64,000 nt of DNA, from positions 1 through 64,000 of the IMG/VR virus record IMGVR_UViG_3300035208_005614; one strand, written 5' to 3'. This document shows positions 1 to 64,000 of this stretch, piece by piece. The notes under the pieces are model-generated. The model worked only from the letters and a program-made list of their open reading frames with translations. It was not told the origin of the DNA and ran no database searches. The DNA is from a virus (Duplodnaviria; Heunggongvirae; Uroviricota; Caudoviricetes). How positions within the stretch are numbered: position 1 is the first letter of the stretch; every line of letters begins with the position of its first letter. A program made the translations under genes and the position numbers.

Positions 1-1323
1 CGATCTGCATTCAATACCAAAATTAAGAACAAACCTGTTGAAGACGTAAATGATTTCATAATAAATCAATTCGAAAATCAACATGCAAGAGGACAAAAAG
101 GTTTTGGAATCATTAGAATTAATGAAAAACAAAACATAGAAATAGATAGATCCTGTGAAACAACTAAATTTCTATTAGATTTATATCTAAAGAAATCAAA
201 AATGATAATAGCACATCATAGAACACCAACTTCCACAGAGAATCTACTAGGACAAACTCATCCAATGAGCATTTCCAATGATATATTGGAATTTGATTAT
301 GAAATAATTCATAATGGAATGATCTCAAACACAGACGATCTCTACAAAAAACACAAAGAATTAGGATTCACTTACAAAACAGAAATGTTTGAATATGGAT
401 ATGGAGATTCTATAAGAACAAAATGGAATGATTCAGAATCTATAGCGGTTGAATTAGCATTATTCATAGAAAAGAAAACATCAGCAATAGGAACTGATAA
501 TAATGCAGCATTCATTGTACTTCAATTAAACAAAAAAACACACAAAGCAGTTAAAGTATTCTTCGGAAGAAACGGAATAACATCCGCTTTAACAATGTTT
601 AAAGTAAAAGGAAGTTTGAGAATCTCAAGTGAAGGAGAAGGAGATGAAGTAGAAGAAAATCAACTATATTCTTTCGATATCAAAGACAAAAAAATGCAAT
701 TGCATAAAAGAAAAATAGAATTCAAGAAAAAGGAAATTCCAGCAATTGAAGATAAAGAAGAAAAAACAACAACAGATTCCAATTCATTAACAAAAAATCT
801 CATAGTAACAAACGGAAATCAAACAAAGACAAAAGATGAAGAAATCACCGTTAAAGTATTAAGAGAATGGGTAGATAGAGACAATGACGATCCAACTGAA
901 GAGGCACCAATCTCTTCTAATGAAATAGGAAAAGGATATGTTCAAGAATTAAGCGCATCTTTCAAAGACAAAATAAAAGTTGAAGATTCAAATGCAATAA
1001 CTCACATAATTGATGATTCGCTAGACGAAGAAGTTGGAAAAATCACAGATATATTAAGTGATTATAAAACAGCATTAATTAATGAAAAATTTGAAGATAG
1101 AGATATCTTCTTCTATTCATCGCAAATCTTCAGAATAGTTAAAGCAATGAAAGAAATCACAGACATAGCAGATCAAGATTACGGAGAAAAATTAGATCTA
1201 GAAGAAGAATTAGAAGATTACAACGGAAGCAACCCTGTAGGATATTTAAGTGAAGATTGGGACGGAAGAACATATGAAGAAAGAGAAAAAAACAAAAAAC
1301 AAATGGGATTCCTTAACGAATAA
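1..1323 (+). CDS. Class-II (Ntn-type) glutamine amidotransferase domain protein, 5'-partial, with an acidic low-complexity C-terminal half
   Basis: Frame 1 is open from nt 1, so the ORF runs off the window edge. Motifs IAHHRTPTSTENLLGQTHPM and IIHNGMISNTDDL parallel the GlmS/PurF-type GATase motifs (IAHTRWATHG..NAHP and HNGIIEN). Residues about 170-370 are D/E/K-rich. Confidence 0.55.
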   Translation, partial: RSAFNTKIKNKPVEDVNDFIINQFENQHARGQKGFGIIRINEKQNIEIDRSCETTKFLLDLYLKKSKMIIAHHRTPTSTENLLGQTHPMSISNDILEFDYEIIHNGMISNTDDLYKKHKELGFTYKTEMFEYGYGDSIRTKWNDSESIAVELALFIEKKTSAIGTDNNAAFIVLQLNKKTHKAVKVFFGRNGITSALTMFKVKGSLRISSEGEGDEVEENQLYSFDIKDKKMQLHKRKIEFKKKEIPAIEDKEEKTTTDSNSLTKNLIVTNGNQTKTKDEEITVKVLREWVDRDNDDPTEEAPISSNEIGKGYVQELSASFKDKIKVEDSNAITHIIDDSLDEEVGKITDILSDYKTALINEKFEDRDIFFYSSQIFRIVKAMKEITDIADQDYGEKLDLEEELEDYNGSNPVGYLSEDWDGRTYEEREKNKKQMGFLNE

Positions 1324-1328
1324 AACAT

Positions 1329-1748
1329 ATGAAATATCCAACCAAAGAACAAATTCTTGAAAAAGATCCAGCAATAAGGCAATTTACGATTGAAGTAGTT
1401 TTAAGTTGGAAAAAAGAATTCTTCAAAGATTGGAAGAATACACCAAATGAAGTAAAATTAGAAAGATTAAAATATTTAATATTAGGTATCCTAGCAATCG
1501 CATATTCAAATAAGCCATGGCTTAATATACGAGAAGGAAATAGCTATTATTATTTGCCAACAACTTATGAAATCTATCAAGATAAAAATAAGCCGAGCAT
1601 CATCTCAGCACTTCATGAATTATCACATCATCTTTACGGTCCATCCGAATTAAAAGCATGTAGATGGTCGATCTATATATTTAGAACATGCTTTCCTGAA
1701 ATGTACAAAAAACTTCAATGGAAAAATCATTTACTAATTAAAAAGTAA
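1329..1748 (+). CDS. Hypothetical protein with an HExxH motif (HELSH), possible small metallopeptidase-like protein
   Basis: 139-aa ORF starting 6 nt after the upstream stop. ALHELSHHLYG contains HExxH. No other recognisable similarity. Confidence 0.4.
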   Translation: MKYPTKEQILEKDPAIRQFTIEVVLSWKKEFFKDWKNTPNEVKLERLKYLILGILAIAYSNKPWLNIREGNSYYYLPTTYEIYQDKNKPSIISALHELSHHLYGPSELKACRWSIYIFRTCFPEMYKKLQWKNHLLIKK

Positions 1749-1779
1749 AAAGAATGAAAAGAGATAAGCCAACCTAAAA

Positions 1780-2082
1780 ATGCCACAAATCACAATACCA
1801 TTAGGTAGTGAAATAAGAGAATCTAAGAAGGATAATATAAAGATTAAGGTTCCTGGAACAAACTTCTCAGTCATAGGTGAAAAAACAGAGAATCTATGGA
1901 ATATATATCTAATAGACCCACAAACAAAAAGACAGATGACGATTAAAGCAGAAGTAACAACTAGAGCTTTCGCAACTATCTCAAGTCTAATCTTAAAAAC
2001 TCCACTACCATTCGAGAGAAAGAGAAAAAACAACGTTATATTAGTAAAAAGATTTATAAAGAAAATAATAAAAAACCAATAA
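1780..2082 (+). CDS. Hypothetical protein
   Basis: 100-aa ORF in the same-strand gene string. The antisense ORFs that overlap it are low-complexity. Confidence 0.35.
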   Translation: MPQITIPLGSEIRESKKDNIKIKVPGTNFSVIGEKTENLWNIYLIDPQTKRQMTIKAEVTTRAFATISSLILKTPLPFERKRKNNVILVKRFIKKIIKNQ

Positions 2083-2083
2083 A

Positions 2084-2524
2084 ATGGACAAAACAGCAAA
2101 AATAACCTTAACAGGTAAAGTAGAAAAGTTTAAATTAATAGCAAGAGATGCACTAAGAATGAATCTCATAACACCAAGACTATCAGCAGTCTCAAGACTT
2201 GAAAAATCAGTCGCAGATGTCGCAAAAGCTACAGCTGAAGTCAATCATGAAATAGAAGTATTAAATTACGATATTTCAAAGCTTGATGTTAACCATCCAG
2301 ATTATGCAGACAAGAAATCAGGAAAAGAAGATAGAGTTAAAAGTCTATCAGAACTTCTAACTGATAACGCAAAAGAAACTGCAGATCTTACAAAAGAAAT
2401 TGCAAATGAAAAAGATGGAATTGCAAAAATTGAAGCAGGAGAAACTAAAGTATCTCTAGATGAACTTAATGCTCTAGTAGCAAAGTTGATCGAAGCAGAT
2501 GCATTATCGCAAGTTAATGGATAA
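2084..2524 (+). CDS. Hypothetical coiled-coil protein
   Basis: 146-aa ORF starting 2 nt after the previous stop. K/E-rich heptad-like sequence. Followed by an intrinsic terminator. Confidence 0.45.
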   Translation: MDKTAKITLTGKVEKFKLIARDALRMNLITPRLSAVSRLEKSVADVAKATAEVNHEIEVLNYDISKLDVNHPDYADKKSGKEDRVKSLSELLTDNAKETADLTKEIANEKDGIAKIEAGETKVSLDELNALVAKLIEADALSQVNG

Positions 2525-2534
2525 ATAGAAGAAA

Positions 2535-2569
2535 GGTAGTTAGGTATAAAACCCTAACTGCCTTTTTTT
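2535..2569 (+). terminator. Rho-independent terminator
   Basis: Stem of about 10 bp (GGTAGTTAGG ... CCTAACTGCC, one G-U pair) with a TATAAAAC loop, followed by TTTTTTT, immediately after the 2084-2524 stop at a convergent gene junction. Confidence 0.75.
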
Positions 2570-2595
2570 AACGCAATTTCCCTAAGCTGCAAAAA

Positions 2596-3084
2596 TCAAA
2601 CATGCGCCGTGCTGGTACTTACAGATAGAATTTTTTCTTTCCAACAATAAGCACTAGCATTCCATGGCTTTAACCCCTCTTTTTTTATAAGGTAAAACCC
2701 ATATTCCAAACTATCCCATTCATCATGAATATCTAGGCCCATTTTTTTCATAACTGCCTCATGCCAAAAATCATTAATTTGGAGAGGCCCCCAATCTTTT
2801 GACCAAACATATTTAATTGTAGTTGTTGAACCGTCTTTATTTGTAACCGTTTTATAAGAATAGTTGTTATTAACTGCTTCCTTATACATTTTACTCTCAC
2901 ATCCTATTATTTTTTTAACTGTTGAACTTGATACTTCATATTTTGCTGATAATCTATTTACTTCACTTTCTAATGTTTTCTCTTCTATTTTAACTGTCTT
3001 AACTGACGCTGACGTTGAGTAAAACCCGAAGAACAGGGCTAAAAACAACGTGATAACTAATAAACAAATTTTTAGTATATTCAC
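2596..3084 (-). CDS. Lysozyme-like/lytic transglycosylase-like protein with an N-terminal membrane anchor
   Basis: Hydrophobic N-terminus (ICLLVITLFLALFFGFY). A CES...GPLQIN motif resembles the SLT-domain catalytic Glu and GLMQI motifs. Confidence 0.45.
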   Translation of the reverse strand: MNILKICLLVITLFLALFFGFYSTSASVKTVKIEEKTLESEVNRLSAKYEVSSSTVKKIIGCESKMYKEAVNNNYSYKTVTNKDGSTTTIKYVWSKDWGPLQINDFWHEAVMKKMGLDIHDEWDSLEYGFYLIKKEGLKPWNASAYCWKEKILSVSTSTAHV

Positions 3085-3387
3085 TATTAAGGTGGTGGTC
3101 GTTCATACTGATTCTCTCTATAAAACTATGCCAACATTCCCGACGACTAATCGGGGTTTATAGATGTGCCTTTTCTGTAAACTGACAATTTCAAAGAACC
3201 CCATAATGATACTACGGTTAGGCTAAAAAACAAGGCGAAATTGTCAACATAAGGTCTGTGAAAGAATTGCACTTTCTGAGGATACTTCTTCGATTTTTTA
3301 ACCGAATAGAGCTTTCGCCAGTATAATCGCTATTTCAGACCTGTCTCCAAAACATTTCCCTCGCGGGTACATAAATTATACACCCTC

Positions 3388-4545
3388 TTAGGAAAGAAAG
3401 ATATGAGATGAAGACGTTTTTTCTTTTCTTTTATGATCTATAAGGAAAAAAGCCTGTTTTGGCTTCTCATAATCAGCTTTAATCGAAATTGCAAAGGAAT
3501 TAAACCCTATAACGCTTCCATTACAAATAAAGTTTCCTCCATCTCTAAGTTGATGAAAATGACCAAAAACATCAAGATCCGCGTGTTGAACTTTATTCCA
3601 TTGAGCAATAGCTTTATTTACCGAGATATATATACCTGACATACCTCCATTATATTTCATAAAATGACCATGGTGAAAACGAATTGTCAATCCCCCTACA
3701 TCAATATAAGAGTGATAACTTGTAGGAATTATAAACTTTACACGAGGATTATCTTTAAAAGCATTTGCTAAGACGTGATATAAAACATATTCATAAGAAT
3801 GGCCTGCTTCTGTAGATGGTCGTATCTTCTGGGTATCTCTGGCATGATTTCCAGAATGACAAGGCAAAACGATATTAACATCTGTATTATCTAACAAATA
3901 ATTGATTCCTGCCTCTAAAACACCCTTTACTTCGAGCATTTCTTCGATTGGCGACATGGAATTGTTCTCAAGCGACTCTTCTCTCAAATGACCATTTATC
4001 ATATCTCCTAGCATCGCTAGAACAAGATTGTTGATTTGGCTGTGATGTTTGTAAATTATGATGAGTTTCGCGAGATTTTTGAAGAAAAACTCTAATCTTG
4101 TCTTCGCGATCTTAGGATTGTATTCATTTTTACCATTAACATTGTCAGATTTCACAGTTTCCGCATAATGTATGTCAGAAAGTACCGCAACTGCCGTGAC
4201 CTCCCCGCTAGGATCAGATTTTATTGATTTAATCGTATAAGTATTCGCTGTTCCTACTATTTTAAATGCTTCAATAATAGCTTCAGCATCTGCAAGTTTA
4301 CTACAAACCAAGTCATATTTCTTTTGAGTATGCTTTCCTTCATTCTCTAAGTTGCCCAAAACAACATCTCTTTCTATCTCCTTTTCAGGCGAAAGGTGTT
4401 TATTTTGGGCATTTTTGCGCACAGGAGGAAGATGGAGGGTATTTCTTCCCATTTTTCTGACAGCGTCTGCCGTTTGACCTGTCATTTTTCCTATATCTTT
4501 ATAGGATTTTTTCCCCCAATATCTTTTTATTGTTGATGTAATCAT
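3388..4545 (-). CDS. Calcineurin-like metallophosphoesterase with an N-terminal HTH-like segment
   Basis: Ordered phosphoesterase motifs LSDIHY (DxH), MLGDMING (GDxxxxG), GNHARD (GNH) and GHFHQ (GHxH). The N-terminal 40 aa (KSYKDIGKMTGQTADAVRKMGR) look like a helix-turn-helix. Confidence 0.65.
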   Translation of the reverse strand: MITSTIKRYWGKKSYKDIGKMTGQTADAVRKMGRNTLHLPPVRKNAQNKHLSPEKEIERDVVLGNLENEGKHTQKKYDLVCSKLADAEAIIEAFKIVGTANTYTIKSIKSDPSGEVTAVAVLSDIHYAETVKSDNVNGKNEYNPKIAKTRLEFFFKNLAKLIIIYKHHSQINNLVLAMLGDMINGHLREESLENNSMSPIEEMLEVKGVLEAGINYLLDNTDVNIVLPCHSGNHARDTQKIRPSTEAGHSYEYVLYHVLANAFKDNPRVKFIIPTSYHSYIDVGGLTIRFHHGHFMKYNGGMSGIYISVNKAIAQWNKVQHADLDVFGHFHQLRDGGNFICNGSVIGFNSFAISIKADYEKPKQAFFLIDHKRKEKTSSSHIFLS

Positions 4546-4561
4546 ATTAATTTATTAAAAA

Positions 4562-4592
4562 AACAGCAAAGTTTTCTACTTTGCTGTTTTTT
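4562..4592. terminator. Bidirectional hairpin terminator
   Basis: CAGCAAAGT-TTTCT-ACTTTGCTG with an A-run upstream and a T-run downstream, so a U-tract follows it on either strand. It overlaps the last codons of the 4576-4893 gene. Confidence 0.55.
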
Positions 4593-4893
4593 GCTCCAAA
4601 AATGCTTTTAATATCATTGAATAATTTGCAATATCATCAAGGGTATCCCCAATTTTTTCGTCAAGAACTCTGGCATCATCATCCAATAAAGTTGCTAATC
4701 TAGATATCTTATCGCACATTCTAACCACAATCCCTTTTTCTACAGAACAAATTCCTAAAAATTCAACTAATTCAAATGCCCTAAAAGCACTATCCTTTTT
4801 GTCTCCTGTATAATCCTTATTTTTTCTTTCCATCAAAGCAATATTATTTGCATAATACTCTTTTATTTTCTTTAAAAATGTTTTTTTATTCAT
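4576..4893 (-). CDS. MazG-like (all-alpha) nucleotide pyrophosphohydrolase family protein, tentative
   Basis: 105 aa. RAFELVEFLG and LDEKIGDTLDDIANY fit the ExxE ... E.GDxL pattern of MazG/HisE-type NTP pyrophosphatases. Confidence 0.4.
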   Translation of the reverse strand: MNKKTFLKKIKEYYANNIALMERKNKDYTGDKKDSAFRAFELVEFLGICSVEKGIVVRMCDKISRLATLLDDDARVLDEKIGDTLDDIANYSMILKAFLEQKTAK

Positions 4894-4921
4894 ATCATAA
4901 TTTTAATTATCTTTACGACCT

Positions 4922-5125
4922 TTATTTAGTTGGTGCGTGTTGATCAGGGAATTGTGTATCGCCGTATGGCTTTACTTCTTCCTCTTTTACTTCAACTTTT
5001 GTTTCCTCTTTTGTCTCTTCCACAACTTCGGTTGTAGGTACTTCTACTGCAGGTTTTTGTTCTACTGCTGGTGTCGGAGCTGGAGTATTATCTAATCCTC
5101 CAACGCTCAAAAATTCTTCTGTCAT
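4922..5125 (-). CDS. Small acidic Pro/Thr/Glu/Val-rich protein
   Basis: 67-aa ORF with low-complexity PAPTPAVEQKPAVEVPTTEVVEETKEETK sequence. Confidence 0.35.
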   Translation of the reverse strand: MTEEFLSVGGLDNTPAPTPAVEQKPAVEVPTTEVVEETKEETKVEVKEEEVKPYGDTQFPDQHAPTK

Positions 5126-5151
5126 CTTTTTTAAAAATTAAAACTAATAAA

Positions 5152-5430
5152 TTAAATAATAGCTATTACGTCAGATTCATTTACTAACAAATAACTTTTT
5201 CCTTCCAATTGTATCATAGTACCATACTGAAAAATTATGTTATCTCCAACTTTAACTTCCATGGACTGGATAATTCCATTATCCATCATTCTTCCATTTC
5301 CAGCATAGACAACTTTACCTTTAGAAAAATCACTTTGATCTGTTGTTTTTGAAATAACTAAACCACTTGCTGTCTTCTCTATCGCTTTGTCTGATTCCAC
5401 TATAACTCTTGCTCCTAATATTTTTATCAT
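5152..5430 (-). CDS. groES: Co-chaperonin GroES (Cpn10)
   Basis: 92 aa. IKILGARVIVE..EKTASGLVIS...GKVVYAGNG...VKVGDNIIFQYG...YLLVNESDVIAII matches the Cpn10 pattern along its full length. Confidence 0.85.
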   Translation of the reverse strand: MIKILGARVIVESDKAIEKTASGLVISKTTDQSDFSKGKVVYAGNGRMMDNGIIQSMEVKVGDNIIFQYGTMIQLEGKSYLLVNESDVIAII

Positions 5431-5434
5431 ATTT

Positions 5435-6448
5435 TTATTTGTTATTTAACTGATAATCAACTGTCTTCTTTAAAGACTTTTCAAAATCTACTTTGGGTTT
5501 CCATCCAAGTTCGGCCAACTTAGACCCATCGAGCGCATAACGACAATCATGGCCAGGTCTTGAACTATGAAAATTTATAAGTTCATAATTCAACGGCTTC
5601 CCTATATATTCAGCGATAAGTTTTGCCATAGTAAGATTGTCCACTTCTTTTTCTCCCACAACATTAAATCTTTCAGGGGTCTCGAAATCAGGATACATTC
5701 TAGGAGTGACATTGTTCATTATGAACAAAATTGCATCAGCAACATTTCTTGCATGAATATAAAAACGAGAACCTGCTGTCTTTCCATCTGGATATGAATG
5801 GATGAAAATTTTCTCTCCTGAAACTGCTCTATCAATACACAATTGCACGAACTTTTCCTTATCTTGTCTTTCCCCAAAAACATTCATTGTATTCGTAATT
5901 ATAAGAGGGACGCTATAAGTTCTCCAATAAGAGATAGCAACAGCTTCCTGGGCCGCTTTTGACGCACTGTAGGGGTTGCTAGGAACGATTGGTGACCATT
6001 CTTTATGGTTTATTCCAATAGGGGCTTGTCCGTAAACTTCGTCAGTTGAAAATTGCAAAAACATTTTAGGTTTAATTTCTCTTGCAAACTCCAACATATT
6101 AAGGACCAAGTTCACATTATTTTGCACAAAAGGAACTGGATCAGTAATTGATCTATCTACATGACTATCAGAAGCAATATTCAAAATGATATCTACTTGT
6201 CCAATCGCTTTTTTAGTATCTTCCGTGAACGGAGAAACGAGATCATGGGTCAAAATTGTGACTCTATCTTTGTGATCTTGATAATTCTTGTCATCAAGAA
6301 TACGAGTAGGAATACCTTTATGTTTCCATGAAGCTATTCCAACAATCTCATGATCTGTATTTTTCAACAAATGAGATAAAACGTGTGAACCCACAAAACC
6401 TGACACTCCAGTCAAAAGTATTTTCATATTTTTAATTGTTAATCCCAC
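5435..6448 (-). CDS. NAD-dependent epimerase/dehydratase (dTDP-glucose 4,6-dehydratase-like)
   Basis: Rossmann motif LLTGVSGFVGSHV and YSASK (YxxxK) catalytic motif. The true start may be the internal MKILLTG. Confidence 0.8.
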   Translation of the reverse strand: MGLTIKNMKILLTGVSGFVGSHVLSHLLKNTDHEIVGIASWKHKGIPTRILDDKNYQDHKDRVTILTHDLVSPFTEDTKKAIGQVDIILNIASDSHVDRSITDPVPFVQNNVNLVLNMLEFAREIKPKMFLQFSTDEVYGQAPIGINHKEWSPIVPSNPYSASKAAQEAVAISYWRTYSVPLIITNTMNVFGERQDKEKFVQLCIDRAVSGEKIFIHSYPDGKTAGSRFYIHARNVADAILFIMNNVTPRMYPDFETPERFNVVGEKEVDNLTMAKLIAEYIGKPLNYELINFHSSRPGHDCRYALDGSKLAELGWKPKVDFEKSLKKTVDYQLNNK

Positions 6449-6882
6449 AAATCCATCATATATTTTCCGAGTAGTTCAAAACCCTCCTGAACCTTTTTAT
6501 GATGTTCTTTTAAAGCTTCTCCCTCCAAATATTTATATTCAGGATCATTTTCGGCATTATATGCATCAGTTAACGCATATTCTATTTTAGATAAAACCAC
6601 TAACCACGCCGCTGGATCAGAAGCAAAATCCATAGGAAGCGAATGTCCGTGTTCTTCTTCGTATCTTACAAAAGCTATAAATGGTTTATATATTTTATTT
6701 AAAATATAATAATTCAAGCTATATACATCAACATCAGCATAACCCCTTGTTAATCTCTGATAAGTATTTTTAACTTCACTAGGTATTTCTTCTATTAAGT
6801 GCCAAAGCCTATTAAAGAAACATCGAATAGGGTGTTCCTTTTGATAATTTTCTAATTCTTCCATAAAATCTTTACAATTCAT
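6439..6882 (-). CDS. Hypothetical protein
   Basis: 147-aa ORF overlapping the downstream gene start by 10 nt, which suggests translational coupling. Confidence 0.45.
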   Translation of the reverse strand: MNCKDFMEELENYQKEHPIRCFFNRLWHLIEEIPSEVKNTYQRLTRGYADVDVYSLNYYILNKIYKPFIAFVRYEEEHGHSLPMDFASDPAAWLVVLSKIEYALTDAYNAENDPEYKYLEGEALKEHHKKVQEGFELLGKYMMDLWD

Positions 6883-6896
6883 AATTTTACTATTAA

Positions 6897-7769
6897 TTAA
6901 TAATGACCGACTTTCATTTTTATTGCTTGTAATTTTAACACTTCTTTTTTAAATTGTCCAAAGTTTTTAAAATATCGATAAAGATATCTTCCCTCATTCT
7001 CAGGCAATAACTTTTTAACTCTTAATTCTTTACCTTGCTCCAATCCTCTAAGACCAACTTCTATCAAATGCTCTCTCCATTCCTTTTTAGTCTTAAATTG
7101 AGGATTGTATGTAGAAAAATTTGGTTGCATCTTAAGATAATCTCTACAATATTTAATATAACTTCCATATCTATAATGCATTATTGTTATAATACCTCCC
7201 CCATATTCCTTTTTAATATCTGTAAGAGTAGGAGTTTTACCTAATTTTTTACCTAAACTAATTATTTTGGTCATGATTTGGAGATCACAAATACCATAAG
7301 CATTTTGTCCTTCCTTTGCTTTCTTTTTACCTTTTCTATTTCCTGCTTCTCTATTCTTCTTTTTAAAACCGTAACCATTACTATTTCCTAATTGCATTTT
7401 CCCTTCTTTTTGTAATTGAGTGATAACTTCTGATTGTCTTAATCTAAGTTTCTTTGATTTCAAAGCTGTCTGAGTAAACAAACCGAATTTTGCTCTATAT
7501 TGTTCTCCTGTCATTCCGTGCTTGACTGAAAAGTGTGTAGGTAGTTGTTCAAACCATTTACCACACTCATGACATTGCAATTTACCTGTCTCCGAATCTT
7601 CTGCAAGAACTCCAACAAAACCGAATCCTGTTGAGACTGGCATAAAAGGTGGTTCCCATTTTTTAATATTAATAAAACCTGACTCGGCTTGATCGTAAGC
7701 TATCTTATTCTGTTTTTTATGTGGATATACTGGCATGTTTTTTAATAATGAGTTAAGTCGAGGGGGCAA
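6897..7769 (-). CDS. Ros/MucR-family zinc-finger transcriptional regulator-like protein with a C-terminal extension
   Basis: KLQCHECGKWFEQLPTHFSVKHGMTGEQYRAKFGL closely matches the Ros/MucR CxxC...HxxxxH finger and the following EYRxKWGL motif. About 150 extra C-terminal residues are unassigned. Confidence 0.7.
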   Translation of the reverse strand: MPPRLNSLLKNMPVYPHKKQNKIAYDQAESGFINIKKWEPPFMPVSTGFGFVGVLAEDSETGKLQCHECGKWFEQLPTHFSVKHGMTGEQYRAKFGLFTQTALKSKKLRLRQSEVITQLQKEGKMQLGNSNGYGFKKKNREAGNRKGKKKAKEGQNAYGICDLQIMTKIISLGKKLGKTPTLTDIKKEYGGGIITIMHYRYGSYIKYCRDYLKMQPNFSTYNPQFKTKKEWREHLIEVGLRGLEQGKELRVKKLLPENEGRYLYRYFKNFGQFKKEVLKLQAIKMKVGHY

Positions 7770-7927
7770 GATTCGACTTGCAGTCTTAATATGTTTCGTC
7801 TAGAACTCCACATATCCACCTGACTTAATAATTTCTCGTCCAACAAACTTGGCGCTGTTGACATGAGTGGACGTACATTTCCACGTTAGTTTAGATACTT
7901 CATGTATCGACACCCTCGACTTAACTC
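7750..7927 (-). ncRNA. Structured leader or candidate ncRNA closed by a 15-bp perfect inverted repeat
   Basis: GAGTTAAGTCGAGGG (7750-7764) and CCCTCGACTTAACTC (7913-7927) bracket about 150 nt containing nested hairpins (GCAAG/CTTGC, GTGGA/TCCAC, CGTCCA/TGGACG). It is GC-enriched relative to its surroundings. It lies downstream of the 8044-8071 promoter and upstream of the MucR-like gene. Confidence 0.4.
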
Positions 7928-8043
7928 ACTATTTTTTTTAATTAACTTAATAAATAGGATTTACGGGGGGTTTAACAAAAATGATTTCTCATTAATTCGA
8001 GTATTGTTTATTCCTCGAAGCCCCCACAATTCCTACTACTTTA

Positions 8044-8071
8044 AGTATACTCCTATCTTTTTACTTGTCAA
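8044..8071 (-). promoter_or_regulatory. Sigma-70-like promoter TTGACA-N16-TATACT (consensus copy 1)
   Basis: Minus-strand reading cTTGACAagtaaaaagataggagTATACTta. Identical to the 20828 copy. The -35 box lies inside an ACTTGnCAAGT palindrome. Confidence 0.65.
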
Positions 8072-8095
8072 GTGAAAAGTCACTTGACAGACTCT

Positions 8096-9751
8096 TTACA
8101 TCATGTCGGGTTTATCTTTTGGTATTTCTGCCATAGCTACTTCTAGGGTTAGGAACATTCCTGCTCCACTAGAAGCATTTTCTAAGGCACATCTCTCTAC
8201 TTTCAATGGATCAATAATTCCACTTTCAATAAGATTATCAACAAAAACATTATTAAAGGCATCAAAACCGCCTCCATCTTCTTGATTTTTAACCTCATTT
8301 ACCACTTCCTCTCCATCTCCTAATCCACAGTTAATAGCAATGTGTTTTAAAGGTATCTCCATTGCTTTGGCAAGAATATCAAAACCTAGAAGCTCATCTA
8401 CCGTGTATTCACCCTCATTTTTGGCCTCTAAAACCCTCGTAGACGCATGAATTAATGAATATCCACCTCCTGGAACTATACCCTCCTCCAAAGCCGCTTT
8501 TACGGCATTTATAGCGTCTTCAACTTTTAGTTTAAGATACTTAGTTTCTGTGTCTGTTGAAGCTCCAACTTTGATTCTTGCAACACCACCAGAAAGTTTA
8601 GCAATTCTTTCCTCAACTTTAAGTTTGTCGTGCTTAGATTCGAGAGTTTCCATTTCTAATTTTGCGGTAGCAATACGCTCATCAATCTTAGTTTTATCTC
8701 CTTTCCCTCCGATAATTGTTGTCTTATCTTTTGTAGAAACAACTCTTTCGGCAGAACCTAGATGATCTAATCCCACTTTATCCATTGTCATACCTAAATC
8801 TTTTGATATAAATGTTGCACCAACTGTAATTGCTATATCTTCCAAATAATCTTTCTTTCTTAAACCGAATCCTGGAGCTTTAACTCCTAGAGTGATAAAT
8901 CCATTTTGGAATCTATTTGCAAGAACTGTTTGAAGAGCGTCTCCAACGATATCTTCAGCGATGATAACTAAATCTTGTTTCCCAGAGGCTTTTAATGCTT
9001 CCATGATCAAATAAACATCTTCAGCAGAACCGAGTTTCAAATCCGTAACTAAGATCGAAACATCTTTAACCACAGATTCTCCACGAGCTGGATCGGTCAT
9101 CATATATGGAGTTATAAAACCTTTATCTAATTCTAAACCTGAAGAAATTTCACTTGTAATTCCAACAACTGGACTTTCCTCCACTGTAATTATTGCATCT
9201 TGTCCTAATTCAGATACTGTCTTTGCAACAACTTTACCTATTTCTTCTGATTTCGAAGAAATGGTTGCAACACGAGTAATCTCTTCATTTCCATTTATTG
9301 GTTTAGAGATAGTTTTTAAGTAATCAACTGCAATCTTTGAAGCTTTATCTATACCAGATTTAACTCCAATAGAATTTACTTTTGCAGGTTTAAGAGAAAT
9401 CAATCTCAAAATCTTTGTCCATAAAGAACCTTTGATTAATTTCATTCCCTCAGTAGCAATAGCCTGATACAAAAGAATTGTGGTTTTTCTTCCATCTCCA
9501 GCGATATCATTTGTTTTTTGTGCTACTTCTTTTTCTAAATTTGCTCCAACATTCTGCATAGAATCTTTTAAAACAATCTCACGTGATATAGAACCGCCAT
9601 CTCCTGTTATTGTTGGTCCACCAAAACCACGATCAAAAACTACATTACGCCCCCTTGGACCTATTGCGGGTTTTATAGAATCACCAACTGCGTCTATACC
9701 GACTTTTAATTCCTTTCTTGCTTCCTCTCCAAATAAAATTCTTTTTGCCAT
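8096..9751 (-). CDS. groEL: Chaperonin GroEL (Cpn60)
   Basis: 551 aa. AKRILFGEEAR...GPRGRNVV..GDGTTT-like region...AVKAALEEGIVPGGG... The C-terminus ends in MM. Collinear with GroEL over its full length. Confidence 0.9.
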   Translation of the reverse strand: MAKRILFGEEARKELKVGIDAVGDSIKPAIGPRGRNVVFDRGFGGPTITGDGGSISREIVLKDSMQNVGANLEKEVAQKTNDIAGDGRKTTILLYQAIATEGMKLIKGSLWTKILRLISLKPAKVNSIGVKSGIDKASKIAVDYLKTISKPINGNEEITRVATISSKSEEIGKVVAKTVSELGQDAIITVEESPVVGITSEISSGLELDKGFITPYMMTDPARGESVVKDVSILVTDLKLGSAEDVYLIMEALKASGKQDLVIIAEDIVGDALQTVLANRFQNGFITLGVKAPGFGLRKKDYLEDIAITVGATFISKDLGMTMDKVGLDHLGSAERVVSTKDKTTIIGGKGDKTKIDERIATAKLEMETLESKHDKLKVEERIAKLSGGVARIKVGASTDTETKYLKLKVEDAINAVKAALEEGIVPGGGYSLIHASTRVLEAKNEGEYTVDELLGFDILAKAMEIPLKHIAINCGLGDGEEVVNEVKNQEDGGGFDAFNNVFVDNLIESGIIDPLKVERCALENASSGAGMFLTLEVAMAEIPKDKPDMM

Positions 9752-9753
9752 AC

Positions 9754-11451
9754 TTATTTTTTATATTTTAATTTCAAGCTATTAATATACTCATCTAACA
9801 TACTGTCCTCTTCTTCTGTTTCTTTTCCTTCAATTAATTGGTCTATAATTTCTTGTTTTCTAGACAAAAGTTTTTTCATAAAACCATCAATTGTCCCTTT
9901 ACTTATTATTTGATAAATGTTCAAACATTCATATTCTGCCCCTGGTCGGTGAGCTCTATTCTCACCTTGATCAAGATCTGCAGGATTCCAAGGAAGATCT
10001 AAAAAAATAACATTTGAAGCCGCGGTTAACGTAATTCCAACACCCGCGCTTCTTGTTCCTCCAAAGAAAATTTTACAGTTCGGATCTGTTTGAAACTTCT
10101 TTACCATCTCTCCTCTCTCGTCAATCGGAGTACTTCCAAGTAAAAGAACAGAATTTTCTTCATATTGATCCGCTAATTCCTGTAGAGGAGCATTGAAACT
10201 TGAAAAAACAATAACTTTTTCATCAGCTTCAATGATTCCGTCTATTAATTCTTTAGCAGTTGTAATTTTGCCCATAGCATTAATCTCTCTAAGAAGATTC
10301 AACTTAACCAATCTTTCGGCCGCCATTGATTTTAAGATTTGTTTATCTGTCTTATCTTTCTTATATGTTTTAAGATATTTAACTAAGTTTTCTTCAACTA
10401 ATTCATACTGAGTTCGCTCCGCTTCTGGCAAATCGATCGGAACTTCGACTCTATTTTTGGGTGGTAACTGGGAAAGAACTTCTTCTTTTGTTCTTCTAAG
10501 AAAATATTTACTTATCTTTTCTTTTAATTCTGCAAGATTTGTAGCTCCTTTCGCTTCAAACCCCCAATAACCTTGCTTGCCATCGCAATACTTCGTTGCA
10601 TACTGATAATAATTGTTCCATTTTTTAGGATCAATCATTGAAAGAACATTAAACATTTCTATAGGTCTTGAAAGAACTGGTGTTCCTGTCAACATGATTA
10701 TGTTTGGAATATTTCTAGCCAACAATTTTATAATTTTAGAACGTTGTGCAGTTGGTGATTTGATCAAATGACTTTCGTCACAAACCAAACAATCAAACTT
10801 ATACTTCATAAATTCATTATAAAACTTCTTTAATATATCATAATTTACTATAACGCAGTTAACATCAAAAGGTATAGATTCTAAATCTGTCTTTGGCTCT
10901 ACAACAAAAGATTTTAAATCTGTCCATTTCTCTATTTCACTCTCCCAAGCAAATTTTACAGAAGCAGGGCAAACAATTAAGCTTCTCTTGTGACCTACAT
11001 GGGTAATGTAACCTAAAGTCTGTGCCGTCTTACCGACACCAGGACTATCAGCCAGCAGAGCTCTCCCCCCACTATTTACTAAAAATTCAACTCCCAACTT
11101 TTGATATTCATACAAATTTCCTTTAATCCCTTTTACAGATATTGTAGAAACTGTAGACTCTTTAATTCTTTCAGCATTTTGTGCTTTCTCTTCTTCAACA
11201 ATAACGCTTTTTTCATATGATTCTAAATCGTTTTTAACATCAACATTAAATTCTAAACCTTCAAATTTTCCTTTTAAAACAGTAATTAGAGAAGGATCAG
11301 TAAAACGCCAGACTTTATTATCCGCATCCCAACTAAATTCTTTCCAACCGAGAGTATTTTTAAGATATTGACAATATTCAACGACAATGTCGTTGTATTC
11401 GCTCTCAAATGCGTATTCGTGATATTGTGTCTTCTCTTTTAATATTCTCAT
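9754..11451 (-). CDS. SNF2-family helicase/ATPase
   Basis: Walker A LLADSPGVGKTAQ, DESH box (CDESHLIKS) and helicase-C motifs (DLPWNPADLDQGENRAHRPG). An N-terminal region of about 110 aa is unassigned. Confidence 0.8.
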   Translation of the reverse strand: MRILKEKTQYHEYAFESEYNDIVVEYCQYLKNTLGWKEFSWDADNKVWRFTDPSLITVLKGKFEGLEFNVDVKNDLESYEKSVIVEEEKAQNAERIKESTVSTISVKGIKGNLYEYQKLGVEFLVNSGGRALLADSPGVGKTAQTLGYITHVGHKRSLIVCPASVKFAWESEIEKWTDLKSFVVEPKTDLESIPFDVNCVIVNYDILKKFYNEFMKYKFDCLVCDESHLIKSPTAQRSKIIKLLARNIPNIIMLTGTPVLSRPIEMFNVLSMIDPKKWNNYYQYATKYCDGKQGYWGFEAKGATNLAELKEKISKYFLRRTKEEVLSQLPPKNRVEVPIDLPEAERTQYELVEENLVKYLKTYKKDKTDKQILKSMAAERLVKLNLLREINAMGKITTAKELIDGIIEADEKVIVFSSFNAPLQELADQYEENSVLLLGSTPIDERGEMVKKFQTDPNCKIFFGGTRSAGVGITLTAASNVIFLDLPWNPADLDQGENRAHRPGAEYECLNIYQIISKGTIDGFMKKLLSRKQEIIDQLIEGKETEEEDSMLDEYINSLKLKYKK

Positions 11452-11456
11452 ACATT

Positions 11457-11672
11457 TTATTTCATTTTTTTATTATCCTTTAACTTTAAACCTTTTCTCT
11501 TAGATTCTTCAATCTCCTTAATCGCTTTTAAGGTTTTCTCAGAATCAAAAATATTCATTTTTCCCACTTTCGTAATAGGTTTAAGCAACCCGATTGAGAA
11601 ATAATAAGCCAACTTGCTCTTATTTATCCCCAATTCTATGGCTAGCTCTCCTAATGATGCCTGTTTATTCAT
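11457..11672 (-). CDS. Small HTH DNA-binding protein
   Basis: 71 aa. LGELAIELGINKSKLAYYFSIGLL resembles a MerR/Xis-type helix-turn-helix. First gene after the 11701 promoter. Confidence 0.5.
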   Translation of the reverse strand: MNKQASLGELAIELGINKSKLAYYFSIGLLKPITKVGKMNIFDSEKTLKAIKEIEESKRKGLKLKDNKKMK

Positions 11673-11700
11673 GATTATTTTTATTATTGATACTCTGTAA

Positions 11701-11728
11701 GTATACTCCTTTCTCCTTACTTGTCAAG
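11701..11728 (-). promoter_or_regulatory. Sigma-70-like promoter TTGACA-N16-TATACT (copy 2)
   Basis: Minus-strand reading cTTGACAagtaaggagaaaggagTATACTtac, between the Fic stop and the HTH gene start. Confidence 0.65.
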
Positions 11729-11734
11729 TAAGAT

Positions 11735-12292
11735 TTATCTAAACCATTTATAATAGTTCTTCTGTTCATCTCCCCCTTTATCATAATCAGCATGGATTAC
11801 TTCTATTGGAAGCCTATATTGAATGCGATGCCACAACATGATAAGTCTTCCAACACGACCATTTCCATCCTCAAAAGGATGAATATTTTCAAACTGAATA
11901 TGAGACGTTTTTACAACAGATTTAGGAGAAAGTGACTCATCTTGTGAATAAATTAATATATCTTTACAAAAATTTTCAAGATCATCATTTATCAATTGCC
12001 ATGAAATAAAGGGTTTAACGTGCCCCCCTATCCACACATCACAATTACGGTATCTTCCCGCTATATCTGGTCGAAGATCTTTCATTAGAATTTTATGAAT
12101 TTTAAGTATTTTATTAGGTGTTAAATATTTTTGATATTTTAAGTAATTCCATGCTTTTTTTGCCTGAATAAAAGGTTCTAATCCCTCAACTCTTTCAATT
12201 GAATTTGATTCTCTGATAAAATCATCTATATTTTTGTTTCTTGTTGCTCTCTTTTTTAACTTTTGTTTTTTCATATCATTAATTTTTTTCAC
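11735..12292 (-). CDS. Fic/Doc-family protein (AMPylation-type enzyme)
   Basis: Canonical Fic motif HPFEDGNGRVGR. Confidence 0.8.
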   Translation of the reverse strand: MKKINDMKKQKLKKRATRNKNIDDFIRESNSIERVEGLEPFIQAKKAWNYLKYQKYLTPNKILKIHKILMKDLRPDIAGRYRNCDVWIGGHVKPFISWQLINDDLENFCKDILIYSQDESLSPKSVVKTSHIQFENIHPFEDGNGRVGRLIMLWHRIQYRLPIEVIHADYDKGGDEQKNYYKWFR

Positions 12293-12632
12293 AAAATAAC
12301 TCTACTGTGATATTTTTATAAATTCCTATTGACATATTTGTATAATTAGGTTTTAGTATATTTGCTCGATGTGTTGGAGAATCCATAAGAGCTTTCTCCT
12401 CTGAAATAGCACTAGGATAATTCTTTGCTAGATTCTCCCCTATATAATCACAATCCAAATTAACAAATGAATTTTTCCATCCTAAATGAGACCACTGTCC
12501 TGTATCATACAAATACTTTGCTCTTACTCCTGCCATTTGTGCCATCTGTGGGTACGTCTGAAGAGGGGCTAAATTTGCTCTAGCTCTATCATTGTTTGTC
12601 AGCATAAATAATAAGAGTAATTGTGATATCAT
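12279..12632 (-). CDS. CAP/SCP/PR-1 (YkwD-like) domain protein
   Basis: GENLAKNYPSAISEEKALMDSPTHRANILKPNYTNMSIGI matches the CAP-domain C-terminal motifs (GEN..., W..S.GHR.NIL...IG). Hydrophobic N-terminus. Confidence 0.6.
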   Translation of the reverse strand: MISQLLLLFMLTNNDRARANLAPLQTYPQMAQMAGVRAKYLYDTGQWSHLGWKNSFVNLDCDYIGENLAKNYPSAISEEKALMDSPTHRANILKPNYTNMSIGIYKNITVELFCEKN

Positions 12633-12931
12633 TTTATTAGTTTTTTATAATCCCTAATACAAATTGGTAGGTGGTCATTCTTTCTTTTACTTAAAAAGTC
12701 TAAAGAATATTCATAATACTCAAACATTTGCTTTCTTGAGTATTTATAACGAACAAAATCTACCATATCTGTCATATTAAAGAAATAATCATTAATATGA
12801 TAAACTCCTCCAACTTCATTTGCTACCCACCAACGTTCATTATCTTTGCCGAAGTATTTTATTGCAAAATACACAGCAAAATCATTTGTATACCACTCCC
12901 AATTCTCTAAAAATTGATTAATTTTTTTCAT
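12629..12931 (-). CDS. Hypothetical protein
   Basis: 100-aa ORF overlapping both neighbours by 4 nt (ATGA-type coupling). Confidence 0.4.
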   Translation of the reverse strand: MKKINQFLENWEWYTNDFAVYFAIKYFGKDNERWWVANEVGGVYHINDYFFNMTDMVDFVRYKYSRKQMFEYYEYSLDFLSKRKNDHLPICIRDYKKLIK

Positions 12932-13290
12932 TTTGTTTTTACAATTAGATTTTTATCCGCCATTCCAAAAGAAACTTCATCGTCAAAAGCAATATCGACT
13001 TGACCGTGAATAGTGTCATCATATTCGGCTTTTCCAAAACACTGATCTACCCACTTTTCTAAGCCAAATTTTAACACTATTTGCTCTGCGTATTCCTTAC
13101 CACCACCACTCCAAACATAGATCTTGCAATTTTTAATATGTTCATGAAGCAATTCCATAAGTTGAACTGTTCTCAAGTTCAATACTGGTTCAGCTTTATA
13201 CATGAATGGTGATCCATATATTGTTCCGTCTACGTCAAACGAGATGATAATTTCTTTCATATTTTTATCTCCTACCGTAATAGTAGGCAA
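12928..13290 (-). CDS. HAD-superfamily phosphatase-like protein
   Basis: ISFDVDGTI matches HAD motif I (DxDGT). Confidence 0.5.
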   Translation of the reverse strand: MPTITVGDKNMKEIIISFDVDGTIYGSPFMYKAEPVLNLRTVQLMELLHEHIKNCKIYVWSGGGKEYAEQIVLKFGLEKWVDQCFGKAEYDDTIHGQVDIAFDDEVSFGMADKNLIVKTK

Positions 13291-13513
13291 TTAAATTTTG
13301 TAATTTTAACTTTTTCGACTTTTCTTCTTTTTCTGTGGAATCCTCCACAACTGCTGTCTCCCATTCTTCTTTAGAATAATAACTAACGGGTTGCATTTGT
13401 GGACGTGCCATTTGTACCTGGGAGGCTAGAATGGTTCTTTCCCAATCTTTTATGCGGTTCTCCCTTATACGCATCTCCTCCTGATAACTATTCGTATAAG
13501 CCATGAGAGTCAT
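13265..13513 (-). CDS. Hypothetical protein
   Basis: 82-aa ORF in the operon string. Confidence 0.35.
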   Translation of the reverse strand: MTLMAYTNSYQEEMRIRENRIKDWERTILASQVQMARPQMQPVSYYSKEEWETAVVEDSTEKEEKSKKLKLQNLIAYYYGRR

Positions 13514-13514
13514 G

Positions 13515-13934
13515 TTATTTAACTATATGAACGGTATTCTTCCCGACTAGACCATCAACTAACTTATTTAGAATATCCTTCATGTCTTTAACATCAAAAC
13601 CTAGATTTTCGAAAGCTTTGGTCAAGATTTCTGCTTCTTTTGTTTTGTTATTTAGATTCATCTTCAACTCAGCATTTTCTTTAGTCAAAACCTTTGTTGC
13701 TTCTGCTACTTTATTTTCCAATTCTAAATCTTTTCTAGTAACAATAATCTCATTATCTTTAGCGAGATTATCTGCTTTTTTCTCCAATCCTTCAATCTCT
13801 TCTCTATGAATCTTACCTTGTCTTTCTATTTTTTCTTCATACTCCTTAACTATTTGTCCTTCTCTTTCCTTGCTCTTATTTGCATCTGCTTTTTCAAGCA
13901 AATCATTATATGTTTTATCTGATAAAAATTTCAT
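13515..13934 (-). CDS. Hypothetical coiled-coil protein
   Basis: 139 aa, K/E-rich heptad-like. The antisense ORF 13582-13809 is low-complexity. Confidence 0.4.
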   Translation of the reverse strand: MKFLSDKTYNDLLEKADANKSKEREGQIVKEYEEKIERQGKIHREEIEGLEKKADNLAKDNEIIVTRKDLELENKVAEATKVLTKENAELKMNLNNKTKEAEILTKAFENLGFDVKDMKDILNKLVDGLVGKNTVHIVK

Positions 13935-13935
13935 T

Positions 13936-14250
13936 TTATTGGTATCTTGCGATACATTCCTGTATCATTTTACTCTTATAATTTTCGTCTTCGCACTGTT
14001 TTTTTGCCTCAGTATTTGTGATCGATCCACAAATATCTGAATCTTTTCCTGTATCAACCACAGGTTCATCTGGTTCTGGAATATATGCTACTGCGGTCTG
14101 ATTAAATCCACTAACTTTGGTTGATGTAGTAGTCGAATTTGCTTTATTTTTTGCTCTAGCACTTTCAATACTCGCCATCACTACTGATGAAAAAATACCT
14201 ATAATTGCTATTACAACCAACATTTCTATTAACGTAAAACCTTTTTTCAT
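13936..14250 (-). CDS. Type IV pilin-like protein (prepilin N-terminal cleavage/methylation domain)
   Basis: N-terminus MKKGFTLIEMLVVIAIIGIFSSVV is the class-III signal (G|FTLIE) followed by a hydrophobic helix. Confidence 0.7.
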   Translation of the reverse strand: MKKGFTLIEMLVVIAIIGIFSSVVMASIESARAKNKANSTTTSTKVSGFNQTAVAYIPEPDEPVVDTGKDSDICGSITNTEAKKQCEDENYKSKMIQECIARYQ

Positions 14251-14251
14251 T

Positions 14252-14512
14252 TTATTTTTTTATATACCACGCTTTTAATCTAGGTAGATTATCTAAGACC
14301 AACCTTATCTGCTCCTTAGTAATCTTGCCTTGTCCTATCCCGTCTTGTAAAAGAACTACGATAGCTCTTTGAGTTAATTGAGACTTCTGAAGTTTTTCGA
14401 ATCCTTCAGAAACTGAAATTATGCTTTGAGCTAAAAGTTCTATCGACTCGGGATTCTCTTCATTCTTGACTACTCTAATATTTTGTTTTCCCATATTATT
14501 TTGTCTCTTCAA
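14252..14512 (-). CDS. Hypothetical protein
   Basis: 86-aa ORF tightly packed between neighbours. Confidence 0.4.
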   Translation of the reverse strand: MKRQNNMGKQNIRVVKNEENPESIELLAQSIISVSEGFEKLQKSQLTQRAIVVLLQDGIGQGKITKEQIRLVLDNLPRLKAWYIKK

Positions 14513-14646
14513 TTGCTAAAAGAATCTTTTCTGCCACAGCACTAAGAAGAATTCCATCATGTGCCTTATTTGGAACACAGAATTCTCTTAAAACCGCTAT
14601 TATTTTTTCTTTTTTTTCTTCATTCATAATTTTAATTTATTAATTA

Positions 14647-15159
14647 TTAATCTCCCCACGAACCTGAATCACTACTTGAATAACTATCGCTACCCCATGA
14701 TCCTGAATCACTTCCCCAAGATCCTGAATCGCTACTTGAATAGCTATCGCTACCCCATGATCCTGAATCACTACCCCACGAAGTATCGTCTACTGCACTA
14801 CTTTCGTCTCCCCAACTTCCCCAAAAACTATCGTTTGACTTACTTCCACTTCCCCAAGATCCAGAATTACTATCTGAATTACTTGTTGTTTGACTAGGAG
14901 CAGAATCACGATAGGTAGTATTATTGTAATAAGTATTACCTCTTGATCCTCCAAAAAGCCACATCCAGAAAAACGGTTCATACGAGTTGTTCTGCGGTTG
15001 CGATTGAACAACGACATTTGTCGTTGTTCCTGCAACTGTAGTGGAAGAAACATTCTTAGCCGCCTTAAACATCGGAACGAAAGCTAGTACAAGAAATATT
15101 GCGACTAGAATAGAACCGATAACTAAGATTGCCTGTAAATTTTTATGTCTTTCCCACAT
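14647..15159 (-). CDS. Membrane-anchored protein with a Ser/Gly/Trp/Asp-rich repeat tail
   Basis: N-terminal TM segment (ILVIGSILVAIFLVLAFVP). C-terminal SGSWGSDS repeats are encoded by a 57-bp tandem DNA repeat at about 14650-14790. Confidence 0.55.
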   Translation of the reverse strand: MWERHKNLQAILVIGSILVAIFLVLAFVPMFKAAKNVSSTTVAGTTTNVVVQSQPQNNSYEPFFWMWLFGGSRGNTYYNNTTYRDSAPSQTTSNSDSNSGSWGSGSKSNDSFWGSWGDESSAVDDTSWGSDSGSWGSDSYSSSDSGSWGSDSGSWGSDSYSSSDSGSWGD

Positions 15160-15163
15160 ATAA

Positions 15164-16081
15164 TTATTTTAATTGGATTACTGGAATCGTGTTTCCTCCC
15201 ATCATCGTTGATGGATAATGTCCGTCCCATTGCTTGATTGCTTGTAATGCTACGTAATCAGCTCCTCCTTGTGAGTTTATAGCTTGTGCTGAAATTCTTA
15301 TCGCTTCTGCATCTGCTTTTGCTTTTTCTACTGTTTGCTGTGCTTCATATTGAACTTGAACTAATTTGTTCTTTTGAGCTTCAGCGTCTTGAACTGCTGT
15401 AACTTTAGCTTCAATTGATTTGCTAAATGCATCTGAGAAAGCAAAGTTTGTAACTGAGAATCTTTCCATAACTGCATTCTTTTCAACAAATTGTGTTGCA
15501 AGTAAAGCATTTACTTTGTCTGAGAATTCTGCTCTTTTTGTAACCAATTCTTCTGCTGTGTATTGAGCTGATGTAGATTTAACTATTTCTCTAATCATCG
15601 GTTCAATAACATTTGCTTGATAATTCTCTACTGAACTATATTGAGAGAATATTTCTGTTACTTTTGTTGCATCTACGTGATAATTTACAACTACTCCAAT
15701 TGCTACATCCTGAAGATCTTTTGATGCTCCAAAAAGATTTGTAGATTGATTTTTCTCATCTCCTGTATCTCCGCTCTTATCGTAATCAATTGTTTGAGTC
15801 TTAACGCTCATCAAATGAATTGATTCTAACCATGGGAGTTTGAAATAAAGTCCTGGTTGAACTGTACCTACTACCTTACCTAGATTTGTTTTAACTCCTA
15901 CTTCTCCAGCACTAACTGTACCAAATGATCCGAAGATTGTTGGTAATGCGATAAATAAAGTAATAAAAGCAATTGCTATATGTGTAATAACTTTTGCTAG
16001 ATCTACTTCAGTACCGTAATCTGTTTTCATTGAATAATCGAACATTCCTCTTTTTTTATTTTCCATTTTTATATTTTTCAT
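15164..16081 (-). CDS. SPFH/band-7 (prohibitin/HflKC-like) domain membrane protein
   Basis: N-terminal TM (IAIAFITLFIALPTIF) followed by GEVGVKTNLGKVVGTVQPGLYFKLPW, a band-7-like core, then a long A/Q/E-rich coiled-coil tail. Confidence 0.7.
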   Translation of the reverse strand: MKNIKMENKKRGMFDYSMKTDYGTEVDLAKVITHIAIAFITLFIALPTIFGSFGTVSAGEVGVKTNLGKVVGTVQPGLYFKLPWLESIHLMSVKTQTIDYDKSGDTGDEKNQSTNLFGASKDLQDVAIGVVVNYHVDATKVTEIFSQYSSVENYQANVIEPMIREIVKSTSAQYTAEELVTKRAEFSDKVNALLATQFVEKNAVMERFSVTNFAFSDAFSKSIEAKVTAVQDAEAQKNKLVQVQYEAQQTVEKAKADAEAIRISAQAINSQGGADYVALQAIKQWDGHYPSTMMGGNTIPVIQLK

Positions 16082-16093
16082 TATTATTAACTT

Positions 16094-16312
16094 TTAAACA
16101 ACTATACTCTTTTTTAAATCCTCTAAATCTGACAAAAGACTAACAAGTCTTCCTTCAAGGGTTGTTCTTGTTGGTAAGGGACCGTTGAGAGTCGCACTTT
16201 TTGATGGACTACTCTCAATAATAAAATTAGCCTTATCTCTTATTTCAAACACTTTCTTTGAACAATCGTCTATTATTTGTAAATAGACATTACTGTTTAC
16301 TTTTTCTTCCAT
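16094..16312 (-). CDS. Hypothetical protein
   Basis: 72-aa ORF, first gene downstream of the 16368 leftward promoter. Confidence 0.4.
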   Translation of the reverse strand: MEEKVNSNVYLQIIDDCSKKVFEIRDKANFIIESSPSKSATLNGPLPTRTTLEGRLVSLLSDLEDLKKSIVV

Positions 16313-16367
16313 TTTTAATAAAATTATTCGTGAGAAAAAATGACTAGTTTCTTCTCTAACTCAGCCA

Positions 16368-16395
16368 AGTATACTCCTTTCAAAATACTTGTCAA
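16368..16395 (-). promoter_or_regulatory. Sigma-70-like promoter TTGACA-N16-TATACT (copy 3, leftward)
   Basis: Minus-strand reading cTTGACAagtattttgaaaggagTATACTtgg, in the divergent region. Confidence 0.65.
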
Positions 16396-16407
16396 GTAAA
16401 AAGAAGA

Positions 16408-16436
16408 TTTACTTTCATTTAGTACTGTGGTATGAT
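16408..16436 (+). promoter_or_regulatory. Rightward promoter with an extended -10 box
   Basis: TTTACT-N17-TGgTATGAT on the plus strand, about 30 nt upstream of the 16468 gene and back to back with the 16368 leftward promoter. Confidence 0.45.
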
Positions 16437-16467
16437 GTATAAATTACTAGTTATAATATAAAATAAT

Positions 16468-16743
16468 ATGGATAAAATCTTTAGCACACGTGATCTTTAC
16501 TTAGCGGCGACTCTAGTTAGCCTTAAATTCTATCTAACAGGAATTGACTACCAAATAGAGGGAGAAAAAAACCTACCTATAGGTTATTTTAAGTTTGAAG
16601 ACACAAAAGAGATACAAGAAGCCAAATCTAAATACACCCAAGGATTATTGATGGTTGAACCTAAATCGTTCATCACTAATTTAAAAAGTTTAAAAAGCGA
16701 GATAGTTAATATTTATAAAAATCCTCATAATTTTGGTAAGTAA
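16468..16743 (+). CDS. Hypothetical protein
   Basis: 91-aa ORF, first gene of the rightward block. Confidence 0.45.
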   Translation: MDKIFSTRDLYLAATLVSLKFYLTGIDYQIEGEKNLPIGYFKFEDTKEIQEAKSKYTQGLLMVEPKSFITNLKSLKSEIVNIYKNPHNFGK

Positions 16744-16782
16744 ATTATAGTTCTTTTTACGCAGTTATTGTTTATTTTTTGT

Positions 16783-16836
16783 TTCTATGTTGTAACATAG
16801 AAATGTCTTTGACATATTAAGAAAAAGGAATATTAT
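16783..16836 (+). promoter_or_regulatory. Operator-like palindrome plus sigma-70-like promoter upstream of the replication genes
   Basis: Palindrome TTCTATGTT-GT-AACATAGAA (16783-16802) followed by TTGACA-N16-TATTAT (16809-16836). Confidence 0.5.
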
Positions 16837-16875
16837 TGTCGTATATGGGAAAATTTGATACCAAAATTGTTGAAC

Positions 16876-16945
16876 AAAAAGGTATATCCATAGCATCGAA
16901 AGATGCCGAGTCGTCAATCACTCGCCCATGTGGATATACCTTTTT
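16876..16945 (+). other. Long hairpin (15-bp stem, about 40-nt loop) followed by a T-run, in the leader of the replication initiator gene
   Basis: AAAAAGGTATATCCA (16876-16890) pairs with TGGATATACCTTTTT (16931-16945). A CATC-GAAA-GATG mini-hairpin sits in the loop. Could be an attenuator or an origin-associated stem-loop. Confidence 0.4.
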
Positions 16946-16979
16946 GCTTCGCAATTTTATTAATTAATGGGAAAAAACA

Positions 16980-17858
16980 ATGAAATATAATATCAATATA
17001 AATCAAAAAGCATTGAGCGAATTAAGCGACGATATGGACGTCTTAGATGCCTCTATTTTGGTTTATATTAATGATATTTGTGGCAGTGGCAGTGAAAAAA
17101 TACACAGTAGAAGATTTAAGGATGAAAACGGTATATTTTGGACATGGGTTGATCTACAAACCTTATGCGACGATATGCCTCTTCTTCGTATTGGATCTAG
17201 ATCAGCTATTTCAAATAGAATCAAAAGAATAGAAAAAAACGGTTTTATTTCTACTTTAACAAGAATGGTGGATCGTCATTCTCGTTTATTTATAAAGCTA
17301 AATGACAAGGTAGATAATCTCACGTTCGTGGAAAAGAACGTGTCAGTTGTTGACACGTTCTCCAAAACAAACGTGTCGAGGGGGGACACGTTCTGTTTGG
17401 AGAACGAGCACGTTCTCCTAGAAGAACGTGTGGAGGATTCACACGTTCTCCAAAACGCACGTATTATAGATACTAGTAATACAATACATAATAATACTAC
17501 TTACTCTGTGCAAAAAGGGAGGACGAGGAAAAAAGACATTCCTATGGATTCTGATAGGTTGTCTCTATTCAACGACTTCTGGGCAGCGTTTCCGATTAAG
17601 AAAGGGAAACAACTTGCGGAAGCACGTTGGAAAGAAATTGATATTGCCATAATGCCAATGATTATCGAGGATGTAAAAAAGAAGAGCATAAAGGATGATC
17701 AATGGATTAGAGGGTACGCTCCCCATCCCCCAACTTATTTAAATCAAAAACGATGGACAGACGAAATTGATCCCCCCAAGACGACAGCCCCTAAACTAGC
17801 TCCAGGAAATACTTATACAAAAGGAAAAATGAAAGATGTCGAAGAATTAATTGTTTAA
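16980..17858 (+). CDS. Putative replication initiator/replisome organiser carrying an internal origin-like palindrome array
   Basis: 292-aa ORF immediately upstream of the DnaC-like and primase-helicase genes. No closely recognisable domain. It contains a DNA palindrome array (see the repeat feature), as in the lambda O gene and its origin. Confidence 0.5.
   Translation: MKYNININQKALSELSDDMDVLDASILVYINDICGSGSEKIHSRRFKDENGIFWTWVDLQTLCDDMPLLRIGSRSAISNRIKRIEKNGFISTLTRMVDRHSRLFIKLNDKVDNLTFVEKNVSVVDTFSKTNVSRGDTFCLENEHVLLEERVEDSHVLQNARIIDTSNTIHNNTTYSVQKGRTRKKDIPMDSDRLSLFNDFWAAFPIKKGKQLAEARWKEIDIAIMPMIIEDVKKKSIKDDQWIRGYAPHPPTYLNQKRWTDEIDPPKTTAPKLAPGNTYTKGKMKDVEELIV
17321..17448. repeat. Array of five palindromes built on GAACGTG/CACGTTC half-sites (origin-like iterons)
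   Basis: CACGTTC-8-GAACGTG (17321-41), GAACGTGTC-8-GACACGTTC (17335-60), AACGTGTC-7-GACACGTT (17370-92), GGAGAACG-AGCA-CGTTCTCC (17399-418) and GAACGTGTG-7-CACACGTTC (17424-48), all inside the 16980-17858 reading frame. Confidence 0.7.
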
Positions 17859-17877
17859 AAATATAATATAAAATAAA

Positions 17878-18429
17878 ATGAAATTAGATTACACAAAAAT
17901 AATACCGAGGAGATACCACGACGTTTCATATGAAAATGACGTTACGGATGTGGTGAAAGGAGTAGTTAAGGAACAGATTCAAAAAAGAGACGGTTTATAT
18001 ATCCGTGGAGATGTAGGAGTAGGGAAAACTCACTTGGCCTGTGCTTTAGTTAAAAAATTTATAGAGGAGGGTCTTGATGTAAGGTTCTATAACACAAGTG
18101 ATTTTTTAGAGAGACTTAGAGACGAGTTTAAGAACGGAGTTATTACCGATGAGAGTTCTGAAGGGTTATTCAGAGATACGATGAATTATAAAGGGATTCT
18201 TGTTTTAGACGACATAGGGACAGAGAAAGTGACCGATTGGGTCAACGAAAGACTTTATCTCATTATAAACAAAAGATATGAGGATATGCTTCCCACGATT
18301 TTTACTTCAAATTGCGATATGGAAACCTTTTCAGCGAGATTAGGAGATCGATTTTCATCTAGAGTAAAGCAAATGACTAGAATTATTAACCTTGTCCACT
18401 CAGACAGAAGATTAACTCCAAAACTCTAA
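17878..18429 (+). CDS. DnaC/IstB-like helicase loader ATPase
   Basis: Walker A RGDVGVGKTHLA, Walker B ILVLDDIG and sensor TSN. 183 aa. Confidence 0.8.
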   Translation: MKLDYTKIIPRRYHDVSYENDVTDVVKGVVKEQIQKRDGLYIRGDVGVGKTHLACALVKKFIEEGLDVRFYNTSDFLERLRDEFKNGVITDESSEGLFRDTMNYKGILVLDDIGTEKVTDWVNERLYLIINKRYEDMLPTIFTSNCDMETFSARLGDRFSSRVKQMTRIINLVHSDRRLTPKL

Positions 18430-20192
18430 TGAAAACTATAAATGAAAAATTGTTAAATTTCGCGTTAGAGTCTCTTAAAAAAGGAATTTCAGTTATTCCT
18501 GTAGGTAAAAACAAAATTCCGCTTTTATCATGGAAAGTTTATCAAACTCGTTTCGCGTCAGAAGAAGAAGTTAGAGGATGGTTCGAAGGATATGACGATC
18601 CTCAAATAGGTTTTGTTACAGGAAAGATATCAAATCTTCTGGTTATTGATATTGAAAAAGGAGGGGATCCTAGTTTTCTTCCACAAGATACAACGATAGT
18701 TCACACGGGAGGAGATGGATATCATTACTACTTTAAATTTGAAGATGGAATTATGAATAAGGCTAGAATCAAACCCCTTATAGATTGGAGAGGAGAAGGA
18801 GGTTATGTAGTTTCACCGTATTCAGTTTCAGAAAAAGGACCCTATACGATTCTTCAAGACTTGCCATGGTTACCATTTCCTAAGGAATTATTTCCGCCTA
18901 AAGTAGATATTTTCCAATCCCCAGGATTGAATAGCGCCAGAGTTTTTGAAAGAAGACCGATCGTTGAATACCCAGGTTATGGAACAGGACAAAGAAATGA
19001 TCAGATGGCGAGATACATTGGTTATTTGTTAACACAATTACACCCTGCAGATTGGGATACCCAAGGTTGGAATATTATTTTAACTGCTAATCAAAAAAAT
19101 ACACCGCCATTAGCACAAAATGAGCTCCTTACAACGTTTAATAGCATAAAAGGTGTTGAGAGACGTAATAACCCATTCGGGCGCGCTGGCGGGGCAAATA
19201 CCTCCCAAAACACGTACGCTTCAAGCACTTTTCAAGAGAACCCAGTAATTCTAAATGATGGAAGTGACGAAATTAAACATCTTGCCGAAGTTGCCGATGA
19301 ACAGGTTATAAATCAAGAAGATATTTATCCACTTCAAATGAAATGTTTTGATGATGTTATTTTAGGAGGAGTCTGCCCTGGAGATCTTGTTGTTATCGCA
19401 GGACAGTCGGGACATGGAAAAACATCTCTTGCACAGGACTGGACACTTTCTTTTGTCCGTGGTGCAAAAAAGGCAAAGAGCCTTTGGTTCTCTTATGAAG
19501 TTTTACCAACCCACTTGTGGAAAAAGTTTCAAGAAATGGGAATGAGTAGAGAAGACTGCGTTTTTATTCCCTCAAAGAACACTTCGGGTAATGTCGCTTG
19601 GGTAGAACAAAAGATCAAGGAAGGTAAGGAAAAATTTGGAATCAAGGTAGTTATGATCGACCACTTAGGGTTTCTATTACCCAAGACAAATGGCACTTTA
19701 GGAATGAAAAATATGTCAAGCAATTACTCAACATTTTTGACACAGGTTGTGAGAGATTTGAAGACTATAGCTTTGAAGGAAGAAGTTATAATCTTTTTGC
19801 CAGTTCACATGAGAAAGGCGGAGAAAGGAAATAGAAAATCTGATATTGATGATATTAAAGATTCTTCTGGTGTAGCACAGGAATCAGATCTAGTATTTTT
19901 AATTGAAAGAGAAAAAAATAAAGATACAAATGCAAGGTCATATTTTACAGATAAAACCAAAATTACTTTAGCTAAGAATAGAAAAACTGGAACAACTATT
20001 ATTGGGAACTTCTCTATGGTTAAAGGAAGATTCGCTTATGACGATACTTATGACAAGAATTTAGAAGCTTTTGAGAAATTTGGAGAAGAAAAACCTCCAG
20101 AACCAGTAAAGGTCGCAAGATATTACGATACTCCCGATAGTGAGATAGACGAAGATATCACTTGGGAGAGAACTAAAGAAGTAGAAGAATAA
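18429..20192 (+). CDS. Primase-helicase (N-terminal bifunctional prim-pol domain plus C-terminal DnaB/RepA-like RecA-fold helicase)
   Basis: N-terminus ISVIPVGKNKIPLLSWKVYQ...LLVIDIEKGG...HTGGDGYHYYF...GGYVVSPYS matches the primase/polymerase N-terminal domain. C-terminus has GDLVVIAGQSGHGKTSLA (Walker A) and VVMIDHLGF (Walker B). Confidence 0.8.
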   Translation: MKTINEKLLNFALESLKKGISVIPVGKNKIPLLSWKVYQTRFASEEEVRGWFEGYDDPQIGFVTGKISNLLVIDIEKGGDPSFLPQDTTIVHTGGDGYHYYFKFEDGIMNKARIKPLIDWRGEGGYVVSPYSVSEKGPYTILQDLPWLPFPKELFPPKVDIFQSPGLNSARVFERRPIVEYPGYGTGQRNDQMARYIGYLLTQLHPADWDTQGWNIILTANQKNTPPLAQNELLTTFNSIKGVERRNNPFGRAGGANTSQNTYASSTFQENPVILNDGSDEIKHLAEVADEQVINQEDIYPLQMKCFDDVILGGVCPGDLVVIAGQSGHGKTSLAQDWTLSFVRGAKKAKSLWFSYEVLPTHLWKKFQEMGMSREDCVFIPSKNTSGNVAWVEQKIKEGKEKFGIKVVMIDHLGFLLPKTNGTLGMKNMSSNYSTFLTQVVRDLKTIALKEEVIIFLPVHMRKAEKGNRKSDIDDIKDSSGVAQESDLVFLIEREKNKDTNARSYFTDKTKITLAKNRKTGTTIIGNFSMVKGRFAYDDTYDKNLEAFEKFGEEKPPEPVKVARYYDTPDSEIDEDITWERTKEVEE

Positions 20193-20196
20193 AAAA

Positions 20197-20409
20197 ATGA
20201 GTAGACCAGAACATTTAAATTGTGTGAATACTGTTGAGGGGATAAGAAGAATTAATGAAGAACAAAGAGAATATGATAAAGACCCCGAACAATATGAAAG
20301 AAGAGAAAGAGAAATTAAAGAAGAGAGAGAAAGAGAGCAAGAACAAGAAAGACAAGATTATTTAGAACAGGAAAAAATATTAGAAGATAACGAACAAAAT
20401 TATGGATGA
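20197..20409 (+). CDS. Small Glu/Arg-rich coiled-coil protein
   Basis: 70 aa with ERREREIKEEREREQEQERQ low complexity. Confidence 0.4.
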   Translation: MSRPEHLNCVNTVEGIRRINEEQREYDKDPEQYERREREIKEEREREQEQERQDYLEQEKILEDNEQNYG

Positions 20410-20644
20410 AAAATCAATTAGAGAATTTTTAGAAGAATTAGATCCTGATAATAAAATCCCTGAAGATAGAAAAGAAGATTTTATTCAGGAAGTTATTTAC
20501 AGAGAAGCACACCCTATTCCTGACGGAACAGTTATTGATGGAATAACATATTCCACATTAGAAGAACAAATGGCAAACGAAACGGACTGGAGAAAAAAAG
20601 CGTCGATCGCAGCCCGAATTATTAGTAAGAGATTAGAAGAATAA
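20402..20644 (+). CDS. Hypothetical protein
   Basis: 80-aa ORF overlapping the upstream gene by 8 nt. Confidence 0.4.
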   Translation: MDEKSIREFLEELDPDNKIPEDRKEDFIQEVIYREAHPIPDGTVIDGITYSTLEEQMANETDWRKKASIAARIISKRLEE

Positions 20645-20646
20645 CA

Positions 20647-20838
20647 ATGTACGAAGACAATGAATGTCCTACAGGTAAAAAGATTTATGATAAAAAAGGA
20701 GCAACAACATTAAAAAATAAAACGATGGAATTGCATCATATTGAAATGCGAATATATCCTTGCCCGAGATGTAATGGGTGGCACCTAACAAGCGTCGGGA
20801 AGCATAAACCGTTTAGACACTGTAAACTTGACAAGTAA
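20647..20838 (+). CDS. Small Cys-containing (zinc-ribbon-like) protein
   Basis: 63 aa with CPTGK...CPRCNGWH. The stop codon overlaps the -35 box of the 20828 promoter. Confidence 0.4.
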   Translation: MYEDNECPTGKKIYDKKGATTLKNKTMELHHIEMRIYPCPRCNGWHLTSVGKHKPFRHCKLDK

Positions 20839-20855
20839 AAAGATAGGAGTATACT
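20828..20855 (+). promoter_or_regulatory. Sigma-70-like promoter TTGACA-N16-TATACT (copy 4)
   Basis: cTTGACAagtaaaaagataggagTATACTtaa on the plus strand, identical to the 8044 copy. Confidence 0.65.
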
Positions 20856-20861
20856 TAAAAG

Positions 20862-21105
20862 ATAGTTGATTGATTTCTGGGGTTTGGCGTGTCATCTAGA
20901 TTGCTTCCGCATCGCTAAGGTGGCCCGTCAAAGGAAGTCCTCAGACGTCAATCAATTATCTGTGCGAATCGGTAGTTGTGTCCGTGATTTGAAGGTCCAG
21001 TAACTCTCTGCCACGCTTCGCGCTGGTTTAAAGTCTGGCGTAAGGAAATCGACCCGCCTTTGAATCGTGGGCTCAACTACTGAAAATTATTAGTTTAAAA
21101 GAAAA
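20862..21105 (+). ncRNA. GC-enriched structured leader or candidate ncRNA (about 245 nt)
   Basis: No ORF. Markedly GC-richer than the flanking sequence (GGGGTTTGGCGTGTC ... GCCACGCTTCGCGCTGG ... CGACCCGCC), with many short GC stems. Transcribed from the 20828 promoter ahead of the 21111 gene. Confidence 0.4.
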
Positions 21106-21110
21106 TAACA

Positions 21111-21896
21111 ATGGAAATAAAAATATTTGGAAAGAGTTTGTTTAAGTTTAGTAAAAATGAAGCATTATTTGTGGGTATTAATTCATCAATGAAAGAAAGT
21201 AAATATCTTCCTGATTTTTACGGCAGATCATTTGGTGGAGGAAGTATGAGTATTGAAAATGTCATATCTTCATCTTTTGCAACAGAATTAGCTGGAACAG
21301 GGGCAGTTACAAAATATGCAGAGACAAAAAAGGAAGAACCTGCTAAAGAAAAAGAAAAAATAACACCAAAAGGAGTTTATAATTTACAAATGTTGAATGA
21401 TAAGAGTTTTAAATTAAAAGTTGAACCGACCTACCTTGACAACTTAATTCAGTCTTTCAAGGATAAATTGTCTCTAATTAAATCTGAAGAATATGATATG
21501 AGAAATGGTACTCAAGAAATTGCAAGTATTCTTATGAGACTAGAAAATAGAAAAAAGTATAGCGATCATAAGAAAATGTTTGAGGAATTCCCATATACTA
21601 CAACAAATAAGATAAATGAATTGGTTAAGGAACACGATCATTTAAAGATAGGACAAGTTGCAGAATTTATGGCTGATATGCCAAAAGAGGCAATTGATGT
21701 TATGAAGAAATATAATAAAGAAGTTGATTTGCTTTGTAAAAAGCAAGCAGTATTCTATATTATTGCAAACAAAGAAGATTTCAAGAAAACAGAGAAGAGA
21801 AGAGATCCAATACTTTTGGCACAATCACCATTCGGTCACTTCTGGCAGATACTTGGAGCTTGGGATGAAGAAATGATGTTAATCGAAGAATTATAA
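21111..21896 (+). CDS. Hypothetical protein
   Basis: 261-aa ORF. Confidence 0.5.
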   Translation: MEIKIFGKSLFKFSKNEALFVGINSSMKESKYLPDFYGRSFGGGSMSIENVISSSFATELAGTGAVTKYAETKKEEPAKEKEKITPKGVYNLQMLNDKSFKLKVEPTYLDNLIQSFKDKLSLIKSEEYDMRNGTQEIASILMRLENRKKYSDHKKMFEEFPYTTTNKINELVKEHDHLKIGQVAEFMADMPKEAIDVMKKYNKEVDLLCKKQAVFYIIANKEDFKKTEKRRDPILLAQSPFGHFWQILGAWDEEMMLIEEL

Positions 21897-21902
21897 AAAA
21901 AT

Positions 21903-22214
21903 ATGGAAAAAGAAAAATCACTAGGATATAGTTTGTTTGTAGACGAAGATATGAATGATCTTTTAGTTCTACTTTGCAACCTATATTCTATGGCAGAAGA
22001 GAGTGGACTCTTCGAAAAATATCCACCAGATGATAGTTTGAAGATACAGTTAGCGTTTATGAGATTATTAAAAAATGCAGTCGAACCTGCCCACAAGCTA
22101 GGTTGGTGCAAAGACCCAGATTGCGAATGGGTTGATAAAGATAAAAAAGATGACAAAAATAACACAAACAAAGATGGGAAGAGCAAAAATGATAAAAAAG
22201 ACGGTAACAAATAG
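21903..22214 (+). CDS. Hypothetical protein with a Lys/Asp-rich tail
   Basis: 103-aa ORF. The last 30 aa are KD-rich low complexity. Confidence 0.4.
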   Translation: MEKEKSLGYSLFVDEDMNDLLVLLCNLYSMAEESGLFEKYPPDDSLKIQLAFMRLLKNAVEPAHKLGWCKDPDCEWVDKDKKDDKNNTNKDGKSKNDKKDGNK

Positions 22215-22383
22215 ATTAGGTAAGAAAGAAGTTGGAAGAATTACAGGATATGAACCTTGTACTCCAAGGAAAAATGTAAGTGATCCCAAAACTTACAAAA
22301 CAGCGTTAGTATCAGAAGGTCAAATTATCAACTGGGGTAAAAGAGAAAGAAAAGAAACCCGAAAGTTAATGAAACAATTATAA
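22132..22383 (+). CDS. Hypothetical basic protein, start uncertain
   Basis: Its stop (TAA) overlaps the recA ATG (TAATG), suggesting translational coupling. Its 5' part overlaps 21903-22214 in another frame, so the true start is probably an internal Met. Confidence 0.35.
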   Translation: MIKIKKMTKITQTKMGRAKMIKKTVTNRLGKKEVGRITGYEPCTPRKNVSDPKTYKTALVSEGQIINWGKRERKETRKLMKQL

Positions 22384-23399
22384 TGAAAAAAGAAAAAAAA
22401 GAGGTAGAAGAAGTTAAGACGGATAAAGTGGAAGATGCATTAGCAAGACTTCAAAAGAAGTATGGTGCTGATGTTCTTATGCAAATGGATAAAAATATTG
22501 ACTTCAAAGTAGATTGGCTTTCAACAGGATGTTTTTCTTTAGATGATCTTATCGGAGGAGGAATTCCTAGAGGAAGAATCATTGAAGTTTTTGGAGCAGA
22601 ATCAGGAGGTAAGAGTACCTTATCATTATTCATTATGGCACAAATTCAAAAGCAAGGAGGTAGAGTCGCATTGATTGATGCTGAAAATGCTTTTGACGGA
22701 TCTTATGCTGCTAATATTGGGTTAGATGTATCAAAGTTGATGGTTTCTCAACCAACCTCTCTCGAAGAATCAATGGATATCATTAAGGAACTTGTAGAGA
22801 CAAGTATGATAGATATCATCGTTGTCGACTCTGTGAGCGCCCTAGTGCCCAAATCAGAGGTTGAGGGAGAAGATTTTATGAAGGATACGATGGCTATTCA
22901 AGCGAGACTTATGAGTAGAGCATTAAGAATTCTTTCAGGACCTATATCTAAATCAAAAACAGTGGTTATCTTTATCAATCAAATTAGAGATAAAGTAGGA
23001 GTTTTCTTTGGAGCCAAAACAACAACCAGTGGAGGAAGAGCATTAAAATTCTTCAGTTCAGTTAGGCTTGAAGTTTCAAAAGGTTCTAAAATAGAAAAAG
23101 GAGATGTTCAAATCGGTAATGAGATTATAGTTACAGCAGTTAAAAATAAGGTGGGATTCCCATGGAAGAAAACTAAACTAGATCTTTATTATGCAAAAGG
23201 AATAGATCTTTATGCAGATACCTTGGATTTTGCTGAAAAACTTGGAATTGTAACTCAAAAAGGAGTAACATATTATTTTAAAGAAGCTGGAATAGGGGTA
23301 GGAAGAGATAAGGCAAAAAAATTCCTTATTGATAATGAAGAAACTTTCAAACTTATTCAAGAAGAAATAAAGAAAAATATATGTCCAACAAAATCATAA
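22383..23399 (+). CDS. recA: Recombinase RecA
   Basis: GGGIPRGRIIEVFGAESGGKSTLSL...ALIDAENAFD...IVVDSVSALVPKSEVEGE is collinear with E. coli RecA ([24 protein letters not shown]...FIDAEHALD...VVDSVAALTPKAEIEGE). Confidence 0.9.
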   Translation: MKKEKKEVEEVKTDKVEDALARLQKKYGADVLMQMDKNIDFKVDWLSTGCFSLDDLIGGGIPRGRIIEVFGAESGGKSTLSLFIMAQIQKQGGRVALIDAENAFDGSYAANIGLDVSKLMVSQPTSLEESMDIIKELVETSMIDIIVVDSVSALVPKSEVEGEDFMKDTMAIQARLMSRALRILSGPISKSKTVVIFINQIRDKVGVFFGAKTTTSGGRALKFFSSVRLEVSKGSKIEKGDVQIGNEIIVTAVKNKVGFPWKKTKLDLYYAKGIDLYADTLDFAEKLGIVTQKGVTYYFKEAGIGVGRDKAKKFLIDNEETFKLIQEEIKKNICPTKS

Positions 23400-23605
23400 A
23401 AAATATTAAATTCCTTATCAAGGCGATAGATAGAGGATATGGTCATAATTGTGAAGATGTTTGTTGGGATTGCCCATGTTGTAAAGCACATCATCTTCAA
23501 GACGGTTTAAGATGGATGTTAGAATTAGAAGAGTTTGGAGAACAATGTAAGAAAACTAAATTTAAACAAAAAAATGTTAAATCAAGGAGAAAAAACAATA
23601 AATAA
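23381..23605 (+). CDS. Hypothetical Cys-rich small protein
   Basis: 74 aa with CEDVCWDCPCCKAHH. Overlaps the recA end and the next ORF. Confidence 0.3.
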   Translation: MSNKIIKNIKFLIKAIDRGYGHNCEDVCWDCPCCKAHHLQDGLRWMLELEEFGEQCKKTKFKQKNVKSRRKNNK

Positions 23606-24119
23606 AAAAATATATGCTTTGCTTTTAGAATCAAGCAAGACTTATTTTTTGAGTGTGCAATCTGCCTATTCTTTAGAGGATGCATTTCTTTTAGCCAAGA
23701 TAGAGTTCGCAAAACTTAATCCTTTATCAAAAGGAGAAAATTCATTGGAAGGAGCAAAGATAGGTTTATTCTCGATCAAAACTGTAGAGGAACTTAACTC
23801 ACAAAATTCAGATAAAATTACTTCAGTTGATAGTGCTATTCAAACACAAGAGGAAACGTCTTCTGGAAGAACAGTAAAGATCGGTCAGGTAGACCCTGAA
23901 GACTTTCTAAAAATATTGGAAGAGGGTTTTCTTCCAAAAACAAGGAAGAGTGATATTAAAAAGATAATTCCTAAGACGCCTCCAGAAGAAGAACCTAAAA
24001 CCAAGAAGAATAAATTAATGTTAGAAATCATCAAAAGTAAAGATAAAAGAATCCTAGAAATGAATAAGGAGCTTTTTACTCCTGAAGAAATCAAATATAT
24101 TGAAAAACAGATGGAATAA
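23535..24119 (+). CDS. Hypothetical protein
   Basis: 194-aa ORF. Confidence 0.45.
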   Translation: MENNVRKLNLNKKMLNQGEKTINKKIYALLLESSKTYFLSVQSAYSLEDAFLLAKIEFAKLNPLSKGENSLEGAKIGLFSIKTVEELNSQNSDKITSVDSAIQTQEETSSGRTVKIGQVDPEDFLKILEEGFLPKTRKSDIKKIIPKTPPEEEPKTKKNKLMLEIIKSKDKRILEMNKELFTPEEIKYIEKQME

Positions 24120-24139
24120 TCTGTCAAGGTATTATTTAC

Positions 24140-24167
24140 TTGACAAGTAAAATAGAAGGAGTATACT
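24140..24167 (+). promoter_or_regulatory. Sigma-70-like promoter TTGACA-N16-TATACT (copy 5)
   Basis: cTTGACAagtaaaatagaaggagTATACTtac on the plus strand, upstream of 24232. Confidence 0.65.
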
Positions 24168-24231
24168 TACAACAAGGTCGATGTTCATGTTATAAGTTAA
24201 ATTATTAAAGTTAAATTAATTAAAAAAAGTT

Positions 24232-24879
24232 ATGGTAGATATATTTCAAACAAAAGAGAAGGTTATGCCAGAGTGGATGAAGTTCGTTAATGCGGGCGAT
24301 GCTATTCAAGGTACATATGTAGGTAAAATAGTAGGACAGATAGACGGTTACGGCAACGAGCAAGTAATTTATCAATTACTAAAAGACGATAAGATCGTTA
24401 ACGTTGGATTTGGATTGAACAAAAAATTCCTTAATAAGGATATGGAGTCAGTCAAATTTGGACAAATTATTGGATTCAAATATAAAGGAAAAGTAGAAGT
24501 AAAAGATAAGTTCGGTAAAGCTGTTATGGTTAAAGATTTTTCTCTTCATCAAGATCCTAAGATTGTAGATGAAGCATGGTTAAAAGCAAACCCAAATGGA
24601 GTTGAAGTTCAAGTTGCTGATAAAACTTCTGTATCAGAAAAGCCAAAGGGATTTGGAGATTTTGACAATGTAGTAGCAACAAACACAGAAGATGTTCCAT
24701 TTTCTAGTGCAGGTTCTTTGACAAACGCAGACAAGTTAACTGTTATTGAAAAACTTGCTAAAGACAAACTAGGAGTTATAGGTTCACAAGCAGTTAAGGA
24801 TAAAGTAATGGAAGTAACAGGTATAGCATTTATACCAGTCAACTTCGACAAGATTACAGAAAAATTGATATCTATGTAG
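24232..24879 (+). CDS. Hypothetical protein; the recombination-module position suggests a possible ssDNA-binding role
   Basis: 215-aa ORF between recA and sbcD. No convincing OB-fold motif seen, so the function is a guess from context. Confidence 0.4.
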   Translation: MVDIFQTKEKVMPEWMKFVNAGDAIQGTYVGKIVGQIDGYGNEQVIYQLLKDDKIVNVGFGLNKKFLNKDMESVKFGQIIGFKYKGKVEVKDKFGKAVMVKDFSLHQDPKIVDEAWLKANPNGVEVQVADKTSVSEKPKGFGDFDNVVATNTEDVPFSSAGSLTNADKLTVIEKLAKDKLGVIGSQAVKDKVMEVTGIAFIPVNFDKITEKLISM

Positions 24880-24905
24880 TTAATTAGTTTTTATAACTAG
24901 CGACT

Positions 24906-26006
24906 TTGAGCAAGTCGCTAGGTGTAAAGACACCTAAAAATATGAAAAAAAACATGATTGGAGTTATAGGAGACATGCACATGAAAGATGACCTATCATA
25001 TGCAGACAATATATCGGATAGACGAGTTTCAGAAAAAAAATCTATTTTAGATTTTATTGTTGAATCATTCAAGGACTGCGATCATGTCGTATTTCTAGGA
25101 GACAATTTTAACAGTAGAAATAATAGTTCTGAGACGAATAGAGAGTTCGTGGAATTTTTAGAGAGATTTAATGATAAACATTTATACATAATATCTGGGA
25201 ATCATGAGAAAAAAGGTAATGGTAAGACAGCAATTGATTTTTTAGGGGAAATTAAAAAAAGTAATTGGCATATCTTTACTAAACCAGGAACAGTTACATT
25301 AGGAATTAAAAATCCATCAGTTGGAGTTTCTACAGCAAAAAAGGAAAACTTAAAATTGGATTTTCTTCCGTACATGTTAAATCAAGAATTAGAAGTGGAA
25401 AATACTGAAGAAGCAGTTAAAAAAATAATAAAGAATTTAGAAGGAGGAGATATATTATTTGCACATCACGCGATATCAGGAACAGTATTTAATGGAATTT
25501 TGACAGACACTCTTAAAGAGATTGTTCTACCAGAATATGATTTAAAAGATGAATATAAACTTATTGTAGCAGGACACATACATGTACCTTGCCAATACGG
25601 TAAAATACTTATCACTGGGAATGTATTTACGACAGAAGTAGGAGATAAAGAGAAGTTCATTTACAAAATTAATACAGATTTAGAAATAGAAAAAATTAAG
25701 GTACCTGCAAGACCCATAGGTAAAATAGAAAACCCTACAGAAGAACAATTGTCAAGTATACCTAATAATGCTATTGTTAAAGTCATATTAACAGATAAAA
25801 AAGTCAATCTTGAAACATTGAAGGAACAGTTATCTAGATTTGATGCATCACTTATTATTGAAGATTATCCTAACGAAAGGGTAAAGGCTCATATAGAAGA
25901 AGGAGCATTTGATTTCAGCATAGAAGCAGTACTTAAACTTTATGCAGAACAAAAGAAAATTGATCACGAAAAGTTACTTAAAGGATTGCAATTAATAAAT
26001 GGCTAA
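24906..26006 (+). CDS. sbcD: SbcD/Mre11-family nuclease
   Basis: Phosphoesterase motifs GVIGDMH, VVFLGDNFN, IISGNHE, FAHHA and VAGHIHV in the canonical order. The start is probably the internal MKKNMIG. Confidence 0.8.
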   Translation: MSKSLGVKTPKNMKKNMIGVIGDMHMKDDLSYADNISDRRVSEKKSILDFIVESFKDCDHVVFLGDNFNSRNNSSETNREFVEFLERFNDKHLYIISGNHEKKGNGKTAIDFLGEIKKSNWHIFTKPGTVTLGIKNPSVGVSTAKKENLKLDFLPYMLNQELEVENTEEAVKKIIKNLEGGDILFAHHAISGTVFNGILTDTLKEIVLPEYDLKDEYKLIVAGHIHVPCQYGKILITGNVFTTEVGDKEKFIYKINTDLEIEKIKVPARPIGKIENPTEEQLSSIPNNAIVKVILTDKKVNLETLKEQLSRFDASLIIEDYPNERVKAHIEEGAFDFSIEAVLKLYAEQKKIDHEKLLKGLQLING

Positions 26007-26574
26007 ACAAAAAATAATAACTTTAGGACTAGATTTATCACTCACGGGAACGGGGGTAATTATTCTAGAAAATGGAAAGATAATTAAGAGGATCTTGATT
26101 AAATCAAAACCAGTTGGAGATCTTCCGATTGATGAACTTAAAAGAATTCAGAAGATAGTATCGGATATCGAAAACACATTTCAAGACAAGAATGGAACTG
26201 GACCGTACATTAACGTCGCTGTTATAGAAGGATTAGCCTTCATGGTGCGTAATGCAACAGCATTAGTTCAGTTATCAGCCTTGAATTATATGACGAGAGC
26301 TTTGTTAAAAGATCATGGTATACCGTTTGTAATCGTAGCCCCCACAAGTCTTAAAAAATTTGTAACAGGAAGTGGAGCAAGCAAGAAAGATGTTATGTTG
26401 ATGGAAACGTTTAAGAGATATAATGTCAGTATTTTAAATGATAACGAGTGCGATGCATTTGGACTAGCGAAGATAGGAGAAGCATTATTAATGACTTCTG
26501 GCCCAAGATGTAGTTTACCTATCTTTCAACAAGAAGTGTTAGATTTATTAGATAAGCAAATCAAAAATATATGA
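25999..26574 (+). CDS. ruvC: RuvC-like Holliday junction resolvase
   Basis: IITLGLDLSLTGTGV resembles the RuvC N-terminus (ILGIDPGSRVTGYGV). C-terminal NECDAFGLAKIGE resembles the DAADALA motif. 191 aa. Confidence 0.6.
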   Translation: MAKQKIITLGLDLSLTGTGVIILENGKIIKRILIKSKPVGDLPIDELKRIQKIVSDIENTFQDKNGTGPYINVAVIEGLAFMVRNATALVQLSALNYMTRALLKDHGIPFVIVAPTSLKKFVTGSGASKKDVMLMETFKRYNVSILNDNECDAFGLAKIGEALLMTSGPRCSLPIFQQEVLDLLDKQIKNI

Positions 26575-26798
26575 AGAATGAATTAAAAAATAAATTGTTG
26601 ACAAAAGAACAAGTAGATGTCGTAAAAGAAATGATCATAGATTCTATGAAAAGTGTTTATATCGATCAGGGTATCAATCCTGGAGAAGCCTTTCATATAG
26701 TTTCTGGCGGAATAGCAGATAAGATCATAGTAAATTCACAAAAAGCTCTTATTCAAACAAATGTTTTGCTAAAGCAGTCAAAAATAGCAAACCTTTAA
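26571..26798 (+). CDS. Hypothetical protein
   Basis: 75-aa ORF overlapping the upstream gene by 4 nt. Confidence 0.4.
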   Translation: MKNELKNKLLTKEQVDVVKEMIIDSMKSVYIDQGINPGEAFHIVSGGIADKIIVNSQKALIQTNVLLKQSKIANL

Positions 26799-26826
26799 AA
26801 ACTAAGAAGTCTAAATAATTAAAAAC

Positions 26827-27111
26827 ATGCCAGACAACAATGTAATAAAATCAATCGTAACAAATACATGTCCACACTGTGGAAAGGAGATTTATATTGA
26901 AAGCCAAATGACTCCTCCAGTGATTAATTCTGTATATACAGCAGAAGCTGTCGCTAAAGCAAAACAAGATTGTATTGAAAGAATTGGGACTTTGGCAATT
27001 GATGATGAAAAAAAGGTCGTAGTAATTAAGTGGTTAAATGATCCTGAGACTATATTTGGACCAAATGAAGTTGAAAGTATAATCTTGAGCTTATTGAAAC
27101 CGCAAGAATAA
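26827..27111 (+). CDS. Hypothetical protein
   Basis: 94-aa ORF with a CPHCGKEIY motif. Confidence 0.4.
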   Translation: MPDNNVIKSIVTNTCPHCGKEIYIESQMTPPVINSVYTAEAVAKAKQDCIERIGTLAIDDEKKVVVIKWLNDPETIFGPNEVESIILSLLKPQE

Positions 27112-27112
27112 A

Positions 27113-27394
27113 ATGAAAGTAAATGAATTGATGTTTTCTTTTTTAACAGAACATAAGGAAGCGAGGGAAAGAAAAAATAAGAACCGATGTATAGCTTATG
27201 TGGTTTCTAGGATGCACCCTTCCTCAGATATTAAAATAGAATTATTAGAGGATATGGTAGGAGAAATCTTAACCATGGATCGAGCTTGGAGAAAGACGTT
27301 AGAAGATAATTCAAATTTGAGAGGAACTGATTATAAAGAGAAGGAAAGATTAGAGAAAAAAGTACAAAAAGATTTGGGATATCCAGTAAAATAA
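27113..27394 (+). CDS. Hypothetical protein
   Basis: 93-aa ORF. Confidence 0.4.
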   Translation: MKVNELMFSFLTEHKEARERKNKNRCIAYVVSRMHPSSDIKIELLEDMVGEILTMDRAWRKTLEDNSNLRGTDYKEKERLEKKVQKDLGYPVK

Positions 27395-27407
27395 ATTATA
27401 AACTAAA

Positions 27408-29519
27408 ATGATATTATTAAATGAAATTACAATTAAAAACTTCCTTTCTCACGAGGACACAACAATTCATTTCAATGAAAATGAGAAACTTTTGGTTGAT
27501 GGTAAGAGCGGTAGTGGTAAATCTTCCATCACAGAAGCTAATCTCTGGGTTCTCTACGGCAAAGGTAGAACCGACAATCGTTCCCTTGTTAGAAAAGGGA
27601 CAAAAAGCGCATCTGTCTCTCTTAAACTTGATGATGGACCAGTCTCAACGATCATCACACGTACTGTTTCCAGCGCAGGAAAAAATGTACTTACAGTTAC
27701 TCAAAGGAAAGGGAAAGATAAGTATCTTCCGATCGAGAGGACTGGGCTTAAGGACATGCAGGACTTTATTGAAAGAGAATACCTCAAAGCCTCTTACGAA
27801 CTCTTCACGAATAGCGTTGCGTACCCTCAAGAAAATGAAAATTCCTTTGTCAAAGCAACTGCCTCTAAAAGAAAAGATCTCCTCCTCGAAATAGTTCGAG
27901 CAGGTAATTTTGATGAGTTATATGAGAAAGCGCGCAAAGCACTTAATGCAAATGAAACAGGTGTCTCTAACGAAATGGTTAGAATCACTTTCTTAGAGAA
28001 TTCAATCAAAAATTCAGAGATTATAGCTTCAAAATACGACTCTCATAAAGAAGCCTATGATATGACTACAAAACAAGTTGAAGAAGAAGAGAAGATAGAA
28101 AAATCTTTAGAGGGGCAATTAAACAACGTTTCTCAGATATCAAAGATGATTACTAGTGAAACGAATACAAAAAATCTTCTAGAAAAGACTCTTAATAGTT
28201 CGAACACACAATTACAACTTTGTCAAAAAACTATCAAAGATCATGAAACTTTTGATATAAGTATCCATTATAAAAATGTAGAAGAAATTGGAGTATTTTC
28301 TAAAGAAGCAGACAAGATTGAACAAATTCTTTTTGAAAATTCAAAAGCACAACAACATATTAATGAACACATGTCAAATAGACCGAGTGTTTTTGATTAC
28401 AAAAAAGACATTGAGGACATTAATAAAAGTCTTATATCTTTAATGAAAGAAATGGGTAAATGCCCAGCGGGAGATAATTGTCCTTTTCTAGTTCCAGTAA
28501 AGGGTCAAATAGACTTCCTTTCAGGACAACTAGTTGAGAAAGCAGACAAATCAGTGGCTGAACAAGAGGCTTTTGAGAAATGGGAAGCTAGAGGTAAGAC
28601 TCTTACTCCCATAACGGACACTACAGATTTATATAATAAACTAAAGGACATTCGATCTAAAATCGAGGTGCTTTCTAAATCAAAAGATGTCATTACCCAG
28701 TACGAATTAGTCAAAAATAGTATCGGAGATTATAAGACAAAAGAGATCTCTTTAAACATAGAAATTGATCAAACTCGCATGGAAATCATTAAAATTGAAA
28801 AAGGTATCAGAGAATTAAATGAAGACCTTGTCAAGTATGATAGTAATAAAATAAACACCGAATTATCAACGATAAGAGTATTAAAGAGAAAAGCTCAGAT
28901 AGAGGTGGAAAATAGTGCCTCTGGAATGGCCATGGCTACAAATGCCCAAAAGGATATTAAGGAGGCCTCTACAGCCCTAAAAACAGCCTTAGCTGGGGTT
29001 TCTAAAGCTAATGAAGACAAGGAATCACTTGAATTAATTAAAGAAGCTTTTAGCCCTCGTGGAGTTAAGGCGGTTATCATTGATTACTTGGTTCCTCAGT
29101 TGGAGGAAAGAATAAACGGTATTCTTAAACAGATGTCTGATTTTAGAATAAGACTCGACACCCAGAAGGCTCTGGTTGATGATGAGGGCGTAAAAGAGGG
29201 CTTATTCATTACGGTTATAAATGATCACGGAGAGGAGTTACCATTCCAGTCATATTCGGGCGGGGAGAAAGTTAAGATCACTGTAGCAATTTCTGAAGCA
29301 CTAGCTTCCTTGATGAGCCAAGTAGGTTTTAGAATTATGGATGAGAATATAGTCAGTTTAGATAGAGATAGCACGGAAGGTTTCGTTAAGGTCCTTACGA
29401 ATCTTCAAGAGAAGTTTCCTCAGTTGCTTGTAATCTCGCACCTTCAGGAAGTTAAAGATATTTTTGAGAAGAAGATTACAATTATTAAAGCAAATGGTAT
29501 AAGCAAAATTTATGAATAA
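27408..29519 (+). CDS. sbcC: SbcC/Rad50-family ATPase
   Basis: N-terminal Walker A GKSGSGKSS, central zinc-hook-like CPAGDNCPF, C-terminal signature YSGGEKVK and D-loop ENIVSLDRDS. Long central coiled coil. Confidence 0.8.
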   Translation: MILLNEITIKNFLSHEDTTIHFNENEKLLVDGKSGSGKSSITEANLWVLYGKGRTDNRSLVRKGTKSASVSLKLDDGPVSTIITRTVSSAGKNVLTVTQRKGKDKYLPIERTGLKDMQDFIEREYLKASYELFTNSVAYPQENENSFVKATASKRKDLLLEIVRAGNFDELYEKARKALNANETGVSNEMVRITFLENSIKNSEIIASKYDSHKEAYDMTTKQVEEEEKIEKSLEGQLNNVSQISKMITSETNTKNLLEKTLNSSNTQLQLCQKTIKDHETFDISIHYKNVEEIGVFSKEADKIEQILFENSKAQQHINEHMSNRPSVFDYKKDIEDINKSLISLMKEMGKCPAGDNCPFLVPVKGQIDFLSGQLVEKADKSVAEQEAFEKWEARGKTLTPITDTTDLYNKLKDIRSKIEVLSKSKDVITQYELVKNSIGDYKTKEISLNIEIDQTRMEIIKIEKGIRELNEDLVKYDSNKINTELSTIRVLKRKAQIEVENSASGMAMATNAQKDIKEASTALKTALAGVSKANEDKESLELIKEAFSPRGVKAVIIDYLVPQLEERINGILKQMSDFRIRLDTQKALVDDEGVKEGLFITVINDHGEELPFQSYSGGEKVKITVAISEALASLMSQVGFRIMDENIVSLDRDSTEGFVKVLTNLQEKFPQLLVISHLQEVKDIFEKKITIIKANGISKIYE

Positions 29520-29955
29520 TATAGAAAAGAAAAAACAGATTAGAGAAATAAATAAAAGAACCATCAGAAGAATGAGAAGTGAGGGTAAGAGTCTTTATGA
29601 GATTTCATTACATGTTAATCTAACTTGTGAAAGAGTTCGCCAGATAGAGAGAGACGTACTTAAATTACCTGTAAGGGGGCATAAGAAAGCAAAGAGAATA
29701 CAAAGAAAGTGTGGTAATCCAAACTGTTCAAACATAATGACGGTAAAAGAAAATGATCATAGACAAAATTGTAGCAAGAAATGTTACTTGGAAGTGATGC
29801 CTCATAAGACACCTGAACAAAAAAGAATTGAACACAATGCAAGAATCCTTAAGTATTATCACGAAAATTTGAAACATGATCCTAAGTTTATAAGGAAAAA
29901 AAAAATTAGAAACAAAAGAGCGGCTGAAAAAGCAAGAGCTTTAAAAAACAAATAA
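29512..29955 (+). CDS. Sigma-70 region-4-like HTH protein with a C-terminal Cys cluster
   Basis: LTCERVRQIERDVLKKL is typical of sigma-factor region 4. Followed by CGNPNCS...CSKKC. 147 aa. Confidence 0.55.
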   Translation: MNNIEKKKQIREINKRTIRRMRSEGKSLYEISLHVNLTCERVRQIERDVLKLPVRGHKKAKRIQRKCGNPNCSNIMTVKENDHRQNCSKKCYLEVMPHKTPEQKRIEHNARILKYYHENLKHDPKFIRKKKIRNKRAAEKARALKNK

Positions 29956-29956
29956 T

Positions 29957-30490
29957 ATGGAATCAACAGAACAAACAGTAAGTACACATACTAAAGGAGA
30001 AATTGAGGCACAAAAATACCTTAAACGCCTTGTTGCGCCCCACACAAAAGTAAGTAAAGAAGTTACAAATAAGGATCTAGATAAGGTAGTGGAAGAAGTT
30101 AAGATATTATATAACTTGTGCTATGTACAAAACGGGTTATATCTAGGAGCATATGCTATGCATCACTCACAGATCGAAGATAAAGATCCTATGAGTTTCT
30201 TTGTTATTGCAGATAAAAGAATCATTATAAACCCAAAGATAGTTAAACATAGTAATTATACCAAAGACTCTAAGGAACAATGTATGTCTTTTGCGAATGA
30301 AGGTCCAGTTGTTGTTCAGAGATGGCAAAAGATAGAACTTGAATATCAAACTATAATGACTGACCCAGAACATGATGGCAAATTTAAATTATCTGATATA
30401 ATTAAGGAATCATTAAGTGGTTTTGAAGCGTTTGTTATGCAACATGAAATCGATCATGGTAATGCAAAGTTTATTTATCAATTAAAATAA
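29957..30490 (+). CDS. def: Peptide deformylase-like protein
   Basis: Motif 3 QHEIDHGN (QHExDHxxG), motif 2-like EQCMSF (EGCLS) and a weaker motif 1 GLYLGAYAM. 177 aa. Confidence 0.6.
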   Translation: MESTEQTVSTHTKGEIEAQKYLKRLVAPHTKVSKEVTNKDLDKVVEEVKILYNLCYVQNGLYLGAYAMHHSQIEDKDPMSFFVIADKRIIINPKIVKHSNYTKDSKEQCMSFANEGPVVVQRWQKIELEYQTIMTDPEHDGKFKLSDIIKESLSGFEAFVMQHEIDHGNAKFIYQLK

Positions 30491-30494
30491 AAAT

Positions 30495-30716
30495 ATGGAA
30501 AAAGAAGAGAAAAAAGAAAAAACAGTTTATACTCTAGGATTGCATGAATCCATGGAGATTAAGACTGATCTAGGAGGTAAGGTAGAAATAACAAGAGTCC
30601 CAGGAGGATGGGTTTATTGTTTTGAATATCCTGGCTTTAGACAAAGCCCTATTCTATTTGTACCATTTGATAATGAGTATCAAGTAATTACTAAAATTAA
30701 AACTAAAAAAGACTAA
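30495..30716 (+). CDS. Hypothetical protein
   Basis: 73-aa ORF. Confidence 0.4.
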   Translation: MEKEEKKEKTVYTLGLHESMEIKTDLGGKVEITRVPGGWVYCFEYPGFRQSPILFVPFDNEYQVITKIKTKKD

Positions 30717-30717
30717 T

Positions 30718-31080
30718 ATGGAACAATATCAAATTTTGTATGATGCTTTTATGAGTCAATATAATAAAGGAGAAACTTCACCTTCACAAGTTGGAGAGGT
30801 ACTTGCCAGAATAGCTGGTTTGTTCCCTAATTATAACATTGTGATGATTAAAGCAGAAAAAGAGTTCGCGTTAGTACACAAGACAATAGCCGAAGGATCA
30901 GATGATACAACTGGTAAAGCTATTTCATCTTCTAAAGCAGAGGTTCTTGCTGATGCTTCACCTGAAGCTTATGCATTTAAAATTGCTAGAGGACATAAAG
31001 AGAATATCGAGATGCTTGTTGGCACATTAAAATTCCTTCAAAAGTCACTTGAAGTTGAGTACCTTAACTCAAATATATAA
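30718..31080 (+). CDS. Hypothetical protein
   Basis: 120-aa ORF. Confidence 0.4.
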   Translation: MEQYQILYDAFMSQYNKGETSPSQVGEVLARIAGLFPNYNIVMIKAEKEFALVHKTIAEGSDDTTGKAISSSKAEVLADASPEAYAFKIARGHKENIEMLVGTLKFLQKSLEVEYLNSNI

Positions 31081-31352
31081 TGAAAAATAAAAAACTAGAA
31101 GAAAGAATATTCTGTGGTCAATGTGGAAAAGAATTAGACGCATATTGGATTCCTGCAGAAGAATGTAAGATAGATGTGTGTTCATGGGGAGATTCCTACA
31201 CGACCATTCTCGGCAGACCTTATAGTACGAAAAACGGTGAGAGACAATATGGAATAAAATATATATGTCCTAAGTATAAAAAAGGTTTCCTTTCAGATAA
31301 TGGCCATGATTGTTTTATTAAAGACGAGATTTTCACTAAAAAAGATATTTAA
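31080..31352 (+). CDS. Small zinc-ribbon-like protein
   Basis: 90 aa. The sequence CGQCGKELDAYWIPAEECKIDVCSWGDSYTTILGRPYSTKNGERQYGIKYICP has C-x2-C at its start and a second CSW...ICP cluster. Confidence 0.35.
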   Translation: MKNKKLEERIFCGQCGKELDAYWIPAEECKIDVCSWGDSYTTILGRPYSTKNGERQYGIKYICPKYKKGFLSDNGHDCFIKDEIFTKKDI

Positions 31353-31650
31353 AATGAAAAAAATACCATGTGGAACATGTGGTGTTATGTTTGAACCTAA
31401 AAGCGACAGAAACAAATATCACAATAGGAGTTGCTTCAAAAAAGCATTCTGGATAAGACAAAAAGAAAAGAATAAGAAGATAGGAAACTTCCCTACTTTT
31501 AAATGTCCAAATTGCGGACAAAAAATAACGTTACCGTTTGATCCTGTTAAGGAGATAAGTAAATGGGCTAATTATTCTTGCCCAGGGTGTAATACTCTTA
31601 TGATTAATGTATCTGAAGAGATAATAACTCAAGACGAACAAGTTTTATAG
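31300..31650 (+). CDS. Zinc-ribbon protein
   Basis: CGTCG...CPNCG...CPGCN. Overlaps the previous ORF by 53 nt, so the start is uncertain. Confidence 0.4.
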   Translation: MAMIVLLKTRFSLKKIFKMKKIPCGTCGVMFEPKSDRNKYHNRSCFKKAFWIRQKEKNKKIGNFPTFKCPNCGQKITLPFDPVKEISKWANYSCPGCNTLMINVSEEIITQDEQVL

Positions 31651-31652
31651 TT

Positions 31653-34600
31653 TTATTCGTTAGCTAAAATAGGTAATCCTCTCACAGTACCCCATTTTGT
31701 TTTTACTCCTTTGATCTGTTTCTCATGAGCATTAGCTGCTTTCTTTGCTTCATCCTGCGTACTGCCTAACCATAGAGATCCATCAGAGGCGTGAACATAA
31801 AAAGTTTTACCTCCCGTTGTATCATTAAACTTTCCTGACTTCATCTCATTAAGAGCGTCTTTAATCGCTTGAAGTTTTTTGTTATCAGTTGTGTTGATTA
31901 ACCCTGCTTTTAGTTTTTGATATTCACTTTGCTTAACTTTTCCATTACTAGAAGTTGCTCCTTGTGGTGCATAAGCCTGGTATTGATATGGAGCTTGTAG
32001 AACCTTAGTTAAAGAACCTTGATACCTATCAGGATCGTTTACAGCTCTATTAATAGCTGTGTTTATAATATGTTTAGTCTCAAAAGCTTGTTTGTCGGGT
32101 CTGTTACTTACTTCTCCATAAAGAATTGCAGCAGCCTCATCTATATCGCTATCCTTTACTTTAATTCCTCTTACATCATAAGTAGGTTCTTCTTTTGCTC
32201 TAAAAGTTGTAGTCAATCCTGGAAGTAATTTTTCTTTAACATTTCCCCAAGCATTAGAAATGCCAGTCCCTATGTCATCCATAAGACCCCCCTGTCCATC
32301 TGGACCTCCCTTACCTTCTTTTACTGTTTCTACTACATTCTGTGCGCTTGGAGTAATAACTTGAGAAAACGGATCAAATGATTCAGACCCTTGGTAATAA
32401 GTATTTGCTACTTTAGGAGAAGCATCTATTAATTCTCTATAAAGATAGATAAACTTCGGTTTATTATATATTTCTGCCCAAGATATATTTGCCAACTTAT
32501 CTGTTGCTGCCCAATATGAAATATTATCTAGATCAGCTTCTGTGTAATTACCTTCTTCTAAATTCTTAAGGAAGTAATTCTCAACTCTTTGTTTTGCTTT
32601 TTCTCTTATAGTTTTTCCTTCCTTCCCTGGGTTTGTTTGATATTCTAATTTAGCTTTTTTAGCAATACTAATAATATCCTTTAATTTTGAATTATTAGGA
32701 TTGTATTTATCTTTAAATGCTTGAGAAACAGCTTTTGCTCCTTCTTTGTGTATAATAACTTTTTGTTCTCCAGTAACATCATAAGACTTTAATTTTGAAG
32801 CAGCGAGTGTCTTTTCTTGTAATGGAGTTAATACAGTTCCTGCTTTTTTAAGGTTATTGTAATATTCGATAGTAGGAGCTAAACCTGTTTGTTTGATTCT
32901 TTGATTAGTTTTAGCATCTACTTTGCCTAGGAAAATATCATTAACTGTGTTTGCAGTCTCTCCAAGCGCTTTAATACCATAAGGTTTTTGTATATTTTTA
33001 AGAGCCCCAGTTAATGAAATTGGGTTAAGCGTTTCTCCACTATTAACGCTCCAAAGTTCTTTAGTAGCCCAGTTAGGATCGTCATTTGTTCTTTTAAGAA
33101 TATCGTCAGATTTCTTTGAGTCTACAGCTTCTCTTTGCGCCTGAGAAATCAATTGTCTTTCTTTTGTTCCCCATTTTGGAGTTGCAGTAAAATCCTCCTT
33201 AGAATTATAAGTAGTTCCTTTTTCTACAACATTGCCGTTAGAAAGTATTTCGTACTGACTGTATTTTTTAGGATCAGATTCTCCATAAACCTTGATAGTA
33301 ATATTATTATCTTTTACCTCATCCATAATACGTGAAGCCATGGAAATCATACTTGTTTGGTCATCTCCAACAAGTTGATTTTTTATAACTTTTTTAATAG
33401 TTTTATTTGTAGCAAGTTCAGGTGTGGATGATTTAACTTCAGTAAATGGAGTAGCTAGAGATCCTCTTTTAACGATAGCATCGACTTCGGCTTGTGACAT
33501 CCCACCTTCGCCTATTTTAGTTACGTGCATAGTATCAGCATCTTGATCTCCTTGTAGAATAATTCTTTCATTGAATGGGCTAACAATACCGTTCTCTTCT
33601 GCGAGACTTGTGTTACCTGATTTTGTACCGTCTACAACTCTAAGAACAGCAAGGTTGTTAATATCATAAGAAGGATCTCTACTTACAACTACGTAATCAC
33701 CTTCTTTAACTCCGAGACTTTTAATTTGCTCAGATCCTAAAATTATTTCGTGGTTATTGACATATCTAGTTTTTCCTGTTCCATCATAATCAGCCTTAAT
33801 AGGAGCAACCATCGTTACCATTGTACTATTTTTATAAGTAGGGTTTATTGCATTCTCCATAACTAAATTCTTTAGTATTTTGTTTATTTCAAAATGAAGA
33901 TTGTTTTTTGCAGCACTTAATTCTCCGAAAGATAATTGTTTAGCTCCTTGGAATAGATTCTCTTTTTCTAATTGAGGATATTTTTCAACTGCTTTATCAA
34001 ATACTTCTTTAAGCTCAGCATTGCTTTTTGTTTTTGCTATATCATCTATAAGAGTCTGTAGATCTTTAACGTCCTGATTAACTTTAATAAGTTTATTTTC
34101 AGATACACCAACATCAGTACTTAAGAATTTTCTTTCTCCAGAAGGAGATATTTTACTAACACTTCCTGTAGTTGATCTGTCTTTGCCATAAATATCAGAA
34201 AGAGGAAGATTAAAATCTCCGAGTTTTGGACCTATTTTAGCATTAGAATCAAAACTGATTACATCATTTTTACCAATTTCAATACCGTGAGTTTCTTTAT
34301 AACTATTTCTAATTGCCTCATCAGCTTTAATGGCCTGGCCTTTGTGATAAGATTTTTCTCCATTAAGAGTTGTATCAAGAATTATTTTAACAGATCCTTT
34401 ATGTCTATTTTTATCATAACCTAAACCTTCTATAAGTTTGTCAAAAGCATCCTCTCCAAGGATAAAAGGACCGTCTTGTGTCTTACCTCCGTGAAATGAT
34501 TCTACAGAAGCTTTTGCTTCTACCCCCTCTGGATTTTCAAACTTACTTGTATCTATTTTAAATTCTGGTGTATCACCTATAGTTTCAGCTTTAAGTGTTC

Positions 34601-37600
34601 TTAGTCTTGCTGTCTGTTCAGGACCTAGGTACTGATCATATCTATGAAAAATAAGATTAGCTCTTTTAACAAAATCTACATCTTTAATATTTTTAGGCAT
34701 TCCAAGAACATCTACCATGTAGACTCTTGTAAATTTATCTTCTGGAGTAGTCAAAGTTTCGCCTTCGTTCTGATATTTTGTAGGATTTTGATCATACTTT
34801 TCAACCATCTTAGGTTCCATCTTGACAAAGACAGTATTTTCTATTCCTTTACCTGTAATTCCAATTGGAACAAAACTTTTATTTCTCATTTCATCTGTCA
34901 AAGTATTTAAAGCATTGCTACTTTTTTTAACGTAAGATTTGTCTCCTCCTGAATAATCGTTATCCTTTCCAACATGAACCACCTCCATTGAGTTCTCTGG
35001 AAGTCCATTAGCTTTATTAAAATCTTTTGTAAGTAAATCAATCTTTCCTACATTTTGTGTTCCACCTTCTTTAAGTTGCGCTTTACCGTCAGAAATAATA
35101 ATCTCATTTCTTGCTCCTGAACTTGCAAGTGTAGTATAAAGATTCTTAAGATCTCTCAAATCTCTCTTATCTGATATTTCAAAGGCATCATTTCCACTAG
35201 CTGTTTTAATTTTTTGTGTGAAATCGTTTAAGAAAGTTGGCCATCCATCAATAATCCCTTGTCTTGTTTCTCCGTTACCAGATACTGACTTAGCAACTTC
35301 AGTTAATTTAGCGCGTGTGAAATCACTTCTCTTTTTAGGATCTGAAATTTCTTTAAGAGCAACTTCGTTGATTCCTTCCTTTCCTCTTCCTGTTTGTTTA
35401 AATTGTCCAGGATCAGCTCTTTCAGGGGCTTTTTCTATAGTGTCTAGAGCGCTTTGTACGTTAGTTTCAGCAACGGGTAGTGTATTCGCTTCATTAAGTG
35501 TTTTAGACATCTCCTGTGCCGTTTTTGGGGCTTCTGTAGGCTTAATTATAGGCAATTCAGCATCAGAAAGTGACTTAAATGATGTATCTGTAGTTTTAGG
35601 CGCCACTTTAGCTTTTTTGATCATGTCAATAAGTCTCTGACTCATTCCTTGTTTCTTCAATTGTGCAATCTCTTCTGGGGTAACTTCTGGTGTAACATTA
35701 GAAACTGGTAACGGTCCTTTTTTACTTCTTTCCATATAAGAAATCTGATCAGAAGTAAAACCTTGTTTTTTTAATGACTGTACTTCCTCTTCAGTAAATT
35801 CTTTAAGTGGAGTAGAAACTTTTTCTTGAATATTACTTATAGCACTAGACACCTGTTTTTTAATAGGTTCAAATGATTTACCTTTAAATGCAATACTTTC
35901 TGCCCAATTCTCGGGTTTAATATTGACAGCCAAGAAATATTCTCCTGACTTATTGCTTTTAGTTAGTTTAGATTGGTTAGCAGTTAGAACAGATAAACCG
36001 TTGTCTCTCATTGCTTGAGCAATTTTTGAGTTATTTAAATTTGAATCAAATTTTTGAAGAGGATTTTCTGCCTTGATTCTAGTAAGAAGAGTTTTGTTAT
36101 CTATTTTTGATAAATTTTCTGCGAATAAAATATTTGCTTCTTCTTGAGTTAATGAAGGTTTAGATTGATCTTTAAGAAGATTATCATAAAATTCTTGAGG
36201 TGTTTTTGACGCCTTTCTTATTTGTCTGATTCTATTCATCATTGATCTGAAATTCTCGTTGAAGTTGAATTTTCTTGTATCAATTCTTTCTCCTGTAGAT
36301 GCGTAACCAACTTCTCTTATTTGTCTTCCATTAGGTGTTTCTGCAATATAAAAAGTTCTGATTGTATCCTCGGGTTTAGCAATAGGAGCAGGTCTACCTT
36401 GAGATAACTCAGCGAAGTTTATAACCCTTGACACTCTTTCATTTTTTGGATCTAATACAAAGTAAAGTTGGTCAGAGTGTTGTTCTCCTTTTACTCCTTT
36501 ATCATAAGCCCCTATATTAATACTATTTTTTGCACTTATTCCTTTTGCGTTTCCAGTTATTGGAATATCTCCTGTAGGTAAGTTACTTAAATCTGCAGTT
36601 ATTTCAGGAGCAGGTTGTATATCAAGAGGAACTGAATTTAATATATCTGAATAATCTCCAGCAGGTTCTGGTCTTAAATTATTTTTAGATGGAGAAATTT
36701 TACTCTTCATTTGAGTAACTAAAGATTGAAGATCTTGAATTTCTTTTTGTTCTCTTGCACTAGGTTTGATATTTGGATCTGTTGTGACTCCATATGTCTG
36801 TGTTCCAGGATCTAATGTTCTGTTATAAAGTTGGTTTCCTGCTGTGCCGAAACCTAGAAGTTCTGCGTCTATATCTTCTTGAGAAAAATCATTACCTGAA
36901 GCGCGAGCTTCTGATATAATTTTTCCATATCTATTTATTGCTACTCTAGTTATTAACTGTGTGACATCCTCCTGAGTTTGAATTGGCATTCTAGAAATAC
37001 TTGGATCGTTTGGATTTTCTTTAAGAAATTGCTGTCTAAAGTTTTCTGCCGTAGGTATATCATATTTAGTTTGAGCGATAGGAGTTTCTCCTTTCATAAC
37101 TGCAGGAACTAATTCAGGAACAACAGAATTCATTCTTGCTGATGCCATTTTGAATGCTTGATCTGAAGCGATTGTCTTTAATCCTTGATTTACACCAAGA
37201 GTTGCACCCCCTGCTTCGAATTTACCTGGAGCCCCCATCATGTGAAGAGCCGACATTAAAGCTCCTTGTTTAAGAGCTTCTTGTATTGAATTTTCTTTAT
37301 TACCACCAAGAATAAGAGAAAGAGTAGTTGCACTTAATCCAACTCCGAGATATCCCTTGATGCTTTGTCCATATCCTGCTGTAAGTCCTCCGAATGCAGC
37401 ATCTGAGAAGAATTGACTCATGTGAGCTCCCAAATCTGCTTCTTCTTGACCAGTTAATTGCCTTCCAGTTTGTCCTATTTGTCCCCACGTTCCTAGAAGA
37501 CCCGCACCTTTAAGCATTTCTGCTGCTTGTTTTTTCCAAGCGATATTTCCTACTGTTTCTGTCCCAGCGTCTATTATTGCTTTCTTTGTTACGAGACCTG

Positions 37601-38825
37601 CAGTATCCATAGCTCCTTCAGCCATAGTAACGGCTTTTGCTGCATTAACAGCTCCTCCGAAAATTCCATCATATTCAAGAATTGGAACGGCCGCTGCTTT
37701 TGCTGCGCCTCCCATAAGACCAAGAGCTCCGAGTCCTTTCCCAACTAAACCTATACCTGTCATCATACCGACGATATTACCAGCTAAGTTAGTTACTTTT
37801 CCGAGGGTTCCAGATGATTCACTTGCTCCTGTTCCAGGGGCAATTCCTGCAGTAGCTCCTCCGACTAATCCTTTTGCAAACTCTCTAATTGGATCTGGCA
37901 ACCATCCTTCTCCGAATTGATCCATATTTTCTTTGAATGATTCTCCGAAATATTTCAATGCTCTTTTATCAAAAATTCCTACAGGTTTGCTAATTGCATC
38001 CTTCCATTGTTGTGCATATTTTTCTGCGACTTTAGTATCTAAATAACCTTTGTCATTAACTAGATTAATATCTGGAGCATCATCAACGTTTGTTTTCCAG
38101 TTTAAAGCCATCGCTTTTGCTTCGCTCTGAGTTATTTTTCCATTAGCAAGCAATGTTAAAGGAACTGCTTGTATAGCAGTTTTTTTGTCGTGAGATACAT
38201 TATCAAAAACTTCAAGATTTTTTAGTGTGTCTGCTCCACCTGCCCATAAAGGGACGATGTGGTCTACTTGGAATAAAGCAGGAGACAAATTACCGAGAAC
38301 TTGCTGTTTAACTCCTGGATTTATTTTATTATCCATGATTACACGATCAGATTTAATTAGTTTTCCAGGTTGAGTTGGATCAACAACATATTGTCCTCCC
38401 CCCATTGAGAGAGGAAGATTTCTAGCGACAACGGCAGATGATGGTGTAACCCAATTACCATTTGCATCTGGAGCAGTAAATTGACTATATCCTTCAGGTA
38501 AAGATTCTGTTGGAGTAAAAGTTGATGGAGCTACATAACCTGGAGCATAAGGAACAACTGGTGTCGGTTCTTTAAAAGCTTCTGTTATAGGAACTCCTAT
38601 AGGAAAATTATAATCAGTTGGAGCTTTTGTTGTTTTCGTTTTTCCTGTACCAAAAATAGCACCATAATCTGATACATTAAAGTGTGAATCTAGAGATCCT
38701 TTTACCACACTTGACGAAGTCTTCTGTGCGTTTTGTTGTAATTGTTTAGTTAAACCAGAAAGATTCGCAATTGATGGTTGCGAGCTAGGAGTACCATATT
38801 GCGTATTTTCAGGTAAATTAGCCAT
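31653..38825 (-). CDS. Giant tape-measure-like virion protein (2390 aa) with an N-terminal HNH-like motif and a C-terminal SleB-type cell-wall hydrolase domain
   Basis: Gly/Ala-rich hydrophobic tracts (GIGLVGKGLGALGLMGGAAKAAA...) as in tape-measure proteins. DHIVPLWAGGADTLKNLEV...H fits an HNH nuclease motif near residues 185-225. The C-terminus NRAVNDPDRYQGSLTKVLQAPYQYQAY...FYVHA resembles the Hydrolase_2 (SleB/CwlJ) domain. Confidence 0.65.
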   Translation of the reverse strand: MANLPENTQYGTPSSQPSIANLSGLTKQLQQNAQKTSSSVVKGSLDSHFNVSDYGAIFGTGKTKTTKAPTDYNFPIGVPITEAFKEPTPVVPYAPGYVAPSTFTPTESLPEGYSQFTAPDANGNWVTPSSAVVARNLPLSMGGGQYVVDPTQPGKLIKSDRVIMDNKINPGVKQQVLGNLSPALFQVDHIVPLWAGGADTLKNLEVFDNVSHDKKTAIQAVPLTLLANGKITQSEAKAMALNWKTNVDDAPDINLVNDKGYLDTKVAEKYAQQWKDAISKPVGIFDKRALKYFGESFKENMDQFGEGWLPDPIREFAKGLVGGATAGIAPGTGASESSGTLGKVTNLAGNIVGMMTGIGLVGKGLGALGLMGGAAKAAAVPILEYDGIFGGAVNAAKAVTMAEGAMDTAGLVTKKAIIDAGTETVGNIAWKKQAAEMLKGAGLLGTWGQIGQTGRQLTGQEEADLGAHMSQFFSDAAFGGLTAGYGQSIKGYLGVGLSATTLSLILGGNKENSIQEALKQGALMSALHMMGAPGKFEAGGATLGVNQGLKTIASDQAFKMASARMNSVVPELVPAVMKGETPIAQTKYDIPTAENFRQQFLKENPNDPSISRMPIQTQEDVTQLITRVAINRYGKIISEARASGNDFSQEDIDAELLGFGTAGNQLYNRTLDPGTQTYGVTTDPNIKPSAREQKEIQDLQSLVTQMKSKISPSKNNLRPEPAGDYSDILNSVPLDIQPAPEITADLSNLPTGDIPITGNAKGISAKNSINIGAYDKGVKGEQHSDQLYFVLDPKNERVSRVINFAELSQGRPAPIAKPEDTIRTFYIAETPNGRQIREVGYASTGERIDTRKFNFNENFRSMMNRIRQIRKASKTPQEFYDNLLKDQSKPSLTQEEANILFAENLSKIDNKTLLTRIKAENPLQKFDSNLNNSKIAQAMRDNGLSVLTANQSKLTKSNKSGEYFLAVNIKPENWAESIAFKGKSFEPIKKQVSSAISNIQEKVSTPLKEFTEEEVQSLKKQGFTSDQISYMERSKKGPLPVSNVTPEVTPEEIAQLKKQGMSQRLIDMIKKAKVAPKTTDTSFKSLSDAELPIIKPTEAPKTAQEMSKTLNEANTLPVAETNVQSALDTIEKAPERADPGQFKQTGRGKEGINEVALKEISDPKKRSDFTRAKLTEVAKSVSGNGETRQGIIDGWPTFLNDFTQKIKTASGNDAFEISDKRDLRDLKNLYTTLASSGARNEIIISDGKAQLKEGGTQNVGKIDLLTKDFNKANGLPENSMEVVHVGKDNDYSGGDKSYVKKSSNALNTLTDEMRNKSFVPIGITGKGIENTVFVKMEPKMVEKYDQNPTKYQNEGETLTTPEDKFTRVYMVDVLGMPKNIKDVDFVKRANLIFHRYDQYLGPEQTARLRTLKAETIGDTPEFKIDTSKFENPEGVEAKASVESFHGGKTQDGPFILGEDAFDKLIEGLGYDKNRHKGSVKIILDTTLNGEKSYHKGQAIKADEAIRNSYKETHGIEIGKNDVISFDSNAKIGPKLGDFNLPLSDIYGKDRSTTGSVSKISPSGERKFLSTDVGVSENKLIKVNQDVKDLQTLIDDIAKTKSNAELKEVFDKAVEKYPQLEKENLFQGAKQLSFGELSAAKNNLHFEINKILKNLVMENAINPTYKNSTMVTMVAPIKADYDGTGKTRYVNNHEIILGSEQIKSLGVKEGDYVVVSRDPSYDINNLAVLRVVDGTKSGNTSLAEENGIVSPFNERIILQGDQDADTMHVTKIGEGGMSQAEVDAIVKRGSLATPFTEVKSSTPELATNKTIKKVIKNQLVGDDQTSMISMASRIMDEVKDNNITIKVYGESDPKKYSQYEILSNGNVVEKGTTYNSKEDFTATPKWGTKERQLISQAQREAVDSKKSDDILKRTNDDPNWATKELWSVNSGETLNPISLTGALKNIQKPYGIKALGETANTVNDIFLGKVDAKTNQRIKQTGLAPTIEYYNNLKKAGTVLTPLQEKTLAASKLKSYDVTGEQKVIIHKEGAKAVSQAFKDKYNPNNSKLKDIISIAKKAKLEYQTNPGKEGKTIREKAKQRVENYFLKNLEEGNYTEADLDNISYWAATDKLANISWAEIYNKPKFIYLYRELIDASPKVANTYYQGSESFDPFSQVITPSAQNVVETVKEGKGGPDGQGGLMDDIGTGISNAWGNVKEKLLPGLTTTFRAKEEPTYDVRGIKVKDSDIDEAAAILYGEVSNRPDKQAFETKHIINTAINRAVNDPDRYQGSLTKVLQAPYQYQAYAPQGATSSNGKVKQSEYQKLKAGLINTTDNKKLQAIKDALNEMKSGKFNDTTGGKTFYVHASDGSLWLGSTQDEAKKAANAHEKQIKGVKTKWGTVRGLPILANE

Positions 38826-38835
38826 TATTTTTTAA

Positions 38836-40863
38836 TTAAGATGTAGGAGCATTAGAGATAGTAGAAGCTATAGCGTCTGCATTTTCTTGATCGGTTCCTT
38901 TAAATAATTGAGAATATATTGCGTTAGCTGGTTGTCCAAGTGAAGCATAACTTTTTGCTGTAAGATTGATAGAATTATAAAGATCATTTAAGAAGTCGGT
39001 TCCTAAAGCACTATATTGTTTCATCCACTTTTCTTTAGTAGATGTATCTGTAAGAGCTGAAGCTGATTTACCTATACCTAAGAAACCTCCGTGTGGATTT
39101 ACCAGATCATTTACAGCATTTTTAACAGTACTTATTTTACCGAGAACGAAACCTGAAAGAGAATTACTTATACTTCCAAATAATTGGTTTTGAAGAGTTG
39201 TTCCCCATGTTTCACTTTCTGTATAACCAGAGTTTGTCAAATCGTCAATCAGGCCTTTAACTTGTTTAACTACTTTTGGATCGTTACCACTATTCTTAAG
39301 AGTATTTACTAGACCTCTTCTGATTGTTTCTGTCAAGGCTCTCATATCTCCTTGTTCAATAGCAACCTGTGCATATAAACCAGCTAGACCTTCTGTTCCA
39401 ACCCTTGTCATATCAAGAGATCCTCCATCTGTAGCTGTTGCTGATTCTGGTTGTAACCACTGTTTAGAATATGTATCTATATCTTTAAGATAATCTGCAT
39501 TACTTGTTATTTGGCCATCAGAAACTCCAAGAACAGATGAACTGTTTCCATAAAGTTGTTGTTTAAGTAAGGCAAGATTGTATGCTTTTGTAGGAGCATT
39601 TTCTAGTTCTGTATAAGCACTACTCATCCTAGTCAAGAGATTATTATATTCGTTCTGTGCCATTGTTCCTTGTCTCGTTAATGCATCACTATAATCTTTA
39701 TAGATATTATCGTAATTAGATTGTGCTCTTGTAACATCAGCATTGTAATCAGCTACAGCAGAATTTAAGAAATTACCATAACGGGTATTTTGTCTTCCTT
39801 TAAGTGTGTAAAGATAATTTAATTGTCTGTTATACGCATTCAAATCAGCAGGATCACTTAAGTCTTTTGTTGTAGCTTGATTTTCTGTTTGTTCAATCAT
39901 GCTATCAATAAATTTAAGATATTGATCTTTTCCTCTGATATAGTTTTGTAAAGTTGGAACTAAGTTTGTACCTTCTGCTTTCAAATCACTAAGTGATTGT
40001 TCCAAAGGTTCTAGATTAAAATCTTTTTTAAGTTTAGCATCTAAGTTAGTTATATACTGGTCTAAACCTCCTCCGAATTTCGCGTCTGCATAATCCATAG
40101 CAAAGGCTGTTGCTCCTTCTCCTGAAGCGACTGCTTTTGCGACATCTGCATTTCCTCCTGTTGGAGGCGTGTATGTTGTATCAACTGGAGTACTTGATGA
40201 TGAAGAAGATTCACCGCTTACACCGCTAACTGCTGGTGCATTGCTTGTATCTGTTTTTGTTCCTCCAGAATTTAATGCATTTTTTACTGATTCAGGTAAG
40301 TTATTAATATCTAATCCCGTTTTAGTATCAGTTGCAACTACAGGTGCTTTTATATTTGTTTGAGGTGTAGTATCAGACATAGATGTTGTATCTATTTTTG
40401 TCGGTGTATTAACCCCAAAAGATGACAAAGGTTTCGGTGTATAAGGTGTTGATATCTGTCCTAATGAAGCATAACTTTTTGCTGGAGTTTCTACTGTAGA
40501 AGGTTTCCAAGAACTACTTACTGAAGCCAAATCTTTTTGCCAATCTGGAGTTGTTGTACTAGGAGCGGGCGTTGCACTAGATGAAGTTGTTTTAAAATTA
40601 GGAAGAGCTGGGAAAACCATTAAATTACTGAAATCGGGAGCTGTATAAGGAGTAGAAGCAAGAGTAGACTGAACTCCTCCTTTGCCGTCTTGAGTATTGA
40701 CACCACCCACTTTTTTCATTATAGAAAGAATTGACTTTGCTTGTTCTCTTTTTGTACTACCTATAGGAGAAGACATCGCTTCTTTGAAAGTTCTTGAAAG
40801 TTTTGGATTCGACATGATCGAATGAAATAACTCGTTCTTCTTTTTTATGTTGTCGTTTTGCAT
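38836..40863 (-). CDS. Ser/Thr-rich structural protein
   Basis: 675-aa ORF in the tail cluster with long S/T/P-rich low-complexity segments. Confidence 0.5.
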   Translation of the reverse strand: MQNDNIKKKNELFHSIMSNPKLSRTFKEAMSSPIGSTKREQAKSILSIMKKVGGVNTQDGKGGVQSTLASTPYTAPDFSNLMVFPALPNFKTTSSSATPAPSTTTPDWQKDLASVSSSWKPSTVETPAKSYASLGQISTPYTPKPLSSFGVNTPTKIDTTSMSDTTPQTNIKAPVVATDTKTGLDINNLPESVKNALNSGGTKTDTSNAPAVSGVSGESSSSSSTPVDTTYTPPTGGNADVAKAVASGEGATAFAMDYADAKFGGGLDQYITNLDAKLKKDFNLEPLEQSLSDLKAEGTNLVPTLQNYIRGKDQYLKFIDSMIEQTENQATTKDLSDPADLNAYNRQLNYLYTLKGRQNTRYGNFLNSAVADYNADVTRAQSNYDNIYKDYSDALTRQGTMAQNEYNNLLTRMSSAYTELENAPTKAYNLALLKQQLYGNSSSVLGVSDGQITSNADYLKDIDTYSKQWLQPESATATDGGSLDMTRVGTEGLAGLYAQVAIEQGDMRALTETIRRGLVNTLKNSGNDPKVVKQVKGLIDDLTNSGYTESETWGTTLQNQLFGSISNSLSGFVLGKISTVKNAVNDLVNPHGGFLGIGKSASALTDTSTKEKWMKQYSALGTDFLNDLYNSINLTAKSYASLGQPANAIYSQLFKGTDQENADAIASTISNAPTS

Positions 40864-40864
40864 A

Positions 40865-41278
40865 TTAAAATTTTTTTATATAAGACATCGGGTTCTTCCA
40901 TTTACCAAATGCGCTTGCTATTCGTATATCTAAGTGTGTTGGATCTCCTCCAGATGGACTATATGAGTTTCCAGTAGCGCCCATCTTAGCAATTGGTTGT
41001 CCTTTTTTTACCACCTGTCCTGGCTTTACATTTGCTCCTTGTAAGTGTCCGTATTGATGCACATTTCCTCCTGTATCTTTAAGTGTAACAACATTACCCA
41101 TTCCGTTTGTCGTTGGCCCTACAGACGTAACTTGTCCATCAGCAAAAGCAGGAACTGGTGTTCCAGGGGTATTTGCGATATCTACACCAGGGTGCACAGC
41201 TTCACCTCTTGTCTTTCCCATAAAAGGTGTTGTAATTTTTCCTGGTATTTTAAGTTTTGTTGTTTTTTGTTGATTCAT
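40865..41278 (-). CDS. M23-family peptidase (LytM-like)
   Basis: HPGVDI (HxxxD) and PTHLDIRIA (HxH-like) motifs. 137 aa. Confidence 0.7.
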   Translation of the reverse strand: MNQQKTTKLKIPGKITTPFMGKTRGEAVHPGVDIANTPGTPVPAFADGQVTSVGPTTNGMGNVVTLKDTGGNVHQYGHLQGANVKPGQVVKKGQPIAKMGATGNSYSPSGGDPTHLDIRIASAFGKWKNPMSYIKKF

Positions 41279-41282
41279 ATTT

Positions 41283-43148
41283 TTAATAACCTCTTAATTT
41301 GGTTAGAAGTTGAGTATTTTGTGTTGCCGATCCTGTATATCCAGTGATGCCGTTTTTCGCTGCTAATGCTGCTCTTGAAGAATATGAAGAATCTCCTCCC
41401 GTACTTGTGAGATAATCAACAATAGAAGATCCTTGATATCCTGTTTTTGCTGGAGTTGATGTTTTAACAGGAGTATAAGGGCTTGAAATTACTCCTAATG
41501 GAGATGAATTTGCTGGAGTTTGTGTTGTTTTTGGAATAGTAGATTTGGTTGTATCGGACATTGAAGTATCTACTGTAGTTATAGGATTATATGAATTTAA
41601 CAAAGACGGAGTTGTTGAAGGTAGAGGAATTGAAGGAGTTGTTGTTTTGGCTGGAGTTTGAATCGTAGAAGGAGTAGAGGTAGGCATTGGAGTTGATATT
41701 TGACCTAAAGGAGAAGAATTCGCTGGAGTAGGGGTTGAAGATCCAGAATTTAATTTATTTGAAATTGCGGCGGCGGCTGTAGAAGCTGCTTTTGTTGGAG
41801 AAGAAACTCCCATAACAGATCCTGAACTTGTAGAAACATTTGTATTTGTAGAAGCAGGAGTTGTTGTGTCTGGAGTACTTGTTTTTGTTAATCCAGTGTC
41901 TGTTGGACTTGAACCTGTATCTGTAGGTTTGTCAAGAACATTATTTGGATCTCCATAAGCTCTTTGTTCATCTGTTAAAGCTTTTTGTGTAACTAGAGTT
42001 TCAGCTGCATCTTTTGCTGACTTAGCGTTTGCTGCTATACCTGTATAATATTTAGTATAAATAGCACTTCTAAGATTACCGTTTTCATCAAGAATAGAAT
42101 CATGATATGCCTGGATTTGTGCGTCTGTCATATCAGGATATTTAGCTTTAAGATTAGCAACACTATAAGTATCGGCTACATCAGCAGATGGTTTAAGTAA
42201 GATAGATCTAAATTTAGATGGATCTACTCCAGCCGCAGTATCCTCTGCATCCATTTTAGCAATTGCTGTTTTTATGTCAGAAGGTGAGCCTGAAGCCAAA
42301 AGAACTTGTATTTCTTTATTATTAGCGTCAGTAACTCTTTGTTCTCTTGCTCTTTGATCATTAAGTCTTAATGTTTTTAGATAATTATCTATAGCTTCGT
42401 TCTGTAAACCACTTCCTGCTAATCCTTGAGTTTTATAAGAATCTTCTAATGTATTGATTTGTTTCCAAGCAGTTGCGGCATCATCACTTAATTTAATACC
42501 GAAGTTAACTTCAACTTGTTTTTTCCATTCATTATAATTGTAATCTGCAGAAGCTTTTTCTTGTTCACTTGTAGCTTCTAATTGAGAATTTGCTAAGTCA
42601 TAAAAAGAAGATTTTATATTTGCTACCGCATCTTTAAAAGTTTGTGATGAAGGATCTAATATAGGAACTAACATTTTAAAAGTATCTTCGTCCATATCTG
42701 CTCCGTATTTAAGAATCGCTGGATCCATTATTCCCGCAAGATTAAAAGTTGGAATAACTGTAGAAGCAGTTAATTTTGCCTGTTGTCCTTCAGCCGTTGC
42801 TGCATATTGGGTTCTTTCAAGGTCAGGATCTATTATTTTAAGACTCTTTGCAGAGGTGTTGCCTTGGGATTCCAATTCTCTTCTTTTCATATCATTCAAA
42901 ACATCCCCAATCGTATATCCTCCATAAGTTAAGGCATTAACATAAAAAGCGACTACATCTGGTTTAGATGCAATTAAGTTATTTAAAAAGCTTGAATTTA
43001 TAAGATTTGAACTTGTAGCAGAAGAAACAATAGATTTTTCTATTGCTGTGCTTCTGTCTTCTAGTGACTTATTTTGGTTATAACCATAGTAAGGAGTAGA
43101 AGAAGTTGGTGCTGATTCAAGACCTGTATTAAATAAATTTTCTGCCAT
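41283..43148 (-). CDS. Ser/Thr/Pro-rich structural protein
   Basis: 621-aa ORF with a C-terminal S/T/P low-complexity half. Confidence 0.5.
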   Translation of the reverse strand: MAENLFNTGLESAPTSSTPYYGYNQNKSLEDRSTAIEKSIVSSATSSNLINSSFLNNLIASKPDVVAFYVNALTYGGYTIGDVLNDMKRRELESQGNTSAKSLKIIDPDLERTQYAATAEGQQAKLTASTVIPTFNLAGIMDPAILKYGADMDEDTFKMLVPILDPSSQTFKDAVANIKSSFYDLANSQLEATSEQEKASADYNYNEWKKQVEVNFGIKLSDDAATAWKQINTLEDSYKTQGLAGSGLQNEAIDNYLKTLRLNDQRAREQRVTDANNKEIQVLLASGSPSDIKTAIAKMDAEDTAAGVDPSKFRSILLKPSADVADTYSVANLKAKYPDMTDAQIQAYHDSILDENGNLRSAIYTKYYTGIAANAKSAKDAAETLVTQKALTDEQRAYGDPNNVLDKPTDTGSSPTDTGLTKTSTPDTTTPASTNTNVSTSSGSVMGVSSPTKAASTAAAAISNKLNSGSSTPTPANSSPLGQISTPMPTSTPSTIQTPAKTTTPSIPLPSTTPSLLNSYNPITTVDTSMSDTTKSTIPKTTQTPANSSPLGVISSPYTPVKTSTPAKTGYQGSSIVDYLTSTGGDSSYSSRAALAAKNGITGYTGSATQNTQLLTKLRGY

Positions 43149-43149
43149 G

Positions 43150-44187
43150 TTATTGTTGTTGATTACCTATTTTACCGAACAAACCATCTAGCATTGAAAG
43201 CGATCTATTCTCTGCGTTAGGATCTGAAGGTTTTCCATATCTATTTTGTAATTGGCCTGGACTAAATTCTATATTATCCATTGATCCATCGTGTTTCATC
43301 CCCTTATCTTTTTCAAGTAAAGTGAATCCCGCAAGCGGACCTCCTGGTGCTAGAGCCTTAGAAGAAACTGTGACTATTGCTCTTTTAGCTGCTTCTGGAT
43401 CATCAAATGCAGCATCTAATGCTTTTTCGTTTAATATAGGACGTAATACTTTCTTCTTTTTGTCAACTAACCATAATGTTCCTTTATTCGGATCATTCTG
43501 TGACATTATTTTTACAAGAGCATGATCTCCCACAAAGAAAGAATTTACTTCTGGAGCGCCTTGTGACATATCACCTTGCATTCCCATAGGACTAGGTCCA
43601 CCTGTTCCCATCATAGGAGCACCAGACATAGGCATAGCAGGCATAGCAGAAGCTTTAGGAGTCTCTGGTATAGAGTTAACAGCGTTCTTTGTTTGTTTCT
43701 TCATCATGTCATTTGCAGCTTTTCTTTGCATCTCAAGAACGGATCTTATTCTTTTAGGATCATTTGGCATATTACTTCTAACCCATTCTGGATCAGGAGC
43801 AGGAAGTCCGTATTCATCATAAAGAGAAATGATATCTTGATCACTTAATCTAGGCATTGTAGCCTTATCCACCATCTGTCTATGTTTGATATTTTCTATA
43901 GCTTTATTTCCTTCGTCCTGAGTTTTTTTATCATCGTCTTCTTTTCTGTTTATTTCTAAACGTTTCTTGTGGAGTTCCTCCATAAGTTTAGGGAGTTCTG
44001 ATTGTCCTTTAACTGTCCAATATCCTGTATCATTTTGATTTCTCTCATTCGGTGTAAATCCAAACGATTGAAAAGCCTCAATCACTTGTTCTTTTGTGAT
44101 TTTCGGTTCTTCCTGAACACTCTTTTGCACGTTTTTTGCTACACTAGAGTATTGATTTGTTTTACCTAAAGAGGACTTTTGTGACAT
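43150..44187 (-). CDS. Hypothetical protein
   Basis: 345-aa ORF with an M/P/G-rich segment. Confidence 0.5.
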   Translation of the reverse strand: MSQKSSLGKTNQYSSVAKNVQKSVQEEPKITKEQVIEAFQSFGFTPNERNQNDTGYWTVKGQSELPKLMEELHKKRLEINRKEDDDKKTQDEGNKAIENIKHRQMVDKATMPRLSDQDIISLYDEYGLPAPDPEWVRSNMPNDPKRIRSVLEMQRKAANDMMKKQTKNAVNSIPETPKASAMPAMPMSGAPMMGTGGPSPMGMQGDMSQGAPEVNSFFVGDHALVKIMSQNDPNKGTLWLVDKKKKVLRPILNEKALDAAFDDPEAAKRAIVTVSSKALAPGGPLAGFTLLEKDKGMKHDGSMDNIEFSPGQLQNRYGKPSDPNAENRSLSMLDGLFGKIGNQQQ

Positions 44188-44390
44188 TATTTTTGTTGTT
44201 TATTAAGAAATTCCATTAGTCTTTGTAAGATACCAGAGAGTTCTATTACACCACTGACTTCTGCCTTGACTAAATTTACTGTATTACCATCAGTTTCAAT
44301 GATAATTTGACGCATTTTAGGAGTTTCTTTAACCTCCTTTCCTGCTTCCTTGACTTCTTCTGCATTTCCTTTTTTCTCTTCTTTTTCCAT
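44187..44390 (-). CDS. Small protein, paralog A of a tandem pair
   Basis: MEKEEKK...RQIIIETDGNTVNLVKAEVSGVIELSGILQ is alignable with the 44452-44694 product. Confidence 0.45.
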   Translation of the reverse strand: MEKEEKKGNAEEVKEAGKEVKETPKMRQIIIETDGNTVNLVKAEVSGVIELSGILQRLMEFLNKQQK

Positions 44391-44451
44391 ATTTTTATAA
44401 TTAATATTAATAATGTTCTTATTTTACCACAGTCCAATAGAAAACCCAATA

Positions 44452-44694
44452 TTAAGCATTCCCAATGGTTGTACCTTCTTTTTTGATCTTATTCTCTCTA
44501 CTCATTTGACTCTGATTTACAACATATTCTGTCATTAAGTCTAGTATTGCCTTGAATTCTATAAGACTTGCGACTTCTGCTTTTACAATATGAACTGATA
44601 TACCATCAGTTTCAATAATGATCTGTCTTTTAACCTCTCCTTTTAAAACTGCCTCTTTTTTAGGATCTATAACTTTCTCTTCTTCTTTTTCCAT
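44452..44694 (-). CDS. Small protein, paralog B of a tandem pair
   Basis: MEKEEEK...RQIIIETDGISVHIVKAEVASLIEFKAILD is alignable with the 44187-44390 product. Confidence 0.45.
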   Translation of the reverse strand: MEKEEEKVIDPKKEAVLKGEVKRQIIIETDGISVHIVKAEVASLIEFKAILDLMTEYVVNQSQMSRENKIKKEGTTIGNA

Positions 44695-44731
44695 AATTTT
44701 ATAATTAATCTAATAATACTAACATTATACA

Positions 44732-46636
44732 CTATGTAGTGTAACAAGGAATATAATAAGGAGTTCCTCCGACGAAAACTCTTATCTTTGCGTCTTGTAC
44801 TCCACCCACTGCAGCAAAAACCTTTTCTGCTCCATCAAAAGAAAATGCATATTCTAATCCTGTACTAGAATTGTTTAAATCAAAATCTATTCCTCCAATA
44901 GCTGTAGTGCTACTTGTGTGATTATAAATATACATACCACCACCAGAACTTGGACTTATGGCTTTAGTGTGAACAATACTTATTGCGTATCCTAGAGTGT
45001 CATGATCAATTTTCAAAGCAGGAGTATAAGAGTTAGATGAATTAGATATATAAATACCTGCCATATTATTAGCACTAGTATGAGTAACGCTTATTCCATA
45101 TCCATTTGCTGAATAAGCCAAATCTATCCCGTGACCACTGTTATTCCCAGTGGGGCCATCAATTTCAATACTTGTGTTACCTCCAGTATTATTTATAAAT
45201 ATAGGAGTTCCTGCAGATGAGTGATTAATATATAAGCTAGGACTTGCTCCTGAATTTCCTATATAAATTCCTCCAGAACTATGTGTTGCCGTTATTAATT
45301 GAGCATAATAATGACCATCATGTTCTATCTCTATACAAGGTTGTGAATTATTTGATCCATTACTTGTTTGAAATATATATGCACCTCTATTAATCACGTC
45401 AGAAGCATTTGTATAATAATAACCATAACCACTTACAGTAGATGAAATAAAAATAGCATTTGAAGTGCTTGCATTCATAGTAATTCTAATTGCTTTGTCT
45501 ACAGAAACTCCACCTCCCATTTGAGTTATAAGTGCATTAGTAGAATCATAAAAATTAATAGTGTTGTCTGCACTAGTAATTACCATTCTTTCTCCTATAC
45601 CAGATGCTGTTTGTATAACACCTCCAGTAATTGTTCCTCCATTTAAAGTTAAATCTGTTCCATCATATTTAAATATTTTGGTTGCTGAAGAACCTATTTC
45701 AAATTTAGGTTTTGTTACGGAGAAATCATACCCCAAAATAAATCCAGCAGTTGCATCTTGACCGAAGTCTGTTTTTCCATAATTAATCATTACATCGCCG
45801 TTCCCTGCAGTCGCAGTGATCCCATTAGCTCCAATACTCCAGTAATTTGTAGCAGATCCTATCTTACCCGCTGTAGCAGTTATTGTTCCAGCAAAAGACG
45901 CTGACCCATTTATGAGTATTTTTACATTTGCATTAGCAAGAGTTTGACTTGCTTGACATGCATAAAATCCCGTGTCATTCATTAATATACCTGCAGAACT
46001 AACAGTGCCGTCTCCAACGGTTGCTGAAGTTCTAATAACCGCATTTGTATTTACATTAAAAGTTGTGTAATTAATAATACCACTAGCAAAAGTTGGTGCA
46101 GAACCATCAGTAGGAAGATTAAAAGTAAGACCCAATACAGAGTCATATCCTCTAAGACCAGCTATATCCATGATAACTCCATTTGATCCTATACCTACAG
46201 TTGCTCCTGTTTTGATGATACCCGTAGTAGTTCCATATAAACTATCAGGACCTATAGTCCATCCACCAATAAGACCAGTCAACGCTTGAATATTTCCGCT
46301 AACATAAACGTTTGTAAATTCAGCATAACCAGTTTGTCCATCAATATAAAAACCGACTTTTTTAGGTTTCCAGTTAGTTGATCTGATCATATTATTGATC
46401 CAAAGATCAGCCATTCCTCCATCACTTTTAACTGGTTGAGTCTCTACGCTTCCATTGTCAATACTCCCATCGGTCTCTTCTGTAGATCCCGAGTTATTTG
46501 TTAGAGAATTTCCACTAGATGTATCAACTGAACCTGATGACGAAGTTGGATCTCCAATGTTAATAGTAGATCTATCCATATACACACCGTATGGACGATC
46601 TATATATTCATAGTTTTGGTTTGATGAGTTTGCCAT
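44732..46636 (-). CDS. Tail-fibre-like protein
   Basis: 634 aa, Gly/Thr/Ser/Asn-rich with repetitive beta-rich segments (TITGGVIQTASGIG...). The fibre assignment is structural context only. Confidence 0.45.
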   Translation of the reverse strand: MANSSNQNYEYIDRPYGVYMDRSTINIGDPTSSSGSVDTSSGNSLTNNSGSTEETDGSIDNGSVETQPVKSDGGMADLWINNMIRSTNWKPKKVGFYIDGQTGYAEFTNVYVSGNIQALTGLIGGWTIGPDSLYGTTTGIIKTGATVGIGSNGVIMDIAGLRGYDSVLGLTFNLPTDGSAPTFASGIINYTTFNVNTNAVIRTSATVGDGTVSSAGILMNDTGFYACQASQTLANANVKILINGSASFAGTITATAGKIGSATNYWSIGANGITATAGNGDVMINYGKTDFGQDATAGFILGYDFSVTKPKFEIGSSATKIFKYDGTDLTLNGGTITGGVIQTASGIGERMVITSADNTINFYDSTNALITQMGGGVSVDKAIRITMNASTSNAIFISSTVSGYGYYYTNASDVINRGAYIFQTSNGSNNSQPCIEIEHDGHYYAQLITATHSSGGIYIGNSGASPSLYINHSSAGTPIFINNTGGNTSIEIDGPTGNNSGHGIDLAYSANGYGISVTHTSANNMAGIYISNSSNSYTPALKIDHDTLGYAISIVHTKAISPSSGGGMYIYNHTSSTTAIGGIDFDLNNSSTGLEYAFSFDGAEKVFAAVGGVQDAKIRVFVGGTPYYIPCYTT

Positions 46637-46642
46637 ATTTTT

Positions 46643-48592
46643 TTATTCATTATCCATGTTTTCATCTGTTGTTGGTAGAGTTACAAGAGTCATACGAGAT
46701 AATTTACAAATTTGAGGACTTGAATCTCTTATAGACAAACTTACAAGTCTGCAGTAAGGAGGTTTACCTCTGGAACTATCTTTATCAGTTATTTTTACAA
46801 CAGAAAGACCTTTGGTTATTTTACCCTCTACTGGATAATATTCTTCGTTGTTTTCTAAGTTCACAAAAAGTTGCATACCAGAACCTCTTTCTACTTCTGT
46901 CATTAAGGCAATTAGTTTGCTTGAATATTCAAAAGCCTGAGTTGAAGAAGCATTCGCCTGTACCCCAACAGTTAATTTATTCGTATCTACTCTAAAATGT
47001 ATTGGTGATCCATCGTCTGTTTCTCCATTAAGAAATTCTTTAACAGCGTGATTGCCTGAAGTGTCCGTAAATTCCAATCTTCCAGAATCAGTTGCCTCAA
47101 CAAAAGTAGCAAATTCAGATGCTTTAACATTTGTATGAACATACCAATTTTGTTGAATAATATTAAATTCGACACAAACATCTTTAAGTATTTTATCAAT
47201 CGATCCATCAGGTTTATATAAAGTAACATCTCCAAGAGTAAAGAAGATGTTTCTTCCTTTCTTTCCTGCAGCAGAAGTTTCTTTACCTATTTTAGTTGCA
47301 CCCGTGATGTATTTTTCTATTTTATTTGAAATTAATTGTGGTACTCCCCCTGTTGTTGCATATATACCAGTGTAGTGTAGGAAGTACATTGTACCTATCA
47401 TTTTTACATAACCTTTTCTAGAAACACATCCAACATCAAGATCAAAGTTTTCTAAAGTATAATCATTCCACGAGATCATAGAATTTTTATTAGCAGCAAA
47501 CATAACGTTTCCTATATTTGTAAGTACGGTAATAGCATCATTCTCTCCTCCAGAAAGTTTAAAAGTATCGTATTGTTTTACATCACGTCCTGAAGTAGAT
47601 GGGTTATTTATCCATCTGAATATTTTTGAACCGTTGAATGTGCCCGCAATCCAAACTTCATCAGAAGCAAGGAGATTAGGTGTACCTGTCCAAGTTGCAA
47701 CCACACTGTCTTCATTAACTAAAGTAACAGTTATTGTAGTTATTAAGGTATTTCCTCTATAAATATCATATTGATTTGCTCCAGAATCTGCATACATATA
47801 TTTTGTTTCTGTTAATTTAACAGTAGATCCAGAGGCGGCTAATGGCATATCTTCATTAAGAAGACAGACAATACCTAATGGATAAGAAGAACGTAGAATA
47901 GTATTTTTATATCTAACTCCACTATGAATAAAGTCAGCCATGTATAATCTATTTTTGTAATAATTTATTCTAGAAGCTGGTGGGGTATTATAAAGATGAC
48001 CGCCTCCAGTTGTTGAAGTCGTAACTGTAACACCATCACTATTTATATATCTATTTGGAGAGTTCTGATTTACAAGAAAAACACATCCTTCTGCATATGT
48101 ATAGTCAAAAGTTCCTCCTGGAATATTTGTTCCATTACCTGTCAAAGGAATCCATTGATTACTATTATTAATATAATAAATAGTAGCAACTGTTCCAGTA
48201 TTATTATTAACAACATCAGTTAAAGAAAGGTCGTCTTTGACAAGGATAGAAAGGGATGTTGGAATATAAGTTTCAGCCATAAGAATAGTCTCAGAAATAT
48301 TAATAGAAAGAGTTGAGTTTTCGGCAACACTGATTCTATATAAACCTTGATTTGCAGCATTTTGAAATGAAAATAAACCGTAATTATTAGTAGTAACAAA
48401 AGGTTTTCCAACTGAGTTAGTACCTAAAACAGTTTGACCACCTCTTTTTTCAATAGTTCCAATAATAAGAGAACGTGCATTTTCAACATGTACGAACTCT
48501 GTCTTTTTTGCCATGTTAAAACTAACTAACGAATTAACGCCTTCAAAATATGGAATTATAAGTCTTTGTTGTTTTGCACCAGGTTCTAACAT
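46643..48592 (-). CDS. Virion structural protein
   Basis: 649-aa ORF in the structural string. No recognisable motif. Confidence 0.45.
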   Translation of the reverse strand: MLEPGAKQQRLIIPYFEGVNSLVSFNMAKKTEFVHVENARSLIIGTIEKRGGQTVLGTNSVGKPFVTTNNYGLFSFQNAANQGLYRISVAENSTLSINISETILMAETYIPTSLSILVKDDLSLTDVVNNNTGTVATIYYINNSNQWIPLTGNGTNIPGGTFDYTYAEGCVFLVNQNSPNRYINSDGVTVTTSTTGGGHLYNTPPASRINYYKNRLYMADFIHSGVRYKNTILRSSYPLGIVCLLNEDMPLAASGSTVKLTETKYMYADSGANQYDIYRGNTLITTITVTLVNEDSVVATWTGTPNLLASDEVWIAGTFNGSKIFRWINNPSTSGRDVKQYDTFKLSGGENDAITVLTNIGNVMFAANKNSMISWNDYTLENFDLDVGCVSRKGYVKMIGTMYFLHYTGIYATTGGVPQLISNKIEKYITGATKIGKETSAAGKKGRNIFFTLGDVTLYKPDGSIDKILKDVCVEFNIIQQNWYVHTNVKASEFATFVEATDSGRLEFTDTSGNHAVKEFLNGETDDGSPIHFRVDTNKLTVGVQANASSTQAFEYSSKLIALMTEVERGSGMQLFVNLENNEEYYPVEGKITKGLSVVKITDKDSSRGKPPYCRLVSLSIRDSSPQICKLSRMTLVTLPTTDENMDNE

Positions 48593-49197
48593 GTTATTTT
48601 GTTACTTTTTTTAAGATTATCTCTCCACCACATAGGTTGTAAATTTGTATAATGTACTGCTTTTAGAAATTGTTCTCTATCAGTTAAATCAAAATTAGCC
48701 AAAGGTACTTTATGATCTATCCACCACCCTTTCATTGTCCAATTCTCCCATGTCATGCCCGTAGTAAACTGATTTTCTAGATATTTTTTAAGTTCTGGAA
48801 TAGTACAACCTAGATCTCTTATAGCTGAACCTGACTTCGCATTGTCTTTAATGGCCATATAGAGTCTTTTACGTAATGATTTGGTCAGTTTATATTGGAT
48901 ATCTTTTTTAATTCGTTCTTTGTCATATCTTATTTTATTTATTATGATTTTTCTCTTATTTTTTGTATAGTATTTTTTATCTTTTTCTTGAAATTTTTCA
49001 GGATTTTCTTTGCGAGAATTAAATCGGTCTTTTAATATTTTTTCTCTGTTTTTAATATAATACCCCTTTTTATTTTTACTAATTTCTTCTTTATGTTCTG
49101 TATTATATTTTTTAGCTTTAACTGAAAGTTTTTCCTTGTTTTTTTTGTTGTATTCTTTTCTATACAACTTCCTTTTTAATGGGTTTTTAAGAGGCAT
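48586..49197 (-). CDS. HNH endonuclease
   Basis: C-terminal WWIDHKVPLANFDLTDREQFLKAVHYTNLQPMWWRDNLKKSNK fits the HNH core (DH..P...N......N.QP...N..K). Basic N-terminal half. Confidence 0.6.
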   Translation of the reverse strand: MPLKNPLKRKLYRKEYNKKNKEKLSVKAKKYNTEHKEEISKNKKGYYIKNREKILKDRFNSRKENPEKFQEKDKKYYTKNKRKIIINKIRYDKERIKKDIQYKLTKSLRKRLYMAIKDNAKSGSAIRDLGCTIPELKKYLENQFTTGMTWENWTMKGWWIDHKVPLANFDLTDREQFLKAVHYTNLQPMWWRDNLKKSNKITC

Positions 49198-49203
49198 ATA
49201 ATT

Positions 49204-50343
49204 TTATACATTACTTTGTCTTTGAATTCCCCACGCATCCAAGTTAGCATCACGTTTGACGCTAGCAATAATCATATCGTTGATTCCATTTGTATAGGAT
49301 TCAAGATACATTTTGTACTGTGGGTTTTGAAATTTTTGAAAGGCTCTATAAAGCATATAGTCCTTTATTACATATTCTCCTCCATTTGGAAGATCTACTT
49401 CATCGGTATTAAGAGACAACCTCGTTGCTCTTTTTTGATATATATAACTATAAGTTCCTCCTGCAACTGGGGTTGGTATGATTCCAAGCTTGAAACCTCT
49501 TATATAATATCTAGGACCAATTCCATTGAAGGAATATGCTTCTCTTAGAGGTATATATTCTATATCTCGTTTATTGAAACCCCATGACCCTGGACTTGTC
49601 GGATCGGTAATAACGAAAGCTATCAAGTGATCAAAATCAGTAGGAAGATCATATTCAATTTGACCTGCTACTAAAGTAAGTGTTGTAATAGCGGAAGATG
49701 AATATTCAACATTTGTTAGGTTAAGTTTGTTTCTCATTCTACCGTAAGCTTCAGAAGCCCATGAAAGAGCGTCCTCTCTAGTGACTAATTTTAATTCTTT
49801 GTTGCTCAACATACTGAAGAAATCAGCCAAGATTTGCTCAGTCATATTTGATTCAAATCCTATATAAGGAATATAGTTTGAAACCTGAGAGTAATTTGTA
49901 GTATTTGAATTGTAGAAACAATACCATCCATATCCTGTTGAGAATGTTTCATCGCTATAGGTCGTAAACCAATCGCTAGGTTGAAGATCTATAAATCCAG
50001 TTAGAGGAACTGCAGTTCCGATATCAAAAACGTCTGTAAGTGTATGGAAAAAACGAACTTGATTATAAGGAAGTATACTTACACGAGTGCTTTCAGCATG
50101 GGCAAATTTTGTAGGAGTAGTGATTGTAATAACCCCAGTATTGTTATTTACACTTTGTATTTGTACAACTTCAGCATCTTCAGCTCCAAAGTTGCTCAAA
50201 AGTAGATATGCATTAGTTGCATAAGCTGAATCTGTAGCGTTTAACACATTAAAACAGGTAATACCTGATAGTTGGTTTGTAACCAAGTAACTATATTTAC
50301 TTGACAGTGTTAATCTTCTATTGTCTGCTTCTAAAATTATCAT
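49204..50343 (-). CDS. Virion structural protein
   Basis: 379-aa ORF between the repeat-protein genes and the HNH gene. Confidence 0.45.
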   Translation of the reverse strand: MIILEADNRRLTLSSKYSYLVTNQLSGITCFNVLNATDSAYATNAYLLLSNFGAEDAEVVQIQSVNNNTGVITITTPTKFAHAESTRVSILPYNQVRFFHTLTDVFDIGTAVPLTGFIDLQPSDWFTTYSDETFSTGYGWYCFYNSNTTNYSQVSNYIPYIGFESNMTEQILADFFSMLSNKELKLVTREDALSWASEAYGRMRNKLNLTNVEYSSSAITTLTLVAGQIEYDLPTDFDHLIAFVITDPTSPGSWGFNKRDIEYIPLREAYSFNGIGPRYYIRGFKLGIIPTPVAGGTYSYIYQKRATRLSLNTDEVDLPNGGEYVIKDYMLYRAFQKFQNPQYKMYLESYTNGINDMIIASVKRDANLDAWGIQRQSNV

Positions 50344-50396
50344 TTGTTTTAATTAATTAACTATTAAATTATATTCTACCATAGTCCTACTTAAAC

Positions 50397-51338
50397 TTAC
50401 AGTGACCTTGACTTGCCCCCGATGGGACTTCTTCCATACATCATTTTGAAAGATTCCATATTAGGATATCCCGATACATTAACTGAATCATGAACTTTTA
50501 TACTCAAATTAAGATCTTGCACCTCAACTGAGTCAAAAACATATATATCTCCTAGTTGTGTGTTGTCCAGAGAGGTCTCTGAGACATTAACAGAATCACT
50601 AACAGAAAGTATCAAATCTCTAATTTGGTCTATGTTTTCCGATATATTAATAGAGTCAACCACAGACACAGGCATCGCCAAGGAATCATTGATATTTGTT
50701 GAAATATTAATAGTTTCAATACTATTGATGCCCCCCAATTGGCTATTTGTGATCCCTGTTACTGGGTTTGATATATTAATTCGGTCATTGACTGAAGATA
50801 TAAGTAGGGGATCTCCATAAACCTCAAAAAGTAAAGTATCGGCTGCGGTGCTCCCCCAAGAACTTCCATCTGAACTATAACACCTATCTCCAACTGCATT
50901 TGTGCTACTATAACCGATGTTTACTGTGTTTGTATTAACTTCTCCTGCAGTTACATGAAAAACAATACAATAATAAGTTCCACTAGTTAAAACCTTCTTA
51001 TTTGCTCCAGTAAAAGTAAAAGTTTTTAGAACATAATCTGTCGGTTGCCCATTATCCTGAGTCAAACCTAAAGATGATACGGAAACAACATCTGAAGTCG
51101 CAAGTGGAGATCCTGTAGGCTTCATACTGCTATGATAAGAACCTGACGAAGCATAAAGATACGCCATCGCGTTCCCAGTCGGAGTTCCATTTTTCGCTAA
51201 TGAAAATTTACAGCTACTTAAAATATAATTTGATCCAGCAAGAAAAGACTCACCAAAATATATTGGTCCACCAAAATCAGGGTATAACTGATCTGCTCCA
51301 TTTAATGTTTCACTAAAACTTGTAATTAATGTTGCCAT
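50397..51338 (-). CDS. Repeat-containing fibre-like protein (lectin-like domain plus INISE-type repeats)
   Basis: The N-terminal approximately 170 aa are paralogous to the four lectin-like domains of the 2680-aa protein (..TGNAMAYLYASSGSY...PTGSPLATSD...FTFTGANKKVLTSGTYYCIVF). The C-terminal half carries INISNPVTGI / VVDSINISENI repeats. Confidence 0.55.
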   Translation of the reverse strand: MATLITSFSETLNGADQLYPDFGGPIYFGESFLAGSNYILSSCKFSLAKNGTPTGNAMAYLYASSGSYHSSMKPTGSPLATSDVVSVSSLGLTQDNGQPTDYVLKTFTFTGANKKVLTSGTYYCIVFHVTAGEVNTNTVNIGYSSTNAVGDRCYSSDGSSWGSTAADTLLFEVYGDPLLISSVNDRINISNPVTGITNSQLGGINSIETINISTNINDSLAMPVSVVDSINISENIDQIRDLILSVSDSVNVSETSLDNTQLGDIYVFDSVEVQDLNLSIKVHDSVNVSGYPNMESFKMMYGRSPIGGKSRSL

Positions 51339-51343
51339 ATTTT

Positions 51344-52462
51344 TTATGAATCCCAGTTAGCACTTCCTACAGGTTGACCTTTACTTCCTGAACTTGCCTG
51401 TGGATCTATTCTACTTGAAGAACTTGTAAAATTCATCATCCTTCCTTTTGCTGTCGGTGCTCTATTTAATTCTGAATCAGTTTTACTTACAGGTTTAAAT
51501 ACAGATCCAGTAGCAATTACTTCATCAAGTCCCTTAGAAGCTTTTGGTTTGCTTCCTCCAGGAGACGGTGAAAATCTAAATGATTCTAATATCAATAATT
51601 CACTTATATTTACTTGATCTGAAACATTTAATGGAGAAAAAGTTTCATTAAGTATATTTTCACTAATATTTGTCTCATCTATAATATTGATATCTCCTAA
51701 TTGAGCATTTTCAATAGAAATTATTTCTGTTGAATATATTGTGTCTATTACAAAAAGAGAAAGAATTCCAGTGTCTGTAAAATTTTCTGAGATAACAACA
51801 GAATCAATTAAATTAATATCTCCCAATTGTCCTAAATTGGTGATGTTTTCAGAGATATTAATAGTGTCTATGCTTACTAAAGAAGTTTCTCCAGAGTTGA
51901 TTATCTCTTCTGTAATATTTACAGAACTAAATACATTTATTCCACCCAAATCTGGAGAATTAAGAGTTACTTCTTCTAAAATGTTTATGGAATCGCTTAT
52001 CTCTATATAAGAAAATAATAAACCGTTGTTATCCTCTGAAAGATTAACTTCATCAAATACAAACAAATTAATTTCTTCCAGACCACTGTTTTCTTCTGAG
52101 ATATTTACAAGATCAAATACATTCAAATTATAAAAATCAAAGAAAGAAGATATGGTAATTTCTTCTGAAATACTAATATTATCAACTGTAAATATATTAA
52201 TTTCTTCTGAACCAGTTGCTTCTTCTGAAATATTAATTTCATCAAATACAAAAGCATCGATTTCTTCTAGACCTATCGATTCTTCTGAAATATTTACAAG
52301 ATCAAACACATCCAAATTATAAGCACTGGATGACTCAGATATAATAACTTCTTCTGAGATATTTACATCATCACCAATATTAACATCATATATCAAAAGT
52401 TCCCCATTATATGAATATTTAGGTGAATTGTATCCTATTCCTATTTCGTTATATGTAATCAT
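51344..52462 (-). CDS. Repeat-containing fibre-like protein (INISE-type repeats)
   Basis: 372 aa dominated by VFDLVNISEE / INLFVFDEVNLSED repeat units of the same family. Confidence 0.55.
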   Translation of the reverse strand: MITYNEIGIGYNSPKYSYNGELLIYDVNIGDDVNISEEVIISESSSAYNLDVFDLVNISEESIGLEEIDAFVFDEINISEEATGSEEINIFTVDNISISEEITISSFFDFYNLNVFDLVNISEENSGLEEINLFVFDEVNLSEDNNGLLFSYIEISDSINILEEVTLNSPDLGGINVFSSVNITEEIINSGETSLVSIDTINISENITNLGQLGDINLIDSVVISENFTDTGILSLFVIDTIYSTEIISIENAQLGDINIIDETNISENILNETFSPLNVSDQVNISELLILESFRFSPSPGGSKPKASKGLDEVIATGSVFKPVSKTDSELNRAPTAKGRMMNFTSSSSRIDPQASSGSKGQPVGSANWDS

Positions 52463-52467
52463 GTATT

Positions 52468-55400
52468 TTAAAAGAATCCTGCTATCTTGCCTACAGGTTT
52501 TGAATCTCGACCTTGTCCTACAAGTTTAACACTAGTACCTCTTCCTACAGGTTGCATCTTGTTTCCCTGTGCAACTGGTTTACTATCTGAAGGTGAAAAT
52601 CTGAATGATTCTGAAACAATTGATTCTGAGATGTTTATTTGATCTAAAACACTTATATCATAATAAAAACCTAATCTTATATCAGAATCAATCTCAATTT
52701 CATCAAAAACATTAATATCTCCAAGTTGTCCGTTATTTTCAACATTCTCTGAAATTTCTATATTTTCTGCTACTTGTATTCCAGTAAGAAGTAAATCTAC
52801 CAATTCAATATCCGATATTGAGATTGAATCGTATATATTTATATCTCCAAGTTGTGGGTTAGAAAGGATTACATTTTCTGAAATATTTATACCGTCAGAG
52901 ACGTTTATACCTCCAAGTAGAGGGTTCTCCTGATTATCGGTATCCAAAACATTGACAGAATCTGAGACATTAATTCCTCCCAAATAAGAATTACCCAAGA
53001 TAATATTTTCTGAAATCTCAACCAAATCTTTTACTGAGATCTCTTGTTCTCCTGTATCTTGGAAATTTTCAGAAATATTTATCGTATCAAAAATGTCGAT
53101 TCCTCCTAATTGAGAATTTTCTACAGTTACTTCTTCAGAGATCTCAATTGAATCGTATTTGTCTATACCTGACTCCAAATAATCAACTATTCCGATATCA
53201 TCAGAAACATTAATATCTCCTAGCTGAGAATTTTCTAAAGTAACCGATTCAAGAATATCAATAAGATCAAATACAGAGACTTCTTGTTCTCCTGTATCTT
53301 GGAAGTTTTCAGATATATTGATTATGTCGTTGACAGAAACATTCAATTCTCCTGTATTTGTAATATTTTCTGAAATATTTACATTATCAACAATATTTAT
53401 ATCTCCTAACTGAGAATTATTTATATTTAAATATTCAGATATGTTTACAATTTCTATAATATTTATAGATCCTAATTGCGAGTTACTTAATGCTACATTA
53501 TCTGAAATATTTATAGAATCAGTAGCAAAAATATTTCCAAGTTGAGTTCTTATGACCAAATCTTCTGAAATATTTATAGAATCAGTAGTAGAGATATCTC
53601 CTAACTTGGAGTTATCCAATACGACTTCTTCTGTAATATGAATCACATCGTCAACAATAATAATGAGACTTCCTCCACCTGTGCCGAAATCAACAATATC
53701 TACTTCATCTGAAACGTTGATTCCTCCTAGTTGAGAATTTGAAACGATGACTGACTCTGAAATATTTACTGTATCTATTACTGAAGTGCTTAATATCCCC
53801 GCGTCTGTAAAGTTTTCTGAAATATTTATGTTGTCTACAACAGAAATATCCCCTAACTGTCCAGTTAGATTTACATTTTCAGATATATCTATTGTGTCGT
53901 AAACACTTATTCCTCCTAGATTTGAGTTAGAAACGGTAACTGATTCAGAAATGTTGACTGAGTCTGAAACGTTAATACCTCCTAGATTTGAGTTAGAAAC
54001 GGTAACTGATTCAGAGATATTTACTGAGTCTGAGACGTTGATACCTCCTAGATTTGAGTTAGAAACTGTAACTGATTCAGTGATGTTTATTGAATCGTAT
54101 ACTGAAATATTCTCTTCTCCCATATCTACGACATTTTCTGATATATTGATGGTGTCAAAAACTGAAGTATTCAATACTCCTGTGTCTGTAAAGTTTTCAG
54201 AAATATTTATCGTGTCATAGATATTAATATTTCCTAGTTGTGAGTTTAGAACAATTACTGATTCTGAGATATTGATGGTATCAAATACTGAAGTATTCAA
54301 CACTCCTGTATCCGTAAAGTTTTCTGAAATATTTACTGTATCCGAAAGATTAATATCTCCTAACTGAGAGTTTGAAATGGTAATTGTTTCTGAGATATTT
54401 ACTGTGTCAGAAACATCAATGTTACCCAACTGAGAGTTTGAAATAGTAACTGACTCAGAAATGTCCACTGTGTCATAAACATTTATATCACCTAATTGAG
54501 AGTTTGAAATAACAACTGACTCTGAAATATTTATTGTGTCAAAAACTGAGATAGAACTGAATCCTGTATCTGTAAAGTTTTCTGAGATATTTATTGAATC
54601 TGAGACATTAATATCTCCAAGATTTATAGAGGAATTGGTTGATTCTGAAACATTAATTGAATCATAAACATTAATAGTTCCTAGTTGAGTATTCGTGACT
54701 ATAAATGATTCTGAGATATTTACTATATCTATTATATTAATTTCTCCAAGAGTAGTTGAAGAAATAATTGATTCTGAAATATTTATTGTGTCTGATACGT
54801 TTATGTTTCCTAGTTGAGAATTTGAAATTACAACTGACTCTGAAATATTTATGGTATCTATTACTGAGGTACTTAATACACCTGTATCTGTAAAGTTTTC
54901 TGAAATATTTATTGAATCTGAAACATTTATGTCTCCTAGTTGAGAGTTTGAAACAGTAGTTAATTCTGAGATATTTATAGAATCATATACATTAATTTCT
55001 CCTAATTGAGAGTTTGTAAGTGTAACTGATTCAGATATGTTTATAGAATCATATACGTTAATTCCTCCTAGCTGAGAATTTGAAACAACAACCGATTCAG
55101 ATATATTAACTAAATCAACAACTGAAATATTTGAGACTCCAGTATCTGTAACATTTTCTGAGATGTTTATTGAATCTACAACGGAAATATCTCCTAACTG
55201 ACCAGTTAGACTGATACTTTCAGAGAAATTTATTGAATCAAAAACGTTGATATCACCTAACTGAGAGATTGAAACTATGACTGATTCAGAGATATCTACT
55301 AAGTCTGAAACGTTGATACCTCCTAGATTTGAGTTAGAAACTGTAACTGATTCAGAGATATTTACTGAATCCGAAACGTTGATGTTTCCTAGACTTGAAT

Positions 55401-58400
55401 TAGAAACACTTATTGATTCAGACATATTTATTGAATCAAAGACATTTATTCCTCCTAACTGAGTATTTGTAAGTGTAACTGATTCAGAAATATTAATAGA
55501 ATCGTAAACAGAAAGAGAGAATAAACCTGAATCTACAAAATTCTCAGAAATATTTATTGTGTCAAAAACATTAATGTCTCCTAATTGAGAATTTGAAATG
55601 GTAACTGACTCTGAAATATTTATAGTGTCATAAAGATTTATATAAGAAAGTATAGAATCAGTTAAATCTTCTGAGATATTTATTGAATCATATATATTTA
55701 TTCCTCCTAACTGAGCGCTTGTAAGAGTAACTGATTCAGAAATGTTTACTGAATCATAAAGATTTACATCTCCAAGAGGAGATCTAACTACAACTGACTC
55801 AGAGACATTAATTGAATCAGATAAAACATCGTCACCATATATTCCAAAAGCAAAACCTGGTGTATCTCTTGTCCAAGTCCCTCCAGAATAATATGCAGAA
55901 TCTCCCACTGCAGTTGACTGATCAATTGGAGCAAAAGTCTGGAAACCATAATCTCCAGTTGTTGACTCAACGGTCATGTAATAATGACCTGGAGCTAGAG
56001 AAATTATATTAGCTCCAGAAAATGTGAAGGTTGTGTAAGGACCTGGGAATGACCAATTAAGCGTATTAGCCTCTATTTGGTCTGATACGGCAAGTAATGT
56101 GCCTGGGATAGAATTAACCCCGTAGGTGCCAGAATCTGTGTAAATACGGGCTGTTAGATAACCTGTGCGTCCTCCATTTCTATACAAATAACGACTTGTA
56201 GTTCTTACTCTTGTTGTTTGACTGATTGTAAATGTTTCCCCAAAGGCATAATCTGTATAACCTATTCCACTATTTGTAAGATTTAAAGCATAATAATCAA
56301 GTAAGGTTGTGGTACTAGTTATATACAAAAATCCTTCATCCACTATATTTTCAGAAATATTTATATCATCTCCAACATCTATTGATAAATCATTAATAGG
56401 CGGAAGAACTGAAACACTTTCAGATATATTAATATCTTCTCTTGGATGTCTATCTTCAGCAACATAAAAAATAAGATCGTCATTTGCACCTATTCCAGGT
56501 AAACCAACCCAATTACCTCCTAATTTAACAGATGCATTACCTGGATGAGTTGGAGAGCCCAAATCACTGTAAATTAATAAGGTTCCACTTGTCGGAGTAG
56601 ACTCAATTGTTATTACATAATATTGACTTGCTGTAAGTGCTATTTTATTTATTCCCGAGAAATTAAAATAGATTATTCCATTTGAAGCAGGAATCGTTGA
56701 AATGTCTATTGAATCAGAAGTAGCAAGTAATGTATCTGGTATTGAATCATAACCAAACGTTCCTGTCATCGTGTAGATCTTTGAAACTACAGTTCCTGTT
56801 GCTCCATTACCATTTAGATAGAATCCAGAAAAATCTAAGGTTCTATTTGCTTTACATAGGAATGATTGTCCGAAGAATTGAAAACCGTAGAATGTACTAT
56901 TTGCATGAGTATAATCATAACTATCTATGTAATTAAGATTTCCAATGTCTCCAAGTTGTCCTGTGTTTGTTACACTTTCAGAGATATTTATTACATCATA
57001 ACTAATAACTATTAAAGGATTAACTTGGTATGATTCAGAAATATTTACTGTGTCATATGTATTTGCATATAAGAATGGATTTTCTATAGTAACGGATTCA
57101 GATATATTAACGACATCGTTTAATATTGGATGACCGTGAGCAATAAAGACAGTATTATAATTTTGTAACGCAGTCCAAACACCTCCACTCTGAGAAGCAG
57201 AATTACCGTTTGTAAAATTCTCTGGTGTATTAGCTGAGACTACTGGGTTGTTAGATGCTCCTCCACCTGGAAAATCAAAAACTAAGAAATAATCTGTATT
57301 TTCACTTAATGAAATTCTATTACTTCCTGAAAATGGGAAATTAAAATACGCACCACTTCCGCTATATGGAGGTAAAGTAGAAGCTTCAACTGAATCTGAT
57401 GTAGCCAAAGCACTCCCTGTAGGAACAGCATCAACTCCATATGTTCCCGTTGAAGCATATATTTCGACATAAATAGGTCCTGAAGGAGCGTTAAATTTAG
57501 CCAAAAGAACATCAACACTATCCAAGATCATTGAAGTTGTGCTCTTTGTCCCCTGTGCCCACGCATGATTAGCATACAAACCTCCATACCATGCGCCAGA
57601 TACAGTAGTAAAACTATCGTAAATAACGACATTTTTAATTATGTCTCCTAACTGTCCTGTATCGTTGGGAACATCTGAAATATTTAATGTATCGTAAAGA
57701 TTAATTCCTCCTAACTGAGTACTTGAAAGAGTCTTTGATTCAGAAATATTTATTGTATCTACGACAGAAACAGCTAGGGGTTCTTCAGAATTTTCACTTT
57801 CAGATATGTTTATGGAATCAAAAATAGATACGCTTAATGGTTCTTCTACATTAATACTTTCTGATACATTTATTGAGTCATATACATTTATTCCTCCTAA
57901 CTGAGCGTTTGTAAGAGTAACCGATTCAGAAATGTTTATTGAATCATAAAGATTTATATCTCCAAGTTGAGATTCTGTGATTGTTTTTGACTCTGATATA
58001 TTTACTGAATCATATAGATTTATTCCGCCTAGATTTGGATTAGAAATTGTAACTGACTCAGAGATGTTTACTGAATCATATAGACTTATATTTACGTCAA
58101 GAGTTTCTGTAATACTTTCTGATATATCTATTGAATCATATATATTTATTCCTCCTAGATCTGGATTAGAAATAGTAACTGATTCAGATATATTTACTGA
58201 GTCATCTTTATTTATTCCTCCGAGTTGAGAATTTGTAACAATTACATCTTCTGAAGTATCTATTGAATCATATAAATTAATACTTCCTAGTTGCCCTGTT
58301 CTAGTTATAGATTCAGAAATATTTATATCGTCATGAACATTTATTCCGCCAAGTTGCCCTGTTCTAGTTATAGATTCTGATATATTTATGTCATCGTGAA

Positions 58401-60510
58401 CACTAAGAGGTAGTATGGGACTTGCTGAAATGGTTACGTCAGCATCTTCTGTAATATTAATAGTTTCATATTTAAGAAATTGGGTAGAGATAATTTCAAC
58501 TTGTGGAACACCGTTATAAACTGCAAAATAAAGATCGTCAGTATAACCAGTCCATGTTGTGCCGTTGGAAGAACCACATCTATTTCCTCCTGCTCCAGTT
58601 CCTCCACCTCCTATTTGTAAATAATTACCTCCATCTCCCCCTGGATAGTAAAAAACTAAACAATAATAAGTTGCCGCCGACATGAGATATCTACCCGCTA
58701 CTTCAAAATCAAAAGAGACTTCTTGAAAAGCAGAAGTTGAAATAGTTTGTACATTTACCCCTTTAGAGGTAGCAAGAGCAGCACCAGTTGGTTTACCTGA
58801 AGTCGTTCCGTAAGTTCCCGTGTGCGCGTATAATTTAGCATAGATAAAACCTGTAGGGTTAGTGTACCTTTTAAAATAACCTATTCCTTTCCCTAAAATA
58901 CCAGCATTGGTATTTGTAAAAGATTGACCTGAATATGGAGCGGCACTATAAATAGTTAAATAACCTGGTGCAGAAAGATAATTTTCAATTAAATAAGTTA
59001 CATAAAGAGGTTCAGCAGCAACATTTAAATCATCATGAACTTGAATTTCAAGATAATGAATTACCGTTGTAGATTCTGATATATTAATTAATTGGTTTTG
59101 ATATGTTTCTCTAGCGTTAAGAACTTTTAATTCAACCCAACCTTCATTAATAAAAATACTTTCTATTCTACTTACGTACTCTATAGGTGTAGTTAAAGCA
59201 ACAGTAATACTCTCTGAAATATTAACTTTTTCAGGTATAAAAACTTGTCTTTGGACGAGATCTTCTATTTTTATTCTATCAAAAACCGAAAGGGGCAAAG
59301 AAATTGCGACTTTAACATCTTCCCTTATTTTTGGAGATTCAAAATTATATCCTTGCCATTTAGTTGCTGTCCCCACCGTTAATCCAGTAGGTGCTTCCTG
59401 AATACCTATATCATCGTGAACATAGATATTTATATTATTAGGATCGTTTATTTCTATAGAATTGAATACATGAGATGTCCCAGAATTCCAACAATATAAT
59501 CCTCCAAGAACCCACATATTTCTTTCTGTTACTCCAGAAACAGATCTAACAAGAACTCCATCAAGCCAGAAGGTAATATTCCCGTTTAGATCGTAAATAA
59601 TTTCATAAGTTCTTTCTACTGTTCCGTATCCTGAACCTATCGCAATTTGTGTTGTTCCTGCCTGTGTAATCAAAACACCTGAAGATTCCCATCTATATAA
59701 GAAAGAATAACTATTTGTAGGACCTGAAAAACCGATGTTATAATAAGAACCTGCTGTCGAGGTAAATTTGGCAATAAATTTAATAGACATTCCAGGATTA
59801 ATCAATGGAACTCTATAATTTATTGAAGATCTAGGACCACTTCCCGTTAATCCAGTTAGAGTCAAAAGACCCCCAGAAGCCGCCCATTGAGCTGGAAAAG
59901 TGGGTTCTGCCCAGTACATAAGATCAAGAACATTTAACTTAGTATTACCGTTAAATGGTTCAAACCATGGTGTTGCTGGTGGAAAAACATCAACAGAATC
60001 AACATTCATGATCATTCCTGAGTCATAAACGTTACCGAATTGGACTTTAAGATCTGAATCTAAGATTGCAGTAAGTGATCTATAAACAAGAGCTCCATCA
60101 ATAAAAAAGTTTGCAAATCCATTAGGTAACCATTCTATTTCAAAATTGTGTTGTGTAGCGTTAGCTACTATTCCAGTATTAAAATAAGTGTTTACAGTTC
60201 CATTGTAAATTTGGATATAAATATATGTTGCTCTATCCCAAGTCTGAGCAAAGGCGATAGTATCTGTTGGACCTACAAAACCTAAAGCGTGTCCGCTCAA
60301 TGCAGTATCTGGACAGTTTGCTCTAAAAGAAAGAGTTGTACCAGGACCAAAAGTATCATTGCTTCTAACTATACAAGTGGGGCTTCCTGCTCCTCCACCA
60401 GTAAGTTTAAGCATTCCACTAGCAATAGTAACGTTACCCGCGTATGTCCATTCCGCGGTGTTTATAGGTAAACTATCAAATGTGTCTATTAATCTCGGTA
60501 CGATCGACAT
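52468..60510 (-). CDS. Giant 2680-aa repeat protein: four paralogous lectin-like domains plus more than 50 copies of a 22-aa repeat
   Basis: Uninterrupted 8 kb ORF. The 22-aa repeat unit approximates SNSQLGDINVYDSINISESVTV. Four about 150-aa paralogous domains (..TGTYG...P.G.ALATSD.I...T......F.F.G.N.I.L....YY..) lie in the N-terminal half. Probable receptor-binding fibre. Confidence 0.7.
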   Translation of the reverse strand: MSIVPRLIDTFDSLPINTAEWTYAGNVTIASGMLKLTGGGAGSPTCIVRSNDTFGPGTTLSFRANCPDTALSGHALGFVGPTDTIAFAQTWDRATYIYIQIYNGTVNTYFNTGIVANATQHNFEIEWLPNGFANFFIDGALVYRSLTAILDSDLKVQFGNVYDSGMIMNVDSVDVFPPATPWFEPFNGNTKLNVLDLMYWAEPTFPAQWAASGGLLTLTGLTGSGPRSSINYRVPLINPGMSIKFIAKFTSTAGSYYNIGFSGPTNSYSFLYRWESSGVLITQAGTTQIAIGSGYGTVERTYEIIYDLNGNITFWLDGVLVRSVSGVTERNMWVLGGLYCWNSGTSHVFNSIEINDPNNINIYVHDDIGIQEAPTGLTVGTATKWQGYNFESPKIREDVKVAISLPLSVFDRIKIEDLVQRQVFIPEKVNISESITVALTTPIEYVSRIESIFINEGWVELKVLNARETYQNQLINISESTTVIHYLEIQVHDDLNVAAEPLYVTYLIENYLSAPGYLTIYSAAPYSGQSFTNTNAGILGKGIGYFKRYTNPTGFIYAKLYAHTGTYGTTSGKPTGAALATSKGVNVQTISTSAFQEVSFDFEVAGRYLMSAATYYCLVFYYPGGDGGNYLQIGGGGTGAGGNRCGSSNGTTWTGYTDDLYFAVYNGVPQVEIISTQFLKYETINITEDADVTISASPILPLSVHDDINISESITRTGQLGGINVHDDINISESITRTGQLGSINLYDSIDTSEDVIVTNSQLGGINKDDSVNISESVTISNPDLGGINIYDSIDISESITETLDVNISLYDSVNISESVTISNPNLGGINLYDSVNISESKTITESQLGDINLYDSINISESVTLTNAQLGGINVYDSINVSESINVEEPLSVSIFDSINISESENSEEPLAVSVVDTINISESKTLSSTQLGGINLYDTLNISDVPNDTGQLGDIIKNVVIYDSFTTVSGAWYGGLYANHAWAQGTKSTTSMILDSVDVLLAKFNAPSGPIYVEIYASTGTYGVDAVPTGSALATSDSVEASTLPPYSGSGAYFNFPFSGSNRISLSENTDYFLVFDFPGGGASNNPVVSANTPENFTNGNSASQSGGVWTALQNYNTVFIAHGHPILNDVVNISESVTIENPFLYANTYDTVNISESYQVNPLIVISYDVINISESVTNTGQLGDIGNLNYIDSYDYTHANSTFYGFQFFGQSFLCKANRTLDFSGFYLNGNGATGTVVSKIYTMTGTFGYDSIPDTLLATSDSIDISTIPASNGIIYFNFSGINKIALTASQYYVITIESTPTSGTLLIYSDLGSPTHPGNASVKLGGNWVGLPGIGANDDLIFYVAEDRHPREDINISESVSVLPPINDLSIDVGDDINISENIVDEGFLYITSTTTLLDYYALNLTNSGIGYTDYAFGETFTISQTTRVRTTSRYLYRNGGRTGYLTARIYTDSGTYGVNSIPGTLLAVSDQIEANTLNWSFPGPYTTFTFSGANIISLAPGHYYMTVESTTGDYGFQTFAPIDQSTAVGDSAYYSGGTWTRDTPGFAFGIYGDDVLSDSINVSESVVVRSPLGDVNLYDSVNISESVTLTSAQLGGINIYDSINISEDLTDSILSYINLYDTINISESVTISNSQLGDINVFDTINISENFVDSGLFSLSVYDSINISESVTLTNTQLGGINVFDSINMSESISVSNSSLGNINVSDSVNISESVTVSNSNLGGINVSDLVDISESVIVSISQLGDINVFDSINFSESISLTGQLGDISVVDSINISENVTDTGVSNISVVDLVNISESVVVSNSQLGGINVYDSINISESVTLTNSQLGEINVYDSINISELTTVSNSQLGDINVSDSINISENFTDTGVLSTSVIDTINISESVVISNSQLGNINVSDTINISESIISSTTLGEINIIDIVNISESFIVTNTQLGTINVYDSINVSESTNSSINLGDINVSDSINISENFTDTGFSSISVFDTINISESVVISNSQLGDINVYDTVDISESVTISNSQLGNIDVSDTVNISETITISNSQLGDINLSDTVNISENFTDTGVLNTSVFDTINISESVIVLNSQLGNINIYDTINISENFTDTGVLNTSVFDTINISENVVDMGEENISVYDSINITESVTVSNSNLGGINVSDSVNISESVTVSNSNLGGINVSDSVNISESVTVSNSNLGGISVYDTIDISENVNLTGQLGDISVVDNINISENFTDAGILSTSVIDTVNISESVIVSNSQLGGINVSDEVDIVDFGTGGGSLIIIVDDVIHITEEVVLDNSKLGDISTTDSINISEDLVIRTQLGNIFATDSINISDNVALSNSQLGSINIIEIVNISEYLNINNSQLGDINIVDNVNISENITNTGELNVSVNDIINISENFQDTGEQEVSVFDLIDILESVTLENSQLGDINVSDDIGIVDYLESGIDKYDSIEISEEVTVENSQLGGIDIFDTINISENFQDTGEQEISVKDLVEISENIILGNSYLGGINVSDSVNVLDTDNQENPLLGGINVSDGINISENVILSNPQLGDINIYDSISISDIELVDLLLTGIQVAENIEISENVENNGQLGDINVFDEIEIDSDIRLGFYYDISVLDQINISESIVSESFRFSPSDSKPVAQGNKMQPVGRGTSVKLVGQGRDSKPVGKIAGFF
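52560..55890. repeat. 66-bp-period coding tandem repeat, about 50 units
   Basis: Direct reading of the DNA shows reiterated ...AATATTTCAGA(G/A)ATATTTAT(T/G)GAATC... units. Shorter runs lie at about 57650-58450 and in the two downstream genes. Confidence 0.7.
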
Positions 60511-60554
60511 ATCAATATATTATCATAGTGCTTTAGCCGTTCTCCCTCTTAGAA

Positions 60555-60586
60555 TACAAAAAAGACGCCTAGCGGCGTCTCTTTTG
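60555..60586. terminator. Hairpin terminator AGACGCC-TAGC-GGCGTCT flanked by A- and T-runs
   Basis: A 7-bp GC stem preceded by ACAAAAAA and followed by CTTTTG. Terminator-like on either strand. It lies about 50 nt upstream of the giant gene start. Confidence 0.5.
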
Positions 60587-60660
60587 AGAGATCTCTATAT
60601 ATATGGGGCTTAGGAAATGAAAATGAAACCTAACCCCGTCTAAGCATAGCATAGTGCAAA

Positions 60661-60691
60661 CGAAAAACCACCCAAAAACGAGTGGTTTTCG
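60661..60691 (-). terminator. AT-rich hairpin just downstream of the 60713-60940 gene
   Basis: CGAAAAACCAC ... GTGGTTTTCG, a 10-bp stem with a short U-run after it on the minus strand. Confidence 0.35.
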
Positions 60692-60712
60692 GTAGGTAAC
60701 CCCTAATCTTTC

Positions 60713-60940
60713 CTACTGGGGAGATTTTGGATCACCTCCTTTGTCTTTGAATTCGTCTGTGTGTTCTTTTGCCCATTTCTCTGCACCTCCGTTTTCGGCG
60801 TAATGTTTCAACAACCAATCTGGGTGGTAATAGAGTTCGTCATCTGAACAACAATGTTCGACGCGCGTGGTGTGGCGATTCAAAGGATTTGTTAAGGCGT
60901 CAATGATTTGAGCTACATTGTAGCCTTTTAGATCAAACAT
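60713..60940 (-). CDS. Hypothetical protein
   Basis: 75-aa ORF, GC-richer than average. Confidence 0.4.
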   Translation of the reverse strand: MFDLKGYNVAQIIDALTNPLNRHTTRVEHCCSDDELYYHPDWLLKHYAENGGAEKWAKEHTDEFKDKGGDPKSPQ

Positions 60941-60999
60941 TTGACACCTCCTATGAGTGAATTTAATTTCCGAAATCAGCAGTCAAGCATATTATTAAT

Positions 61000-61509
61000 T
61001 TAGAACGTCTTTATCTCACCAAAACTACAATCAGAACTTGCACAACCTAGTATGTTACTTGGTGCACTTCCTCCTACTGCACCGCCTAGACTTGCTGAGG
61101 CTGAAGTCAAAGTATAATTTTGACCGTCAGTTGTTCCTGATGAACAATAACCTATAGTGTTTACTGCGTTAGATGTTGATCCTCCACAATACGTGATATT
61201 TGGGTTATATGTTCCGTAAGTCCAGTAATAATAAGGCTGATACCATGGTTGGTTGATATAAATTGGGGTTTGAATCGTCTTTATTGTTTCAATAATTTGT
61301 GTTCTACTTGCCAATTTCTCTATAGTTTCGCGCAAGAACTTAATCTCGCTCTCTAAACTCTTCTTGTCTCTTTCTTCGTCAGTCTCGCTAGTAAATAAAA
61401 TCTCTCTTGCTTCTTCTTTTGTTAGAATTGGCTTGGCACCTTCGGTGAGTTTTAACACTTCATCGATTGTGGGGAGCTTTGAAAGTCTCCACTTTAATTT
61501 TGTCGTCAT
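61000..61509 (-). CDS. Hypothetical protein with a Cys/Gly/Ser/Thr/Tyr-rich C-terminal half
   Basis: 169-aa ORF with an acidic coiled-coil-like N-terminus and YCGGSTSNAVNTIGYCSSGTTDG low complexity. Confidence 0.45.
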   Translation of the reverse strand: MTTKLKWRLSKLPTIDEVLKLTEGAKPILTKEEAREILFTSETDEERDKKSLESEIKFLRETIEKLASRTQIIETIKTIQTPIYINQPWYQPYYYWTYGTYNPNITYCGGSTSNAVNTIGYCSSGTTDGQNYTLTSASASLGGAVGGSAPSNILGCASSDCSFGEIKTF

Positions 61510-61584
61510 CTTCTTGTTATTTATTAACTTGACCGTTGATTTCGGGAATTAAATTTTGAAAGAACTGATCCTTTTATATTTTAT

Positions 61585-61656
61585 CATAGTACTAGCTCTT
61601 CGAGTAGGATTCGGACCTACGATCTATCGCTTAACAGGCGATGGCTTTACCACTAA
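61585..61656 (-). tRNA. tRNA-Asn (anticodon GUU)
   Basis: Hand-folded cloverleaf: acceptor TCTTCGA/TCGAAGA, D GCTT/AAGC, anticodon stem ATCGC/GCGAT with loop CUGUUAA, T-arm GTAGG-TCCGAAT-CCTAC. Coordinates within about 2 nt. Confidence 0.75.
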
Positions 61657-61661
61657 GCTAT

Positions 61662-61732
61662 CGAAGAATATGCTGGGGAAGATGGAATCGAACCACCATT
61701 AATCGCTTCAGAGGCGATCTTACTACCTTTAT
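61662..61732 (-). tRNA. tRNA-Gln (anticodon CUG)
   Basis: Acceptor TGGGGAA/TTCCCCA, anticodon stem ATCGC/GCGAT with loop CUCUGAA, T-arm GGTGG-TTCGATT-CCATC. Confidence 0.7.
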
Positions 61733-61750
61733 AAGATTCCCCAATTTGTA

Positions 61751-61822
61751 CTTTCTAACTGCTGGGGATCTTGGGTTCGAACCAAGCTACACGGCTTCAA
61801 GGGCCGTTGAACTACCAACTAT
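61751..61822 (-). tRNA. tRNA-Gln (anticodon UUG)
   Basis: Acceptor TGGGGAT/ATCCCCA, D GAAT/GTTC, anticodon stem ACGGC/GCCGT with loop CCUUGAA, T-arm CTTGG-TTCGAAC-CCAAG. Confidence 0.8.
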
Positions 61823-61835
61823 TCTAATCCCCAAT

Positions 61836-62198
61836 TTACCATTTTTTACCTTTTTTTCTAGCAGTTAATCTCCACTTTTTTCTAACCTCATTATAAGCAT
61901 TCATACAAAGTCTACATCTACATTTATGATGTCTATACATTGAATACATTCCATGTTTTGATTCCCCGTTATCAATCTTATTCTTTTCTTTGTGACATAT
62001 ATGACAAAGTAATTGACACTTAGAAACTTCTAATAAAACTTTTTGTATAGAATAAGACCATTTTTCTGTTATGGTAAATTTTTTTGTTTTAGGATCAATA
62101 TGATCAAACTCTAATCCTTCTTTACTTCCACAAACAACACATTTTCCTCCTAATAATTCTATTAATAAACTAATTCTTTTTTTATAATGTCTTATCAT
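61836..62198 (-). CDS. HNH endonuclease embedded in the tRNA array
   Basis: CVVCGSKEGLEFDHIDPKTKKF...LLCHICHKEKN is a canonical HNH pattern (C..C...DHI.P.....N..LC..CH..K). Confidence 0.6.
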   Translation of the reverse strand: MIRHYKKRISLLIELLGGKCVVCGSKEGLEFDHIDPKTKKFTITEKWSYSIQKVLLEVSKCQLLCHICHKEKNKIDNGESKHGMYSMYRHHKCRCRLCMNAYNEVRKKWRLTARKKGKKW

Positions 62199-62313
62199 TA
62201 GTATATCCTACCATAATACTTTAAAATGTCCTACCCTGCGGGCCGAGAAGGACTTGCACCCTCATTTTCCGCTTTGGAGACGGAAGTGTTTCTATTACAC
62301 TATCAACCCAATG

Positions 62314-62386
62314 GGTAACTATTGGGAATTGAACCCAACCTAAGAGTTTCACAAACTCCTGTGCGAACCGATACACTACAGTCACC
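62314..62386 (-). tRNA. tRNA-His (anticodon GUG) with an encoded G-1
   Basis: Extra 5' G opposite the C73 discriminator, acceptor GTGACTG/TAGTTAC (two G-U pairs), anticodon loop UUGUGAA, T-arm TTGGG-TTCAATT-CCCAA. Confidence 0.75.
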
Positions 62387-62389
62387 ATG

Positions 62390-62473
62390 TGCGTAAAAGA
62401 GGACTCGAACCTCTAACTCCTTTCGAAGACAACATTTTAAGTGTTGCGCGTATACCACTTCCGCCATTCACGC
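62390..62473 (-). tRNA. tRNA-Leu (anticodon UAA), class II
   Basis: Acceptor GCGTGAA/TTTACGC, anticodon stem CAACA/TGTTG with loop CUUAAAA, long variable arm of about 16 nt, T-arm AGAGG-TTCGAGT-CCTCT. Confidence 0.8.
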
Positions 62474-62477
62474 ATTG

Positions 62478-62551
62478 TGCACGAAAGAGGACTCGAACCT
62501 CTAGATCTTGGTTTTTGAAACCAATACGTTTACCAATTTCGTCATTCGTGC
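62478..62551 (-). tRNA. Atypical tRNA with anticodon CAA: Leu-like acceptor and T-arm but only a 5-nt variable loop
   Basis: Acceptor GCACGAA/TTCGTGC and T-arm AGAGG-TTCGAGT-CCTCT are shared with the two tRNA-Leu genes. Anticodon stem TTGGT/ACCAA with loop UUCAAAA. The variable region is only GATCT. Confidence 0.55.
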
Positions 62552-62555
62552 CCTG

Positions 62556-62626
62556 AGCCTCTCGTTAGAATCGGACTAACGTCTAAAGTTTACAAAACTA
62601 TCGTTCTACCATTGAACTAGAAAGGC
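62556..62626 (-). tRNA. tRNA-Thr (anticodon UGU), tentative
   Basis: Acceptor GCCTTTC/GAGAGGC (one G-U), D GTTC/GAAC, anticodon loop UUUGUAA on a stem with one mismatch, T-arm GTTAG-TCCGATT-CTAAC (unusual C55). Confidence 0.55.
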
Positions 62627-62670
62627 TTAATGTGACCGTCATCGACAAGAAACCGACACTACGTCACATG

Positions 62671-62754
62671 TGCACAAAAAGGGACTCGAACCCCCACCCC
62701 CTTTCGGAGATCAGTTTCTAAGACTGATGCGTATACCAATTCCGCCATTCGTGC
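62671..62754 (-). tRNA. tRNA-Leu (anticodon UAG), class II
   Basis: Acceptor GCACGAA/TTTGTGC, anticodon stem TCAGT/ACTGA with loop CUUAGAA, variable arm of about 15 nt, T-arm GGGGG-TTCGAGT-CCCTT. Confidence 0.8.
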
Positions 62755-62848
62755 AGAGTTCCACAATTAATTGCTAAGTTAATTAGCCTATCAAGTACCT
62801 TAAAAAAGGTACAGTGGAACTATATTGTCCAATCCGAAGATTGGAGTG

Positions 62849-62919
62849 TGCCATGAGATGGAATCGAACCACCGTGTCCTGTGCTTCAAACAGGAGTTTT
62901 ACCATTAAACTATCAGGGC
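62849..62919 (-). tRNA. tRNA-Phe (anticodon GAA)
   Basis: Acceptor GCCCTGA/TCATGGC (one C-U mismatch at 4:69), D GTTT/AAAC, anticodon stem CCTGT/ACAGG with loop UUGAAGC, T-arm GGTGG-TTCGATT-CCATC. Confidence 0.65.
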
Positions 62920-63104
62920 TATAATTCACTATAACATCCCTACTCTTGTTAAATGGCTCTGACGAGCTCCAGGGTTTTATATTTATAGTGGTGGCATCCG
63001 AGCCCCCGCTTACGCGGTGACTTGGCAAATTCGAAATTGGAACTTTTACTTTCAGCCACTTATCCAACTTCTAGAGAACCTAGTAACAAGACGGTTCCCT
63101 TGTG

Positions 63105-63176
63105 AGCATCGAGCTGGAATCGAACCAGCGCATGATAGTTTTGCAAACTATCGTCTTACCACTTGACTACCGATGC
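63105..63176 (-). tRNA. tRNA-Cys (anticodon GCA)
   Basis: Acceptor GCATCGG/TCGATGC, anticodon stem ATAGT/ACTAT with loop UUGCAAA, T-arm GCTGG-TTCGATT-CCAGC, discriminator U. Confidence 0.75.
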
Positions 63177-63180
63177 TTGG

Positions 63181-63261
63181 TGCATGTAGTTGGAATCGAA
63201 CCAACAGTGCCCGCGGGCGAAGGTTTTACAGACCCCTAGAATTCCACTATCTGATACATGC
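63181..63261 (-). tRNA. tRNA-Tyr (anticodon GUA), class II
   Basis: Acceptor GCATGTA/TACATGC, anticodon loop CUGUAAA, variable arm containing the GCCCGCGGGC hairpin, T-arm GTTGG-TTCGATT-CCAAC. Confidence 0.7.
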
Positions 63262-63262
63262 G

Positions 63263-63334
63263 TAGCAGGTAGGAGAATCGAACTCCTTTGAAGAGGTTAT
63301 GGGCCTCCCGACTTAACCATCCGTCTCACCTGCG
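63263..63334 (-). tRNA. tRNA-Met (anticodon CAU; elongator, initiator or Ile2-type not resolved)
   Basis: Anticodon stem GGAGG/CCTCT with loop CCCAUAA (C33), T-arm AGGAG-TTCGATT-CTCCT, acceptor CGCAGGT/ACCTGCT with a C1:U72 mismatch. Confidence 0.6.
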
Positions 63335-63350
63335 ATAAACTATTCAATTG

Positions 63351-63421
63351 TCAGAGAACTAGGGATCGAACCTAGGCCGTATGTTTCCAGAACACAAATG
63401 CTTCCGCTACACCATACTCTG
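63351..63421 (-). tRNA. tRNA-Pro (anticodon UGG), tentative
   Basis: Acceptor CAGAGTA/TTCTCTG (one mismatch), anticodon stem TGTGT/ACATA with loop UCUGGAA (C33), T-arm CTAGG-TTCGATC-CCTAG. Confidence 0.55.
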
Positions 63422-63432
63422 ATAAAGAACTG

Positions 63433-63507
63433 AGGGCAAGGCTGGTATCGCACCAGCTTCATTTCGGGGTATTAGCACGACGCTCTACTCTTAGTCGCTA
63501 CCTGCCC
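63433..63507 (-). pseudogene. Aberrant tRNA-like element (possible tRNA pseudogene)
   Basis: A good acceptor-like closing helix (GGGCAGG/CTTGCCC) and a T-arm-like hairpin GCTGG-TGCGATA-CCAGC, but no consistent D or anticodon arms could be drawn. Confidence 0.3.
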
Positions 63508-63712
63508 TTATTTTAACTTAATATTTGATGGAATGTCAAAATCTTTTCTATCTATCCTTCTCAAAAAGGCTCTTATATTCCTATGAGGTTTATAATTCCA
63601 TCCTTTCTGTTTGTATTTATTTATATCTTTATTTTTCATTACGCTATTGCAGAACATAATAGGTTGGATGGTCCGTAGCGAGCGGAGTCCATTAGTTTCA
63701 TTCTGCTACCTG

Positions 63713-63783
63713 CGGGACTAGCGGGAATCGAACCCGCACTTAATGTTAGACAAACAATAGTTCTGCCACTAAACTATAGTCCC
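63713..63783 (-). tRNA. tRNA-Asp (anticodon GUC)
   Basis: Acceptor GGGACTA/TAGTCCC (perfect), D GTTT/GAAC, anticodon loop UUGUCUA, T-arm GCGGG-TTCGATT-CCCGC, discriminator G. Confidence 0.75.
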
Positions 63784-63804
63784 AATAAATATATCATATC
63801 ACAT

Positions 63805-63858
63805 TAAAAAATAAAAACAAAAAGTCCTTCTTAGGCTCAAATTTTGCGCGAAGAAGGA
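63805..63858 (-). terminator. Rho-independent terminator (minus strand) just upstream of the tRNA array
   Basis: An 8-bp stem TCCTTCTT/AAGAAGGA with an 18-nt loop. On the minus strand it is followed by CTTTTTGTTTTTATTTTTT. A TATGAT -10-like box (63793-63798, minus strand) then sits about 9 nt before the tRNA-Asp 5' end. Confidence 0.55.
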
Positions 63859-64000
63859 TTAATGTCCCCTGATGGGGCTAAACGGCTATGCCCAAACAAG
63901 CTATTCGTCGTTCAGACCTTAAAGATTTCTCTCTAAAACCCTCCGTAACGAGACTCTTAACCTTCTAAGGCTAAGACTTATAGCGAGTAAGTGTATTTAG

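What the first reader, a model, noticed from the sequence alone, without database searches (positions are those of the whole stretch)
62478..62551. Leu-like tRNA (anticodon CAA) that has lost the long variable arm
Its acceptor stem (GCACGAA/TTCGTGC) and T-arm (AGAGG-TTCGAGT-CCTCT) are identical or near-identical to those of the neighbouring tRNA-Leu(UAG) and tRNA-Leu(UAA). Yet the variable region is only 5 nt (GATCT), which makes it a class-I-shaped tRNA with a leucine anticodon. Bacterial LeuRS relies on the long variable arm as an identity element. This molecule may therefore be mis-charged, charged by a different synthetase, act as a decoy, or be a recent deletion derivative.
Basis: seen in the sequence. 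Interest (0 to 1): 0.55.

Follow-up and report, generated by a model that had tools for sequence, protein, structure and literature searches.

The report
Short-armed leucine tRNA in phage
A phage tRNA gene cluster contains a well-formed leucine tRNA (anticodon CAA) that lacks the long extra arm leucine tRNAs normally carry; such "type I" leucine tRNAs turn out to be common in phage tRNA clusters and one bacterial example has been studied, so this is a new example of a little-noticed but known kind.

Summary
On the minus strand at 62478-62551 lies a 74-nt tRNA with anticodon CAA, a 5-nt variable loop (GATCT) and discriminator A73. It scores 65.3 bits against the Rfam tRNA model, second best of the 15 tRNAs in this array. 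Its body is leucine-type: U8-A14, A15-U48, G18G19, A20a, and a 3-bp D stem with a 13:22 mismatch. Its closest relatives are its own two long-armed Leu neighbours.

However, S. coelicolor work shows that not every LeuRS charges type I tRNALeu.

The tRNA is not unique. I collected 146 distinct short-armed Leu tRNAs, almost all from phage contigs. They show 99% A73, 97% U48 and very strong stem covariation. Examples occur in T5-like, Vibrio, Aeromonas and Proteus phages.

With a probe blind to arm length, 27-59% of phage-array Leu(CAA) genes were short, against 0 of 116 in cellular genomes. Ser and Tyr tRNAs kept their arms.

Best reading: a functional type I tRNALeu(CAA) that decodes UUG and is charged by the host LeuRS. 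Charging and expression remain untested. New member of a known kind.

The parts
62478..62551 (-). Type I (short variable loop) tRNA-Leu(CAA), 74 nt up to discriminator A73 (62478). No CCA is encoded: the next bases are C, A, A, U.
   Evidence: ARAGORN; Rfam 65.3 bits; parse.
62515..62517 (-). Anticodon CAA in the loop UUCAAAA. The loop has U33 and A36-A37-A38, the context modified to i6A37 in E. coli tRNAs that read UNN codons (my knowledge).
   Evidence: Sequence; CM alignment.
62503..62507 (-). 5-nt variable loop GAUCU. U48 (62503) can pair with A15 as the Levitt pair of tRNALeu.
   Evidence: A15/U48 is present in 136 of 140 family members.
62526..62542 (-). Leu-type D arm ACGAAAUUGGUAAACGU: a 3-bp stem (A10-U25, C11-G24, G12-C23), an A13/A22 mismatch, and a 9-nt loop with A14, A15, G18G19 and A20a.
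62389..62473 (-). Neighbouring type II tRNA-Leu(UAA), 85 nt. Its T arm is identical to that of the short tRNA.
62670..62754 (-). Neighbouring type II tRNA-Leu(UAG), 85 nt. Its 5' acceptor strand is identical to that of the short tRNA.
61595..63783 (-). Co-oriented array of 15 tRNA genes. Spacers around the Leu(CAA) gene are 3 nt, implying one precursor transcript. A second sample shows no further tRNA within the 7.5 kb upstream of the array.
63510..63539 (-). Promoter-like site TTGACA-18-TAAAAT (11 of 12 matches) upstream of most of the array. This is a consensus match only.
   Evidence: The total number of such sites in the region is not above chance.

Best explanation
This is a functional phage-encoded type I tRNALeu(CAA).

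Proposed mechanism:
- It is transcribed with the other 14 tRNAs of the array.
- It is cut out by the host's tRNA-processing enzymes and given its CCA end by the host CCA-adding enzyme.
- It is charged with leucine by the host LeuRS, which reads A73 and the D/T-loop elbow (U8-A14, A15-U48, G18G19, A20a) rather than the variable arm.
- It decodes UUG. Together with the phage's long-armed Leu(UAA) and Leu(UAG) it covers the phage's main Leu codons.

It most likely arose within this phage lineage by duplication of a long-armed Leu gene, loss of the arm and a change of anticodon arm. Arm loss is tolerated specifically in Leu tRNAs, which explains why short-armed Leu tRNAs are frequent in phage tRNA arrays while Ser and Tyr tRNAs keep their arms.

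Shown: gene structure, Leu-type body, family-wide conservation and covariation, and distribution. Inferred: transcription, processing, charging with leucine, and decoding.
For: (1) Canonical tRNA: 65.3 bits against Rfam, second best of the array, with all stems perfectly paired.

(2) Leu identity set of the E. coli type: A73, U8, A14, A15/U48, G18G19, A20a, and a 3-bp D stem with a 13:22 mismatch. The set is as listed in PMC9976931.

(3) The body is Leu-like independently of the anticodon. With the anticodon arm and V region removed, 24 of the 25 nearest among 1364 unique tRNAs are Leu, including cellular Leu(CAA) genes.

(4) It has evolved under constraint since duplication. Its anticodon stem is unlike both neighbours yet perfectly paired, and the D stem shows a compensated G10-C25 to A10-U25 change.

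(5) The same architecture recurs in 146 unique short Leu tRNAs, almost all from phage contigs.
- A73 in 145 of 146, U48 in 141 of 146, 5-nt V loop in 126 of 146.
- The full Leu signature is present in 121 of 140 short Leu, against 24 of 879 other class I tRNAs of the same loci.
- 97.9% of stem cells are paired, 19 of 21 pairs show double changes, and the covariation score is 0.93, against 0.23 when shuffled and at most 0.14 when slid.

(6) Cultured phages carry them annotated as tRNA-Leu: T5_ev212 Leu(UAA) 77 nt, Vibrio JSF10 Leu(UAG), and Aeromonas, Proteus and Xanthomonas phages.

(7) The arm loss is Leu-specific and phage-specific (Fisher tests).
- In arrays found with an arm-blind probe: Leu 15 short / 44 long, against Ser plus Tyr 0 / 31 (p=0.002).
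- Array Leu(CAA) genes: 7-27 short against 19 long. Cellular genomes: 0 short / 116 long (p<=3e-6).

(8) Published biochemistry. Arm-less E. coli tRNALeu is still charged. The Aquifex delta-V-arm variant mainly loses affinity. S. coelicolor type I tRNALeu(CAA) is leucylated and could not be deleted.

(9) UUG is in real use in the phage ORFs: 200 of 1337 Leu codons.
Against: - There are no expression or charging data for this tRNA or, as far as I could find, for any phage type I tRNALeu.
- The host is unknown. LeuRS enzymes differ: E. coli and S. purpurogeneiscleroticus LeuRS failed to charge the Streptomyces type I tRNALeu(CAA), and a LeuRS domain (the LSD) decides this.
- No orthologue from a related phage could be found. 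The only other copy comes from the same phage at 99.9% identity and is identical. Conservation of this particular gene therefore cannot be tested.
- T5 itself lacks the short Leu(UAA) that its relatives carry, so such genes can be dispensable.
- The similarity to its neighbours could reflect gene conversion rather than origin.
Confidence: 0.75

Rival explanations
1. Non-functional relic: a duplicated Leu gene that lost its variable arm by deletion and is decaying, or is transcribed but never charged.
For: - Its nearest relatives are its two neighbours.
- No orthologues are available to show purifying selection.
- Some LeuRS enzymes cannot charge type I tRNALeu.
- T5 has lost the equivalent gene present in its relatives.
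Against: - Not one stem pair is broken, and every conserved tertiary nucleotide is kept; it scores 65 bits, above 13 of its 14 array neighbours.
- The anticodon stem has been completely replaced relative to both neighbours while staying perfectly paired, and the D stem change is compensated. This is not expected of neutral decay.
- The same design is maintained with strong covariation in 140 distinct genes.
Confidence: 0.1
2. Defence-evading tRNA: a functional Leu tRNA whose lack of the long arm is itself the selected trait. It would make the tRNA invisible to host nucleases or toxins that recognise or cut the variable arm of class II tRNAs, so phage translation of Leu codons survives when host tRNALeu is attacked.
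For: - Precedent for the arm as a target: retron-Eco7 and Septu cleave the variable arm of tRNATyr, and T5 tRNATyr resists through its distinctive variable loop (PMC13096335).
- VapC52 cuts the variable loop of tRNASer (PMC13273310).
- Human SLFN11 targets type II tRNAs (cited).
- Short Leu tRNAs are enriched in phage arrays and absent from 116 cellular genes.
Against: - No bacterial defence is known to target the tRNALeu arm; the bacterial Schlafen studied cuts anticodon arms of class I tRNAs.
- The phage keeps long-armed Leu(UAA) and Leu(UAG) beside the short one.
- Relaxed constraint plus compaction explains the Leu-specific pattern equally well, since only LeuRS tolerates arm loss.
Confidence: 0.12
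3. Mis-acylated or reassigning tRNA: in class I shape it is charged by a synthetase other than LeuRS (for example PheRS, since CAA differs from GAA only at position 34) and inserts another amino acid at UUG.
For: - It has class I geometry.
- A35, A36, A73, A26 and U20 overlap the E. coli tRNAPhe identity set (my knowledge plus the sequence).
- Some LeuRS enzymes reject type I tRNALeu.
Against: - The body is Leu-type, not Phe-type: best Phe match 62% against 73-83% for Leu.
- It has C34 rather than G34, A10 rather than G10, and G59 rather than U59.
- UUG is used at an ordinary frequency in phage ORFs.
- The short Leu family spans anticodons CAA, UAA, UAG, AAG, GAG and CAG, all with the same Leu signature. 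That fits leucine and no single other amino acid.
Confidence: 0.03

Closest known systems
Streptomyces coelicolor type I tRNALeu(CAA) (Fan et al., NAR 2019, PMC6614811)
   Same: A Leu tRNA from the bacterial world with anticodon CAA and a short variable loop. It coexists with long-armed Leu isoacceptors and a single LeuRS. U8-A14 and loop length matter for charging.
   Different: It is a chromosomal, apparently essential cellular gene rather than part of a phage array. A73 is reported not to be an identity element there, whereas A73 is nearly invariant in the phage family (145 of 146). I did not compare the sequences.
Short-armed tRNA-Leu genes of cultured phages: T5-like phages (e.g. T5_ev212 Leu(UAA), 77 nt), Vibrio phage JSF10/JSF12 Leu(UAG), and Aeromonas, Proteus and Xanthomonas phages
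   Same: Phage tRNA-array genes with a Leu anticodon, a 5-nt variable loop ending in U48, A73, and the AAUUGGUA D loop on a 3-bp D stem.
   Different: They have other anticodons, encode CCA, and are only 60-70% identical in the body. The window tRNA is closer to its own long-armed neighbours than to any of them, so it may represent an independent arm loss.
Short-variable-loop tRNALeu(TAG) in horizontally acquired tRNA gene clusters of Mycobacterium (PMC6582537)
   Same: A short-armed Leu isoacceptor that occurs only in a tRNA gene cluster, while the core-genome copy has the normal long arm.
   Different: It is reported in a bacterial chromosome, mentioned in one sentence, and not analysed further.
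Animal mitochondrial tRNALeu
   Same: Type I shape. Leucine identity is carried by A73 and A14 without a long arm.
   Different: It is an organellar, structurally relaxed tRNA with a dedicated LeuRS. The phage tRNA has a fully canonical elbow and stems.
Engineered arm-less E. coli tRNALeu (Larkin et al. 2002; Asahara et al. 1993/1998, as summarised in PMC9976931)
   Same: These show that A73 plus the D/T-loop tertiary set is sufficient for E. coli LeuRS. The window tRNA retains that same set.
   Different: They are laboratory constructs assayed in vitro, not natural genes.

Membership tests
tRNA (Rfam RF00005) | Cloverleaf with 7/4(3)/5/5-bp stems, a 7-nt anticodon loop with U33, the T loop UUCRANY, and G18G19 | tested here: met
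   65.3 bits against a gathering score of 29, full-length alignment; ARAGORN.
tRNA-Leu (bacterial, E. coli-type identity set) | Discriminator A73 | tested here: met
   A at 62478.
tRNA-Leu (bacterial, E. coli-type identity set) | Tertiary set: U8-A14, A15-U48, G18G19 and A20a in a 9-nt D loop; 3-bp D stem with unpaired 13:22 | tested here: met
   All are present. The combination occurs in 2.7% of non-Leu class I tRNAs of the comparison loci.
tRNA-Leu (bacterial, E. coli-type identity set) | Leucine anticodon (NAG/YAA; A35 common to all isoacceptors) | tested here: met
   CAA at 62515-62517.
tRNA-Leu (bacterial, E. coli-type identity set) | Is aminoacylated with leucine by LeuRS | not testable with these tools
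   This needs an aminoacylation assay with the host enzyme, and the host is unknown.
Class II (type II) tRNA | Variable arm of more than 10 nt forming a stem-loop | tested here: not met
   The variable region is 5 nt (GAUCU). The neighbours have 15 nt.
Type I tRNALeu (as in S. coelicolor tRNALeu(CAA), mitochondria and phage arrays) | Leu anticodon and Leu-type body with a 4-5 nt variable loop | tested here: met
Phage-array short-armed Leu family collected here (146 unique genes) | Located in a co-oriented phage tRNA array; A73, A15/U48 and a 5-nt V loop | tested here: met
   Common descent with the other members is not shown: the window gene is closer to its own long-armed neighbours.

The most novel reading that the evidence does not exclude
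Loss of the long variable arm in phage Leu tRNAs is an adaptive counter-defence. Arm-less tRNALeu would escape host nucleases or toxins that recognise or cleave the class II variable arm, as retron-Eco7 and Septu do for tRNATyr. Phages would have evolved it repeatedly, the window gene being one independent event. It is possible for Leu, unlike Ser and Tyr, because LeuRS does not need the arm.
Probability: 0.12. Interest if true: 0.75.

Novelty: new member of a known kind. Interest (0 to 1): 0.38.

Why it matters
The gene itself is a further example of a type I tRNALeu. That design has been shown to work in Streptomyces and mitochondria and is already annotated, without comment, in many phage genomes.

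The wider pattern found while checking it is more useful. Short-armed Leu tRNAs make up roughly a quarter to a half of Leu(CAA) genes in phage tRNA arrays. None was found among 116 cellular genes, and Ser and Tyr tRNAs keep their arms.

This contradicts the textbook statement, repeated in a 2023 review, that tRNALeu is long-armed everywhere except animal mitochondria. It is a natural confirmation that bacterial LeuRS does not use the arm for identity. It also raises a testable question: is arm loss neutral compaction, or evasion of arm-directed tRNA nucleases?

In practice, annotation pipelines should not flag these genes as pseudogenes or odd isotypes.

Tried and rejected
- Alternative fold or anticodon: rejected. 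The CM alignment and the perfect 5-bp anticodon stem leave only CAA.
- Orthologous locus in related phages: not found.
  - Megablast and blastn against 50,697 phage records gave only generic tRNA hits.
  - An exact 39-mer search in IMG/VR gave 0 hits.
  - Relatives of the adjacent 169-aa protein (45-51% identity) carry no tRNAs nearby.
  - The D-arm/anticodon pattern hit only an unrelated huge phage.
  - My first metagenome scan used a mis-spaced pattern and could not have matched. The corrected scan gave six unrelated short Leu(CAA) genes, at most 53 of 75 identical.
- Look-up by identical protein: found the same phage at 99.9% identity with an identical tRNA, which is uninformative for selection.
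- Host inference from RecA or a structural protein against cultured phages: RecA at most 46% identical, structural protein no match.
- Phage-encoded synthetase or CCA enzyme: none found. I scanned 39 window ORFs and 6 ORFs beyond the window end; the two giant ORFs and a few small ones were not scanned. Only part of the genome is visible.
- T5 as experimental precedent: rejected. T5 itself has only a long-armed Leu(UAG); the short Leu(UAA) is in its relatives.
- A second class II to class I conversion in the same array (ARAGORN's 72-nt 'Ser(gga)'): rejected. It is better read as tRNA-Pro(UGG).
- Literature: seven searches found no systematic description of short-armed Leu tRNAs in phages. I did not search subscription-only papers.

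Full report
**1. What is there**

The window is a 33% G+C stretch of an uncultivated tailed phage. It encodes GroEL, RecA, SbcCD-like proteins, a primase-helicase, a peptide deformylase, an SU10-type adaptor and two giant ORFs. No close relative exists among 50,697 deposited phage genomes.

Its right end carries a co-oriented, minus-strand array of 15 tRNA genes at 61595-63783. An HNH endonuclease gene is embedded in the array. The flagged interval is one of these genes.

ARAGORN calls tRNA-Leu(caa) at 62477-62551. Rfam's tRNA model matches 62478-62551 at 65.3 bits, the second-best score in the array, with every column aligned at top posterior probability.

Read on the minus strand, the tRNA is GCACGAA UG ACGAAAUUGGUAAACGU A UUGGU UUCAAAA ACCAA GAUCU AGAGG UUCGAGU CCUCU UUCGUGC A.
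- All stem pairs are Watson-Crick.
- The anticodon loop has U33 and A36-A37-A38.
- The variable region is five nucleotides.
- The discriminator is A.

That includes the identity of the 5' acceptor strand with Leu(UAG) and of the T arm with Leu(UAA). No alternative tRNA fold is available. The thermodynamic minimum-energy fold rearranges only the D/anticodon region, and a cloverleaf lies 1.5 kcal/mol above it.

**2. Is it leucine-like apart from its anticodon?**

Yes. It has the D-arm design typical of tRNALeu:
- a 3-bp D stem with positions 13 and 22 unpaired;
- a 9-nt D loop AAUUGGUAA with A14, A15, G18G19 and A20a;
- U8, U48 (the partner of A15) and A73.

These are the elements that a 2023 review lists as the E. 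coli leucine identity set (PMC9976931).

In the comparison loci, the combination A73 + A15 + U48 + 3-bp D stem with a 13:22 mismatch occurs in 121 of 140 short Leu-anticodon tRNAs. It occurs in only 24 of 879 other class I tRNAs.

I removed the anticodon arm and variable region and compared the rest with 1364 unique tRNAs of all isotypes. Of the 25 nearest, 24 were Leu tRNAs, including chromosomal bacterial Leu(CAA) genes.

**3. The premise about LeuRS**

Published work says otherwise for the two bacterial systems studied in depth.
- In E. coli, neither the anticodon nor the long arm is crucial, and variants lacking both arms remain active.
- In Aquifex aeolicus, removing the arm mainly lowers affinity, and the arm holds no identity nucleotides (PMC2377443).
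- Sequence-specific arm recognition is archaeal.

A natural precedent exists. Streptomyces coelicolor has a type I tRNALeu(CAA). It is charged by the organism's single LeuRS, and the authors could not delete it (PMC6614811).

The same paper gives the main caveat. E. coli LeuRS and S. purpurogeneiscleroticus LeuRS did not charge that tRNA, and the leucine-specific domain of LeuRS decides the matter. Chargeability by an unknown host enzyme therefore cannot be taken for granted.

**4. It is not alone**

I ran two pattern scans of IMG/VR.
- The first was a scan for 'CAA loop, short spacing, T loop'.
- In those loci ARAGORN found many short Leu tRNAs with other anticodons. Short/long counts were: caa 93/6, taa 27/12, tag 36/17, aag 10/1, gag 5/11, cag 2/2.
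- In the same loci, Ser was 5/82 and Tyr 2/38.

Cultured phages have these genes too, annotated simply as tRNA-Leu. Examples are the T5-like phage T5_ev212 (Leu(UAA), 77 nt), Vibrio phages JSF10/JSF12 (Leu(UAG)), and Aeromonas, Proteus and Xanthomonas phages. A 636-kb uncultured phage carries short Leu(CAA) and Leu(AAG) side by side. T5 itself has only a long-armed Leu(UAG).

Across 146 unique short Leu tRNAs, almost all from phage contigs, A73 is present in 145, U48 in 141, and a 5-nt variable loop in 126.

An alignment of 140 of them fits the cloverleaf very well.
- 97.9% of cells are paired.
- 19 of 21 pairs show changes on both sides.
- The covariation score is 0.93, against 0.23 for shuffles and at most 0.14 for slid partners.
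- A15/U48 is kept in 136 of 140.

This is a functional family, not a collection of decaying genes.

**5. How specific is it to phages and to leucine?**

The second probe covered only the D loop and anticodon loop, so it was blind to arm length. I split the hits by context.
- In tRNA arrays (at least two other tRNAs within 1.5 kb), newly found loci alone gave 7 short and 19 long genes. Including re-found loci gave 27 short and 19 long.
- Solitary hits were 37 long and 1-2 short. I take most of these to be host genes beside prophages.
- In the newly found arrays, Leu was 15 short / 44 long, Ser 0/23 and Tyr 0/8.

The same probe on one genome per bacterial and archaeal species returned 116 tRNA(CAA) genes, all long-armed.

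Fisher tests:
- phage arrays against cellular genomes, p = 3e-6 to 1e-18;
- Leu against Ser plus Tyr, p = 0.002.

The fractions are therefore rough.

The pattern matches what synthetase biology predicts. SerRS requires the arm. Bacterial TyrRS contacts it (my knowledge). LeuRS does not need it.

**6. Origin of this copy**

Most short Leu tRNAs are closest to short Leu tRNAs of other contigs. The window gene is the exception among the 19 short tRNAs that share a contig with a long-armed Leu.
- Its body is 83% identical to its Leu(UAG) neighbour and 79% to its Leu(UAA) neighbour.
- It is at most 73% identical to anything else.

The simplest reading is duplication of a long-armed gene in this lineage followed by arm loss. 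That would make arm loss recurrent. Gene conversion among neighbours, or the absence of sampled relatives, could produce the same picture.

The event is not fresh. The anticodon stem differs from both neighbours at every pair yet pairs perfectly, and G10-C25 has become A10-U25.

I could not obtain an orthologous locus. The only other copy is from the same phage at 99.9% identity in an ENA assembly, and the tRNA there is identical.

**7. How it most likely works**

- *Transcription.* The gene sits 3 nt from its neighbours on both sides. A promoter-like TTGACA-18-TAAAAT lies upstream of most of the array at 63539-63510 (a consensus match only). Co-transcription and standard processing are inferred.
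- *3' end.* No CCA is encoded, so CCA addition is required.
- *Decoding.* In the phage ORFs the Leu codon counts are UUA 497, CUU 417, UUG 200, CUA 154, CUC 57 and CUG 12. The three phage Leu tRNAs (UAA, CAA, UAG) cover the codons in use.
- *Charging enzyme.* No synthetase or tRNA-maturation enzyme was found among the ORFs scanned.

I put 0.75 on 'functional Leu-accepting tRNA that decodes UUG'. The remainder is divided among three rivals:
- a relic (0.10);
- a version in which arm loss is itself a selected counter-defence (0.12);
- mischarging (0.03).

The counter-defence idea has real precedent for tRNATyr and tRNASer arms. It has none yet for Leu.

**8. Verdict**

- It is a new member of a known kind.
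- Interest is moderate. It comes mainly from the phage-wide, Leu-specific pattern, which the standard reviews do not mention.

Noticed in passing
window 63350-63421 (-): ARAGORN's 72-nt 'tRNA-Ser(gga)' has no long arm. The Rfam alignment instead places the anticodon stem at UGUGU/ACAUA with loop UCUGGAA, giving anticodon UGG (Pro) with an unusual C33. C1-G72 and A73 fit bacterial tRNA-Pro. CCA and CCU are used 259 and 266 times against 41 for UCC, and the array has no other Pro tRNA. Probably a mis-called tRNA-Pro.
   Followed up: partly
window 62755-62848 (-), spacer between tRNA-Phe and tRNA-Leu(UAG): The spacer folds into a hairpin (CCAAUCUUCGGAUUGG) plus a multibranch element closed by an 8-bp stem. 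A second sample of the same phage (L358) is 99.9% identical over 13 kb, yet 10 of its 12 differences fall inside 62760-62824. Several are compensatory: outer stem U-A to C-G, inner hairpin C-G to A-U. This may be a fast-evolving structured small RNA of unknown role.
   Followed up: partly
window 63433-63507 (-): A tRNA-like sequence below Rfam's threshold (25.7 bits against 29), with an atypical T loop (UGCGAUA). ARAGORN does not call it. It lies directly downstream of the best promoter-like site at 63539-63510.
   Followed up: no
window 61836-62198 (-): A 120-aa HNH endonuclease gene sits inside the tRNA array (phrog_4234, E=1e-31). Homing endonuclease genes are likewise found in the tRNA regions of T4 (SegB) and T5 (heg genes).
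   Followed up: no
window 62920-63103: A 180-nt stretch inside the array with no tRNA call on either strand and no Rfam match. A terminator-like hairpin lies on the opposite (+) strand at 62955-62976.
   Followed up: no
window 63262-63334 (-): The tRNA-Met(cat) gene scores only 32.4 bits, with a gapped acceptor/D junction. In the first scan it was listed as a weak tRNA-Sec-like match at 24.6 bits. Whether it is an initiator, an elongator or an Ile2-type tRNA is undetermined.
   Followed up: no
L125 3994-4154 (uncultured 636-kb phage LR756504.1); also L350, L351: Two adjacent short-armed Leu tRNAs, Leu(caa) of 75 nt and Leu(aag) of 76 nt, lie in the same array as long-armed Leu(taa) and Leu(tag) and three long-armed Ser tRNAs.
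   Followed up: partly
window 29957-30490 (+), 8096-9751 (-), 11735-12292 (-): The phage encodes a peptide deformylase, a GroEL-type chaperonin and a Fic-domain protein. It also has two very large ORFs of 2390 and 2680 aa, at 31653-38825 and 52468-60510. The 2680-aa ORF contains internal repeats of about 120-150 nt.
   Followed up: no
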